Part shown: positions 1-64,000 of the stretch, one piece after another
Layout: every line of letters begins with the position of its first letter
Position numbering within the stretch: position 1 is the first letter of the stretch
Origin: Botryllus schlosseri
Taxonomy: Eukaryota
Direction: 5' to 3'
Assembly (NCBI GenBank): GCA_051294905.1
Contig: CM119372.1
Coordinates: forward strand, 31,932,001-31,996,000
DNA: 64,000 bases
Notes under the pieces: model-generated
Told to the model about the DNA's origin: nothing
Seen by the model: the letters and a program-made list of their open reading frames with translations, nothing else
Database searches by the model: none
Position numbers and translations under genes: made by a program

Positions 1-43
1 ATGTATAATATTGAAATTGCACGATTGTAAAATAAGGATCCCC

Positions 44-77
44 GCCCTCTCCCTCTCACCCTCTCTCTCTCTCCCTC

Positions 78-109
<32 letters not shown>

Positions 110-110
110 A
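44..110. repeat. (CT)n microsatellite
   Basis: Run of CTCTCT with a few interruptions. Confidence 0.9.
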
Positions 111-892
111 TAAGTGTTATCCGAGTAGCCAGCTGATATCTGAATATGGGTTATATCAAACGGATTACATATATTTATTCATTCTTACAGCGATTTTTAT
201 CACTTCCAGCGTGTGTTTCTGAGAATGCTGTATCTGTGTTTTGATCACTTTCAACAGCTTCAGCAGTGCAAAATGTATTCTCTAAAACTCTGACATGAAA
301 TAAGTAATTCCCATTGACTCCTCCAAGTTAGTCGTCTTACGGCTCTTATTGAACCCTGAAAATTCAACAACAACAAATAGAATAGAGACATTTCGTTTGA
401 TTCTTTAAATAGACTTCGTCAGCTCGGTATAGCAACAATAAAATAACGAATGTTAGTTATGCATATGCCGTCTAAAAACCGTGATCAGAATTTCTGGTGA
501 CTAGCGACAAACGCATTGGCGAATAACATTCACACAGCACCATAATATATCTTGAGACCGTGCCCATAGCTTTTCACTGACAACAAGAAATCAGCTAATA
601 GCCAACCATTAAGCGCAACATGTCCGATGTTACTCTGCGTATATTCCCGCCGCAAACTTGTGCATGTATTATATATAACAGCTATTACATAACTGCATAA
701 TATATATAATAAGTTGTAGTAATGATATGCATTTGCAGTTTGGTTCATGTAATATCGCTCGCCACTGAGTCCATCTTTTCTAAAATAGCTGAGAATCCAT
801 AGGAGTATCTGTACATTATACATTGTACATACTTTAAAATGTTCCTTTTAAGTACTTGACTAATTCCATGCGACTTCGTACTTACTCTGAAG

Positions 893-1738
893 CAGTGTTG
901 GGATCAAGTCACTATACCTCTGTGTCACAAGTCAAGTCGAGTATAATTGCACATTTTTACTCGAGTCAAGGCAAGTCATTGGACTCTTGAAGGTGACTCG
1001 AGTCAAGTCTAGTCACTCGATTTTCGGAAGTGACTTGAGTCAAGTATAGTCGTGCCAAGTCACTAAGTCATGACGAATTTTCGAATTTCGGTTTAAGCCC
1101 TCGCATCTTGAAACATGCTTGAAGTACAGAGTTATATACTACTAATTATGTCTCGAGTAACGAATATCATGTTAACTAATTGCTCACATATTTGTATATA
1201 CCAGGCCATGTCGGTATCTGTCCGCAAAATAGATGACAGAGTATGAAACCTTGGAAAGGTGAAACAAATTGATATGATCTAATACACAATCCAGCAACAC
1301 ATCCATTTACAATATAATTTAAGCATAGTCCGATTTAAATTATGCAAAAGATTCTGAGGAGAAACACACTGTTATGGATTGCATACTACTAGTCTACGAA
1401 AACGTAAGCACTAATCACTTCTTTTGCAGTCAATTTATTTGTGACTAACCGACGGTGGCTGGGCAAAACCAATCTGACCATTGGCTGAATAATTAGTTGC
1501 TCACACAGATCGTAGCGGCGTGTCGAGAACATGTACGTACATAATACACATACATGAATATAGATTTATCCGACACCGATTACTTGATGACTTGAAATTG
1601 ACTCTAAAATTTTTCTTCGAGTCACGAGTCATTCAACTTTTTTGAGGCGCCGAGTCCAGTCAAGTCAAGTCATTTTTGTAAAGTGATTCGACTGAAGTCA
1701 AGTCATCTCAAAAGTTGACACGAGTCGTCCCAACTTTG
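893..1738. mobile_element. hAT-type MITE with GAGTC/AAGTC subterminal repeats
   Basis: Termini CAGTGTTGGGA / TCCCAACTTTG; perfect 8-bp TSD CTCTGAAG at 885-892 and 1739-1746. Confidence 0.85.
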
Positions 1739-1840
1739 CTCTGAAGTATATGAAATGCAGCTCCGATAACACAAAAGGTTGGAAACGACTTGAATAAACA
1801 GTTCGTTTGAACTCATTCGTAGTGCACACAAAAGTTAGTT

Positions 1841-3478
1841 TTAATCCAAATTCATAGCGCTCTGTACTCCGCCATACAACGAAATATGGATAAGAATGGT
1901 CGCCATAATATTTTCGGTATAAAATCTCGAAATGTAAATATCCCCCATCTTGATACCAGCCAGAAAAGTAAGGTTGGTGACAATGAGAAAACCGAACATA
2001 AAACACGACAAAAATCCTCTGAAACGTCTGCTCCACTGAGGCGTGAAGTATCGCCTTTCTAAATCTTTCACGGTGTCCATTCGATAGATCTTCATTGCAA
2101 TAAACTCTACCAGTACACCCAACCAGCTCATGGCAGACCATCTTATATGTCGTCGCATCGGTCTGTGCCACAGCACCACAAAGCTGAATGATGCTGTAAA
2201 ACTTAAAATTGCTCTAAACGGCCCATTTCGCGACCCTCCGCAAGGAATGTAAATGTACCGCACGATCCACTTGTGAAGACCTTTGTCAATAAGTTTCCAG
2301 AAATCGCTCATTCTATGTCTGGAGTAGACACACTGAGGCTGACCGGGTGGATCCAAACCATCGGAAGTGGCGAAATGAGCGGGTAAGCCATACATGACTA
2401 GATATTTGAAATAAAACAATCCGACCTGGGCCATCGAAAGTCCACATAGATGATAGATCTTCAATGTTTGGCTAGATGACCAATTTTCGTAGAGCAACGC
2501 CGATGCATACACATAATGCAAGACGAAGTCAATAAATAGATGATAAGTCGCAAACTTCACCAAATTCAGTATAAATTTAGTGGCTCTTGAAGATGTCCAT
2601 GGAGATGGCGGCATTTTAGACTGCTCCGCGAATTCGTTGTAATTCAGAACAGGCCCAACAAAAAGTAGGGGAAAATACATTTGATACATTAGCAGGTCCA
2701 AGAAGGTCAGGTCCTCATCTTTTTCATCCTCGTAGTATTGGGTCTTATTCTCTTTTAACATTTTTGACTTTTCTGTTTTCAGCTCACACTTTCTTCGATG
2801 TTGCAAAACATACTCGAGTCCAAAGCTAATGTTTCGCAAGATGCTCATTCCCACGCAAAGCCATAACATGTATATTTTATCAGGGTCGGATTTATAAAGT
2901 GCTTTCAGGGCTCCGTTCGTGTTGTGAAGCAAGTACATCAGTCCTAAACCGATGATCCAACAGGCCGTCACACTTTTTGTCAAACGCACCGTCCAAAATT
3001 GAATCACCAGATGACTCAATAGATACAATACGGCTTCAATGTGCAGGAAATACGCCGTGAATGCCAAGCTGTAGGCCAGTAGTATCTGAAATCTTCTTTC
3101 TGGGAATATCTTGTCAGCCAATCTCGCAACGATGAAATGCCCAGTAAATCCGCGAATGTAGCCATCCCGGACGTGATATTTCCAGAAAGACCAATGCGAA
3201 TCGGTATTATCCAAGTGTCGCCCAAGCCAATCTATCCATCCATTTTCCAACAGTCCTTTCTTTACAAATTCATTCTCGCGTGACGATGATACCGGAATCA
3301 AAGTGCATACTGTTACGATAACTCCTCCACTCCACAACAGCATACAAATAATAACTTCAACGGAATTTAATTTCGGATAATATTTCTTCCTAATCTCAGT
3401 CGTTGCTTGAAAATCGGACGCAGCCGATTTCACGTTTTCTGCCCCTTCGCTGAATTTTTGAGCAGTTTTTGTACGCAT
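1841..3478 (-). CDS. HHAT: Hedgehog acyltransferase-like MBOAT protein (protein-cysteine N-palmitoyltransferase), single coding exon, 545 aa
   Basis: Long ORF with many transmembrane segments and HHAT/Rasp/Gup1-type motifs: YFPLLFVGPVLNYNEF, LFYFKYLVMYG, FWKLIDKGLHKWIVRYIYIPCGG and FSFVVLWH (catalytic His). Confidence 0.88.
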   Translation of the reverse strand: MRTKTAQKFSEGAENVKSAASDFQATTEIRKKYYPKLNSVEVIICMLLWSGGVIVTVCTLIPVSSSRENEFVKKGLLENGWIDWLGRHLDNTDSHWSFWKYHVRDGYIRGFTGHFIVARLADKIFPERRFQILLAYSLAFTAYFLHIEAVLYLLSHLVIQFWTVRLTKSVTACWIIGLGLMYLLHNTNGALKALYKSDPDKIYMLWLCVGMSILRNISFGLEYVLQHRRKCELKTEKSKMLKENKTQYYEDEKDEDLTFLDLLMYQMYFPLLFVGPVLNYNEFAEQSKMPPSPWTSSRATKFILNLVKFATYHLFIDFVLHYVYASALLYENWSSSQTLKIYHLCGLSMAQVGLFYFKYLVMYGLPAHFATSDGLDPPGQPQCVYSRHRMSDFWKLIDKGLHKWIVRYIYIPCGGSRNGPFRAILSFTASFSFVVLWHRPMRRHIRWSAMSWLGVLVEFIAMKIYRMDTVKDLERRYFTPQWSRRFRGFLSCFMFGFLIVTNLTFLAGIKMGDIYISRFYTENIMATILIHISLYGGVQSAMNLD

Positions 3479-5260
3479 TGCTTAAACTATTTTGCTTGAC
3501 ACTGAATCGGCGAGATAAGCTTACAAACGACATGTACGTGGTTTATCTCATAAAACTTACAGGAAATCTCTCGATCGATCTTGTTGAAAGCGATTATACG
3601 ACTTGCCGCTTCATGGTAAAAGCGGAAACAATAAACTTCGAAATATTGCATAACTATTGTGTATGTTGTTTTGCCGCAGGGCTAGTTCGGTTTCAATGAA
3701 CCACTTATCAAGTACAAAATTTTATAATCCCCTCGAACCAGATTAAACTATTTCGTCACCGGCACCTTATAAGCATTGGAGGCGAATAAAACGTCTGAAA
3801 CGCTTCAAAACCCCCACGAACGAGATGAAAAATAATATAGGCTAGTATTCATACACGTTTAGTCATTCGTATCTAACGGATGCAGAGCCCGCCTTTGGTA
3901 AAATAGGAATGTGAATGGAACATGCTGTGATACATCGGAAATCGAGACATTCTTTTACCATAATCATGATTACTCTTACAATATAATAAGACAGAATAAT
4001 TCTTACTGAACGCAGAGACGGAAATATCGAGGTGTATAACTTTGTCTGCGTGCGTTCGGGATTAAGAAATGTTACCTACATATAAATATAACAAACGATG
4101 TAGATTCTTACTGAATACTACAAAAGATGATGCTCATGTTGCCACGTATAGTTGAGTTGGCTATTTAGTCTACGAGTTCCCAACTTGTGGGTTATGGCTC
4201 CTCGTTGATTTTAGAGAAAATGAACTTGCGCGCTTGGGACGACGTCGGTGCCGTGGGCATAAGTTATCAATCGACAGAAGCAGATAATGTTGTTATTAGT
4301 ATTATTATTAGACACAACAGTGGTGCTTTTAGCCAGTTTTAAGTGCACCGTTGTCCTTCTCGGATCCACGCTACCGATGCATAACGTGTATCGTACTTAA
4401 ACTTAACAGCCTTTACATCACACCAGCCGTTTTTAAACTTTACTAACCGGGCGAAACCTTACGCTGATCTGCAAGCATAAGGCGGAACACGAAATATTTG
4501 CTTAGTCGCAAAAACGAAATTTTACCACATTACACTGGCCACCAGTAACGAAGTAGGCTACTTGTACCGTTCAAAGTTCTTTGTGCAGTTTTCCCTACTC
4601 GTACTATACTTCCCCAAGTATAGTTATGAGTTTAGACTACTTCTACTTTTACTTGACAATATTAAGTTTATGAGGAAAATGCCTAGAGTAGGCCTACTTA
4701 CATAGTTGCATACTGATGTTTCTACTTCTTATTGGGTCGAAAGTTACGGCGTTACTTTTGCTTCTACTTGAGTACCGACGGTGACTACTTTGACCACCTC
4801 TGCATTACATATCTAATACATACAATACTGGAACACAATATGTTCTGTGCATCTGGAACAGTGTAGGAAGAAAAAAACATTCAAGCATGATTTCCACACA
4901 TATCAGATAGGCTGCAATTTGGAGTGACTTACTCGGGCGAGTCGGGTGTGTGTCTTGCACTGTTACATCTAAGCTGCGCGCACAAAAAAGTTGGGGGATG
5001 TAACGTACCCATTTGGAAATTGTTAAAGTGTATCAAGTAAGTATAACAATGGAAGATGTATATGTGTACTTGGTTTCAACTTGAATATATATATTTGAGG
5101 GATGGATGTCATGCTATTACAAACTTCCACAGGCCAGGCAACGTCTAAAAGAAAGGAGAAATACGTCGACATTAGCGACAAATTGAAGCGGCTTTGTGAT
5201 GAAACGTGGTCAACCGACATGACTACAAATTTTCGGTCAATAGTGGCATACAATCTAAGT

Positions 5261-5400
5261 CAGGGGTGGGCAAACTACGACCCGCGGGCCGCATGCGGCC
5301 CGTAACTCCGTTCTGTGCGGCCCGCGAGAGTCTAAAGAAACTTTTTAAAAATATTGATGAAATGCGTACCAAAAATCTAATAAATGCATGGACTTGAATA
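5261..5400. mobile_element. End of a hAT (Charlie-like) MITE
   Basis: Starts CAGGGGTGGGCAAAC...GCGGGCCGCATGCGGCCC; reverse complement of 30390-30490. The other end was not identified. Confidence 0.65.
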
Positions 5401-7774
5401 AACACCATGATAATTATAAGGCAATGCTTCTCACACTGGGGCCTGGGCCCGTGAAAGCATTTGAAGAGGGACGCATCGCCCAGCGTCCAACAAAGCGATG
5501 CTTGTCTTAATACAACCAAATACTCCGGACGCTTCGCCATTACGTTATCTTGTACCCAGTTGCGATTGTAAACGCATGCGTGTTTACTTTCAGCACATAT
5601 TGGCAATAATTGCGGTGAATCAAGCGTTGTGAAAAGGCATAAGCAAGCAGCAGAACCGCGAATGGGCGAGCCTTGCTCAATCATTTGGAAATGATTGAAA
5701 TATACGTAAGACCAAGACATTTAGTAGCCGTGGTTAAATATGGCCCGCGACGCGATTCTATTCGGACCTCAAAGTTATGCTTGGAATTTCGAAAATAAAA
5801 CGCGCATGAACTAAAACATAGGCTGTATAAACTGGACCGTTTATGGCACGCGTTTACATTGAAGCCTACATACGTCGTATGCGTAATCCACAGAAATAAA
5901 GTCAAAAGTCACTGTTCCACATGACACAGTTCACACAGAAATACACGGTACGTACATTCATTCCACAGTTGTGCCATACGTTTCCATATTATCTAATTTA
6001 AGATTTTCTTGGAAGTACAGAACTTCAATATAAAACTGAACAGTATAGTCATATTTATTTCTACTTGAACAGCCTTATTGTCTTATTTGATCACCTCTGC
6101 TGATAACCTGCTATACGCTCGTAAGTCTGAATTCCTCGTAGGTTGTGACGATTTGACAATAGTATCAAATGCAACGGTTTCGCGAAAATTCTTGCCTGGC
6201 AGCTTCAACTCATGTGCAAATAAAATAGTATCGCAACGACTGTTGCCTCAAGTATTATGTATTGATCGAATGGTAGAGCAGACTAGACCAGTGCTTTCCA
6301 ACAAGTGGGTTACAATGCTATTTCAGGTGGATCGCGAAGAATTTCTAAATAACATATACAGTTTCCTATTCAAATTGCCAAATATGCCAAACACGTCATC
6401 TTCTCGGCTCACGGTTAGGCGACCAAACATACCTTCTACTCATCTAAATTAAATTGTTTTGCACCCATAATCGCTGCAAGACACGTTCTCGTGCTCACAA
6501 TAATTCATGAGCCCGATTTTCATTCTGATTGGAGTGCGAAATTTGGCAGTGTAATATTGTGTCTGCTTGAGAATTGGAAATATTTCCATCCTCCAAATGC
6601 TTTACGAGCGTTGGGAACGAATAGCCTAGTACAGTAAACTAGGCACTATTTGTCGTTACAATGAGTCAACAATAACTACTCAGATCCCCTTTGTGCTCGA
6701 CGTAAAAAATTGATACAGTCGTATACCCGAATAATTGAGGAAAGTGACTTGTCGCCATTTAGTTAAACTCGCTATTCACACGACACACTGTGCGTTGAGT
6801 GACGTTATCATTTGTTTGATCATATCTCTGTGTGGGTCGCACAATGAAACCTGGATGAAAAGTTGGTCGAGAACTGAAAAAAGTTATGAAGTACTGTACA
6901 CCTGAATATTGCATCGCATCTCCATCGTAAAAAACGCCTCGGTGGGGCCGACGAAAATAAATCAGATCTCAAAGATGTACATTATACGCTTGTACCTGGT
7001 TCAATTCGAAGCTCTGAATATTCGAATTCATCACCGTCCAAAAACGATATATTACGTATTTAGGTGGATGAATCCGCGATTAATGCATCGATTCACGACT
7101 CCAGCCTGTCAAGTACTTGATTTCCCATAACAGGCCCGCTGACTGGAGCAGTTGCCCACCTTTGGTTTTATGTGTCAATTGGCGGTAGTGGTGCAATGAC
7201 CGGTAGAGAAAAGGCGATCTGGGCTTCTGAAGGTGACAAAGTTTCTTTCCATCCGGGTCATATCCGATAACGAAATCAACTTTTCGAAATAGTACCGAGT
7301 GTGATGGTAACAAATTCAAAATTGTTCTATTTATAGGTCATCAGAAGCTATTTTGCGATATCGCGAAAATGAATCCTGAAATTTCGAAAGTAGTGCACTT
7401 CTAATTTACCCGTAAAATATGCGACAGCACTTTCGACCAAACCTACTTTCTACAACTACATAATTCAGTCCTTTCCAATCCATATATCATAGTTCCATAT
7501 TAGCAATGGTTTTGATATATATTGAGAATAGCTATCTACCTACTCGTACTTGAGTAGAAATTAATGACCTCGCATATTTGAATGGTAATGCTGAGTATTA
7601 CTTAAATACCCGTTTTACGCTGTCCATGCCGATTTACGGTGAGCTCCAGACTAGTCTAATTATTCATATCAGGTTACTATCTAGAGCGGAGCGGATCGAC
7701 AAATTCTCTTGTCCGATTCCGACTGCGTAGAGGTGGGAATTATCAGGATGAAACATCTTTTTGACGGTTCTATA

Positions 7775-8175
7775 CCAATACCGAGAAAACCATTACCGAG
7801 AACGAACATTACCGAGAACGCTATTACCGAGAATGGACATTATCGAGAATGGACACCACAGAGAATGGACATTACCGAGAATTGACACCAAAGAGAATGG
7901 ACATTACCGAGAATTGACACCACCGAGAATGGACATTACCGAGAATGGACATTACCGAGAATGAACAATACCGAGAATTGACACCATCGAGAATGGACAT
8001 TACCGAGAATGGACATTACCGAGAATGAACAATACCGAGAATTGACACCATCGAGAATGGACAATACCGAGAATGGTCATTACCGAGAATGAACATTACC
8101 GAGAATGAACATTACCGAGAATAGACATTACCGAGAATGGCCATTACCGAGAATGGACATTACCGAGAATGGCCA
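7775..8175. repeat. 16-bp tandem repeat array (GGACATTACCGAGAAT), about 25 units
   Basis: Unit repeated head-to-tail with variants; explains the spurious ORF 7761-7964. Confidence 0.92.
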
Positions 8176-8959
8176 ATGTCGAAAATCTAACTATTACTGA
8201 GACAGACGTTGTCGGGGAAATTATACCTGAGAATTGACACCATATGTTGCAACGCCGTGATGCACACAGATCGTGTATATGTATATAATGAGTCGGTGTT
8301 ATATGTCGCAAAAACATCGAGGACAACGACATACAACGTTCTGTTCCTATTTTCATTGCTTTCAAGTATTGTACATAGTACAGTGTACATATTTCCCTTT
8401 CGATGAAAAACATTATTACTCAGTTGCAACGCTGTACGAAATTGTACAATGTACATAGCTCAGGATCGCATTTTGCAGCACACGGGGTGCAAGCGCATGG
8501 GCGAGTGAAATAAAAATACAAGTGATAGGCTACTTCGTGCAGGTAACGACACCGAAGATGAAGTCACAAGTTATGAGTACAATCGAAATACTTTACATTA
8601 GTCTATATTAAACTTCCCTTGATGAACTGAACTAACAAACTCACGATAGTCATTTCACTTCACACGCTAATAGTGACACGAACGATAAAATCTCAAATTT
8701 GAAATAACACCGAAATGCTTTACAGTAAATAAAGTTTCAGTTGATGAACTGAGATCACAAACTCACGATTCTGATTGTACTTCCGATGCTTAGCTATAGA
8801 ATGGCACGAAGAATAAAATTGTTGGTTATGAATAAATTGGTAATGGTTCACATAAATCTATCTTACTAATTCACGATCTTTTCTATTTCCTACTCTTTTT
8901 TATGAAGTGTCACAAAGAATTAAATCGTGGGTTTTCGTATCAACGATGACGTCAATGGT

Positions 8960-9470
8960 ATCAACAAATATGACATCAACATTCAACGGCATGAAATTTT
9001 AAAAAATCGAGGTGAAGAGATCGCATAAGCTCAATTTCCTATTTTCGTGGTACACGAACTCCTTCTGTTGGCAGAAACTGTGTTGCAGGGAGCAGTTGGG
9101 TTGTCGTGAAAATCGCATTGCGCACTATGTCGTTAGTTACTGACCGCAAAAATCAATTGTTTTTTCAAAGTGGGTGGGAATAGGACCAACCCATGGTAGA
9201 TGGATAAACACATCTTTAGTTGTTCGTTCGGTAGGCTCTGTTGACTTTTTTGAGTTGAATTGCGATAATTTTCATCTCGGGGTAAACGCGTCATCAAAGA
9301 ACATTTTGCCGATGTTGTCAACCTCTAAACTCAGTTTGTCATTCGAACAGATCATCAACGCTTCATTCACCAGAGTGCCAATGAAGTTGATTTTTATACG
9401 TCTAGGACTAAAAGAATTTCAACATAGATATTGACGTGAGAATGTTGGTTTCCCGAAGACAGATAGCTAA
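8960..9470 (-). mobile_element. Decayed Penelope-like retroelement fragment (RT thumb/linker joined to the end of the GIY-YIG domain)
   Basis: Minus-strand translation with stops and frameshifts: SVFGKPTFSRQYLC*NSFSPRRIKINFIGTLVNEALMICS, then VFIYLPWVG..FEKQL, then CQQKEFVYH at about 9050-9075. Confidence 0.75.
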
Positions 9471-9822
9471 ATTTGTTGGTATAATATTTTCGATCAAAAC
9501 GTTCAGAAATGACAATAACTTAGAGCGTTATTTGTAATTGTGAATCGCAGGGTAAGGTGAAGCGACATCAAACGAACGATGAATTGACCACTTTCCAACT
9601 CGGATCGGCAAATCGATCGACCATTTCTCTGATCCGATTCACGTCTTGTTTCTTGAATTTATTAGTCCTGCCCCGGTTCTACTCCTAGACAGGATTCTGG
9701 AAATGAACGCAATCCAATCCGAAAAAATTATCGACAATTTCTGGTACTTATTCCTAGTAGAGCTTCTTGGAGGTACAGAACTTCAGTATACAATTGAATA
9801 GTATATATTCATATTGAAATGA

Positions 9823-9856
9823 ACCCGAATATTTTCGGCTGACACTCGTCAGGGGT
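9823..9856 (-). ncRNA. Minimal type I hammerhead ribozyme
   Basis: Minus strand reads ACCC-CTGACGA-GTGTCAGCC-GAAA-ATAT-TC-GGGT: complete core, stem I ACCC/GGGT, palindromic loop III. Confidence 0.75.
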
Positions 9857-10140
9857 AATCGTCATCTGTTGGATAATCCGATTTGTGCGAATAATTATCG
9901 AGACGATAAATTTCAGGTTATTGGGAGGGGCCGTTCACACTTTCACTTGTGTGCCTTGGAGTCGACTGTTATCAAAATACACCAACCGAAACTCTGTCAA
10001 CAGAAGGAGTTTGTGTACCACCTAGGAATAGTGCACTGAACGCTCTCTCATTCGAGGTTTCATGCTGGTGACGTCATATTTTGTGACACGATTGTTGATC
10101 TACAATGTTGTTTCTTATTCTCTACTAGTTGCTGACGATT

Positions 10141-10173
10141 ACCCTGACGAGTGTCAGCCGAAAATATTGGGGT
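10141..10173 (+). ncRNA. Hammerhead motif with mutated cleavage site (probably inactive)
   Basis: ACC-CTGACGA-GTGTCAGCC-GAAA-ATAT-TG-GGGT; UG in place of the required UH. Confidence 0.55.
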
Positions 10174-10689
10174 TCATTTCAATATGAATATTATATTCAA
10201 TTATTTCTAGTACTACAATAGCATTATAATATAGGCTACGGTACGGATTCATGTTATACATTGAATATTGCATGAGATTACCATACGCTCTCCTTCAAGA
10301 GAAGTGTTCTCCTTTTTGACAATTTGTCTTCATGTTAGCCTAAAATGCCCTAAAAGACCACGAAATACTTGTGATTCTGGTCTTGAAGACAGTCGGGTTA
10401 CTCGGGAGTCAAATCTGAAAAATAACCATTTTTAAGTCAACACTGATAACACTGTGCTGCGTTAATTTTATGGTTACCAAAGTATTGACGGTTTTTAGTG
10501 TACTTTTTGATGCTGAATCCAAAACTGTTATCCGTTTTCTTCAATCAGGTCTAGATTTTTGGCAAATTGCATTTGAATATTCAAATACTGCAGGTTTCAG
10601 CGTTATGCGATTTAGAAAGGATTTAGCAATCATGCTTTGATGAAAAGTTAAGACTATATTTCAATTATGACGAAGACCATTCCCTAAAG

Positions 10690-11003
10690 CAGTAGTTCTT
10701 CAAGTGAGGGACGCGAGAGCATCTGAAGGGGGGCGCGAAGTCGCTGTTAACTGAAACTTTTCGCGCTTCGCGCGATTTACATCCAGCTCATGGTATATCT
10801 ATTGTCTATTGTCTATTGTCCGAATTTCATATTTGAGAATTATCTCCTCAATAGCCATAACCTTCAATGCCATCAGACTATCCGTTGCGATTGCTAGCTA
10901 TCTGATTTCTGTCTTTGATATTTCGTAATAGTCACGAGTAGGGGGCGCGTAATTTTTCACTATCAACAAGGGGGTCGTGTCTAGAAAAGTTTGAGAACCA
11001 GTG
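10690..11003. mobile_element. hAT MITE nested in the Chapaev3 element
   Basis: CAGTAGTTCTTCAA...TTGAGAACCAGTG, degenerate TSD CCCTAAAG/CCCCATAG; a second copy lies at about 53604-53867. Confidence 0.7.
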
Positions 11004-11115
11004 CCCCATAGTATACTGTAAAGAAGTTTAAGGATTATTATCACCTTTGGGCAAAGGCCACAGATCTGTGAACTAATCAAAGGTGAATGTTATACTACAC
11101 ACATGGGGCCTAGGT

Positions 11116-11425
11116 GCAGTAGAAAATTGACCATGGGCAGCTTTTCGAGTAGTCATTTTAAACTTCTCGGAAAGCATGTAAGCCCCGATTATGAAGCACA
11201 GGTCAAAGAGCTGCTTGAAAGCTTTCAATCCCTTTGAGTCCTGATGTCTGTGAAAATGCACTTTCTGACTTCTCATTAGGATTACTTTTCCAGTCAACTG
11301 TGGTGATTACGGCGAATAACTAGGAGAGAGATTCCACCAAGACTTTCGCCAGATGGAAGAAAGGTATCAAGGATACAGGGACTTAAACATGCTTGCAGAT
11401 CACCGTTGGTGCTTGAAGAGAGATC
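11116..11425 (+). pseudogene. Chapaev3 transposase C-terminal remnant
   Basis: Translation with stops and frameshifts: WAAFRVV..FLGKHVSPDYEAQVKELLESF..MSVKMHFLTSH*DYF..GERFHQDFRQMEERYQG..MLADHRWCLKRD. Confidence 0.8.
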
Positions 11426-12827
11426 CACATAACTCCACACATGGAAGAAAATCTTTGAAGCGACATTTATTGTCTGCATAAATCATTTACATCATCTATT
11501 GTTATTGTATTTATCGTCGGAATATCAGTATCAGTATTAGTTTAATTTATCATCATGTTCCCACAACACTTTCTTTGTTAAGCTATTTTGAAAACTTCGT
11601 TTTCATTTCACACTTCTCACATTGATGTTGGCAAGGATTTCGTATTTAAAACACCTTTGTGATGTTAAAAGTGTTTACGTGCAACATATCCAATTATACC
11701 TTCTTCTGTTAGGTTGAGCGCCATTGAATAAACTTATGCTTTCTTGGTTAGTTGTAAGTGCCTTTATTTCAACTGTGTTGATATATTTTAGTAGAATATA
11801 AAACGGCTGGCATGGCAAAAACCTTGAATTCAAATAAAAATACCATCTTACAAAAAATTGCAACATGCATAACTAATCAAGCTACCACAAAAATTAGTTT
11901 CTTGGTGTATAATGATGACCAAAAGTTAGCATAGTTGAATATGCCGTGGAGAAAGACTTGACCTGATTAAGAAAAACTGGTTGTATTTTTTAGTTCAGTG
12001 CAAAAAATTGATTCGAAAACAGTTAAAACATCTTTGACCTTTGAAAAATATTTTTAAACGCAGCACAGTGTAATGTAAGGTGAAAGCGGATCTTACGGGA
12101 GTCGATTCGGAAAAATATTCTTTTTCAGTCAACACTCCAGAACTATGGGTAATAAAAAGTGGGTAGTTCGGTTGATCAGCAATTTTTATCAGTTGAATAC
12201 TCCACAAGAATTGCGATACAATGAAATGATAGGAAGGTGTCGAAACTACTATAGTCTTCGAAATCAGACACCCACATGGCCCAGGCGATGTAAAGAAGAG
12301 GCATACACACTGATTGTAAAGTAAATTAGATAATATAAAAAACGCAAGCGCCAAAAATGAGGTGCCATGTCACGGAAAGCAAGATCTATAGGTCAGGCCG
12401 TGGTCCGGTAATCTTGCGGACGGACTATAGTATTCGTTTAATAGCAATTGCTCGTATTTCGACTTGAATATGAACATGCTCATCGACTGTCGAGTAACCG
12501 GAGGGATATTGTTCCACATATCAGGTCCGGCATATTTGATAGATTGATAATCTTTTAGGTAGGGATTGTGTGAGCCTCTAAAATGTTCAGGTTCGTCTGA
12601 ACGCGAACCTTTCTGAAAAGCTCTGTGTGAACGCGAACGTGAACATCATGACGTCACGTGACGTCATATTGCTGGTTCCAACCCTACACTTCAGTGAAGT
12701 GATAGCCTATAATAATATACACGATACCTAGCGACGAATCGGGTCAACTAATGCCACAATGATGAAGTACATATTGATGTTTTTATACGTCGCCAGATGT
12801 ATAAACTGGGGCCATCAAGTGATATTT

Positions 12828-13808
12828 AACAATTTCGACGAGAACTTGCTAGTGAATAAAAGCTTAGGCCTACGCCTTAACGGTCTAGGCCAGACCGGAC
12901 ATTGTATTCGGCGTCTGATTATTGCTACGTTGATATTGAGCAGAGTGTAAAACGGGTTTCTATGCATGATACGGATATTAACGCATTAACAAGTTATACA
13001 ACAGTAGCCAATACCCCAATCGCATGGATTTGGTTTTTATGATACGATAACCATGTAAAGTCAAGATTGACCCCGTACGCCTGCCAGAATTTTTTTTATA
13101 TCAGACAACGATATCAATTTCATGTGTTGATTGAGTAAGCATCATTCACTGACTACCTATACATGTAGTGTATTTCGGCCTTGATGTTGTGTGATTGCGG
13201 GCCAGGGTCACAGTAGAGAGTCACTAAATATTCACAAACGGAGATCTGAATATTTCGAGCAAACTTTTCTAACAAAGCAAGTACAATTTCGGAGATTGTG
13301 AAGGTGCATGCTCGATTAGTGTTTATTTTTATACTGCTAAAGCCATTCATAGAGTGGCCTGCAGTATAAATGCAATAAATTTCAACCAAAGTTGTTATAA
13401 TGAAGTGAAAATTGTAATATATGAAAGAGGCAGGTTCTAACCCTTTGAGCATGAAATGTCAACAATAAAATGCTCATATGGATGTAGTTCAATGCTATAT
13501 ATTTTTCTCTTTCAGTTGGAATCAAAAGTAGTGGTAACGTTTTTGGTGGCTATCCCGACTATATTCGCAGTGTAGTTTACATACAATGAAACCAGCACTG
13601 TTGGCTATTTTCCTTCGGCATGAATAACATGCCGATTGCTCACTCCGTGTATTCATTCATGTCCAGAGTTAACTGTAGGCCTACTTGTTAACGATGATGA
13701 TTCATAGTTAGGTATTGATACTCGGACGCCGAATACACTGTCTGGTCTGGCCTAGACCTTTTAGGCGCAAGCTTATATTCTCTGGCAAGTCCTCGTCGAA
13801 ATTGTTGG
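12828..13808. repeat. Long inverted-repeat pair (about 95-bp arms), probably a non-autonomous DNA element
   Basis: About 12828-12925 is the reverse complement of about 13713-13808. Confidence 0.7.
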
Positions 13809-16336
13809 CAAAGCGACGGAAGATTTTGATTATATGGGATTATTATATCATTTGATTGCCTCAGTGAAGAACTTCGTTATACAGCACCCTTTGCGGGTGG
13901 ACGCCAATGACACATCCAACCGACATTCTATTATTCAGAATTAATGAGAGGCAACTCTCCTCATGACATGCTGAATCGTTGTTTGATTCTGTCGGTCTCA
14001 CGAAAAATTATTACTCGCCTTTTTTTACCGCAACGCTCATATCCTGGATTCTGGTTACATTCGAAGACATTATGATGGTGCAAATAACTGTTTCCCCGTT
14101 AACTCAAGACAGCCTTTCTTCGTCGAGGCGTTATTCAACTAGCATGTGTTGGCGGCCGTCGGCATGCAAATTTCGTTTACGAATTGACTCTCGCATTTTT
14201 GAGAGATTTTAATTAGTCTTGAAATTTTCTTCGCTGTATTCGCGATTCAATGCGACTTCATTTTCGATCAAATATAGCGCTCTGTGCAATCTGAGCCCAA
14301 CAGTACAGATGCAAACAGCAGAGGAAAATGGTGCCCCGCATAGAGAAATACCAATTTGAATTCGTATGCTCACGGAATAAATTTGTTTCTAGTACGCTTA
14401 GGCGATTCCAATATCCAATAACAATTGGCCCACCCGAAGATGCATCATCATTTATAACTTGCCCTAAATTTTCGAAAATACGCCCTCAATCAACTCTACC
14501 GGCGAATCTGATCACATGGGATGAGAAAGGATAAATCTGTGATAGTATTATGTGAAACTAAAATATTGATGACGAAATTCATTCGTAAATCTGAAAAAAA
14601 ATCGCGCTTATAGCGATTCGCAGTAACTATTCATAACAGTTGAAGTAGGCATACCTATAAAGTAAATCTACTTCTACTTCGTTGTATATTTTGTAACTTA
14701 CTCATAATTGTAATTTACAGTTTGTCAGGTAGAAGTAGTTTGTTTTACCAATAAGACAGACAGAGAAAGACCAAGATCATAGGAAATCCCGGAGCTGTTT
14801 GCGAGAAAACTTCAAAACATCCCTTATGCTTCTAGCGAAATAGATATGGAGTGACCGATCTGATACCACGAAAGTCTGGGTCAGTATAATTTATGTAGCG
14901 GTTGCGTGCTGAATCATGTGCGCCATTCAGGTCGCATATAATCAAAGATGTGACAATTTCATCGCAACGTGCTGGTAATGATAGGATCTACCAGATTTTA
15001 CTTGTCTTCCTAATTGCGTGAAGTGGTAACACAGTATCAGGCATTACTATCCGTATCGCTCGTCTTCTATCAACTATACACGGGCCATATGATAAGAGGG
15101 AGGGAGCCATACCGTCACACGTTATGAAGGGGGCGTTTGGGCGAAAAAGAGGAATAACACCACTGTTCTGTAGCAAAGCTATATCATTTGTATCATATGA
15201 TGCGGTCGAATCCTTATGCCGTTGAAAATAAATATCTCCTGCATCGACTTACATTAGTCGATTTCAAAAGACAGCAAATTCTACTTCTCTATTTCTCTAA
15301 ACTACGCGCATGTTTCTTATACTAATTATATTTAAATGTAGACCTCGATGGACAAGAATCGCGCACAGCGCGACGAACATTTTCAACTTGAATAAATCTC
15401 CAACAAACGACCAACGAAATAAATGGGGCCATCTTCGAGCACCCCCTAATTTGGGGTTTGGGTGTGACAGTTACGACCCTAGTTATAGATCAGGGAGGCC
15501 AACCTTGTTGCTATCCACGGCCGCATTTCGATTACTTATGTAGACTACGGCCGCATTTACAGGACATATAGTCGCAATGAGCTAACTGGACACAGCATAA
15601 CCACGTTAGACTATTTATGTTCATTGCCGATGAACTCCGGACTAATGTACTTTCCATGTCGTCGTACTATACGCATCGAAATCGCTTGTGGTCATGTAAG
15701 GAATATAGTAACTGGGAGTGATTATGGTTGCGTCATACGCAAAAATATGTTCCGATTCACGAATGAATTTCATCATAAATATTAGCAGTTTTTCTATATA
15801 TATTTTAGGGTAAGTTTTTTAAATGATAATGCATATATTCGAGTGGGCTAATTGTCATTAGTCAACAGAGTGACATTGTTGTTTATATGGAAGAGCCACA
15901 TGAATTGATTGTATCATTGGATTGAATGTTCTGAGATCGCAACTTCAGTAGGTAGCCTACAAGACATAGCCTACTATGTAGCAGCTATGCTCTTCAACCG
16001 GGTGTATCGTACACCCTGGGGTGTACCAAAAATTAAAAAGCGTGTACCACAAAGATGGGGTTTACTGGTGTGTACCAGATCCACATTAAAATGTACGAAT
16101 GACTAGTTATCACAATAAATATGCAAGTTTATGCTTCAGAAAATGTTTACCGGGTGTGCAATATCGTACACATAACAAATTTATACGTAGCTTGTAAATT
16201 ACATTTCTTTTGCGACGTCGTAAACGTCGCAAATGCTTCTCCTCGTCATTTAAACGCTGGTAATGAACTTATTGGGTCCTTTGGAGTTGAGAAGGACAGA
16301 GTTGACATGTGTTGAGATTGCGACATCTGTCTAATG

Positions 16337-18888
16337 CAGGGTTGTAACCATGTCACAAGGTTCCGAGTCACATGTCAAGTCGAGTCATTTTCAATTCACC
16401 ACCGAGTCAATTCCGAGTCCAAGTCAGCTGGTAGAGGTTCGTGTCCGAGTCATAGTGTTTGATTCCAGTCCGAGTCCAAGTCAGTATGTTCAATATTCAG
16501 TTTTCAGTTCAATGTGAATCATCCCACTTATTTTCGACTCTGCATGAGTGATATGGAATGGCTCGCATTCATAATATAGTAGTTTTCCTCAGTATTAACA
16601 GTTTCATGCCCTATTTTCCAAGCATCAGGACCAATAGACGAAATACCAAAAACGTGCAAGGTAACTTTACTATTCTTCGAAGTTACAATAAGATGTCTGT
16701 CTTGGTCGTCCTAGTCTCGAGCAGACATGGGGTGATTACTTCGTGAATGTAATCGATTGCGATTACGATTACTTCTGAATGACGCGATTACGATTACGAT
16801 TACATCAAAATCAGGAAGTAGTCAATTACGATTACGATTACATTGGGAAAGTAATCACGATTACTCACGATTACATTTATTTTGCATCTTAAAAGTTATA
16901 TTGGAAGACAATATATGGATTGCGCTGAAAGGCAATGAGATAATGAAATAACAACTTTCTTTGAAAAAGATGTGACATTTGTTTGAAACGTCATAAAGTA
17001 CCCATTGCCCATTTTATAGAGAACGATATATCGCACCTAACGATTTGCATTCTGGCTACGTTCACAACTGCCGCACCCAAAATTTCCAAATAAGTTGGAG
17101 AGCGAGCTCGAAAGGGAATCAAAAGTATAGGCTTATTTTGTAAACCAACACAAATTATAGACTATTTTCGAGAGATTTCATGAACTTGAAAATTGTCTAC
17201 GAGCATCGCGATTTAAATGTCTCTATATAGCTTGATTTTGAAATACATACGCCTCCTCCTCAAGAAAAAAAAGCATGCATAATTTATAGTAACAGGCATT
17301 TAGGTGCCAGTCAATACCGCGCCACGACACACCAAAAGACATATGCAGTTTCGGCCAACATGCGAATCCACGAAGTGTGCTACTAATGAAAGACATTGGC
17401 CGAAACTTGGGGTATGTGTCCATTGTCAATAGCCGCGCTGGGTGGGCGTGACTCATAGTCTGGTCCGTCCAATTTGAGCCCACAATGCAAATGCCACCCG
17501 GGCACCCACAGAGCTTTAAAGACATGGCAATTTGTGCATGCGTCTCACGCAAGTATTTCTTTTAGTCTGCTACGTCTGGGCCACTACAATATCTCTTTGA
17601 TTATATAACAGACCGGAGGTCACGAATTACCAACATCCCCTAAAGTAATTATTACAAGATACCAGATGTTATAATGATGAATTACGTGCCCTCAGCTCAT
17701 CAGCTAAATCTGACCATCGGGGGCTGAGATAGGATTAAAAATGAATAGTAATATAATGCATTTACCAATATTATTGACGAAATTAAATCTTCAACTTGAA
17801 AATTTACTACCCTATGGGGTCCAAGATCAACGTTTGGAGTGGGTGACGATTTGCTGTTCTGGTCCTGATTCTAGCTACAAGCCACGCTAACATTGTATAT
17901 AAGCCGATGGCTATGGCGGAAGGTCCAAATGTTGAGTAAAGCATTGTGAAATAACGCGCCCATTTCAAGTAGAATCATATGAGAAAGTGAACATAAAATT
18001 TTGCCTTCAACTTAATACAGATAATGTAATACCAGCGGCCATTACGAGAAACGGCTCGGTTATGATATATATCAGCAGCTGTTGATTTTTAATGCTTCGT
18101 CGTGGAAACCGTAATGTTTTATTTGACGAGTAGGCCTACAAAATTTCAAACCATTGTCCGGTGTACGTTCGTGCTACATAATCCTACTGCTCGCCAAGCA
18201 GCAACGGTCAAACTGCGTTTAACTAAGCATAACCAAACAGCAATACAAAAGTTACTATTTTAAACTAGGCATAGTGGTGATTAACTATCCTGATAACCTG
18301 GTATACAGCAGGGTGAGTGTTCTTACAATCACACCAATGTTTATCGAATATCTATACTCTGTGTGTGGATAGCTGGGTAGTGGATACTTCATATTTACGC
18401 AATGACGAGCAAAGCTAATAGGCCACTTCTGACGTAATACTGAGCAGTGTCATTTGGAAATCTAACGTTTGTGCTATCACTAACTGATATAATCCTTGTT
18501 CACGTTCACGAATGTTCAGTTTATGTCATAGTCCTGTACAAATAAAAAGTAATCGTTCTTTCACAAAGAAATCGATTAAATATGGGAAGTAGTCGATTAC
18601 GATTACGATTACTTGGGAATTTTTTCGAATGTAATCGATTGCGATTACGATTACTTGAAAATGCTGTAATCGTCGTAATCGATTACGATTACTAATCACG
18701 ATTACCCCATGTCTGGTCTCGAGTCGTATGACTTGGTTAGAGTCGTGCACAATTACCCGAGTACAAGCCAAGTCCATACAAAAATTGACTCGAGTCGAGT
18801 AATTTTATGCATTTGAAGAAACGATTCGAGTCAAGTCGAGTGACCAAAAATTCGTGACTCGAATCGGACTCGAGTCATAACAACCCTG
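16337..18888. mobile_element. hAT MITE family A (CAGGGTTG termini, GAGTC repeats)
   Basis: Starts CAGGGTTGTAA, ends AACAACCCTG; collinear with the copy at 48706-50607; no TSD preserved. Confidence 0.75.
16722..18715. mobile_element. Non-autonomous hAT element with (GATTAC)n subterminal repeats
   Basis: TIR CAGACATGGGGT / ACCCCATGTCTG; perfect TSD GTCTCGAG at 16714-16721 and 18716-18723. Confidence 0.9.
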
Positions 18889-19382
18889 CTATACCGATTC
18901 TTGAGGAATCCTCCTCTGGAGCTCAGACGTATTGAACTGGTACTTTCTGCGAGATGCTTATAAATAGCGCAAAGTATATAATTGCAGCGGCGTCGTCAGG
19001 TTGTCTGGGGGGAGGGTCGATTTTGAGAACCACTGTCCTATTGATGGTGGTCCGGTAACCACGAGCCATGATTAGTTTTTCACATTACCATTACCTTGCA
19101 GTAGGGCTGTTCAAAATTATTTTTCCGGATTCCAGCCATTCACTGACTAAATTGTCAACGAAAAGCTCAAATAACTCCGCTTCTACTTGTTGGAATTGAG
19201 TCAAATTTGTTTTGCATCGTTTTTGAAGGCAACACAACAATTTCATGGGGTTGACAGTGGAAATTTAATATGAAGTGGTCAACCTGCAGACGTGCGGTCG
19301 CATGCAGCCGTCAAACAATAATTATGCGGCCCTCTACACCGAATCAAAAAACGCGAAACAATAACTTCATATTGTTAATTTA

Positions 19383-19422
19383 TTCGCTAAAAGCTTTTCG
19401 ACTGACCCTCATCAGTAGCGAA
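19383..19422 (-). ncRNA. Minimal type I hammerhead ribozyme (second family)
   Basis: Minus strand reads TTCGCTA-CTGATGA-GGGTCAGTC-GAAA-AGCT-TT-TAGCGAA: 7-bp stem I, intact core, palindromic AGCT loop. Confidence 0.75.
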
Positions 19423-19870
19423 CGTAAGTGATAGGGTGGATCAAATTCGAAATGTGTCTATGAAGTAATAATAACAAAAACAAACAACTAGTAGACGGGC
19501 AAGATACGGTAGTAACGACACAAAACAAACGTTAACGAGCACATATTCGGATATAAATAACCGAGAGCACAGCACACAACATTAATCAAAAAATCAAATC
19601 AAAAAAGCGTGTGTAGGCGACCGTCAATATGCAATTTGAATTAACGAATTGGTTCCCAAATCTTTGAGAGATTATAATTAAACTTGAAAATTTTATTCAC
19701 GCTTAGCGCGATTCAGCGTGCCTTGGATTTTTCAATTTCAATATAAAAGCGTAATCTGATCCTCGCCGTACGAATGCAAACCGCAGAGGAAAATGATGCA
19801 CCCTGTGAAGATATACCAAGTTGGGATCGTGTGAGTCTCACGAATGAAGGTGTTTCTCGTACCTCCAGGT

Positions 19871-21941
19871 CAGTGCTTTTCAAACTGTGTGACGGTTCGC
19901 ACTTGTTCGAATTAAATAAATTGCAGTGCGAATGACGAAGGTGGTGCGAACGGTGCGAATGACAATCCGGATCTATAGTGCAATGAAAATCATCAATAAT
20001 TGTTAATTTTTCTGACATCGAATAATTCAGATAAACGTAATACGAAATTTAAGGTCAGTGTAACTTTTGTAGATGCGACACAATTGTAAAAACTTGTTTA
20101 ACTTAAGACGCATCACTAATCGTAGCTCTCACAGGCCGTAGTGAATTTGTATTTTCGCACTATTATTATTACGTAACCAAAAGCCTGGTTTGGAAGCTGG
20201 TGTAGTGTCAGACATACAGTGTATCAACCCGTCTGAGCCTGCGACTGACTGAAAAAAATGACGTCAAATTGAATTTATGCTTTCTTTCGCTAAACAATCA
20301 TCATATTTTCGTAATAACTGTTCGATTAGCGCGAGGCAAGAGGATAGTTGTAAATACCATAATTACAGTTAAGAATTACAGGGTTATTCAAGTATGGACC
20401 GCGAAGGGTATACTTTGGGTCGACACGGTGCCACAGCTTTTTGTTAATTTGCCTGAAATATTTGTTGAGTTTATTGCAAAAAATCCTGCGACAGTTTTTA
20501 CATATTCGAGGTCACTGTGTTGGATACTGTAGCCAATAAGCGAAAACGCAGAAAATATGGCTTTATCATGAGACTTCATGATGAGATTAGTCCGACTGTT
20601 TTTTTTTTTCTTTCTAGAAAACATGGTCGAAGACCGTTGACATGAACAAGTGTAGGGATGTGCAACGAGAGAGTTCAGGCCTATGAGACTCCTTTGAGAT
20701 TCCTTTTCATGGGTGAGGCTCGGGTTGGGTGTAGGGCTGGGCACAATGATTCGAGTAGTTGAATCTGAATCAAGTATTAATTTTAATGATTCAAGTCGAG
20801 TAGTAAAAACCGATTTTTTCGAGTACTGAAATTATACGCTCCTCGCAATTGAAAGTTAATTTGGCAACGAGAATTATAGTTTCGATACTATTTTCCACTG
20901 TGGAAACCTTGAAACCTTGATCGGCCGTATCGCAGCATACGAAACAGTACAAAGCTACGAACGTTGCTGGGAATAACACAGTTCCGAAGTCATGATTATC
21001 CCACAACATTGGGACAAAGTGCAATGAAATCGGTGTGGTCCAAAAAAATACCAAAGTATCTTTAATGTGATGGATAACAGGCATTGTATTGTTTATGGTG
21101 GCATAAAAGGTACATGTTTGAACTTTGACATATTACATTATGTTATGACGCCATAACGAGTAATACTCGAATACTCGACTCGAAGCATAATACGTGATTC
21201 AGAATCGAATCAGCCAGGTACTCGATTTTGCCCAGCCCTAGTCGCAAGATGCCACAAAAACTCAGATTTTGGTGGTAGTCCAAACGCTGCTTTACCGTTT
21301 TTAAACTGTTATGAATTCTCAAGTTAGATTGAGCTAAAGAGCAGAACACACAGTATCGTGAGTTTATATTTGCTCTTCTCATATACTCGCGAGACAGAAG
21401 TTGGATCAACTTAACGTATCATACGGTAGCGAGCTCTAATGTGCTTACTCTCCTTGATCGTTTTGCATCTTGTGTTCCAAGAAATGAGGCAAAAGCCTCA
21501 ACACAAGCATGTGGGGTTTTCACCCATTCCACAAACTGGAGCCTCCGAGACCTTTGTGTCAGCTCTCACAAACGATTTCTGCCAGCAAGCATTTTTCACT
21601 CACGAAAAATACGCTGTATTTTGGATAGGAGTGCAGAACAGATTTTAAAACCTGGCCATCCAAGCACTAGTAGACGTTCTTGTACAAAGCCTAACAACAT
21701 TGTTTGGCCGAGGAGGGTTTTAGTGAAATAGTTGAGATCAAAACGAGCGAAAAAATTGCTTTTTTAATGTAACACTTTGACAGCATAAGCTGCATAATAG
21801 CCAATTTGTTGCACATCTGAACCAAATGTTGTTAAGTATCATCAGCTTCTTTTAGTATAGTAATTTTCGATTAGTTTGTGCGAATGAAATTTATTTTCCA
21901 AAAAAATAGCGAATGGAGCTCAAAAAGGTAGAAAAGCACTG
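19871..21941 (+). mobile_element. Decayed Charlie-type hAT transposon with transposase remnant
   Basis: Termini CAGTGCTTTTC / GAAAAGCACTG; about 21530-21770 translates FWIGVQNRF*NLAIQAL..TT/LAEEGFSEIVEIKT, resembling the hAT dimerisation domain. Confidence 0.7.
20732..21240. mobile_element. hAT MITE family B (TAGGGCTGGGCA TIR)
   Basis: About 510 bp, collinear with copies at 41521 and 49710; no TSD visible on this copy. Confidence 0.85.
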
Positions 21942-23854
21942 GTCTAGGCGATTCCAATATATATTTCGAGTTTTCGACGGCGGGAGTGATTGGTAGCCTA
22001 TCGCATTGATCAGTACCAAAGAAGTAGCCCTAGGTTTCAGAAAGGTTGTTGACCCCTGCTATATATGGAACCGAAGTAGCTTGCGGCTGTGAATAGCAAA
22101 AAGGATAAGCATGCACCCTTGGATTAGGCTCACTTAACAGAATCAGTGTATTATGTTGTCAAGGGTGTAGGAGTTTCGAGTAAACGTTTAAAGGGTGTAC
22201 CACGACGAAAAGGGTTGAAGAGCACTGCTATATAGCCTACATTATACACTGTACAAGTGTACAGTGTACAGCTTGCATATAAAAAATTCTTATTCCACTC
22301 TCTGTAGTATCCCAATCACTAAAGAATTGTTTGAAGGTGACGATAATTGTGTTTATGATCTATAACAGGGGTGGGCAACCTGCGGGCACTCAAGGAAATA
22401 TGTGCGGGCGTGGACACGTAATTCAATTAATATTTACTGGCGGCCGTCGACATTAAAATTGAATTTACGACTTGACTCCCGAATTTTTGATAGAATAATT
22501 ATTCTTTGAGAGATTTAATTGATCTCGGAATTTTCTTCGGGCTACGCGCGATTCAGTGTTATTTCATTTTTCGATTTTAATGGGGCAGCGCCATTTGCAA
22601 TCTGAGCCCCAGAGTGCAGATGCAAACAACGGAACGAAATGTTGCACACCGTATAGAAAACTTCTAACTTGGAATCGTGTGCTTCTCAAAAAAGAAATTT
22701 GTTTCTGTTACGTTTGGGAGGCTTCAATATCTTACACTCAGGGCATGGTATGGTATGGAACGAAATTTCGGTATGGAATATGGAAGAGTGCAAGTATGGT
22801 ATGGCATGGAAATTTCCCAAGTATGGTATGGAATGTTCTTTCCATACTTCCATACTTTTTCCATACTTTGGCAGTTTTGCCAGAATCATGACAATGATCA
22901 GTGGCGGCTCGTCCTATAGGGCAACTGGGGCATTGCCCCACCTAAAATTCTGTTCAATAACAATTTAACCATTTATAGACGCACAGCAATCAATATATAC
23001 CGAGATCACAGCGAAACCCGCGTTCTTCTTGTGCTTTCGCTTGCAAACGCCCATACATAGCGAAGTCTCTGCGAAAATCGAATTCTCTTCTGTGTTTTCG
23101 CTTTGTGAATGCCTAGCCGGGGCTTGCCCCGGTAGCGCTCATAACAAGCTTTCACTATCTATTCTCTCAAAGCCGCGCACAATAAAGAAACGGTGATATA
23201 CTCTCTCCTATTCGTAAACTGGCCGAGCAACCGGGGCAAATATGCTTGCTCGCCCCTAAGGTGTGATGTAACAATCGTATCTATATCTGAACTCGGTTAC
23301 CGTAATATGCGTTGAGTCGACCTTTGCTGGAATAGGTCGATTTTGACGGTGTTTCGCACCATGATATTTCTTGAAACTTGGTACGATATGTCGTGAAGGT
23401 AGTATTTAACACTGCTCCAAGTTTCAGGCTTGCTACTTAAAGATAATGGTAGTAATTCCGTTTCCGAAGTTCAGTGTGTGCTGATCTATCATGTACATAG
23501 TAAAGCAAACAGATTTTACTCAAAAGCCGGTATTGGTCTCCATTGATTTTGACGATGTTCTATACCGAGATCGGTCATGACATTTGGCACGATAAGTGTT
23601 AGTATCGACCGCTGTAACAAGTTTTAAGTTTGTCACTGAACTATGTGGGTGGTAATTTCGTTTCCAAAGTCGAGTAAGAGCTGACTCTTCATTTATCGCC
23701 AACAAATTTACGCAAAAGCCGTTATTGGTCTCTATTGATTTCAACGATGTTCCATACCTAGATCTGTCATGAGCTTTCGCACGGTATGTCTGGATTTTAG
23801 TATCGAACACGGTGCCAACCCAGCAAACACTAGATGTCTTTTGAACCTGTCAGG

Positions 23855-24370
23855 ATATCTTTTTCTTGTCCAGCCAGGTTCAAATCATATCTTGTGCATG
23901 CTTTGTGCTGGAGCACGACTTAAATATATCTTTTTCGTCTCCAGTCATGTTCAAATCATATCTTTGTGCAAACCTTGTGCTGAAGCACGACTTAAATATA
24001 TCTTGTTCTTGTCCAGTCAAGTCCAAATCGTATCTTATCCATACCTTGTGCTGAAGCACGAATTAACTATATCTTTTTCTTGTCCAGTCAAGTCCAAATC
24101 ATATCTTGTTCATACCTTGTGCGCTGAAACACGACATCAATATATCTTGTTCTTGTCCAGTCAAGTCCAAATCATATCTTGTCCATACCTTGTGCTGAAG
24201 CACGGCTTAAATATATCTTGTTCTTGTCCAGTCAAGTCCAAATCATATCTTGTCCATACCTTGTGCTGAAGCACGACTTAAATATATCTTGTTCTTGTCA
24301 AGTCAAGTCCGAATCAACGTAGCTACTTTGTAAATTGCTATGTGCATACTTTGTGCTGAACCACAACTTT
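23855..24370. repeat. About 71-bp tandem repeat (6-7 units), left subterminal region of the EnSpm-like element
   Basis: TGTGCTGAAGCACG recurs at 23976, 24047, 24191 and 24262. Confidence 0.9.
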
Positions 24371-25399
24371 TCTTGGCCAAATTTTGTCGAATGCTGAAAA
24401 TATATTTGTTAGGAATATATAATTCGATTATTGCTTACTATTATGGTAGAGTGGTGTTTATAAATGTACAGTAGATTATATTGAACTTTTACTCTCATGG
24501 GGCAATTAATCACCTGTGTCACTTCACTACCGTATGTTCCACCTAGTGTCACGCTCTTTCTTGCAATTTTGCAGACTAAAATTAAATATCATATTAGCCC
24601 TCATCCTCGCGCTCCGCCACCTCCGCTGCTTTCGGTGGTTGGGTTGTATTTGATTGGAATTGGTCGGTTCCCAAATTTTGGAAGGAAATTTGAAAGTCTG
24701 CAGAATCCGGCTGGAGAATTTCCGGTTCTGCGTCCAAAAAACTTCTGCCAAAATCATAATTTCGTATTTAAGATGATAATTAAGAATGTTGCCAAAATCT
24801 GACTGTCGAAATAAATTCAGAATCCGCATCCAGTCCGGCTGAAATCCTGCTACGACTCCGGCTTCTGATCCGGAGTGTAAACGAGAGGTTATTTCTCCCT
24901 TGCGAGTTCAGATAAGTTTCGGCGCGAAATACTGGCAGACAAAGCGCTCTCGTAATGGAGGCTTACAGCTACGCAGTCGTATGTTAGGTTTAGTTGCGTT
25001 CTGGAATTAATCGTGGTAAATTAAGGCTCAACCATCCATATTCCTTCAGAGGATTACTGAAAACTGAACTGTAGATGGTAATTTATATATGCTTGATACG
25101 AAACATAGGTATATAGTGTATGGTATAATGTCACAAAGTATAGAACTTGGTTTGCACTTTTGCGAATATCATATAAGCTATTGTGACAGTGCTGGATTAT
25201 ATAATATCATCAGATGGTGGTCGCTAAAATCATTCATTGTGATCGAATGTTCTTGTACTTTTGTCTATATTAGTGTAGTGGTAGCTCAGCTACAACGTGG
25301 TAATGCCCAGATATAAAATAAGACGGGGGAAGCACAGACGTAGGCAGTACCAGAAAGAGTGGCTACGGTTCAAGCGAGCTAGAACCGCCGATTTGACGG

Positions 25400-28300
25400 G
25401 ACGGATCGTTTCATCATCATCAAGTGAAATATGACACGGGCAATTGGACTCTGTACAAAATACGTATCAAATTCTCATCCGGTAAGTCAACTCATAATTT
25501 GTGAAGGTTTACCGTTACTCATTACCAGTGTTGGGTTGACTTGAATCATGACAAAAATGAGACTGTAGCATGTAGCTATACCAGTGATTCCCAACCGCAG
25601 CCTCAAGCTAGCCATCTTGCGTCCCCCACAAAAATTTAAAGAAATCGATTTATGATATAAAATAAAATTTATATTTATAAAATTCTCTTGCTTAGCTTGG
25701 AGTCTGGAGTTGTTAATTAGGATTGCAGAAAAGTTCTGAGTAGAGTGCTAACGTTATGTCACTAGTGTATAGGTATTGATAACTAATCTACGAATAGATG
25801 TACAGCACGTGACTCACGGTTGAATACGCCGAGGCAAAACCCAGCAGCAGTTCTCGATTTTACTCTATTATGTTAACTTTTTCTTGATCTAAAGCAGTCA
25901 CGAATTCGTGCGGCCCGAACTATACTCTGAAATTCTAAATTTGGCCCTTACACCGAAAAAGGTTGGGAACGACTAAGCTATATATACAGTTACTTGCGTA
26001 CACTACAAAAAAAAATCAGACAAATTTGGTCTCGATGTCTCAAATCGATTTTTTACAAAAAAAAGTCTTAAAGACCAATTAGTCTTACCAATTACATTCT
26101 GTCTCAAATCGATTTTTTACAAAAAAGTCTTAAAGACCAATTAGTCTTACCAAGTACTTTATGTCTCAAAAGTAAGCCAGAAATTGATCGAAAATAGTAG
26201 CAGTGCCTTGGGGGCATCCTTTTCAATGTTAGGGGTCTGAGCGGAGGAGGGGAAGGGCGAGAGAGACCAGAAATTGCAGTGTTGAGATGATTCTGTACTA
26301 AGTTTACAAGATATTCACTAGATATAGTTATCAAGGTACATGCCACTTACTACTCACGTGTACTATTCAGATCAATATATATGGTTGTCTGAGTCGAAAA
26401 TAGCATTTATGGTGAGTGGGTAAAATGAGACCAAATCATCCTCATTTCTTAAATTTGAGACCAAATTTGTCTAATTTTTTTTTGTAGTGTACAGTATTTC
26501 ATTAGCAGTTCTACGTTTGCGTGAGCAATACAATATCGTTTTTTACGAGTTTGTACGAGTTTTCAAAGTTGAGTAATTCTAGATCTAGTTGCGCTGTTTA
26601 AAAATCCAGTAGTTTGATAAATCTGGAATCTTACCATCTATATTATCCATCTGTTTTAGATGTATGGGACAAGGCCTTTCGTGATATGAGGGCAGTTGCA
26701 GACAATAGTAGCTTGCCCTCCGCTTCAGATAAGGACCTACAACGGTCTAACCGAAAACGTCAGCCGCCAAAAATTTTTTTGGATAATTCCATGTCATCTG
26801 ATGATCAAGGTATAGCCTACACTGTTATTCTGACTTATATGCTATACACAGAAGTGACATATGTATAACTTTCATACTTTGTAGATGATGCTGTTCCTTC
26901 AAAGAAAAAATGTAATCCAAGTATTCAGACACCAGGCATGCCTATACCAACTCCAAGAGTGCGGTCACCTCCTGATTCTGGCGATGAAAGTGTGACAAGC
27001 AAGAGTGCGCTTGTTGATGATGCTTCAAATGCAAGTTTGCCATCATCAAGTGAGGAGATTATTCAAGAACAGGATGACCCCAACATTGAATGTAGCGGCC
27101 AGTTGCAGGGAATCAACCAATGCAGTAAGCTCCTAACACTTTGATTCATTCTCGAATTTAAGTAATAGAGTCGCTCTATTTTCCAGACGATCCTTCATTT
27201 GTAAGCAATGTTGAACTGCAAAATTCTGATTGTCAACAACAAGGCCTATCACAAAGTAATTGTAAGTTTATCGCATATGATCAATCCAGTTTTCTTGAAT
27301 TCAAATAATTTTTTAGCTGCTCCATGTTCTTCATCAACTCCAACATCTGCACACAGTGACCACTCTATTTCTTTGATGCGTAAAGACATCAAGTTGCAGA
27401 TGAACCACATGATGGACCTCAGCTCCAAGCAGATGAACCAGATGATGGATCTAATTAAAGGTCACATCATCAACGATTCAAAAAATAAACACAGTACAAC
27501 AGCCCCAATCTTGCTTGAAGATCTTATTGAAAACCCCTATCAAACCGTATCTCAGCTGGAACAACTGGAAAAGAACTTGACTGACGGTGATTGCAAGAAG
27601 TCTAAACTGGTATGATTTTGTCGATTAGAGCAAACTTAGCCGGACTATCTAACCCAGGGGCGGGCAGCATACGGCCCACGAAGTGATTTTGTCCGGCCCG
27701 CCGACAGTTTTCTGTCCTACATGATAATGCGGCCCCAGTTTGCCGAGATTCCCCACTAATTCCTTACTACGTCAAATTTTAGTGACTGTATGTTATTATA
27801 TGTGTGTATGCGCAGCGTTGCGAGAGTGGAGCTTACGCGTGAGTTCGTCGAAGCGAGAAGACTTGCATTATCGGCATTTACGATGCAATCAAACCTAATG
27901 TGGTCTGTGGTAATCATGATTTTTGTCGACTACAATGGTCAGCAGGCTGATATTTCCTATTTTTGATTCCGTAACCGCCGACTTGTAGCACGGCACACTT
28001 CTAGGCTTTTGTAAGGCACCGGTTATGCCAGGGGCGCCAACTCAAAATGGGTCTCTGGCCACTTTTCAAATTTGGTAGAGGACGTAGGCCGCGTGAATTC
28101 AATATCGAGATTGCAATTATGACAATGTTACTCTCAAATCCACATTGTATTCGCCATTATCGGCGAGAAATGGCTTTGAAGGGACATTGCTGTCGTTAAA
28201 ATACATTCATTAAATACGATATATTCCTTGTATATGTGAATAAATGGGCGAATAATGCATCGATTCAGCAATCCGGTGCCAAGTGCTTCATTTTCCTATA

Positions 28301-28775
28301 TCCGGCCCGCCGACTGGAGAAGTTGCCTGCCCCTGATCTAACCTCTCGTCAAGATCAACGTTCCATCGAGTTATTTGATGTCTATGCATGCGCGTAGCCA
28401 GAGGGGGGTTTGGGGGTATAATCGTCACTTATGCATGTACTTTACCATAATGAATTGATGCTATATTAGTGAATTTGAAAAATATCGAAACCCTGCCATA
28501 TTATTTTTAAAAAACCCTACTTATTTTTGGGCTGATCTAGTTATTTTTCATTCTGGTACACACCACTATCGTAAGGCAGCGTCATTTGTATTTTGTACTA
28601 CAGGTATCTGCTTTGAAAGGACTTCACGGTGAACAATTGGCTTCAACGGTCAGAAATATCATGACAAGCATAGCTGTAAAAGATGTGTGGCAGTTGTTCA
28701 GCCTAAAAGGTCAAAGAAGCAAAAATGGACAAAAAAGAAGTTTTCAAAATTTTACTCTTTACAAGACTATTAAAC
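25400..28775 (+). CDS. Spliced DUF4806-like transposon accessory gene, possibly pseudogenised; exons ?-25481, 26660-26809, 26885-27124, 27187-27261, 27317-27609, 28604-28775
   Basis: All junctions are GT-AG and phase-compatible, giving an open frame: WTLYKIRIKFSS/DVWDKAFRDMRAVADNSSL...RKRQPP...VSALKGLHGEQLASTVRNIMTSIAVKDVWQLFSLKG..KRSFQNFTLYKTIK. The start codon and 3' exons (about 31000-31057, 31633-31710) are unclear. Confidence 0.65.
25582..25975. mobile_element. hAT (Charlie-like) MITE in intron 1 of the accessory gene
   Basis: CAGTGATTCCCAACC...GGTTGGGAACGACTA; TSD AGCTATAC/AGCTATAT. Confidence 0.7.
26001..26489. mobile_element. CACTA-terminated MITE
   Basis: TIR CACTAC(A)nTCAGACAAATTTGGTCTC / GAGACCAAATTTGTCTAA(T)nGTAGTG, flanked by TA on both sides. 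Confidence 0.85.
27655..28335. mobile_element. hAT MITE in an intron of the accessory gene
   Basis: CAGGGGCGGGCAGC...GTTGCCTGCCCCTG; perfect TSD ATCTAACC. A related end lies at about 7060-7165. Confidence 0.85.
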
Positions 28776-29468
28776 GTAAGTTGTTACTGATATTACAATC
28801 GCGATTACAAAACCATCGATAACAATGTCTTCGAGAGCATTTTTACAGAGTTAGGGTATTTTGCTTTCCCTTGTGCCAATAATCCATCACTCATTTCAAA
28901 CTCCTTTCAATTCACAATTCTACACGGGAAGCAAGTTCATCCTCAACTGGTCGCATTCGTACCGTGTGGGGGGCTGAGATTGCTATTGCCTGACCCATGT
29001 TCCCTCTAAGCTGCACATAGGGCTCTTCAAAAATTACTTAATTTCTAAAATCGTACTGGCTACTTGATAAAATTGTTAGGTCACCTAATTTAAGCCTACA
29101 CACAAAATTTTGTTCAATTCCAGCCAGTAACCGCTTTGCTACAGGAGAAGAAACTTTTTCTTTATTATATAAAAATGAATAATGAAAAATTTGAAATTTC
29201 CTGTTCTCCCCATGAAAGTGTTAGGCTGTCTATAGAAACGATGCTAACCAAATTTGGTTCAATTCCAACCAGTGGAAGCGGAGTTATTGCTGTCGAAAAA
29301 TTGTGATTTGGATATAATAGTATTTACGGTGAGCACAACTATAATAAATAAACAAAGAATCGGTCACCGTAAATACTATTTTATTCAAATCCAAATTTTT
29401 CGATGGCAATAACCCCTCTTCCACTGGTTGGAATTGAACCAAATTTGGTGAGCATCGTTTCTATAGAC

Positions 29469-30490
29469 CAGGGGTGGGCAAACTTTTGAGCTCGCAGGCC
29501 GCATTCGACATCTGAATCCATTCGCGGGCCGCACTATATAAAATTGGGATTATAAACCAAAACGCAATAATGGTATTTGATTATATAGTGAGGACGTGTA
29601 GATGCTTATTTAAAACAAACCAAGCATTTCGTTGATGATATCGTACATCCGCCAGAAACAGTCGCGAGATTTCATAGGCTGGTCGACCTCAACAACCAAT
29701 TTGTCAAAACTATAGGGATGAAAGTCGGTGGTACCGATTCTTAAAATAGGATATAAATTTAAATCTGTCGGCAGCGATCGGTTCATAGATTTGTTAATTC
29801 CACTTTGGTTCAGTTCCTGGATACACAATGCTGACAGCATCATAACCATGTTAGCTTCCAACACGCTTCTACTGTGTGTGGATAAAATATAAATACCCTA
29901 ATTCTACGCATACAGAGAACGAATCTAGCTAAGACAAGCGCGAATCGTTTTTCATAAGAACATCACTGAAAAAATTGAAACTGTCGCGCCAGACATTTAA
30001 CACAAAAAATAATCTAGGAAGTATTTACCTTAGAACAGTAGTTTTCAAACTTTTCCCCCTTACGATGGTGAAAGTTTACGTGTCCCCTTTATCGTCATAT
30101 CACAAAACGCAACCAGGATGCGAGCAAACCTAACGGGTAGTTTGATGGCATGGAAGGCTACGACTGTGGATGAGAGATTTTTAAATATTAAATTGAGACT
30201 AAATGCAGAACAACAACTGTAAATTGGATGGAAATCGTGCGGGGCGCGAAAAATTTTTTCAGTTGATCTCAGCTTCGCGCCCTTCTTAAGATGCTTTCAC
30301 CCCCTCAAGGTGGGCGCGCCCACCAGTTTGAGAACCACTTCCTTAAAAATATCATGGTGAAATATACTAAAAAGTTTAATCAAGTCCCTGTAATAATTCG
30401 ATTTTTAGTATGCATTTCATCAATATTTTTAAAAAGTTTCTTTAGACTCTCGCGGGCCGCACAGAACGGGCCGTAGTTTGCCCTCCCCTG
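29469..30490. mobile_element. hAT MITE (CAGGGGTGGGCAAAC) nested in the foldback element
   Basis: Perfect TSD CTATAGAC at 29461-29468 and 30491-30498. Confidence 0.87.
30036..30340. mobile_element. Innermost hAT MITE of the nest
   Basis: CAGTAGTTTTCAAAC...GTTTGAGAACCACTT; TSD CCTTAGAA/CCTTAAAA. Confidence 0.7.
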
Positions 30491-32228
30491 CTATAGACAG
30501 TCTAACACTTTCATGGGGTGAACAGAAAATTTTCAAATTTTTTACTATTTAATTTTATATAATAAATAGAAACTTTCTTCTCATGTAGCAAAGCGGTTAT
30601 TGGCTGGAATTGAACCAAATTTTGTGTGTAGGCTTAAATTAGGTGACCTAACAATTTTATTAAGTAGCCAGTAAGATTTGAGAAAAAAGTCATTTTTGAA
30701 GAGCCCTACTGCACATGTGCGCAATTGCACAGTGCTTAGTTAGTCTCTGCGCACAGAAAAAATCTGAAGTGATGTCATTTTTTAGTCGTTATGCACTACT
30801 GTCGAAGGGACCGCGCAGTGAGTCGGTGAGTGTGCGCAGACTCGTCAAAAATTAGAGGGAACATTGGGTTGGCTATTTCGGTGGCGAACAAGATGCATGA
30901 CAAATATGGCTCAATTCCAACGTGTAGAAGTCAAATCATTGAGATACAAAATTAGGGATGTGAAACTTCGCTGGTATATATATTAGGTACATTTTACAGC
31001 TTGCTATAGTATCCCGTTCACCAAAGAAATGTTTGAAGCTGGCCCAGAACGATAACGGTGAGTTATACGATCTTCCAGGGCCGTCACACTCCGAACACAC
31101 AATTAGGGGAGCTCGACTGGACCCAAAATTACTTTGTTGGTCGTCTGTTGAAGTAGATTTTTGTCGTGCTTTGCGCGATTTTTTGTCCCTGTAGGTCTAC
31201 ATTTAAATATGATTAGTAAGATAAAAAGGTGCTTATAATAAATATGCAAATTGGCGGCGGCGATTACCCCACATTGAAAAGGACTGCGACTCTACTCTGT
31301 GGTAAGAGATGGGTCTCAAGAACATTTTCAAACCTGACAATGGGCCACGTCCAAAAGATGTCTGAAAACCCCTGGCTCATTAGCTTCTATATGTTGGAAT
31401 TAAGCCAAATTTGGCTCGCAGAGTTAAATCGATAATTTCGTCGAAGTAGATGGTAAAGTTTGACTTGGCTGTCACACTTCACCAAGTTCGTCGTGACTTC
31501 CTAAAGACGGTTCGGAATCCTTGGATGAATGTGACTTGACATGACCGTCCCACATTACTCACAACCAAACACATATAATGACTTTTGCTCTACTGCTAAT
31601 CAATCAAAGTAATCAATTCATTTATGTTATAGGACGATGATAAAGTCGAAAACAGGAGCAAGACTGTTATCGAGGAGGCAGAAGATTCCGATACCGATAA
31701 CATGGACTAATGCTAATGCATAAATATTTGCTGAAGTGATTGCACAGTTCTGTATCAAGGCCCAATTCTTGCTAACGTATTTTCTTCATCCATGTTTTTT
31801 TTTCGTGTTTTGTACTGATTTCATACAGAACGGAAAGCCATATACATGCTGATTTTTAAAAATGGCGATTAGTTTTCCTTCTGAACAGAAAGGCCTACCT
31901 CTTGCTGCCTACTTCTTGCTAACGTATGTTGTGTTAGGGACTGTTATTTTACCTTCATTCTTCATCCATTTTTATTCCAATTTTTCATCAAGGTCTAGTC
32001 CTGTGCATTTTTTTTGTATTTTGACTTGTCTTCGTCGAGGTCTAGTCCAGTGCATTTTTTTGTATTTTGAACTGGTACAATACAGAACAAGAAGCCATAC
32101 ATGATTTGTAAAACTGACGATTCGTATTCGTTCATGTGTGAAGTGCATCATATAGCAGGTTTAGCCAACCAGGGTTCAGGGTCACACAGGGTCGAGTTGT
32201 ACAAAAAATATCTTATCGAATATCGTTA

Positions 32229-32400
32229 AGGATGTTTACCAGGATATCTTTGAGGATGTCCCTCAGAATATCTTTGAGGATGTTTATCAGGATATCTTTG
32301 AGAATGTCCATCAGGATATCTTTGAGGATGTCCTACAGGACATCTTATATATATCCATTTCTGTCGACAAATGTATATATTTTGCACATCTTTGAAGGAC
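32229..32400. repeat. Short tandem array (AGGATATCTTTGAGGATGT-like, about 24-bp period), right subterminal region of the EnSpm-like element
   Basis: Visible repeat; explains the ISLRM-repeat ORF 32232-32441. Confidence 0.8.
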
Positions 32401-35400
32401 ATCTTTTGAACTCATGGAAGATATTTAAAAAATATCTTTAATAAGTTTTGTGTTTGCTGGGAAGTCTTAAAGTTGACACTCAATGATTGAGGCAGTTATT
32501 TCGTTTTCGAGGTCGAGTATGGTAGAGATGCGCGCTGATCTGATACTTAATCTACCTACGTCATTGCGGATCTCACGCAATAGCCGGTGTCGGTCTGTGC
32601 TAATCTATAGTCTGCGTTCCATAACGAGATCGGTGATGATATTTCCAATGGTATATCTCGATGATCGCATGAAACAGCTGACCAAGATTCTCGGTTTGCA
32701 TTCAAATATTCACATAATTTTATGTTCCCCAATGTCCATTTCACTGTGAAATTGTGGCCTTCAAACCATTTGCTTACAATCCCCTGTCAAATGCGATAGC
32801 TATTTCATTTTCGATGTCGGCTAACAGCTGATCATTCGATCAGCCTATTCCTCGATCTATTTTACTCAAAGTTCGGTGTTCGTCTGTTTGTATTGATTTT
32901 GACAGTGTACCATACCGGAATGGGTTATGAGATTGCGTATGCTACTTCTCGATGATTTCTTGTAACAGTATACTAAGTTACGGCTTTTATTCATGTATTT
33001 ATTGATTAGTATATTTTCCAACGGCGATTTCGCAGCAGACTTATAGACTGTAAGCCGTATGTGTTGTGTCACAGTCTCCAGTTTCAAGGCTAAAATGTCC
33101 TATGATGTTCCGAGACCGAAGTTCCGAGGCTGCTGTCCTTATTCTTCAAATACCATTCAAATTGATGTTCTGGATTCAATATGACAGGCCCAATCTATGA
33201 GATAACAATTGCGTATGTGTCCGAACTCGTTGACCTTTCCAGTTAGGCTTACGCAATCTCTCGAGTTCTAGTCATTGGAATGAGTCAGGTCAAGTCAAGT
33301 GCGAACATGAATCGTATTGAATCTTTGCTCCGTACGGCTAATTCCATTATAATTCAACAAATTTTTTGAGATTTGTAATGCATACTCTCAGAATTGTCCA
33401 ATATTTACATATGTTGTTCTTTTTTGAATTCCAAGTCTATTTAAAAAAAAAATTGAAAAATGTTCAGCGGTTCAAAAGATATTGCAATTTAAAATCCTCT
33501 CGTCACTAGGTGGCGCTACTTTCAAAAATCTTTGAAATCGATATTTTTCGCTCAAATGATGGTAGAGAACCAATTAAAATGTCCAAATAACCAATTCTGG
33601 GGCCAAGGAATTCAATAAAACCAACTGTATCGCCCTAAAATCAATGAAAAAAAAGTTACAGATGAAAAAAAAAATGGGGGGGACGGGCTTGAAAATGTCT
33701 GTAGGATACGGCCTACACAAAAAAAAATTCTTGTGAAATGTGCTTTTAAGGAGTATGGTTTATAAAAAGCTTGATTTTAAATTTCACATTTATTCCACCG
33801 TGAAATATGCATTACATAAAAATTTCATGGTCCCAACCCATATCCCTGCTCACCGTAAATACTATTATTACCAGTCAGATATATCAATAAATTTATCCGT
33901 TTAACCTCTCGCGGCGGTTAAAATCACTATTGTCGGGAAATTCATGTGAGCATCATAAAGTTACTTTTTTACGTTGGAAAACGCCATTGTGACGTCATGT
34001 TGATAAAAGTCGCTCGCAGCCCTTGCCCCACCACCCGATATTGTCACGAGCCGCCACTGACAATGATCCTACTTCCGATTTGTCAAATTGATGGCATTCC
34101 TCTGAAAATCGCTCACTGTCATGTTCATATCTCAAATTGCGATTTATCACTCACCCACCTCGGTCGACATCTATTTGAAGACAACAGAGTAGCGCTACAC
34201 GCATATGAAGGAAAATAATGTTAATAATGAATACCCAAATAAAATAAAATCTAAATATCATAAAAACGAATGATATTCGACCGATGTCGTGATACAACTT
34301 GCATTTCGCTTATCGTAACTTCCACTCCGTAAACTACCAAGGTTGTTATAAAATCGTAGATTCAGAGAATGTAAAAGTTACATGAATATTTTTATCCATT
34401 TTTTGAACTTTGAAATAATTTTCTGCGCTTTGGTAGGATGATCATCACGCATAATCTATTTGATATAACCATCATTGTAATTCAAAAATATGTAGCTTGC
34501 CTTGGAGCGACGTTGTGATATGCCAGCCTCCAACACGCATTAAACTTCATGAAATTTGGTTGTCTCTGATAAAAGAATAGACTGACACACTGATCTTGGC
34601 TAATGATTATAGTGTGTTGGCCACAGATTGGCGGGAAAATGGACACTTGATCCGCTGTACCAAAATGACTGTAGTGATGTAAATTTATATTCTAAGATAT
34701 ATTCTAATGCAGTGGGGTTTTCTGGTCGGGTACAGACTCACTTGTGTAAAAAAAATCACATTATTAACCTCGTTTATTGAACGTCTGTATGAAATGCCGA
34801 TCGTATCTCTAATATTTAGGCCTGTTAGCTCATTTGCAATTCGTATTATCAGTGCCTCCAATCAGCGAGAATCGACTGGACAGCGGCACGCGATCTCCCG
34901 CATATACGTTGTTATTCAGTCGCATGCGAAATGGTGTGATTGAAATCACCAGATTCGTTATAATAAGAGTTCATATATGTATGTGAATATGTATTCAGGG
35001 AGATCGCGGACTCTCTAATTGATAGCATAGCCGGAGTCGTTACAGATGACATGACATATTTCTTTCCGAGTTATGTAGCGTGCGAAAGTGTAGCTTAGGG
35101 CGGCTTCTATCCAACAGCAGGAAGTTCATCTGGCCCATGCATTGTTTGCCATTTACACATGTAAATTGATGCTATACCTCGCTACGTTTGGAAATATTTC
35201 AAACCCTTCCTATTTTTCTGTCGGCCTAAACATACGTTTGACGGAGGCGCAACATTGCGTTTACGGTTACCAGTTCTCTGCTTATTTATTTCATTGTGTG
35301 CTGTTCGATTCTGGGGGTCTTAACTTTCACCAATAGCAAGTCTTTACAAAACAAAGTCTTACCAAATTTTATTGGATGGAGCAATTTTAATGGGTGGAAA

Positions 35401-37445
35401 TATAGATTTCAGGTTGTGGGGAATAAAGAAAAGGGTCGGGAACCAAAAATTTTCTAATTTCACAATACCTTTGGTTTATGTAATTTTGTAAATGATGTTA
35501 CTGCTAGCAGTCAGTTACACACTAGAATTACATGAAATGAGATTCTGTTGTGATCTCGTGTCTCGTGTGTAAGGCCTATATAGTATACATTTCGTCTTCG
35601 ATGATTAGGCAACATACATTGCTGGCGACCTATGATATAAAGAAACTGGGGATATCATTGGTGCATCATGGCTGTTTAAATGGATAATTTCATCCAAAAT
35701 AATTACAACAAAAATGCTACAACATTTCCACACATCAAAAATAGAATATCACTTGAGAGGTTGGCAAGTTACGAAAGTATGGAAAAAGTATCAAATATGG
35801 TATTGAAGAATGTGGCTATGGTATGGAAAATTGTCAAGTATGGTATGGAACGATTAGACGGGTATGGAGTATGGAAAATTCCTATTCCATCCCATATCAT
35901 ACCATGCCCTGCTTACACTAAACCGACAATCCTTATGGGAGGTCAAGCAATAACAGTATGCAACAAAGTGACTCTGTAGACTACTTGCCGCTAAGTCTCT
36001 TCAGAGTTGGACGAAAAGTTTTATGTTATCGTATAATTCGATAACATGAATATATTTTTGAGCTATTAACATAAAAAATATAACTAAACTTTCACTAACT
36101 CTACTATGTCCCAAATAGCTCTGTGGCTCACCTCAAAAAGCTCCTGTGAACAACCAGTGGCCCACTGGCACCGCCATGGCTAACCGTTTAAGAGCCCCTG
36201 GTCTAGAATATAGAATAATCGAAACAAATTAAGTCGTCACTTTGACGAAATATAAATCATCAAGTTCGCTTGTGACGACTATATATGAGCTGATTTGGTG
36301 GATTCGGCATGTATTCTTCGCGATTGGGCAGATGTTAACTTGAAAAAAGCATAGGCACTTTTCCTAGCGGCCTCGTTATCAGTGACGTGCGGTCAGGGGA
36401 GGCAAGTGAGGCAGTGCCTCACCTGTCGGCAGGATGAGTAAAGGCAAATTGTGAAAACCTTCGATGATTATTGATATTTACCGTCGATGTTCATGAATAA
36501 CTAAATTTGAACATTTTTTCATCCAACATCACCAATTTTCATATTTATTGTTCAAAAATACAACGCGAAAGAAGAAGTGATGCACTGGTGACGCCCGCGT
36601 GGGTCGTGCCGAACATGCGACAATGCGATTCATCATAAGCAGCTCAGAATTCGTAATAACGTGTATCAATCCAATGCTATTGTCGCACCGATTCAGAAAA
36701 TCCGAATATTAACAATTATAGAGCACTGGAACCCCCTCAAAATCGCCAAAGAATGTAGAATTCAGCTTTATTACGTAGAATGGCAGCACAGAGAAACAAT
36801 GGCCAGGTGAGGCACAATCGAATCAGCCTCACTCACTATTCACTAACAATAGGACAATCGCAGCACAGTGAAACGCGCTATCGATTTCAGAATCCGACGC
36901 TGCTTTTTGAATTGTATAGTAGCGACGGCCAATACGTAATGCTGAGCAAATACATTCCATCACTGATGCGCCACTTGCCCTATGGTACGAGCCGCCACCG
37001 AAATCACGCATCCCAATATTTCCTGAACTAATCGAAAGAATAGACTAGACTCTTTCTCAGGCTATTCGCCCGGCAGACCTGTCAGTCACCCTAAATCAGG
37101 ACCGGCCAACCTTTTCGGCCACATGAAACCAACGAACCATTGCGCTGGTCACTTCAGTGTTGATGATATTTTTCTATTCGTCCGACAGTACCGAACTGGA
37201 TTAGACAACGGTGAAAAAAGAACGCATCAAAATCGACATCAATGATGTCATGCAAAGTCAGCGTCTATTGGTGCTATAAACGCGCCATGCGCGAAAATTT
37301 TTCAAAGTTAATGAACGAATTCTACGAAAGATCTACGAATATTGTGGCTGGCCATAAGCTAAGACAATGCGTCGAAACTGATAATTCAGTCATCAACATC
37401 CCAAATTTCGCGGTCAGGCTAATCAAATTTTTGGTTGGTCTAGCA

Positions 37446-38712
37446 CAGTGGTCACCAACGCGGTGTCCGCTTGCCCACTGTCCTGTGAGGACCAGATGAG
37501 TAGCCCGCGAGCCTGGTCTAAAAATAGATCGAATAGCAGCATTTGCCGATATTCGTCAGATTATTACCAGTGAGCTTTTAAATATATATATTGATTGGTT
37601 TAGCTATTCTTGTTTAAATCACACCAACATGTAACTTTCAAATGAGAATACATATTTACAAACACTTAAATGATGATATCAAATATTCTCAATTGTAATT
37701 ATAGTAACCAATAGAATCACAATACATCGAAGACGTATAGCTTACGGCGCATTGCCTGTACAGGCGACATGGCGGAATGCCATCCACGGTCTTCTTGAAA
37801 TGGCAGGGGGTTACGTTGTGGTAGCTCGACGTCCAGAACAATGCCAAAGTAGTAAACAACATTACTATTCGGTAGCAGATAGCAGTGAAGTAGCCTATTT
37901 GCAGATTTTAATTATCTGAATGCCCATTTCGTATTGCATCTTTTGACACAGCTTGTTTCTCTTACACTTAACGCAGTTTAGTGCCCTGTTTCTAGCTTTC
38001 TTTAGTCGTTGCTGCTGCCCGGTATAATGAAATCAGTCATGTCTGGATGCTGAACAGAAGGAGATTGAAATTGTAACATTGCAAAATGGCCTCCACCTCA
38101 AAACCCCCCACCATACTGCAGCAAACGTTTGGTGCCTTCTTGGCACGGAAAAGTACACTGGTATATGCGCAGCTCCTATGAAGGTTGCAAGCGTGTTTGC
38201 TTCAACTTATCGCGGTGAATCAGCCTTTTTGGACATGAACTTCATTAAAAACGAACACAGAACACGCCTAACTAATGCACATCTGGAACATTCACTCAGA
38301 GTTGCAGTGTAAAGTTACACACCAAAGTATAGCGCACTATAGTTGATAGCATTCAATGCCTTCCACTAACTGATATAGAAACAGATAACATGATGTCCGG
38401 CCTAAAATGTGACATGATTTATTTTAAAATTTCAGTTGATTGTTGCTGTATAACTTATACCAACATGGGAAGAAGTAATTCATGATTTCTGAAAAATCTT
38501 AGTGGCTACCTATAGTTGAAATGAGATGTTTTGATTTAAAACTCTCTTAGAAGTCTTACCTCAATGTGACTCCTGCCCAGTTCTATGAATATCGAAGCGA
38601 AAATTCAGTATGGTGCGGGTAAATGGCGAGAGTAAATGGTAGCCCGTCGCTTCAATCAGTAGGCCTATACCCAAGAAGTAGCTCTTGGTTGCAAAAAGGT
38701 TGGTGACCCCTG
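37446..38712 (+). mobile_element. Internally deleted Charlie/GTF2IRD2-like hAT transposon
   Basis: CAGTGGTCACCAAC / GTTGGTGACCCCTG; perfect TSD GTCTAGCA; 38079-38312 encodes the dimerisation-domain remnant FASTYRGESAFLDMNFIKNEHRTRLTNAHLEHSLRVAV. Confidence 0.88.
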
Positions 38713-40403
38713 GTCTAGCAAGTTCACAAAAGATTACCCCGGTATTTTTTTATATTATCAATAATTTCGAGAATTTCCTTGCGGGCCAATCAAAACCTTC
38801 TCGCGGGAAATATTTGGCCCGCCGGCCACGGGTTGACCGCCCCTGCCCTTTCTGAAGACTTACCCATATGCGGAATGACGTCAGACGTCATGGATCACAC
38901 AAGAGCGGTTTCATGTGACCTTTTTTGTACTTCACAGCGTTGCAATGACTCGAGTACCGATTCTTTTGCTAATAAATGCACGAGATCTGCATCTACGGCG
39001 GCCATGTACCGATTTCCGAGCTGATTACCAAGTGGTATTGAAGGGCTCGCTATAGCTATTACGCGATTGATGGCTGGCGATTGCACACCAGACACGTCAA
39101 CTAATTTTAGAGGATATACAGGACAGATCAGTATAACCAGACCAGGGTAGCGAATGAATGACGCTCAACCGAGATCTGTAAAAAGCTTCACATTGTCCCA
39201 ACGGTCCTTGGACAGGACACATCATGTGACACTTCAGCATTAGGGCTGTTCAAAAATAACTTTTTTTCTCGGATTCCAGCCATTCACTTATTAAATTGTC
39301 AGGTTACCCTAAAAAACGCTGCACATCAAATTTGGTTCAATTCAAACAAGTATAGGACTCCGCAGATCCAATTAAAAATTTTAAGTTATTAGAAAAAATT
39401 TAAAAAAAAAAATTCAAATTTTTTTGCCAACCCCATGAAATTCTTTAGCTGTCTTCAAAGACGATGCGGAACAAATTTGACTCAATTCCAACTAGTAGAA
39501 GCGGAGTTATGTGAGTTTTTTGTTGATAATTCTCGAATTATCTACCGATCAAGGATCGGGGTTTGGGGTTACGATATAATCTAAGGTTTAATAGAAGAAT
39601 TATGGTAGGGTTCGGGTAGGTTTTGGGCTTGTAAAGCCACACGCCAAAGTGACACATGCTGATCTGTCGTTATTCATTGTGTCGCATGGTCATGGTCATG
39701 GTCATGGTCATGAACAGTTATAACATACGCACACTGTGCTGGACGAATAGCCTGAGAAATTATTCGTCTGGTACCGGACAAATATAGCCAGAAGCCACTA
39801 CATATTCTATGTGACCTTGAAATCTCGTAGATCAGGACGGCAATTAAAAAATAGATCCAGAAACGGTCTCTTTGAATAAACATGTTTTTAGAGTAAGAAA
39901 ATGAGTATAGGCTATATTATGAATCCGGGGTCTTCCTATTAGTCGGATCAGTTTCGAGCATTTTGACGGCTGTATATAATTTCAATCATATTTCGAGTAA
40001 ACACTTTCACGATCTCGTTAAAACCGCAAAGTATACGCTGGCTTTATCTGAAAAATAAATTTCATATGTTGTTTTTCTGGCTTTTGCCTGCAACTGTCAA
40101 GGAAATGAAAATTTGTAAAACAAAATGACCCCATTTTGTTTTCTGAAATTGTGCTAGGCCTAGTGTATTCAAATAATGTGTAGACTCATTTCACTATCCA
40201 ACAATATCTTAATACGTCGTTCAATGCATATTACTGGAGGAGTTGTAATACTATTCTATTTGAGCAGAGAGCATACACGTTACGCCTCCGTTAGGCCTAC
40301 ATCCGATGCCATTGCTAAGTTGAGGAATTCAGGCTTAACGTACGACTCATCACCAGGTTATCAGTAGAAGTGGTAAAGTAGTCAACAAGACTGCTGAAGT
40401 AGA

Positions 40404-40658
40404 TGTTATGTTCTTGATCTTGTTTGAACAATAGCTCAATGCGACGAGGTTGCAATACAGAATCAGTATATTATCAGCAGAATAACTTTACGTCAGCGAC
40501 ACGATCCAGAGTGCAGTTAAATGAAAGACCACGAGACAACAGAACACAGGGTATGAATACAAGCACGACACACGAGGAAATAATGATTGGCTGTAATTAC
40601 TAATCCTATAGAAAGAAAAGAGTTGTACGACACTAAACGTAAATGCACGAACATAACA
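40404..40658 (-). repeat. 3' LTR
   Basis: TGTTATGTTC...GAACATAACA; adjacent PPT AGGGGAGGAC on the minus strand at 40659-40668. Confidence 0.93.
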
Positions 40659-41520
40659 GTCCTCCCCTATAAGTTGAGAGGGTTGCCCACATTTACGTAG
40701 GTTTGTAGAAATCGGTTGGCTTTCTGTTCCTAAGAGGATAACGTCTACCCGACGTATGGGCAGGACTAGCTGCAGGACCTTGTGCCCTGTTCCTAACCAA
40801 TGGTTGCTCAGCTTGCGACTGTGGAGGCTGAGCAACTTCCTGTGTGGCTGTATTATTATTATGGCCAGCTGAAATCAAGCGTGGTTGGAGTTGGTTTTTG
40901 TGCCTCCTCCGATACCCATGATTCGTTTTTATAATGTACACAACACGCCCCAGTATTTCCGTCACCACGCCAGCAACCCACTTCGGTCCGCTTCGGTAAC
41001 TGCGAGCGTGAACCGAGGAACCAATCTCGAAATGAGTGACTGATTGTCTAGGCGTAACGGGTTTCGATTTATCGAAGGGCGAGCACAAACTTAACAAATT
41101 GCGCGGCTGCCGACCATGTAAAATCTCAGCAGGCGTTTTCCAGTGACAATTGTTATGGGCAAGTCTTCGATAGAGAAGACTTCCCTCAAAGCGTTGACTA
41201 CACACAAGGTTGTGGTAGAACCGACATTCATTACTTTAACGAAAGGATATTTCGAATGCGCATCGACGATGACAAGAAACATTTTATTGTTCATTGGACC
41301 TGCGAAATCCAAGTGAATTCGTTCAAAGCTTTCAGAAGTTTTTGGCCATTCGCGATACTGACGATCAGGCGCTTTCATTACTTTGCGGCAAGCGTCGCAA
41401 CTCTTAACGAGATTTTCAATGTCGCGATTAATGGAAGGCCATGCGATGTAACGTCGAGCCATCTGCTTCATTTTCGCGATACCCCAATGTCCTTCGTGCA
41501 ACAATGATAAGACTCGCGAG

Positions 41521-42034
41521 TAGGGCTGGGCACAATGATTCGAGTACTCGAATCTGAATCGAGTACTAATTTTAATGATTCGAGTCGAGTAGTAAATACG
41601 ATTTTTTTGAGTACTGAAATTGTACGCTTCTTGCCACTGAAAGTTAATTTATCAATGAGAATTGTCGTTCGATACTAATTTCCGCTGTTGAAGCCTTGAA
41701 ACCTTGATTGACGGTATCGTAGCATACCAAAGATATAGTACAAGCTACGAAGATTACAGGACGTAGCACAATTCCAAAGTCATGATTATCCCACAACATT
41801 GTCACAAAGTGGAATGAAAACGGTATGGTCGAAAAAATATCAAAGTATCATCTATGTGACGGTTAACAGGCAGTATATTCTTTGTAGTGGCATAAACGGT
41901 AAGTATTCGAACTTTGGGGTATTACATTCTGTTATGACGTAATAATGGGTGATACTCAATTACTCGACTCGACTCGAAGCATATTACGTGATTCAGAATC
42001 GAATCACTCAGGTACTCGATTTTGCCCAGCCCTA
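41521..42034. mobile_element. hAT MITE family B inserted at the start of the Gypsy integrase region
   Basis: TIR TAGGGCTGGGCA; perfect TSD CTCGCGAG at 41513-41520 and 42035-42042. Confidence 0.92.
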
Positions 42035-45000
42035 CTCGCGAGCGAAGTGACTGCGGAATTACTACGCGCTGAAAACCATCAATATTAAGCATGACAATGT
42101 CTTCGTGCAGAGAAAGCGAATGTTTGCGAGTCGGAAACCAAGAAAAATCATCAATATGCGTCTTTGGATTCCAATTGCAATGAGTGACAGATAATTTTAC
42201 TAGTTTCATGGTTTTGTCCTTCAGCGTCGCGTCGCGAATTTCATTGCAAGTTAACGCTAAGCCATCGAATGCCATATTAATAGCGTGAACGATCTCCGCG
42301 TTTTCACGAATTTCCAGTTCGTCAAACTCGGGGTCAGGACCCTTTGGTAGGCGAGATAAACCGTCGGCGTTTCCGTGCTGATTAGTCGGCTTATAGCGAA
42401 TATCGTATTGGTAAGCGTTAGTGCCCATCGCTGTAAGCGTTGCGCTGTAATCACGGGAATTTTCTTGTCCGGCGAGAAAATAGCTAAAAGCGGTTTGTGG
42501 TCCGTTACGAGCGTAAATTTTCTACCATACAAGAATTGACGAAATTTGGTGACTCCCTAAATGATTGACAGAGCTTCCTTCTCGATTTGAGAGTAGGACT
42601 TTCGCGAATCGGAAAGCGTTTTCGATGCGTGCGCGATCGGTCTCTCTTCGCTATTGTGCTCGATTGAGAGGACAGCGCCGATTCCGAATTGAGAGGCATC
42701 TGTTCACAAAATGAGATGCTTGTTTACATCATAATGAGCTAACTGCGTAGCGTCGATTACGTCGTTTTTGAGAATGCGAAAAGCTGCGTCACAGTCCGTA
42801 TTCCAAATGAAGTCCGCGTCATTTTGAAGAAGACGGTACAAGGCAGCGGCTTTATTCGTGAAATTAGGAATAAACGCGCGATAATAATTGACTTTGCCCA
42901 GGAATGCCTGCAGCTGGCGAACATCCTGAGGTTTAGGCAACTGTTTGATTGCTTCAACGGATTTGTTAGACGGGCGTTTGCCATCCTTGTCAATAATGTG
43001 ACCAAGATACTCGATGCTACTTTTGAAAAATCCACATTTAGCGAAGTTGACGGTGAAACCGTATTCGGTGAGGCGCTCAAAGAGTAGCGATAAGTTGCGA
43101 AAATGATCGCGTTCATCAATGCCAGTAACGATTATGTCATCGATAAAACTAGCAACACCGGGTAAGCCGGCGATCATGGCATCAATACAACGTTGAAAAT
43201 TTGCGGGACTAGATGTGACTCCGAAACACATGCGTCGATAACGGAATAGACCGAATTGCGTGTTAAGACACACAAATTCTTCGCATCATCATCATCTAAT
43301 TCTAGCTGAAAATAAGCATCGGCAAGATCAATTTTCGTGAAAATACAACCACCCTGTAACTTGAAGAATTTCATCTAAGGAGGGCAGAGGATGTTGATCT
43401 ATCTGAATTTGTTGATCCAATGCTTTGAAGTCACCACAAATGCGTACTGATCCATTAGACTAAGTGACGGCATCAATTGGTGCTGCCCAATCACTGTAAT
43501 TGATTGGTTCGAGGATACCTTGATCCTCGATACCTTGATTGACTAATCTATCCAATTCGGTTTGAACAGCGATTTGCCTTGCGAAAGGCAAAGGACGCGG
43601 CTTGCTAAATACGGGCTTGGCATTGGGTTTCAAGTGAATTGTCACCTTTGTCTTGGTGCATCGTCCTAATACATTAGAGAAAACGGAGGGAAATTTGGAC
43701 CGAAAAGATACCAATTTGTCGTTCGAATCAGAAATGTCAACAGTATTACATGATTGCGATTTGACCATCTGCAAGGAAATTGCATCCAAAGCAGACGTTC
43801 CCTTAGCGGTCATGGAGAAAGCATCGCTCCAATGGAGACCGAAAATTTTTGCCCACGGTGTTCGTCGAAAACTACCAATTTTAAGCCAACTCGAACTTCG
43901 GAACCCACCTGCACAGTTACAGTGCAAATACCTTTCACTTTCAATGGCTTGTCGCCGTACGCTACGAAAGAGCAATGGTATGCTGAGAGTTTCGGAGAGC
44001 CCAAAGTTTTGTACCCAGTCAATCCCACCATGCCGGAGGGTGCACCAGTGTCCCACTGTGTCGGCTACGGAATGCCGTTGATGCTGGAGTTGATCCAGAG
44101 CTGGTTTCCTACGCGTCGATATAGTTGATCGATGTCGAAGGAGAGGAGTGGCACTGAGCAGAAATTGACGGATGTGACACTAGGTTTGGTAGACATGCAC
44201 ACAGGTTTGATATGACCTTTACGACCATATTTCTGACATACTGCATGTCGATATTGACAGTCTTTTCTCTGGTGATCGATGAAACAGCGGCTGCAGGATT
44301 TCAGTCTTTCCGGGAAGTTGCCTTGGATGGATTTGGAAGGTTTTTTCCCCTTCTGATAACTTCCCGTCATTTTGTTGACGATGGAAGTGTCTTTACCGCT
44401 ACTCTCGCCCTGGATAACCCTATCAGTTTCCAGCGTTCTCACGTATGTTGCGGCTACTTTGAGAACGTCGTCAAGGGATGGATTGGTTTGTGTTGAACAA
44501 TGCCATCTCACATCCGCGTGCGGCGTTTCTTTAATGATGAGATCGCGCATTAGCTCATCAACGTAGCTCTGATCACAGCAGTCTCTTTTGAGCATATGAA
44601 GTTGCAATCCTTGGAGATTCCGCGTAGAGTAGCGATCCAATCGGCATATGATTGTCCCGGCTGCATTTTGCAATTGTAAAATTCGTACCTGGCTGCTTGC
44701 ACATGAATGGAGTCTTTGAAGTGTGTAGCCAACTTCTCAGTCAACGCGTCGAAGGTTTGCGCACTGACATCAGCAGCACCAAACAAATTACGTAGGAGCG
44801 AGTACGTTTCAGGTCCAACCCATGAGAGTAGACACGCTCTTTTTTTCTCCATGTTGGAAATGCCGTAAATGGCTAGGTGATGGTTGAATCGTTGCAGATA
44901 CTGGTCCCGTTTTTCCTTTGGTTTTACGAAAGAATCAAACTTGGGAGCGGTAGCTTCAGATGTTGACGCACCGGGACTCAACCTCTGCGTTGACTGTGCA

Positions 45001-45164
45001 TTTCTTCTTTGTGTCGGTTTTTTTGCTGTTCCAACCCAGCCATGACTTTCGCCATTGCTTCGTCATGCTGTGCGCGTTGTTGCTCCATCATTTCCTGCTG
45101 CTTCTCCAGAAGCTTCAAAATACCCGATTCCACGATATATATTCGTCGCAGAAATATAACTTTG

Positions 45165-45183
45165 AATCCGACTTCTGACACCA
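45165..45183 (-). other. Primer-binding site complementary to the tRNA-Leu 3' end
   Basis: Minus strand TGGTGTCAGAAGTCGGATT directly inside the 5' LTR; complementary, with one mismatch, to the tRNA-Leu end ...ATCCCACTTCTGACACCA. Confidence 0.8.
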
Positions 45184-45185
45184 AT

Positions 45186-45440
45186 TGTTATGTTCTTGAT
45201 CTTGTTTGAACAATAACTCAATGCGACGAGCTTGCAATACAGAATCAGTATATTATCAGCAGAAGAACTTTACGGTAGCGACACGATCCAGAGTGCAGTT
45301 AAATGAAAGACCACGAGACAACATAACACAGGGTATAAATACAAGCACGACACACGAGGAAATAATGATTGGCTGTAATTACTAATCCTATAGAAAGAAA
45401 GAGTTGTACGACACTAAAACGTAAATGCACGAACATAACA
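45186..45440 (-). repeat. 5' LTR
   Basis: Direct repeat of 40404-40658 with about 7 substitutions and 2 single-base indels, counted by eye. Confidence 0.93.
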
Positions 45441-45753
45441 GTAGAAGTAGCGTCGCTGGATTCTACTCAAGTACGAGTATATGTAGGCCTAATGCTTTTC
45501 GAAGTGGCAGTTGTGCAATGAGCATAAGGCGCCGCACTTCATCAATCCTCACATATGGTCAATTATTCCGAGGATCCGCGTACTTCTGTGCTAGTGTTGT
45601 TTGTTCCTCCCCGTAATTTGGCTTTTCGTGGTATGAAATTAGACTTTTCATTACATAACAGATAACATACTCTGCCCTGGCCCCTAAAATCTTATTTGTA
45701 TGCATGACTGACCCTCATCGGAGGCGTCTGGGAAAATGGAAACTCGGCTTGAG

Positions 45754-46996
45754 CAGAGATGGGCGGATTCCAGATTTTGGGAATCCGTATCCGTCCTGAT
45801 CCGACAGTCAAATAGGATTTCGGAGTCCGACAGTTGAGCAACAAAATTAGGATCCGAAAAAATCCTGCTATTGCTTTAGTGCTATTTCACATTAAATATA
45901 GCCTGTAAAACAGATATGAACATTATAATCAACAAATTAGTATCAAGTAATGCCTTGCAAGGGTTTATTTATATCACATTTCTAATCAATAATGTTAGGT
46001 GCGGTATATATCTGGAATATAAATGCGAGTAGTAGGAACTAGGCAGGGGATATGAGCTAAAAAGACTGTGAGAACAGAGAAAGCAATATTAGTTGCTTTA
46101 CGGAGAGGGTAAACATAGTAACCCAGGCATGCGATGACGCCAACAACAAAATCAGATATTGTGCATTGTGACTTCGCCAGGACAACTAGGCCTATAATAC
46201 TACTGAAGAATGGAACTAAATTTTCACAAGAAGTGGCATAGTCACAGAACAGACATGTATCAAACAAAATGGATGAATCATTCAATATCATCACCTGATA
46301 GAGCAGCAATGAATAGGAAATACATATAATATTATATAATCAGCATGATGATGTGAACAACCAATCAGAGAGTACCGGTGGTACTTCAGTTCTAGTGTCT
46401 TTCCGAAATCATAAACTTGACCAATTGACCATGCCAGCATATATTCATACATTCGTCATTACCACACCACACAATCATTTCAAATGATATCAGAAATCAG
46501 AACCTCCAGTTACCTCTGCAACAACACCGACACCTCGCTTTTCGGTCATCATGACAGCCGATATCAAGTACCCTAATGGCGGATGAACAGGAAGGATGAG
46601 AATCAATATCTGAGGAACAACTGACTTCGAAAACACTCGCTGCTGGAGCGTGCCTTCGTCCTCAACTCATCCAGCAGTAATCTCATCACTGCAGAAACTT
46701 TACTTATGGAACTTACGCATTTCAACGACGTGACCGGTATCAGCGGTTTCAACGTTGTCATTTATTGCCTGGGCTTGATCCATAGCAATGAATGCGGAAA
46801 TAATATCGAAGCAGCTTTTTTCATTGAATATAAGATATCTTTAACCTTTATCACCCAATACTTGTTATGAATATCAAATCCTGTTTAAATCCGGCTCATA
46901 TGGCAGTTTCAGAATCCGGCTCCGATCCGGCCACAGTAAAATTCATCAAAATCCTGCTCCGGCTCCGGCTCCTGAACCGGACTGTGGCCATCTCTG
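45754..46996. mobile_element. Non-autonomous hAT element with ATCCG/TCCGG subterminal repeats
   Basis: CAGAGATGG / CCATCTCTG termini; perfect TSD GGCTTGAG. Confidence 0.85.
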
Positions 46997-49141
46997 GGCT
47001 TGAGCGGAGCTAGATTGAGAGGTACCAGGATTTGTTCTGGAAATATTGGGTGCGTGAATCCGGTGGCGGCTCGTCCCACAGGCCTCAGGGCAAGTGGCGC
47101 ATTGTCTCTTATAAATATGTTGTTTCAAATCAATAACAATATATTATTTATAAAATGGGAGCATTGAAAATCGTAAAATTTGAGGGAAAATCGCGATGTT
47201 TGTTTGATTTGCTTGTAAATAATCTTCGCTTACCCCAATAGTTCTCATAACAAGCTTTATTATCTTTTCCACAAAAACCGCTCATTAAAAAAGATGTCAA
47301 CGATTCATTTCCTCCTTTCTTCTTACTCGGCCAAATCAGCAATGCATGGCCACGACATGCGCACATATGGCAATTTTATTTTTAGGGATGCCCTCATTTT
47401 TATTTTTATCTCGTATACCTATGATGCTGCAATGCTATTAGCATGTAATCTGATGATTTGCATGGTATTGGTCAACTTTACAGAGTTGACTTTCTTGTTC
47501 AGCTATTCATACTACCGCTCCAGCTATCTCATGAATCTGCGCGTTACGCCATTGATTTTAATATTATGCTAGGGCAGCTAGGCCAGACTGGAAAGAGTGG
47601 TGGTTTTCTTTCGGCAATGAGGTACGTGTGGCAGGAGGGTTTCTTACATAGAATAATTATGTAATTGAACAAAAAGTTTCACGTGACGCTGACACCAATT
47701 CCTCTCTGCATTATAGCTAGTTAATTATTTTTAATGTTTTTGTATTGATACTGTTTCTACTACTTTGGTGATTTTGTACCTGGCCGCTATTCTTCATTAT
47801 GATTTTGGAACTGCTGACTTTTGGAACAGCTTACTTTCGATCTGCTTTTTATAAGAGACCGCTTGTGCGGATAGGATGAGGCGGTGCCTGGCGCCTGGCG
47901 GGCCCTCACCCACTGAGGTAGCGAGGTTCTTTAGATTGTTGTTCAGGTGGTTTCGAACTTTTATCAAGTCATGAGAACATTATTTGGGCTGAATCGCTGC
48001 TCGGTACCTTGTTTACGCTGTTGCCTTAAGCGAAAAAATTAAAGGTGAGACTCGGTCCTCATCAGCCTGCGTGCAATCACGGAAGGTAAACGTTCTGGTA
48101 CCTTTGCGCCAAAAGATTTTCATAGAAATGAATCAGGGATGTATAGCACATCGTTTTACTTATATCGTCTTTTATTTGAGACCACAGGTAGAACAAGTAG
48201 TTGCTTTACCGCTTGAGTTAGAATAAAACTGGGTTCCGCAATCCAAGACATTTGTCACACTCATGAAATATGACAAATTCTCTCAAGTTCTCAAGTGCAT
48301 ATAGATCAGTCAGGGGTCGTCAACCTTTCGCATGCGGTGTGCCAAAATATATCAGTGTAAATATATTACCAACTGTTGTGTGAAACATTTTTAGTTTCAA
48401 GTCGAGTTCTCAATGTATGAGTCGCCAAGGTATCTATTTGAGTAGCTACAGCCCCAGAGCTATCGTTTGATGTACGTAATACCATATTTGCTTGATTTAT
48501 CGCGTAACAATGCCGTTTCCTAACAGTCCTGCTCCCACAGGTTGGACCAGCCTATAGACAGAGCATCCCAACAGCCTCATACGATATTATGGTGTCGTTC
48601 TTTGATGATTGCTAATAGGCCTACAGTAGATATTGTTTTATTGCCCTTATTTATGCATTGATATATTCGAATCAAGAAATCTGTTGAAACTTTGACAGGA
48701 TTACCCAGGGTTGTAACCAAGTCACAAGGCTCCGAGTCACTAGTCAATCTCACTTTTATAGTTTTGACTCGAGTCAAGTCGAGTCATTTTCAATTCACCA
48801 CCGAGTCAAGTCCGAGTCCAAGTCAGCAACAAGAGGGTCAAGTCCGAGTCCAAATCATTCTGTTGACTGCTCAATTTCCGGTTAAAGTCTTGTTAAACCC
48901 ACTTTTATAACTCTGTTTGGTGATATCGAATGATTCGCAATTATAATATACCAATGTTCCTCACTTTAACAGTTTTTGATCGCATTTTCAAGTACCAGTA
49001 CCAATAGACGAAATCGCAATAGTGTGGTTACTTTACTATTCTTCGAAATTAAAATGAAATATCGGTCTTGGCCGTCTGAGTCTCGAGTCATATGACTTGG
49101 TTCGAGTCATGCGCAATGACTCGAGTCCAAGTCGAGTCAAT

Positions 49142-50504
49142 GGTTGCCAGTGAACCCGTCCCTCGGTGAACCCGTCCCTCGGTGAACCCGGCCCTCGGTG
49201 AACTCGGCCCTCGGTGAATTCCGCCCTCGAGAAATTTTGAAATTAAGTGTCTTAACAAGTATTAATATGAATTATTGAACTAATAATGGTATTATCAACT
49301 GATTTGTCGATCTGGTAAGGTGGTCAGGGCATGCGTAGATCACGCAGTCACGGAGTGATCAGATCACGTGATCACGATTGCGTGGTCGGCTCATTGTTGA
49401 ATTGACTTGGCGAGGGGCGGACGTGCGACGTTCGACATCCTCGTATCTGTTCATGACATCGCATTGGGTCTTATCGCATTGTATATTGTGTGTGACTTGT
49501 TCAGAGGAAAAATATATCCCAACGATTGTTATTGCTCACATATCAACCACGCGTGGTCTGCTCGTTATTGCAACTGTAGGTTGAGGTGGGGTGTTAGAGT
49601 TGGGTAGGGTAGGGGGGGAGGGAGACATTAGGGTTCGGGGAGTGGGACATTGGGTTCGGGTAGGATACTAGGGTTGGGGGAGGGGGGATATTAGGGTTAG
49701 GGTTAGGATTAGGGCTGGGCACAATGATTCGAGTACTCGAATCTGAATCGAGTATTAATTTTAATGATTCGAGTCGAGTAGTAAAATACGATTTTTTCGA
49801 GTACTGAAATTATGCGCTCCTCGCAACTGAAAGTTAATTTGCTGACGAGAATTATTGGTCTGATACTATTTTCCACTGATGCAGCCTTGAAACCTTGATT
49901 TGCCGTGTCGCAGCATAAGAGACATAGTACAAAGCCACGAACGTTACTGGAAATAACACATTTCTGAAGTCATGATCATCCCACAACATTGTCAAGAAGC
50001 GCAATGAAATCGGTATGGACGAAAAAATACCGACGTATCGTTAATGTGACGAATAACAGGCATTATGTTCTTCGTGGTGGCATAAAAGGTTCATATTTGG
50101 ACTTTGACATACTACATTCTGTTGTGACGTCATAATGAGTGATACTCGAATACTCGACTCGACTCGAAGCATTTTACGTGATTCAGAATCGAATCACTCA
50201 GGTACTCGATTTTGCCCAGCCCTAGTTAGGATATTAGGGTTGCCGGAGGTGGGATATTAGGGTTGGGGGAGGGGGATATTAGGGATGGGGGAGGGGGGAT
50301 ATTAGGGTTAGGGTTAGGATATTAGGGTTGCCGGAGGTGGGATATTAGGGTTGGGGGAGGGGGGATATTAGGGTTGGGGGAGGGGGGCTATTAGGGTTGG
50401 GGTAGGATATTAGGGTTGGGGTAGGATATTAGGGTTGCCGGAGGTGGGATATTAGGGTTGCCGGTGAATACAAAATTTCCCGAGGGACGGGTTCACTGGT
50501 AATC
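49142..50504. mobile_element. Foldback/MULE-like non-autonomous element with 16-bp subterminal repeats and a TTAGGG-like G-rich array
   Basis: Left end GGTTGCCA followed by about 5 copies of GTGAACCCGTCCCTCG; right end CGAGGGACGGGTTCACTGGTAATC; flanking direct repeat (TC)GAGTCAAT of 8-10 bp. Confidence 0.75.
49710..50224. mobile_element. hAT MITE family B inserted in the G-rich array
   Basis: TIR TAGGGCTGGGCA; perfect TSD GTTAGGAT. Confidence 0.92.
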
Positions 50505-53500
50505 GAGTCAATACACAGATTGACTCGAGTCGAGTCATTTCCGGATTTTGAGAAAATGACTCGAGTCGAGTCATCAGAAAATCATGACTCGAGTCATTAC
50601 AGCCCTGGGATTACCCCATTTTGAAAATTTATGTTTCACTTTTTGCTACTAACATGGATATATTGTGTAGCCTAGTGTGTGTCAAATCATTTAACGTGCT
50701 GTGAAAAATCATCCAGTCGCACAAGTGCCAAGGTAGATAGGGCATTTGAATTCAAAGTGCTCGAGGCACAGTAAATGCCGTCTTCCACCCCAATGAAGGT
50801 TATTCAATTCAATTTATTGCTAAAAATTTTATCATTTCAATACTCCACAGGACTGCGATACAATGAAAGGAAGGTGTCGAAACGACTTGGAGTAGTCTTC
50901 GAAATCAGACACCCACCTGGCCTAGGCGATGTAAATAAAGCACAATGGGCTTATAGAGAACAATCGGCGGTGGCATGTAGGCCTACTCTCTCGGATGATT
51001 GATGCAATAAAATTTATTTGATGCCCTGAATTGTCCCCTACAGGGGATATTTCGGGTTCATATAATTACACTGCTTCGATGGATTGCATTTCGTGCTACC
51101 CTCTCGACACCATGACAATAGCAAAGGCTACTATCGCATGCGCTAACTCTACACTCGTTGAAGATCTCTGATCTAGAGTTCTAAACCGCCGGTCAGCAGC
51201 ACCTTCTGTGACAGTCCGCCAGACATATTACAGTTTTATATCTGAACTGATGAATGCTCGGTGTTGAAACCTTGTTCATTATTTGGTTAAAGAAATAAAA
51301 CATTATTTTAAGCCGATTTCGATCCTCACCATTTTAATAATTTGCAGCATTGTGACATAAAATAAAGTAGCCTACATTGGCTACTTAGGACTCAATCGTA
51401 AAGTTTATTATTCGTCAGCCAAAATACCATATCAATGATTTTGATACTCCGTTCGAGAAATGCAAGCTATAAACCGGTAGGTCTATAGGTTTTTGCCAAG
51501 TGAACGCATACTGTGGTGTGTCGATGTTACAGGGTTAGGTCATGAGAGGGTAGGTGCCCGGTTAGGTCACGATAATAACTTCTATGGCCCTTTCATTCTT
51601 TCGATAACTGAAAAGCTATAGAGAACGTTAGATTTGCTTGGGGGTCAGCTGTAGAGAAATGTGGGAGATCTTGATATTTATCGCGAGAAAAAAGTTTGAA
51701 CATACCGGTTTATAATACACATCCGATGACGTGACGGTGATGAAATCCTGTAAGGCGCTTATGTAACACGCTTGCTAGACTGAAGGGACCGCATTTGGTT
51801 CAAAATAATCAATTTTAAATTTGGTCGGATCAAATTTTAGAAAAAAATGACTCTTTCATAACGCTGCATACTTTTGTCGTAGTTGGATTTAGAGTTTATC
51901 ATGATTTTTGCAGGTCCACTGGTTCGCCTAGTAATTTTTTATTTATTTTACTGGTCCAGTGGTCAGGATGCTATGAAAGGTTGAGAATCACCGCTCTCTA
52001 TTTGTGCTAGTGGGGATGACCGTCACATTGTCAGAATATGCTATTTTGACCAACAGAATTTCACCCTCTGATAACGCAGAGTTTTCCACCCTTGCCCATG
52101 TGCTGGATCCTGTAATTCAGTGCTGTCACAGCTATCATCTTACCAGTGCTTAGGCCAATATAGGTGTCGTGACAGGTCGAATGGAAGAACGCTTATTGAA
52201 GCATTTTGAAATGCTGACATTGATTTCAGTTTTAAGATATTGTTGTTGTTATACCAAATAAGCTATTATTCTGTGCCAGACATCAATATTCCTCACTAGC
52301 TGAAACGTCTTCGGCGATGCCAACTGCATTCCATCGATGTAATATCAGCAATATGAATGGGCAATTGGGCATATTCTTTTGAAGTGAAAGAGCTCAGACA
52401 TTGCCATGACCAAGACGCTAAGAAAGCGACTTAGGGCTTCCCCACCAGATCAAGCAAAGTTGCGACGTGATACTCTTACAGCTGGTAGTGTCTCACTAGC
52501 ACCAATATAGATCCCTCAGTCGCCAAAAGGCTCTGTCAGTGTCAGGTATTGTGCTCAGCTTGCAGATGAAATTGATGATTATGATTCTTTGTGTTGTACG
52601 TGTATTTTTTTAACAAAATATTATATATATTTATGGTAACTGCCTATCGCCCACGTTAGAGAGCACAGCGTTGTACTGACATAAAGTTTTAACAACTTGA
52701 TTGCTAAACGGTGTGGCCTCTTTTGTCTCGTTATTGCATTTTTACAGGCCTCGGCCTCCATGAACTTTGAAAAAAAAGTGGCCCGCGAGCCATTTTTAGG
52801 TGGTGACCACTGTTGTAGAAGCAGAAGTTCTGGACGAGAACTTTTTAATCAGTGTCGATGTAGAATACTTGTTGACATGGGTCTTGCATCAATAGAATAT
52901 TTGCATGCCTCTTTGATGTAAAATGTTGACTTATCATAATAGCGCTGGCATTCTTTGACTTCCGTACATAAGCAATAAGCATTTATAGTTTGTTATTCAC
53001 CACTAATCCCTACTTGCAAGCTTACCAATGACACTGTTGCAATATCCAGCAAAAAATTTACCTAGGGTGACTATTGTGCAATATTATTAGCAGAAAGGAG
53101 TGTTGGAAAATGTTATTTATAGAATGTGGGCTAGTGTAGGCAAACACAGCAAATCATGGGAACTGCTTATTTCAAAAGTGTTTGTATTTAAGACTGACTA
53201 GACTAGTGCCTAAAATTTATGTTGATGTCATCATCAGTTCTCCACTTGTAAATTCATGACCACCATTCCAAGCGATGTAAAATAGGCCTATGTCTTGGTC
53301 ATGGTCATAATATAGTCATCCAATACACACTACTTTGTAATCAATTGCAACTCATGTGCAGATCTACTTTTTGGTTAGCCTTCTAGTACCTAGTACAAGC
53401 AGTTTGACACCAAATTACACACTTGAAATGGTTTATTATTAGCATTACTTACTGTTACGGTATCATAAAATTTGATTTTGGCATGAAATTTAAAATGTAT

Positions 53501-54488
53501 ATATGGAAATGGATTATTGAAACTTTCGATGGATTTTATTCATCGTGTGAACTTTGACCTACGAAAATGTATTTATGGTTAGAATATGAAGCTCTGGTAC
53601 TTTACAGCCCTGGGCGGGACATGAAAGCATCTGGAGGGGGTGCGAAGCTGCCGTAAACTGAAACACCAGATTATGGTGATACTCTGTGTTTTGTCCGATT
53701 TCCATATTTGCGAATCCTCATCAGCAGTCATGATAACCTTCCATTCCATCTAACTATCTTTTGGGATTGCTATCATTCTGGTTGGATTTTGTGATATGAC
53801 GATAAGGGGGGCGCAAAGTTTTTCACCAGCATAAAGGGGGCGTGTCTAAAAAACTTTGGAACTACTGCTCTACCTACAGCATTTGGATTACAAAATCTTC
53901 AATTTCAGTCGACACACTCTAGTTTCATCTGTAGGCTTGCTGGTGTCAGTATCAGAAAACACACAGCTGTCTCGTTCACTGTTCCAATGTCAAAATCGGT
54001 GTACTATCTTTTCATGGTATTAAAATCACACAGGGAAAGTCAGAAGTTGTGTCTAGAAAACATTTAATGTGCCAGGGCTCCTTCGTTACTTCCTACTACT
54101 AACACAGTGATACATATCAGTCCCAACACAGCAGTGGCAGCTGCTGACTGGTATTTCCATCTACAGGAAATCACCTGATTTAGCATTACCTCATAAAATT
54201 CTATTTTTCTGTCTCTTGAAAAATCCCAAGGCGTGGGCTCTCTCTTGGGAGTTCCACCAGAATTTACCATGCCATGTTTCTCTTGACAATTTTTATTTAC
54301 TTTTCTGTAAGTATAAACTATAATGAAGTGGCACTGTTTAGAGATGAAATTGACTAGTTTACTCATCATGCTGTGTAATCATTAATACCTCTCTTGTTAT
54401 GATAGAGGTCTTATAGATCACTAATATGTTCTTAAACCATGTTTTTCACTGCAAAAGAATGGATTTTGATTCAAATATTCCATATTTG

Positions 54489-54750
54489 AAGAGCTTCTTG
54501 AGGTACAGTTTATTTAATATACTATTGAATAGTATATTCATATTGAAATGAACCTGTATATTTTATGCTGACACTCGTTAGGGGTAATCCTCAGAAACTA
54601 GTAGAGAATTGGAAAAAACATTGTTTATCATTGTGTAACTTTTTATTATGTGACTTTCCAATCCTTCACTAGTTGCTGACGATTGCCCCTGACGAGTGTC
54701 AGTCGAAAATATTCGGGTTCATTTCAATATCACTATGCTATTCAATATTG
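54489..54750. mobile_element. Penelope-like pLTR remnant as an inverted pair
   Basis: Homologous to 9759-9865 and 10100-10205; the two arms are reverse complements. Confidence 0.75.
54685..54718 (+). ncRNA. Minimal type I hammerhead ribozyme
   Basis: GCCC-CTGACGA-GTGTCAGTC-GAAA-ATAT-TC-GGGT. Confidence 0.7.
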
Positions 54751-57700
54751 TGGAATGAACATATGGTTAAGGTTTGGACATAAGCAATCAACTGTGCAAT
54801 CTTTGGTTGCCTGAGGCAGCAGTGTCCATCTATTTTTATGATCCCATAGTGCAGCGGTTTGGTTGAAAAATGGGAGGTTTAGGTGGCTTTAACTTGTGTC
54901 TAGCTGGGCCACTTCCATTTTTGTCTACTTACAGCTACTAACTTGCAAAATGGCTCATATCTATCCAGTCTGCAACACGGTATTTGACATAAGATATGCA
55001 GCAGCAGTTGTAGGCTACTAATGCGTATTTTTATAATCATTCCTTTTTTGCCTCTCGCTATGTTTTACTTGTAAGCTAATGTATTTTCCATTTCTTTCAC
55101 CATTTTAAAGTAACATTTTCGTGACTTGAAAGACGTTCACGTTGGAATTCACGTATTGATCGAAAAGAGCGCAATTCACCAACAGCATTCTTCATCATAA
55201 CTAATGACTAGGTATACTTTTGGAGTGGTAGTTCTTCCTACTACTTCCATTCCACGTTATCAACGTCGCTGACCCCACACGAGTTGTTAGCTTCCCAAGG
55301 CTAACCTTTGCGCAGTTTTGAACAAACGTATCGTAATTTGACTACAATGTGTCTAATAATATTTTTCGCTTTGCATGCAATATTCCATCGCTGGCGTCGT
55401 ATTAATTATAGCGCAAGGGGATGTTCAAGGCCTGGATAAACGGTACTTTGTTCGATCATTATTGCAATTAAATTTGTAAATTATAGGGTACCCTGTAGCT
55501 TTACTTCGGTTTATCACTGGTTTTTGCTCGCTGGTTATGATATGGTAATCGACATCACCTTTTTAGCAAATGCGGTCATATATCCCGACATTTGTTTTGC
55601 GTTTCATAAATTTGCAAGCAATGCGGCTTGATGACGTTATTTACAATACGTGGAATGTCACCGAAACATTTCATATCTGCCACGCTGTGTCACTTGACCG
55701 ATTGCTGACACTGCTGAAAATTTATTTGCGAGCCTGATGGATTCCCGTTTTCCGTTCCTAGAAGTAGAATATCCTTCAGATTCAATCCGTATCTTGCCTA
55801 GTTCATAACAGGGCCAAAATCAATGTAAGCGGTATTGATACGGCTAATAACGAACGCGCAGTTGCCGGTAAATGGGTCGAGGACCTCGATATATTTGATC
55901 ACTCTGGTGATACAGGATGTAAGCTGTGCTTCACCATAATCTGAGCCGATATGGCTTTTTTGGCGCCGTGGTGACGAGTTTTTCATGAAGCTCTGCGGTT
56001 ATTTATGTTAGAATGTGCGGAAATAACGCCTTTATATACTAGGAAAGTACAGTGCCGGTAAAGAAAATGATAGGGCTACTAATGCTTGCCGATAGCGCAG
56101 ATGACGCTCTGTGACTTTACGCGCCGAAACCAGTATTTCTTGCAGCCTTCTGAGGAATAACAATTGAATACTTATTGAGCTGTTGCATTGTATACTTGAC
56201 AAAATTACCGTCAAGGAATATCACTCGCTTATGTGAAAGTTTTTGCTCAAGCGACCATGTAAGTTTGATGACCTGATTTCATTGAAGCGCTAGAAGTAGA
56301 TGTTCGCTAACACGGGTGTTGACCTTTTTTAGTCAGCTACAACTAATGAGTCATTTGTCGATTTTTTGAATTAAATTAAAACACAGCAAGCTTGACTTTT
56401 GAAGCGTCTTTCGTTTTATACCTACGCCGTCTTCACTTAGTTTTGCCTTCATGGGTAAATAGGTTGTGCGTTTCAGATATCATGGATATTGTCCTTGTCT
56501 TCCGATATTTGAATATCGTGATTGTACTGCGTATTGGATTTGAAAAGGCTGCGCGAGAAATTTATGGTCGCTGCAGTCTTATCAAAATAGTCATAGCATT
56601 GGTATTGCAGTGCCTGATACTAGCTGTGGTTATGCTGCTTGTCTAGCGTGTACTATATCTGTCGACTGGCGTTGCCTAGTAAGATGGGTGGTTTTTCTAT
56701 TTGGACTCCGATAGCAAGGATTTGGATTTCAGATTCTAGCGAAATGGGATTGAAAGGGTTCAAGTACAGACGGAAAGATTATTTCAACACAAAATATTTC
56801 GCACCAATCCATAGCAGGATTTAGATTTTAAAACATTGAATTCGCTCGCCTCTGTTAATAATAGCGCCAAGCTATCTATATGTTCGTGACTTTCTTCCAT
56901 ATATCCTGATTTGTGATGTCGACTGTTGTGGGTTATTTTTAGAACCCGCAGCTGATACCTCAGTATTAGGTCCGGTGCACTCGATAGCTGGTAGATAATT
57001 ACAAAGTTGAAAGTTTAGGCGCACGCCCATAGGCTTCATTTTCCCCAAGCTGCCTTATGTGCAATTGTGCACTGGTGCACTGATTGTATTGCGCTGCAAC
57101 CTTCGGTGTTTGTTCTCGGACCATTTTTGCTTACTGCCCGCCATCTCAAAGGTAGTACGTCATCATTTTTCTGGATTTGAACTCGTTTCGCAGCGTGGCC
57201 AATGCGTAGCGCTTAATCAGTCCCGTTCCTCGATAGGCTTTGGCCAAATGTTTGTCGCCCTGTGGCACGGTGCGTTGTTATTTAGAAAATCGCAATGCCC
57301 ATGCGATGGAAACTGCGTACCGATTTTATGCAGTAAAAATGCAAGTCAGCGAAGGAGTTGTGGAGCCGCGTCAGGCGAAATTACGGTAGTAAATACGCGC
57401 CTGCTAGATTTTGCTTTTCGCAACTGCCGCCTACAGATGAAGTATCTAATTCACTGGTGGCTACCGACCGGAATAACTTCGACTTAGCGATTTAGGGTGA
57501 CATCACAGTTTTCTCTGTCTTACGTGTATGCCTTGATTGCGCGTTCATTTTCTCCAGTTTGAATTCGCTACAATGATCCATTTTTTCATTTTGTCTTGCG
57601 CAAATTAAAATAAGGGAGATTTCGCGATGGAACCGCTGTGAATAGATTAGATATGGCCTCGCAACGACGACTGTGCACATTATTTTTAATCTTCTTTTAC

Positions 57701-60700
57701 TGAAACCGGCTTTGAGTTCCGTACTCCGTATTACTCTGGATTGACATATTGCGAATGTGGATCCAGTTCAACTAAATTGCGTATTTTCGTGTTCCCATTT
57801 TCGGCGAATAGTGATAGTCGCCATTCTGTTTTCCAGCTCGTTAGCAATGCTGATACTGTTTTTAGAAATGGAAACTCCTCATGCTTCAGCCCCGTAATAC
57901 GCTGCCAAATTAGTAAAAGCAGCGTTTTTGAAAAGGAGGTTCGTGAGTTCCGTGATCCTAATTTCACGTAACTTCAAATTTTTTTTCACCGTGAAAAGTT
58001 TTGGTCATGGATTCGCATGCATGCTATTTTAGTCGCCACTGTCGCTTATAGGTTTGGTTTAGTCTGTGCATTTTTTCGGTCGCTCTGGAATTCCTATCAG
58101 ATTACTAAATCCTGATCCTGCACATCTCGTCGGTGTGTTTCGTAAGAACATGGGACCAACCGACCTTGTAATGAATGATAACTTGTTATGACTGACTAGA
58201 CCTGAATTTCTATACCGTTCGTAAAACCTAATGAGAAATACATTCATATCGAGTTCCGTGGGTTCACGAACACATGGTGTTTGAGAAATAACTTTCGCTA
58301 TATTTGTGCAGTAACTCCATTATAAATAACTGTTGTATTCCTGTCAGCACTTTTTTTTAATCTAATAATCCAAAATATTATGACATAACGCTTATATAAC
58401 GACACGGAAAGACGGGAGTTGTACCGGGAACCAAGTTTGGTCGGGAATGTATGCAACATATTTTTGCGTACGCGCCGGCTATGTTAAGCATCTAATTACA
58501 TATTTTTCGCGTGACGTAGCATCTATATGAAACGTGCGGTATCAGGCGTGTTTCTATTTTTGGACAGTCTTCTATAGGATGTATTTCAAGCGTGTCGTTA
58601 CTCGTTACTAGTACATTGGTTCTTATCATAGTATCGACGCTATGTAGGTTACCTTTGTTGTATCAGAATCTTTTTATGTGCATGGATATAATTTGAGGGG
58701 CGGGTAATTTTGGTACGACGCGGTTCAGAACAATGTGATTTAAACGGTCCGATGGTGTGATTAAGAATTCTCGTGTGCTGCAAAGCGAAAAAAGGGCACG
58801 TACACCGCTAAAAGTTCGAGTCTTTCATTAGTCCCTGTGATTGGTTGTGATTTTTTCTGATATCTACCACGTATGGTTTGTTGTGTTTAGCGATACTTTC
58901 CTGTTTAGAAATCACCGTGACTAGCGCGCGTAAAAATCACTCTGTGACTAAGGTCCTGTGACGCTTTCCGCAGGGAGGCGGCCACCAATTTCGCTCTGGT
59001 AATGTATGATTCTTGGCGTGTTTTTTTGAGCCCAGTGTAAATACGGCTGTGTTTTTTACGGGCCTCCTCGAGCCTTTAACCCGTATTTATATTGCGCGTT
59101 TTTTGCTTTGTTTCTTTACGAGCACACAGCTCTTAGTGGGAGTTAATGGGTTATATCGAGGTTGTGTTTAGACTGCGCCGTTTTTGCTGTGTGTTATATA
59201 TCGCAAACTATCATAACTCTCATATTACGGCGCTGCGTCGCGTTTGAGTCAGCAGGGCGATCGTCTTTGATGAGACTGCGTCTTGTCGAAGGTCGATTCG
59301 GGTATTAGTGGAAGGTCTGTGTCTCTTGCCGGTTACTTTGCGATCCCAAGGGATAGATAGAAGCGAATTTCCCTTGAAAAAAAAAGCAGTAGAACGCTCT
59401 GTTGCCAGACTTGCTGCCGTGTGGTTATTTTTAAGCCTCGATTAGAGTGCGTGCGACGTAAGCGCGTTCAGTACAGTATCTAAACGCTTTGGAAGCTTGC
59501 AATCGACATTGTCTGCTCCACATATGTTTCTGTATCACTTCCGCGTAAGATGAGCGAGATGGCAGCGTAGCTAATTGCAGTTCGCCCGCAGAATATTTGC
59601 ACCTCAGGTCGAATACTGTGATGATGTTGTGTGCTAGTGTGCAGTGCTTATAGCTCTTGACCATTCGGAGCTTTTACGCTATGTGTCTGGAATGAGTATG
59701 TGTAGCACACCAACGATGCTATTGTGTATGCTTGCATGTAGCAGTACCATCGCTTCGAGTTTAATGGGTGTTTTAGCGTGACTCACGAAGTCTGTTAAAA
59801 AGCATGGCTATTGGAATGGAAGCTATCAATTAATACCGCTTTGCCAGGTGAGATGATGTTAAGCACCGAATCCGATTCATTGATTCGTATTATCCATCCC
59901 TGTTGCATTGCCAAGTTGTAATAAGTTAGGTCGCTTTATCATAATTCAATTGATACGTACGATCCCCGATTCAATTGATACGTACGTCATTTTTGCACAT
60001 CACTTGCGCATGACGGTCGCGGCCTAGTTTGCAAATAGTCGTATTTGCATCCGGCTAATCTAAGGACCTTGATATAGTCGCAGTGTCCTTATCGCCTACG
60101 TTCACGTCTAGTTCCAAAGGGGATTCTTGTTCATGACAAAGAATAGGCATAATTGCATCTAGCGTCGTAAGATCACTGTGTCATGCAAATGAATAGTAAG
60201 GTAGCTTGTCACATGAGTGCCGAGTCTATTTACATTTTTTCAGGATCATGACTGACTTTTATGTAACTTCTGCCGGAAACGCGTGGCTTATTATGCGGTT
60301 TTGTACATAGTGGCTCGTAGCCTTGTACCGTTGTATCTTAGAATGACTAACGCTAACAAGGGTCGTTGGACAATTATGAATTTCAGCTATATTGTTTTTC
60401 AATGTTTCGATTTCTCCGTTCTCTTGGTCGTGTTTTGCGTGCAATAACTCCCGCGTCATCACATTATCAGACTCCCGTACGCGGTATCGATTTTCGTAAT
60501 TTCCAAGGTCAGCAGTTTGAAACTCTGCGCGATGCAGATGGATAACCGCTCTAAAATTTATGAGATCAACTCACAGCTCACCAGCTGACTGTGAAGTGCC
60601 GGAGAGGGAAAAGTTGTAAATAGTGCCAGCACGGCTAACGCTATGCGACATAACCTTTTCCAGGGCGGGTTATGTTTTAACGACATCTTTCTGCTATTTT

Positions 60701-60805
60701 AGAATCCGCTATTGTAATGTACTATCGTGGTGGGTGTTTCTAATATAGTCTACGCTAACACACGGGACTGCTACAAGGATATGCGATACACGTGACTGCG
60801 CCGCT

Positions 60806-63588
60806 ATGAGTAGGAACGATTATTTTTACCCGCGGATATCGGAGCAATTAGAGCGGTGCTTGTTCAAGTCTCCGCTGTCGCGAAACAAAGCAAGCCAGGA
60901 ATTTTTAGCATCGCTCAAAAATTTGGCGGCTAGGCCTACCGAGTTGGCGGACAGCGCGAAGCCAAATTCGAGCGCATCAACCCAGTCTCCTCCTTCTTAC
61001 GCGTTCGGCGGTAATGACTTCGCAACCTCGTCCCGTTCTGGCGGATTACTCAATCCTGCGAACTCCACAAACCATGTCTGCAGGGTGTGCGCCAAGGTTT
61101 TCAGGGCCAGCAGCCTGTTAGACATTCACATGCGCGTGCACGTCGGCGCTAAACCGTTCGGGTGCCCGATATGCGGGCACAGAGCCACGCAGAAAGGCAA
61201 CTTGAAGTTACACATGAAAAAGCACCACGGCGCAGACTTACCGCCGCACATAGACCTTGTGCCGGACAGCGGCATTTGGGGTCATCATCAGGAAAACGTA
61301 GCGACTCCGTCTGGGCTCGTGGCGGACGCTGACGGGAAGCATAAACAAGTGGCGCAGGCCGTTAGCTCTCTGCTCAACGAGGAAGTAGTTGAACTCATTA
61401 AGAAATATCAGAACGATGTAGGCCAGGCCGCGACCGGTACCATTACAGAGAGCCTCGAGGACTTTATCCGCATTGCGCATGATAGAAAAAAGGAAGAAGC
61501 CGGAACGATTAGGCGGTCGAACGGCGACAAGAAACAGAGTCCGGCTGTTGCATTTTCCGTGAGATTTCACCCGTATTCCGCGGATAACCGTAAAGGTGCG
61601 CGAGGCGAACTTGAACGCGCCAATGTCAAGCCATTCCCCGATTCTTTTTGCGTGATATGCGGAAAGCACTGTGCCGCCGGAGACGGCGCGCTTACGAGAT
61701 TCGCGAAATCGCCCGAGATCGCTTTGTGCGACGCGTGTCTGTCGAAACGCAAAGTCAAATCGCTGAAAGCCAACTCTTTTCGAGCTACCTCTGTTAAAAA
61801 CGACGGTTCGTATCAGCGCCAGTCTCACCGCCAACCTGACGACTCTTCAAATCGCTGTATCCAGGCAAAAGCCAGCTCTTGCCTTTCCGAAAAGGAAAAT
61901 TTCCTTTCCCTACTTAACTTAACCGCGGCCAGACCTGCGAATCGAGATAACGGCTGCATAACCGAGCGTCGCGACATTAAAACCGAAACGGCAGAAACCG
62001 AGCTACTTTCAAACAGCGGAGATAAAGTCACAGAACAGGAGTCGCGAGTCGCGTGTAAACGGGAAGGTATTAGATCCGAAGTATCTGCTGCTCTACAGAG
62101 AAAAGCCAGCGGCAACGTACTTGACGCCTTGCGTAAGACTGTCATGAGCACTATCGATCACAAAAACGCCATGGAACCCCCATCCGACACGTTTACCTAC
62201 CGCAACCCGGCTATGCAAAACCTCACAAAAATCGGGCAAATCTTACCCGACAAGCCGCCCGCCGATACTCGCAAGCCAAAACAAGCGAAACCAGCGGGCC
62301 AAGGCGACCTTCAATGCCCCTACTGCCCGAAAGTGTTCAAATACAGAAGCGTGCTGGAAATCCACCTGCGTTCGCACACCGGCGAACGGCCCTACAAATG
62401 CCCGCACTGTGACTACGCCGGCACGCAACACAACTGCCTAAAACTACACCTGCAACGGCACCACCCCGCTAAAGACCTCGTCAGTCGCGCCGAACTAGTC
62501 GCCGCGGAACCGCACGATTACGGTAACCGCGGCAACGGTCCGTATCCCGTGAATTGCCCGGTATGCGGACGCATGTCGCCCTCTCTAGGCTACCTCAAGA
62601 TTCACATGCGATGCCACAAGAACAGCCTGGACCACGTTTGCCACATCTGCGGCCGCGGGTTCAAAGAGTACTGGTACTTGAGCACGCATTTGAGGACGCA
62701 CGAACGCGACGGCCACCACTTTGGCCCGTATTTCAAGCCTAGTGCATTTCGGGCTTTCGAGGGCTATGATACGCCGAGCTTGCCCGATTCCAAGCCGTCT
62801 TACAACTATCCGGCGGACTATTTTCGAAATTACATCGCAGCCAACGCGCATAATTACAGCGATTCGTCGATTCACGTTAAGAAGGAATATCCATCGCTGT
62901 CGCAAACGTCAAGTGCCGGTAATCCGTCTTCGCATAGCTTTGTCGAAGATGTGACGAAGACTGCAAGTTTAGTGGCTTCCGGCTCGCGCCGGCGCAAACC
63001 GGTTCACCCGTCTCGCGTGGTGTCGTCGGCACATGTGGCGAACGAATCATCTCCCGGAATAGCTCCGAAAACCGTACAGGTACGATACGGTCCCACTATC
63101 TGCATGCATTTAGGTATTGAGTTACCTCGGATTTTTTACCTTGCGTTTTTTTGTTTGCAGGCCAATGCGTCGGATTCATTCGTAGCAATTGCGTCAGGTA
63201 CGTGTTCGAATGCATGTAGTACCGTAGGTCGTCAGCAACGATGTGCTTCTAATTTTTTGAAGTACTCCAATAGTATTTTGCCTACTTGTGCTTCGTAAGT
63301 GGTTGTGATTAGACTAGTTTTACGTCTACCTGAATAATATTAGGCTAACTGCCTGCCTTTTACATTCCAGCAAGTAAAACGTGCTTTGGGGATGAGTTAG
63401 CGTGATAAGCGTCATGTGTAATAGACATCGCAGTAACTGCTCAATGTATTTTCGAATATTTTACCTGCTTGTAGCGTCATTTCTCATTTTGCGTTAGTCG
63501 CACAGATGCGTCTTGCGGTTTGGAAAGTAGCCATCACCGATCAACTGCCAAAATTATGCGAACAACTCGCCCAAACATACTTTTCTAA
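60806..63588 (+). CDS. C2H2 zinc-finger transcription factor, ZNF536/ZNF219/ZNF217/ZNF516 family; exons 60806-63079, 63161-63197, 63506-63588 (last two tentative)
   Basis: Six C2H2 fingers including the family-typical CPICGHRATQKGNLKLH, RPYKCPHCDYAGTQ and CGRGFKEYWYLSTH. Donor CAG/GTACGA at 63080, acceptor TTTGCAG at 63160, donor at 63198, acceptor CACAG at 63505. Confidence 0.85.
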
Positions 63589-64000
63589 ACTTGTTACTTG
63601 TGTACTTTGTAGACCTTTCATTTATTACTTTCACTTGAAGTTTTTGAATCAAGCCCAAATCCAAGCTTTGAATCAAAATCCGGTTTCACCTCGAGCGTCG
63701 ATCGGTCAAAACTTTTGAACCGGAATTTTTCAAATCTAAATCTGCACACGTGCTTACAGGCGCGTATCCAGAGCGCGAAAAAGGGGGGGGGGTTTGAGTG
63801 AAATCACCTATTATGACGTCATAATTACGATCACTCGTCTACACGCCAAGGCGAATATTTACGATATATTATAGTTCAATAATTAAAAGAGATTTGCGGT
63901 GAGTGGGAGATGTACGAATTCGATACAGACAATGCCTGAAATTTCGTGTTTTTACGTTATGATTGAACGAAATTCGTAAATGCTCACATTTAGTCATGAG

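Follow-up and report, generated by a model that had tools for sequence, protein, structure and literature searches.

Two hammerhead motifs on opposite strands, flanking the remnant of an endonuclease, raise two related questions: (i) how such an arrangement arose; and (ii) whether it functions where it lies, as a unit that cleaves its own RNA or yields double-stranded RNA. The locus belongs to a 64,000-nt stretch of the Botryllus schlosseri genome (assembly GCA_051294905.1, contig CM119372.1, positions 31,932,001 to 31,996,000), here called the window, and an earlier note had read it as an inverted pair of minimal hammerheads on a Penelope-like remnant that might be self-cleaving. We conclude that the locus is very probably a dead-on-arrival insertion of a high-copy, endonuclease-bearing Penelope-like retroelement, whose active copies would carry a pseudoknotted type I hammerhead completed by dimer formation.

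The insertion is a 444-bp, head-to-head, 5′-truncated Penelope-like copy at 9759-10202, made of two pieces of only 106 and 340 nt. A 5′-truncated inverted pLTR piece on the minus strand (9792-9864) and its counterpart at 10133-10202 form an inverted repeat of 94.5% identity over 73 columns (four differences; E 6e-24), which bears out the earlier reading of the locus as what remains of a Penelope-like element together with an inverted piece of its pLTR. In the left arm a 2-nt insertion follows the start codon at 9812, and this arm extends 33 nt beyond the right one. These 33 nt form a one-sided tail (9759-9791, minus strand) that is part of the 5′ end of the Penelope ORF. The tail is family sequence: the loose ends that family reads show beyond 10202 carry it in each of the four runs, two other copies in the window (element B and piece C, below) share its end point, and by eye its reading frames in the various copies are similar to the N-terminus of the full-length homologue P0176. 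The right arm ends (10174-10202, plus strand) with a start codon at 10184, 14 nt after the cleavage site, and stops at the tail-proximal site. At the inversion junction (9863-9864), as read from the sequence, the minus-strand arm and the plus-strand endonuclease piece overlap by 2 nt. From the stop codon to the ribozyme the element consists of untranslated pLTR (10040-10130, plus strand), which is covered by family reads, and 10096-10201 is 85% identical to element B. A target-site duplication flanks the insertion on the plus strand (9749-9759 and 10202-10212), with 9 bp outside the element or 11 when the two bases shared with its ends are counted. Ten of the 11 bases agree between the copies, and the chance of a 9-mer duplication with at most one mismatch within two registers is 0.0008. 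The right-hand junction is spanned by a contig without other letters (X2 record 8, 10172-10364).

Between the arms lies the C-terminus of a Penelope-type endonuclease, about 58 codons and a stop with no internal stop (9863-10039, plus strand; tblastn). The spacer 9860-10036 (+) shares 51 of 59 residues with P0007 (E 4e-32), in agreement with the earlier note's identification of the flanked piece, and is 86% identical to P0007/P0153 and 51% identical to the full-length RT-endonuclease protein P0011 (E 5e-13). It is also matched by 31 of the 150 homologues of a neighbouring RT remnant. P0011 and P0068 carry RVT_1, and P0068 has a GIY-YIG Pfam match below the curated cut-off; neither the endonuclease fragment itself nor six short frames of the window has a Pfam match, and no Zn-finger-like CxxC, a motif whose absence together with placement in an RT tree defines the Penelope/Poseidon clade, was seen by eye in the RT-EN linkers of P0007 and P0011. 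Two properties of endonuclease-bearing (EN+) Penelope-like elements can nevertheless be recognised: an RT with a C-terminal GIY-YIG domain in one ORF, through the match to the extreme C-terminus of full-length proteins, and a pLTR with a hammerhead beside the ORF start.

The neighbouring RT remnant, about 145 nt from the young element, is an older, decayed Penelope copy of a related family (8953-9613, minus strand). It retains the RT end, thumb, linker and endonuclease end, an internal deletion has removed most of its endonuclease, and no hammerhead was found in it. The possibility that this remnant and the 9759-10202 element are one insertion was rejected, because the remnant is 53% identical to P0153, with five stops in 9140-9658, compared with 86% for the element, and because the target duplication bounds the element alone. 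A word-based search with the remnant, against longer proteins only, gave 107 candidates with none passing, whereas a HMMER search did return homologues.

The head-to-head layout is not novel, and is a standard insertion product. Inverted, 5′-truncated copies with one-sided tails of 30-40 bp have been described (Craig et al. 2021, PMC8557442), and both features are present at 9759-10202 together with the target duplication. The Hydra element Penelope-13_HM is listed in the same work with a motif on each strand; opposite-strand pairs of min-HHR hammerheads 100-700 bp apart have been reported, and a dual min-HHR has been shown in a bracovirus-borne element (PMC4209133). The locus resembles the EN+ elements of PMC8557442 and PMC11167929 in its C-terminal endonuclease, its pLTR hammerhead at the ORF start, its head-to-head inverted piece, its one-sided tail and its target duplication, and the sole difference from those accounts is the shortness of its pieces (106 and 340 nt).

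A mechanism can be proposed from the work of Frangieh et al. 2024 (PMC11167929), in which the protein extends both target strands and the tail corresponds to the stretch between two RT start sites. The Penelope protein would nick and prime both target strands, reverse transcription would begin downstream of the ribozyme, from two positions on the RNA separated by 33 nt, and both cDNAs would stop early and then join. Each arm would carry a ribozyme because the ribozyme lies near the RNA site where copying starts. Because both arms run through the cleavage site, the RNA that made the insertion was apparently uncut there. The hairpin would be a by-product of this process and, if transcribed, would silence the ribozyme. 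The head-to-head arms, the 33-nt tail, the target duplication and the 2-nt overlap are observed at the locus itself, and other breakpoints are observed in other copies.

Element B (54490-54747) is a second head-to-head insertion of the same family with a shorter spacer, for which no target duplication is evident. Its plus-strand motif (core 54689) is intact, with a 4-bp stem I and two wobble changes, and its minus-strand motif (54548-54599) is decayed. Piece C (6006-6055, minus strand) is a tail-only fragment of the family, 84.6% identical over 52 nt (E 3e-9). A metagenome locus (L009) has the same head-to-head layout in a different family. These copies bear on an alternative in which the 444 bp would move as a whole, as a non-autonomous element bounded by terminal inverted repeats. 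Such an element would have inverted ends and a target duplication, as seen here, and the window does hold a second inverted unit; however, the 9759-10202 element and element B share their ends but not their inner junction, and run X5 contains at least four different opposite-strand joints, at different places, among the 15 joints listed of 160. We therefore consider movement of the whole unit barely credible, and return to a product of Penelope insertion.

The family is abundant. Family reads were placed on 9866-10460 from four runs, of which X2 and X5 are contig runs and X21 and X23 are RNA runs, and 41,610 contig records of X2 matched the stretch, a figure that is not a copy number. Site 17 of the hammerhead is C in 92% (X2) and 89% (X5) of contig depth, in keeping with motifs that are genuine hammerheads of the family. 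It is C in 88% (X23) and 81% (X21) of RNA reads, a difference from the contig runs that is not interpretable, as a few loci dominate. None of the 40 of 149 rows listed in the family-read table falls in the core or in the pseudoknot strand described below, which is not proof of invariance.

The two hammerheads were recovered where the earlier note had placed them, at 9823-9856 (minus strand) and 10141-10173 (plus strand). A strict motif scan gave three matches in the window, compared with none in each of 300 first-order Markov simulations. The minus-strand motif has a 4-bp stem I (ACCC/GGGU), the core CUGACGA (9852-9846), a helix II consisting of the single pair G10.1-C11.1 closing a 7-nt loop, then GAAA, a palindromic helix III (AAUAUU) and the site UC, which would be cut between 9827 and 9826. 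The description of these motifs as minimal does not apply, because helix II is one G-C pair and loop II is complementary throughout to an upstream strand: seven bases, starting 13-14 nt upstream of the core, can form a pseudoknot of six to seven pairs that ends at the loop edges and spares G10.1-C11.1. In the right arm this strand is intact (GCUGACG, 10131-10137, plus strand), pairs with loop II (10152-10158), and is present before 10142 in the loose-end consensus of the family in all four runs. The minus-strand copy had been called complete, which is correct for its core, stem I and cleavage site; its pseudoknot strand (9860-9866, minus strand), however, is interrupted by the inversion breakpoint at about 9864 and also has one mismatch near the 5′ end, so that the motif as a whole is not quite intact. 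The predicted duplex is -4.4 kcal/mol for the left motif compared with -9.6 kcal/mol for the right arm. In the plus-strand motif, the change of the site from UC to UG that had been noticed is a G at position 17 (10169); a stem I C, whose loss had been overlooked, is also missing, leaving two contiguous stem I pairs (core 10144). The hammerhead consensus has A, C or U at position 17 (H17; PMC3088659), and with G17 and the lost stem I base the plus-strand motif is predicted to be dead. The Rfam covariance-model check suggested in the earlier note gave no hammerhead match to either motif, either in the whole window at the gathering threshold or in 8000-12000 with E values up to 10 admitted.

Whether the locus itself could cleave depends on how its transcripts would fold. 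The motifs face outward, one on each strand; a transcript therefore holds a single sense motif, whose complement is transcribed first. Folding predictions pair 95-96% of the bases from core to site with the antisense arm in either transcript, and freeing stem I would cost 54-57 kcal/mol while the opposite arm is present (52-57 kcal/mol for the hairpin competition overall), compared with 10-13 kcal/mol once it is removed. The 70-bp hairpin is predicted to be very stable on both strands (minus-strand fold z = -13.1, with 0 of 100 shuffles as good), in agreement with the earlier suggestion that either strand could fold into a long hairpin. In the portions covered of the two RNA runs (about 6% and 3%), no read falls on the unique flank (10226-10305), and reads at least 99% alike to the 9759-10202 copy amount to only 23 of 2084 and 18 of 6847. 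Given the predicted burial in the hairpin, the dead plus-strand motif, the cut pseudoknot strand of the minus-strand motif and the lack of unique-flank RNA, self-cleavage at the locus appears unlikely.

The self-cleaving unit proposed in the earlier note would, in its most favourable form, be a bidirectional one, with read-through RNA cleaved in trans by a dimer of the intact minus-strand motif. That motif does retain stem I, the palindrome and all of its core bases, but with one sense motif per RNA, the core buried by about 55 kcal/mol and G17 in the plus-strand motif, such a unit is very improbable. The weakened pseudoknot also speaks against it, since shortening a pseudoknot helix from six to four pairs made cleavage about 20-fold slower in another hammerhead (PMC3088659), and the opposite arm of element B has decayed, as expected of neutral decay.

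A role in producing double-stranded RNA is possible but finds no support here. It might be that read-through transcription of the inverted copy yields the 70-bp hairpin, which then feeds small-RNA silencing or editing of the family, a scenario compatible with the insertion history proposed above. The stability of the hairpin on both strands would favour it, as would the frequency of such inversions in the family and the presence of family RNA on both strands (peak depth 560/627 in X23). However, the absence of unique-flank RNA, the small number of reads closely matching this copy and the decay of the arms weigh against it, and we consider it unlikely; the RNA argument is a weak one, given that it draws on 6% and 3% of the runs and that structured molecules may drop out of such data. 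The preferred account thus remains an insertion that was inactive from the start, and attention turns to the ribozyme of the element that produced it.

In the active element, the type I hammerhead, whose helix II is a single pair, would precede the start codon by 14 nt. Covariation suggests that the 6-7-bp pseudoknot would dock the 5′ flank of stem I on loop II, and that two copies, such as those of direct tandem pLTRs, would complete helix III through the 6-nt palindrome, with cleavage following. To find metagenome relatives, a pattern was built on the motif of the window with the loop left free, and gave 13 loci. Four of these have a Penelope protein match and represent two further families (L003; L005/L008/L009), the link of L003 being an adjacent RT remnant on the other strand and not an upstream endonuclease; the remaining nine were left out of the alignments. 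All five motif matches in the four Penelope-linked loci have six Watson-Crick pairs at an offset of 13-14, whereas in loci without a Penelope match none of the 19 matches with a 7-nt loop has six such pairs in register. The chance of such pairing is about 0.003 per family.

In an alignment of seven distinct rows, which are mutually related and represent three families, 45 of 49 pseudoknot cells are paired, compared with 18-53% for slid-register controls, and none of 500 shuffles reaches the observed pairing or covariation score. Three of the seven pairs have changed on both sides among the three Penelope-linked families, a count that 346 of the 500 shuffles also reach. The seventh pair is broken in four of eight rows. 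Taken together, these comparisons make it very likely that the pairing of the upstream strand with loop II is under selection.

The same design occurs in another family in the window as motif D (19382-19433, minus strand), with a 7-8-bp stem I and the palindrome AAGCUU. Motif D (19415) forms five of the seven pseudoknot pairs, with a third pair type at the first position, although its pseudoknot pairing alone is no better than the best control. It has no endonuclease match upstream, and its link to Penelope is without a protein match. A short ATG frame downstream of it resembles a Penelope N-terminus. A search of the window with a covariance model (R1) recovered its training rows and the decayed arm of element B, but no other convincing copy.

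Helix III provides a second line of evidence. Its palindromes are AAUAUU, AAGCUU and AGGCCU, with seven of eight rows fully palindromic, and the palindrome covaries at both variable pairs. Adjacent columns 40/41 change together although they are unable to pair within one strand; because they can pair only between molecules, helix III would be a contact between molecules. The palindrome points to a dimer, as in the earlier note's account of Penelope hammerheads. On the evidence of these alignments, the ribozyme is probably a real pseudoknotted, dimer-type variant.

It could instead be argued that pairing of the upstream strand with loop II produces a hairpin that is inhibitory, or simply an alternative fold, and not the docking pseudoknot of an active ribozyme. 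For the intact monomer this helix is predicted to give the most stable structure, in which nested folding leaves no room for stem I; pseudoknots and the active dimer are outside the model used by ViennaRNA, and its own dimer prediction lacks the hammerhead dimer. Among family reads there is no pile-up of RNA ends at the cut site, where depth is in fact highest. On the other hand, in every family the paired region stops precisely where the loop does and leaves G10.1-C11.1 in place; in a type II hammerhead, a 1-bp stem II with a 6-bp pseudoknot was required for fast cleavage (PMC3088659); and standard RNA-seq is unreliable for cut ends, none having been seen in PMC11167929 either. An alternative hairpin is therefore quite unlikely in our judgment, and a docking pseudoknot is the reading followed below. 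A role of loop II in pairing with the core's own CUGAC was considered separately and rejected, as the complementarity holds in the window family and is absent in L005/L008/L009.

Additional motifs were observed among the loci without a Penelope match. In bacterial contigs L018:1530 (-) and L019:1530 (-), 8-nt loops also reach six pairs; these have a core match, a 1-bp helix II, seven of eight loop bases pairing 15 nt upstream and a non-palindromic helix III, and may be prokaryotic relatives or chance. L006:189 and L013:503 (+), also lacking a Penelope match, each contain a motif resembling a type I hammerhead, in which the 8-nt loop II is by eye complementary to a strand 3′ of stem I, not 5′ of it. 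Prokaryote genomes gave 10 pattern matches, none Penelope-linked. Viral contigs gave no match to the full pattern; two looser patterns gave 13 there, all of them lacking both a stem I of at least four pairs and a Penelope match, and protein-based scans of viral contigs found no relative.

How does this ribozyme compare with known hammerheads? It resembles the min-HHR class (Cervera and De la Pena 2014) in being type I, with a conserved core, short stem I, G10.1-C11.1, a palindromic helix III implying a dimer, a pLTR position and opposite-strand pairs. The core CUGANGA, GAAA and UH are found at 9852(-) and 54689(+), and not at 10144(+); the first two also have a stem I within the 3-7 bp of the class, and helix III is palindromic as in min-HHR. 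The published descriptor (PMC4209133, Fig. S7) demands a helix II of 3-7 bp, a stem I of 3-7 bp and GAAANNUH, however, and the window motif differs from the class in three respects. Its helix II is 1 bp, compared with at least 3 bp, judged by eye, in all 56 rows of PMC4209133 Fig. S3 and all 34 rows of Craig's File S2 (PMC8557442); it has four bases between GAAA and UH instead of two; and it lacks the extra base between positions 9 and 10.1. Because of the demands on helix II and GAAANNUH, it is not a min-HHR as that class is defined.

The pseudoknot is a further departure, in that Penelope-type hammerheads are usually without tertiary contacts (review PMC6155905). Pseudoknots between stems I and II, and one stem II of 1 bp, are known from Perreault et al. 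2011 (PMC3088659), a class whose linking helix, between the sides of stems I and II, comprises at least four pairs; the window motif has six to seven. It differs from those hammerheads in being type I, in residing in an animal retroelement and in having a dimer-type palindromic helix III, and the parts of that paper considered here do not show the combination of type I, pseudoknot and palindromic helix III. Non-LTR retrozymes (bioRxiv 10.64898/2026.07.22.740005) likewise have a type I hammerhead derived from pLTR sequence, but they are head-to-tail tandem units, whereas the 9759-10202 element is head-to-head with a coding remnant; at least two head-to-tail units with a complete hammerhead each, which define a retrozyme, are not found, the copies being inverted or dispersed.

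Small Penelope-associated hammerhead variants that cleave as dimers were reportedly described by Lünse et al. in 2017. According to a review, these have a short palindromic stem III and cleave as dimers (PMC6765202). In the portions of the literature covered, including PMC6765202, PMC10085705 and PMC7936874, there is no pseudoknotted Penelope hammerhead, although Lünse et al. 2017 may cover the class, and the consulted parts of PMC8782182 and bioRxiv 10.64898/2026.07.22.740005 describe no pseudoknotted Penelope hammerhead with a 1-bp helix II. There are about even odds that the pseudoknotted dimer-type variant is not in print. We propose tentatively, as a suggestion somewhat more doubtful than that, that a clade of animal Penelope elements carries an undescribed class, which would be type I with a 1-bp helix II, a 7-nt loop II paired throughout in a pseudoknot with the 5′ flank, and a palindromic helix III formed only in dimers.

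If so, the class would have been missed by published descriptors and by Rfam, and Penelope families regarded as 'hammerhead-less' or 'core-only' would hide non-standard ribozymes. Animal Penelope hammerheads so far tested cut weakly, are without known tertiary contacts and may need protein help. The variant might be a fast ribozyme gated purely by dimer formation, such that tandem pLTR transcripts would be cut 14 nt before the start codon and single-pLTR templates would be spared. A natural docking pseudoknot combined with a dimer-only helix III would offer a test between a ribozyme that is slow by design and a dimer-gated switch. An implication for annotation is that motif searches demanding at least three pairs in helix II would undercount Penelope hammerheads. 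The locus as flagged matters little in itself, and the ribozyme design matters modestly.

The window contains other features. Upstream of the locus are a 16-bp minisatellite of about 30 units (7759-8254) and two to three diverged copies of a unit of about 125 nt, 68-74% alike (8548-8819). Nested inverted-repeat elements at 29018-30712, including a 241-bp palindrome at 29228-29468, are related to sequences at 19098-19266 and 39237-39531. A decayed LTR retrotransposon occupies 40404-45442, with 257-bp direct repeats 96.5% alike and with RT and integrase zinc-binding matches on the minus strand. Two host genes were recognised, one with a 546-codon open frame and an MBOAT domain (1841-3481, minus strand) and the other with an 849-codon frame and C2H2 zinc fingers (60749-63298, plus strand).

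Finally, we note an observation on another group of Penelope-like elements. The consensus sequences in the Naiad section of the PMC8557442 supplement include four passages in which CUGANGA and a distant GAAA were spotted by eye, two of them just before the headers Naiad-3_Nbra and Naiad_Hcon. By eye these passages are complete hammerheads in which the core comes first, then the cleavage-site block and then the GAAA block; all three stems (I, II and III) pair, using letters that differ from passage to passage, and there is a long extra helix from the stem I flank to the strand after stem II. They match the non-circular 'type-CSG' permutation, which is known from two metagenome sequences (PMC10085705). 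The sequences suggest that permuted hammerheads are present in Naiads, from which the canonical form is said to be missing. The name Naiad does not occur in PMC10085705, and the literature searched held no link of Naiads to permuted hammerheads; this observation is probably of more interest than the finding at 9759-10202.

What the first reader, a model, noticed from the sequence alone, without database searches (positions are those of the whole stretch)
19342..19606. Second hammerhead family in a short ORF-less insert (retrozyme or solo-pLTR candidate)
Seen: TTCGCTA-CTGATGA-GGGTCAGTC-GAAA-AGCT-TT-TAGCGAA on the minus strand. Compared with the 9823 motif, stem I is entirely different yet fully paired (7 bp), and the loop III palindrome changes from ATAT to AGCT while the core and spacing stay the same, which is covariation-like support. 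It sits in a segment of about 250 bp bounded by AATCAAAAAA direct repeats, apparently inserted into a hAT MITE, with no coding remnant. A decayed GACTGACCCTCATC trace is at about 45706. Inference: a non-autonomous ribozyme-bearing retroelement family, possibly undescribed in this lineage.
Basis: partly seen in the sequence, partly recalled or inferred. Interest (0 to 1): 0.72.

Follow-up and report, generated by a model that had tools for sequence, protein, structure and literature searches.

The report
Penelope retrotransposon stump with knotted hammerhead
This 240-base insert is the cut-off tail end of a common Penelope-type jumping gene, not a separate protein-free element; its small hammerhead RNA motif is real, is predicted to be braced by a knot-like pairing that related families keep with different letters, and is likely damaged in this copy.

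Summary
The hammerhead is real (minus strand, 19422-19383; 0 of 200 shuffles give one like it). The insert, 19352-19590, lies between true 10-bp target-site duplications and belongs to a high-copy family. It is not a retrozyme. Sister copies run on at both ends. Upstream they read as the C-terminus of a Penelope-like (PLE) RT-GIY-YIG protein, with the stop codon at 19584-19582. Downstream they read as the same proteins' N-terminus, with the ATG at 19370. Full PLEs from metagenomes show the same layout (stop, about 170-195 nt, hammerhead, ATG). So this is a 5'-truncated PLE copy: a solo pLTR plus a short tail. No head-to-tail junction was listed, and the insert does not fold stably. The 45706 trace is unsupported. 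One feature is unusual: a predicted 6-bp pseudoknot between loop II and the 5' flank, kept by compensatory changes across five families and within this one. This copy has a private mismatch in the middle of it. Cleavage is untested, and the autonomous partner's ORF was not retrieved. The scan had already noted this knotted PLE hammerhead on other pieces of the same genome.

The parts
19342..19351 (+). Target-site duplication at the element's 3' end (AATCAAAAAA); its last 2 nt overlap the element's tail
   Evidence: host paralogues lack the insert and carry about 10 letters here once (tables 5 and 5c)
19350..19370 (-). Start of the PLE ORF ('tail'): ATG at 19370-19368, reading MKLLFRV; sister copies read on ILKFCT
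   Evidence: loose ends before 19350/19354/19356; N-termini of full PLE proteins
19383..19389 (-). Hammerhead stem I, 3' strand
19390..19390 (-). N17 = U; predicted cut 3' of it, 19 nt before the ATG
   Evidence: no variant at 10% or more in 4 runs
19391..19399 (-). GAAA core box and palindromic stem III (AAGCUU), predicted to close only in a dimer
   Evidence: PMC4209133
19400..19408 (-). G10.1-C11.1 pair (19408/19400), one variable base (19407) and the pseudoknot 3' arm (19406-19401)
19409..19415 (-). CUGAUGA core box
19416..19422 (-). Hammerhead stem I, 5' strand
19424..19429 (-). Predicted pseudoknot 5' arm; this copy has a private U at 19426 that mismatches C at 19404
   Evidence: 19426 differs from the window in 16,915 of 16,954 depth in X2 and in 78 of 78 reads in X21
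19430..19581 (-). 3' UTR / pLTR body, with a deletion of about 14 nt near 19455-19459 relative to sister copies
   Evidence: tables 4, 7, 8
19582..19590 (-). Last two codons and stop (F-D-stop) of the PLE ORF; 5' truncation point, with 7-nt microhomology to the target
   Evidence: loose ends behind 19590 in X23 (29 reads), X5 (2 contigs), X21 (13 reads) and X16 (1 contig); frame read by hand
19591..19596 (-). 6-nt junction filler that repeats target letters (likely primer slippage)
   Evidence: slippage is inference
19597..19606 (+). Target-site duplication at the element's 5' end
9860..10202 (+). Sister family 1: 5'-truncated copy with the GIY-YIG C-terminus (stop 10037-10039), pLTR and hammerhead (core at 10144)
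9078..9877 (-). Sister family 1: opposite-strand copy with hammerhead (core at 9852), ORF start and decayed RT/thumb fragments (9604-9078)
54490..54747 (.). Sister family 1: inverted pair of pLTR ends (cores at 54689 + and about 54577 -, the latter decayed)

Best explanation
The insert is a 5'-truncated copy of an abundant Penelope-like retrotransposon, likely laid down by target-primed reverse transcription, and it holds the element's last codons, 3' UTR/pLTR, a hammerhead motif and the first seven codons of the ORF between 10-bp target-site duplications. How it works. (1, inferred from PMC11167929) The element's RT-GIY-YIG protein nicked A/T-rich DNA and began copying inside the ORF start of a tandem transcript, which is why the 3' end lies 21 nt into the ORF. 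(2, inferred) Copying stopped after about 240 nt and was joined to the target through a 7-nt microhomology, with 6 nt of slippage. (3, shown) The motif has the hammerhead core, a 7-bp stem I, a 1-2-bp stem II and a palindromic stem III. (4, predicted from covariation) Loop II pairs with 6 nt just 5' of stem I, and this pseudoknot stands in for helix II and the usual loop-loop contact. (5, inferred, untested) In the full element two copies close stem III as a dimer, probably helped by the element's protein, and cut after U17 just before the ATG, separating tandem units and setting the 5' end of the ORF RNA. (6, inferred) This solo copy is likely inert: it has no tandem partner, the pseudoknot has a central mismatch, and its lowest-energy fold buries the core.
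For: Sister copies continue past 19590 in 4 of the 8 runs laid, among the loose ends shown. The continuation reads QKERLYTLGI in frame with the window's F-D-stop, and 85 of 174 retrieved PLE proteins carry C-x-Q-K in their last 20 aa. Beyond 19350 sister copies read ILKFCT; 8 of 15 proteins of 750 aa or more have FC[T/S] in their first 24 aa. These proteins are RT + C-terminal GIY-YIG (RVT_1 in 3 of 3 scanned; GIY-YIG at E 1e-4 and 0.025, just under the cut-off, in 2 of 3). Family 1 in the window has a GIY-YIG C-terminus directly before its hammerhead, 86% identical to P0001. Stop-to-core distance is 166 nt here (about 180 with the deletion) against 166-195 in 4 of 4 loci measured and 104 in family 1. 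L011 has the same hammerhead on both sides of a frameshifted ORF. Pseudoknot: an arm ending 8-9 nt before the core pairs with loop II in L006, L009, L015/L017/L068/L069 and family 1. It is 81% paired in the 12-row alignment; the whole structure scores 0.304 against 0.108 in shuffles (0 of 500) and at most 0.124 when slid. Within family 2, position 19426 is G in some copies (pairs C19404) and A in others, where 19404 is U; in X16 both changes show one contig at the same depth, 515.4.
Against: The autonomous ORF of this exact family was not retrieved: none of 174 proteins carries its C-terminal motif, and DNA scans for the motif found 0. The ORF link rests on 30-letter loose-end consensuses (agreement 0.84-1.0 at the 5' end, only 0.49-0.74 at the 3' end; the X21 consensus at 19350 differs) read by hand. 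No read starts or ends pile up at the predicted cut in 2 raw-read RNA runs (table 6), although these libraries would hardly show it. Six of the 12 aligned rows from loci are mostly one family from shared samples, so about five families count, and the structure was derived from these same sequences. The pseudoknot is broken in L011 (first copy), L041, the 9852 copy and this copy. U17 is a slower cut site than C17 (recalled). Rfam gives no hammerhead hit here or on the 10144 copy.
Confidence: 0.88

Rival explanations
1. A non-autonomous retrozyme family: pLTR-sized units that are copied as circles or tandem arrays by a PLE protein, this being a monomer.
For: Size, low GC (36%) and a long TSD fit PMC7229834. 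Preprint 10.64898/2026.07.22.740005 argues that animal retrozymes derive from pLTRs and occur as monomers. The family is abundant.
Against: Both ends are ORF-derived and longer copies run into the ORF. None of the 5 joints is head-to-tail, nor any of the 15 shown (143 not shown). The insert folds less stably than shuffles (z +1.8). The hammerhead lacks the 4-bp helix II of canonical retrozyme motifs. Depth falls off towards the 5' end, as expected for 5' truncation.
Confidence: 0.07
2. The element reading is right, but the loop II pairing is an on/off switch rather than a brace: loop II can pair either with the upstream arm or with the CUGA core itself, so cleavage is off until protein binding or dimerisation tips the fold.
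For: The minimum-energy folds of this copy and of two family-1 copies pair loop II with the core. The upstream arm repeats the core's first letters in family 1, family 2 and the L015 family. The Anolis PLE hammerhead cleaves only with protein (PMC11167929).
Against: L009 and L006 keep the upstream pairing with letters that match the core only partly. The folding program cannot model pseudoknots, so the inactive hairpin wins by default. Brace and switch are not exclusive.
Confidence: 0.3
3. The motif is kept for protein binding or as a passenger, and never cleaves usefully in vivo.
For: Hammerhead mutants did not affect insertion in vitro, and no RNA-seq ends were found at the cut site, for the Anolis element. 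Naiad PLEs thrive without a canonical motif. The core variant UUGAAGA occurs in the L015 family.
Against: Core, spacing, NUH and palindrome are kept across five families while the stems change.
Confidence: 0.2

Closest known systems
EN+ Penelope-like elements with C-terminal GIY-YIG, most like Penelope/Poseidon (PMC8557442, passages; PMC11167929, parts 1-2 of 4)
   Same: pLTR with a type I hammerhead, 5' truncation, inverted partial copies, a 3' end inside the ORF start, an A/T-rich target; relatives have RT then GIY-YIG with two cysteines inside the motif and no CX2-5CxxC linker (read in P0003).
   Different: Only the last 240 nt are present. The 3' end is 21 nt into the ORF, against 111-118 nt in the Anolis element. 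The cut lies before the ATG, not 26 nt after it. The clade is assigned by motifs only; no tree was built.
Minimal hammerheads of metazoan PLEs (Cervera and De la Pena 2014, PMC4209133; parts 1-2 of 4 read, supplements searched)
   Same: Type I, G10.1-C11.1, palindromic stem III, many sequence families per genome, mostly solo copies from truncated elements.
   Different: Their helix II is long (6-8 bp) and helix I short. Here helix II is 1-2 bp, helix I is 7 bp, and a 6-bp pseudoknot is predicted. 'Pseudoknot' was not found in the supplement file searched (one file could not be searched).
Pseudoknotted hammerheads (Perreault et al. 2011, PMC3088659, passages; Zhan et al. 2024, PMC11300833, part 1 of 6)
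   Same: A 6-bp pseudoknot braces or replaces helix II; a fast example with a one-pair stem II is described; about 40% of the hammerheads examined there likely use such a contact.
   Different: Those have a self-contained stem III and are mostly microbial. In Zhan's form the knot uses a separate stem-loop (helix IV). Here it uses a single-stranded 5' flank and is combined with a dimer-type stem III in an animal retroelement. Rfam gave no hit.
Non-LTR retrozymes (PMC7229834, part 2 of 6; preprint 10.64898/2026.07.22.740005, parts 1-2 of 5)
   Same: Size 150-450 bp, low GC, type I hammerhead, long TSD, kinship with pLTRs.
   Different: No tandem unit, ORF-derived ends, no stable self-paired fold, non-canonical helix II.

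Membership tests
EN+ Penelope-like element (truncated copy) | ORF with RT and C-terminal GIY-YIG endonuclease | tested here: inconclusive
   Not inside the insert. Both junction read-outs match the termini of RT-GIY-YIG proteins, and the sister family shows it directly; the family's own ORF was not retrieved.
EN+ Penelope-like element (truncated copy) | Type I hammerhead in the pLTR between the ORF stop and the ORF start | tested here: met
   Stop-to-core 166 nt, cut-to-ATG 19 nt; relatives 166-195 and 3-41 nt.
EN+ Penelope-like element (truncated copy) | 3' end (tail) lies within the ORF start, variable between copies | tested here: met
   ATG at 19370; loose ends at 19350, 19354 and 19356 continue in frame.
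EN+ Penelope-like element (truncated copy) | 5' truncation, tandem or inverted arrangements, variable-length TSD | tested here: met
   Truncated at 19590 with a 10-bp TSD; inverted pairs in family 1; one opposite-strand joint in family 2.
Penelope/Poseidon clade | CCHH motif in the endonuclease, no CX2-5CxxC linker, and placement in the RT phylogeny | tested here: inconclusive
   Motifs fit in relatives P0001 and P0003; no tree was built; not testable on the insert itself.
Non-LTR retrozyme | At least two tandem units, each with a hammerhead | tested here: not met
   Single copy in the window; no head-to-tail joint among those listed; a genome-wide check was not possible.
Non-LTR retrozyme | No coding sequence | tested here: not met
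   Ends are ORF stop and ORF start; longer copies continue into the ORF.
Non-LTR retrozyme | Stable, highly self-paired RNA that accumulates as circles | tested here: not met
   Fold -37.3 against -44.5 +/- 4.0 kcal/mol in 100 shuffles. Circles themselves are not testable with these libraries.
Hammerhead ribozyme, type I | CUGANGA and GAAA boxes, A15.1-U16.1, NUH site, three helices | tested here: met
   Helix III forms only through the palindrome; helix II is 1-2 bp.
Hammerhead ribozyme, type I | Site-specific self-cleavage | not testable with these tools
   Needs a cleavage assay.
Cervera-type minimal PLE hammerhead | Long helix II (6-8 bp) with short helix I | tested here: not met
   Helix II 1-2 bp, helix I 7 bp.
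Pseudoknotted hammerhead | Watson-Crick helix between loop II and the stem-I side, supported by covariation | tested here: met
   met for the family, 5 of 6 pairs in this copy.
Pseudoknotted hammerhead (Zhan 2024 PK form; Rfam models) | Knot formed from a separate stem-loop (helix IV); match to a curated model | tested here: not met
   The partner is a single-stranded flank; Rfam gave no hammerhead hit at E <= 10.

The most novel reading that the evidence does not exclude
One branch of Penelope-like elements carries a hybrid hammerhead: a 6-bp pseudoknot of the kind that makes microbial hammerheads fast, joined to a dimer-only stem III, with the cut 3-41 nt before the element's ATG. Because loop II can pair with either the upstream arm or the core, it may be a switchable ribozyme that cuts only in tandem transcripts and creates an uncapped 5' end from which the RT-endonuclease is translated, as reported for some RNA viruses (PMC13725137, passages).
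Probability: 0.2. Interest if true: 0.7.

Novelty: new variant of a known kind. Interest (0 to 1): 0.33.

Why it matters
The insert itself is ordinary: one of many stumps of a Penelope-like element. What has value is the motif's build. PLE hammerheads are known for very low activity, and their role is open. A braced variant with natural compensatory pairs, including two subfamilies of one family and a naturally broken copy here, gives ready-made constructs to test whether PLE hammerheads cut efficiently and whether the cut, just before the ATG, serves translation or unit release. Rfam misses the motif, so such copies are probably under-counted.

Tried and rejected
No whole genome is held, so there was no genome-wide copy count or tandem search. 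Rfam: no hit at gathering thresholds in the window; only 2 unrelated weak hits around the insert; none on the 10144 copy. Exact-pattern scans found 0 in metagenome contigs and 0 in viral contigs; no PLE relative in viral contigs. BLASTN of the insert against 95 loci gave only 21-36-nt matches. No earlier finding by sequence. No RNA holder was listed; this is no evidence on expression. Reads from 2 raw RNA runs lay on the insert but come almost wholly from other copies (5 of 586 and 17 of 443 at 99% or better), so they do not show that this copy is transcribed. In X21 about 85-95% lie in the direction that implies the hammerhead strand; in X23 both directions are similar. The 45706 trace was rejected. 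A different cleavage register was rejected: only N17 = 19390 keeps the 7-bp stem I. U17 as decay was rejected: no variant at 10% or more, and 5 of 10 palindromic motifs listed also have U. The window-copy pseudoknot energy was taken one base off register and is not used. Pfam did not recognise the 58-aa family-1 fragment. Literature searches listed no paper describing a pseudoknotted hammerhead in PLEs. However, Lunse et al. (RNA Biol 14:1499, seen only in a reference list) on small PLE-associated hammerheads is not held, and may cover it; from recall, its abstract mentions a pseudoknot between the region before stem I and loop II as common in other hammerheads.

Full report
Observation. The motif is in the sequence as written, on the minus strand from 19422 to 19383: a 7-bp stem I, CUGAUGA, a 9-nt segment opening with G and closing with C, GAAA, the palindrome AAGCUU, U17 and the second strand of stem I. 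A hammerhead descriptor with palindromic stem III finds 2 motifs in the window with at least 4 stem-I pairs and 1 with at least 7; 200 shuffles give a mean of 0.005 and 0. Rfam does not recognise it. The window holds four copies of a sister motif (family 1) at 9852, 10144, 54689 and about 54577, in two inverted pairs. The 45706 trace is a 14-nt match without flanking similarity. Such a match is common by chance for the whole insert (9 of 60 shuffles) though not for the motif alone (0 of 60), and a model of the motif scores nothing there. I treat it as unsupported.

Boundaries and copy number. No genome is held, so I laid 8 of the 24 listed public runs on the locus. Summed contig depth over the insert in run X1 is 17,000-190,000 per bin, against 7-17 for single contigs. 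The tool warns that this is no copy number, but the family is plainly abundant. Eleven of the 15 joints shown (143 not shown) link the left flank to the right flank without the insert, with about 10 A/T-rich letters between. The host repeat therefore exists empty and AATCAAAAAA is a real TSD (19342-19351, 19597-19606). These are paralogues; the allelic empty site was not seen. The left flank from 19102 is the end of a MITE family with hAT-like features, but the insertion point lies in the loop of a short inverted repeat in a lower-depth segment.

What the insert is. Sister copies do not stop where this one does. Behind 19590, reads and contigs in four runs continue with the same 23-30 letters. 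Read by hand on the minus strand, these give QKERLYTLGI, in frame with the window's F-D-stop at 19590-19582. Beyond 19350 they continue the frame that starts at the ATG at 19370, giving MKLLF(R/C)VILKFCT (consensus agreement only 0.49-0.74). The family-1 copy at 10144 is preceded by a 58-aa frame ending QKEFVYHLGIVH-stop. That fragment retrieved two proteins at 88% and 81% identity, and these retrieved full-length RT + GIY-YIG proteins. Of 174 proteins, 85 carry C-x-Q-K in the last 20 residues, and 8 of the 15 longest carry FC[T/S] in the first 24. Decayed RT/thumb sequence lies at 9604-9078. Loci from metagenomes show the whole layout: ORF stop, 166-195 nt, hammerhead of the same spacing, ATG 3-41 nt after the cut. 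L011 has the motif on both sides of its frameshifted ORF. The insert has 166 nt (about 180 before a 14-nt deletion) and 19 nt. It is thus the 3' end of a PLE: stop codon, pLTR, hammerhead and ORF start. This matches the published tail model, in which reverse transcription starts inside the ORF start and the endonuclease prefers ATT in A/T-rich DNA (PMC11167929); the TSD here ends in ATT on the element's strand. The 5' junction has 7 nt of microhomology and 6 nt of filler. The family's own full ORF was not retrieved, so this link is strong but indirect. Motifs point to Penelope/Poseidon; no tree was built.

Retrozyme test. Retrozymes are tandem, non-coding units whose RNA folds into stable circles. 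The insert is single, its ends are coding-derived, no head-to-tail joint was listed, and it folds worse than shuffles. I give that reading 0.07; tandem arrays elsewhere in the genome cannot be excluded without the assembly.

The motif's build. Six letters of the 9-nt segment pair with six letters ending 8-9 nt before the core. The pairs differ between families: family 1 GCUGAC:GUCAGY, the L015 family UCUGAC:GUCAGA, L009 UGACGC:GCGUCA and L006 GCAUU:AAUGC. In family 2 nearly all copies differ from this one at 19426, in two ways: G, pairing C19404, or A, together with U at 19404. In X16 both changes show one contig at depth 515.4, and the depths nearly match in X13 (228.5 and 226.6), less so in X2 (5,830 and 3,264) and X21 (52 and 41 reads). 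On a 12-row alignment the knot is 81% paired, even though L009 and L006 are out of register there. The whole structure exceeds 500 of 500 shuffles and all slid controls. Cautions: about five independent families, a structure derived from the same rows, and broken arms in L011, L041, the 9852 copy and this copy. A model built from the alignment found 4 further copies in the 95 loci beyond its training rows. Pseudoknots that brace hammerheads, including one with a single-pair stem II, are known and are needed for fast cleavage (PMC3088659; PMC11300833). Published PLE minimal hammerheads instead have a long helix II. Seven searches listed no description of the knotted form in PLEs, but the most relevant paper could not be read. 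I noted the pairing before looking up earlier findings by words and place; searches then showed that the scan had recorded it repeatedly on other pieces of this genome. Those notes are not independent evidence.

Function. Shown: sequence, boundaries, family variation, layout. Inferred: insertion by TPRT; cleavage by dimers after U17 in tandem transcripts, perhaps protein-assisted as in the Anolis element; a role in unit release or in setting the ORF RNA's 5' end. Loop II can also pair with the core, and that fold is the lowest in energy for this copy, so a switch is possible. This copy is likely inert. RNA reads show that family sequence is transcribed from other copies; no ends pile up at the cut.

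Verdict. Real, but the element is a known kind of leftover; the hammerhead is a variant worth a bench test. Interest 0.33.

Noticed in passing
window 9078-10202: Family-1 PLE locus with the typical inverted layout: a minus-strand copy (hammerhead, ORF start, decayed RT/thumb) head to head with a plus-strand 5'-truncated copy (GIY-YIG end, hammerhead).
   Followed up: yes
window 54490-54747: Second inverted pair of family-1 pLTR ends; the minus-strand hammerhead is decayed.
   Followed up: partly
window 19389-19398: In family 2 the palindrome extends to 10 nt (AAAAGCUUUU; self-duplex -7.9 kcal/mol), taking in core A13/A14 and U17; it could trap an inactive dimer.
   Followed up: partly
L001 4529, L011 384, L015 1359, L068, L069: A related PLE family has U instead of C at core position 3 (UUGAAGA), and its ATG lies 3 nt after the cut.
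   Followed up: partly
window 40404-45442: Gypsy-type LTR retrotransposon with 258-bp LTRs 96.5% identical (40404-40660, 45186-45442) and broken gag/pol frames on the minus strand (class named from recalled motifs).
   Followed up: no
window 1841-3481 (-): Intronless 546-aa frame with an MBOAT domain; resembles hedgehog acyltransferase (recalled).
   Followed up: no
window 60749-63298 (+): 849-aa frame with several C2H2 zinc fingers.
   Followed up: no
window 29018-30708: 1.7-kb element with about 220-bp inverted ends and a near-perfect 8-bp flanking duplication, hAT-like; relatives at 19102 and 39241.
   Followed up: partly
window 20722-21248, 41513-42042, 49700-50226: Three copies of a 520-bp repeat, 83-86% identical, with weak terminal inverted similarity; one interrupts the LTR element.
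   Followed up: no
L081-L095: PLE RT relatives in contigs filed as bacterial MAGs, probably eukaryotic contamination; some carry ordinary minimal hammerheads after the ORF.
   Followed up: no
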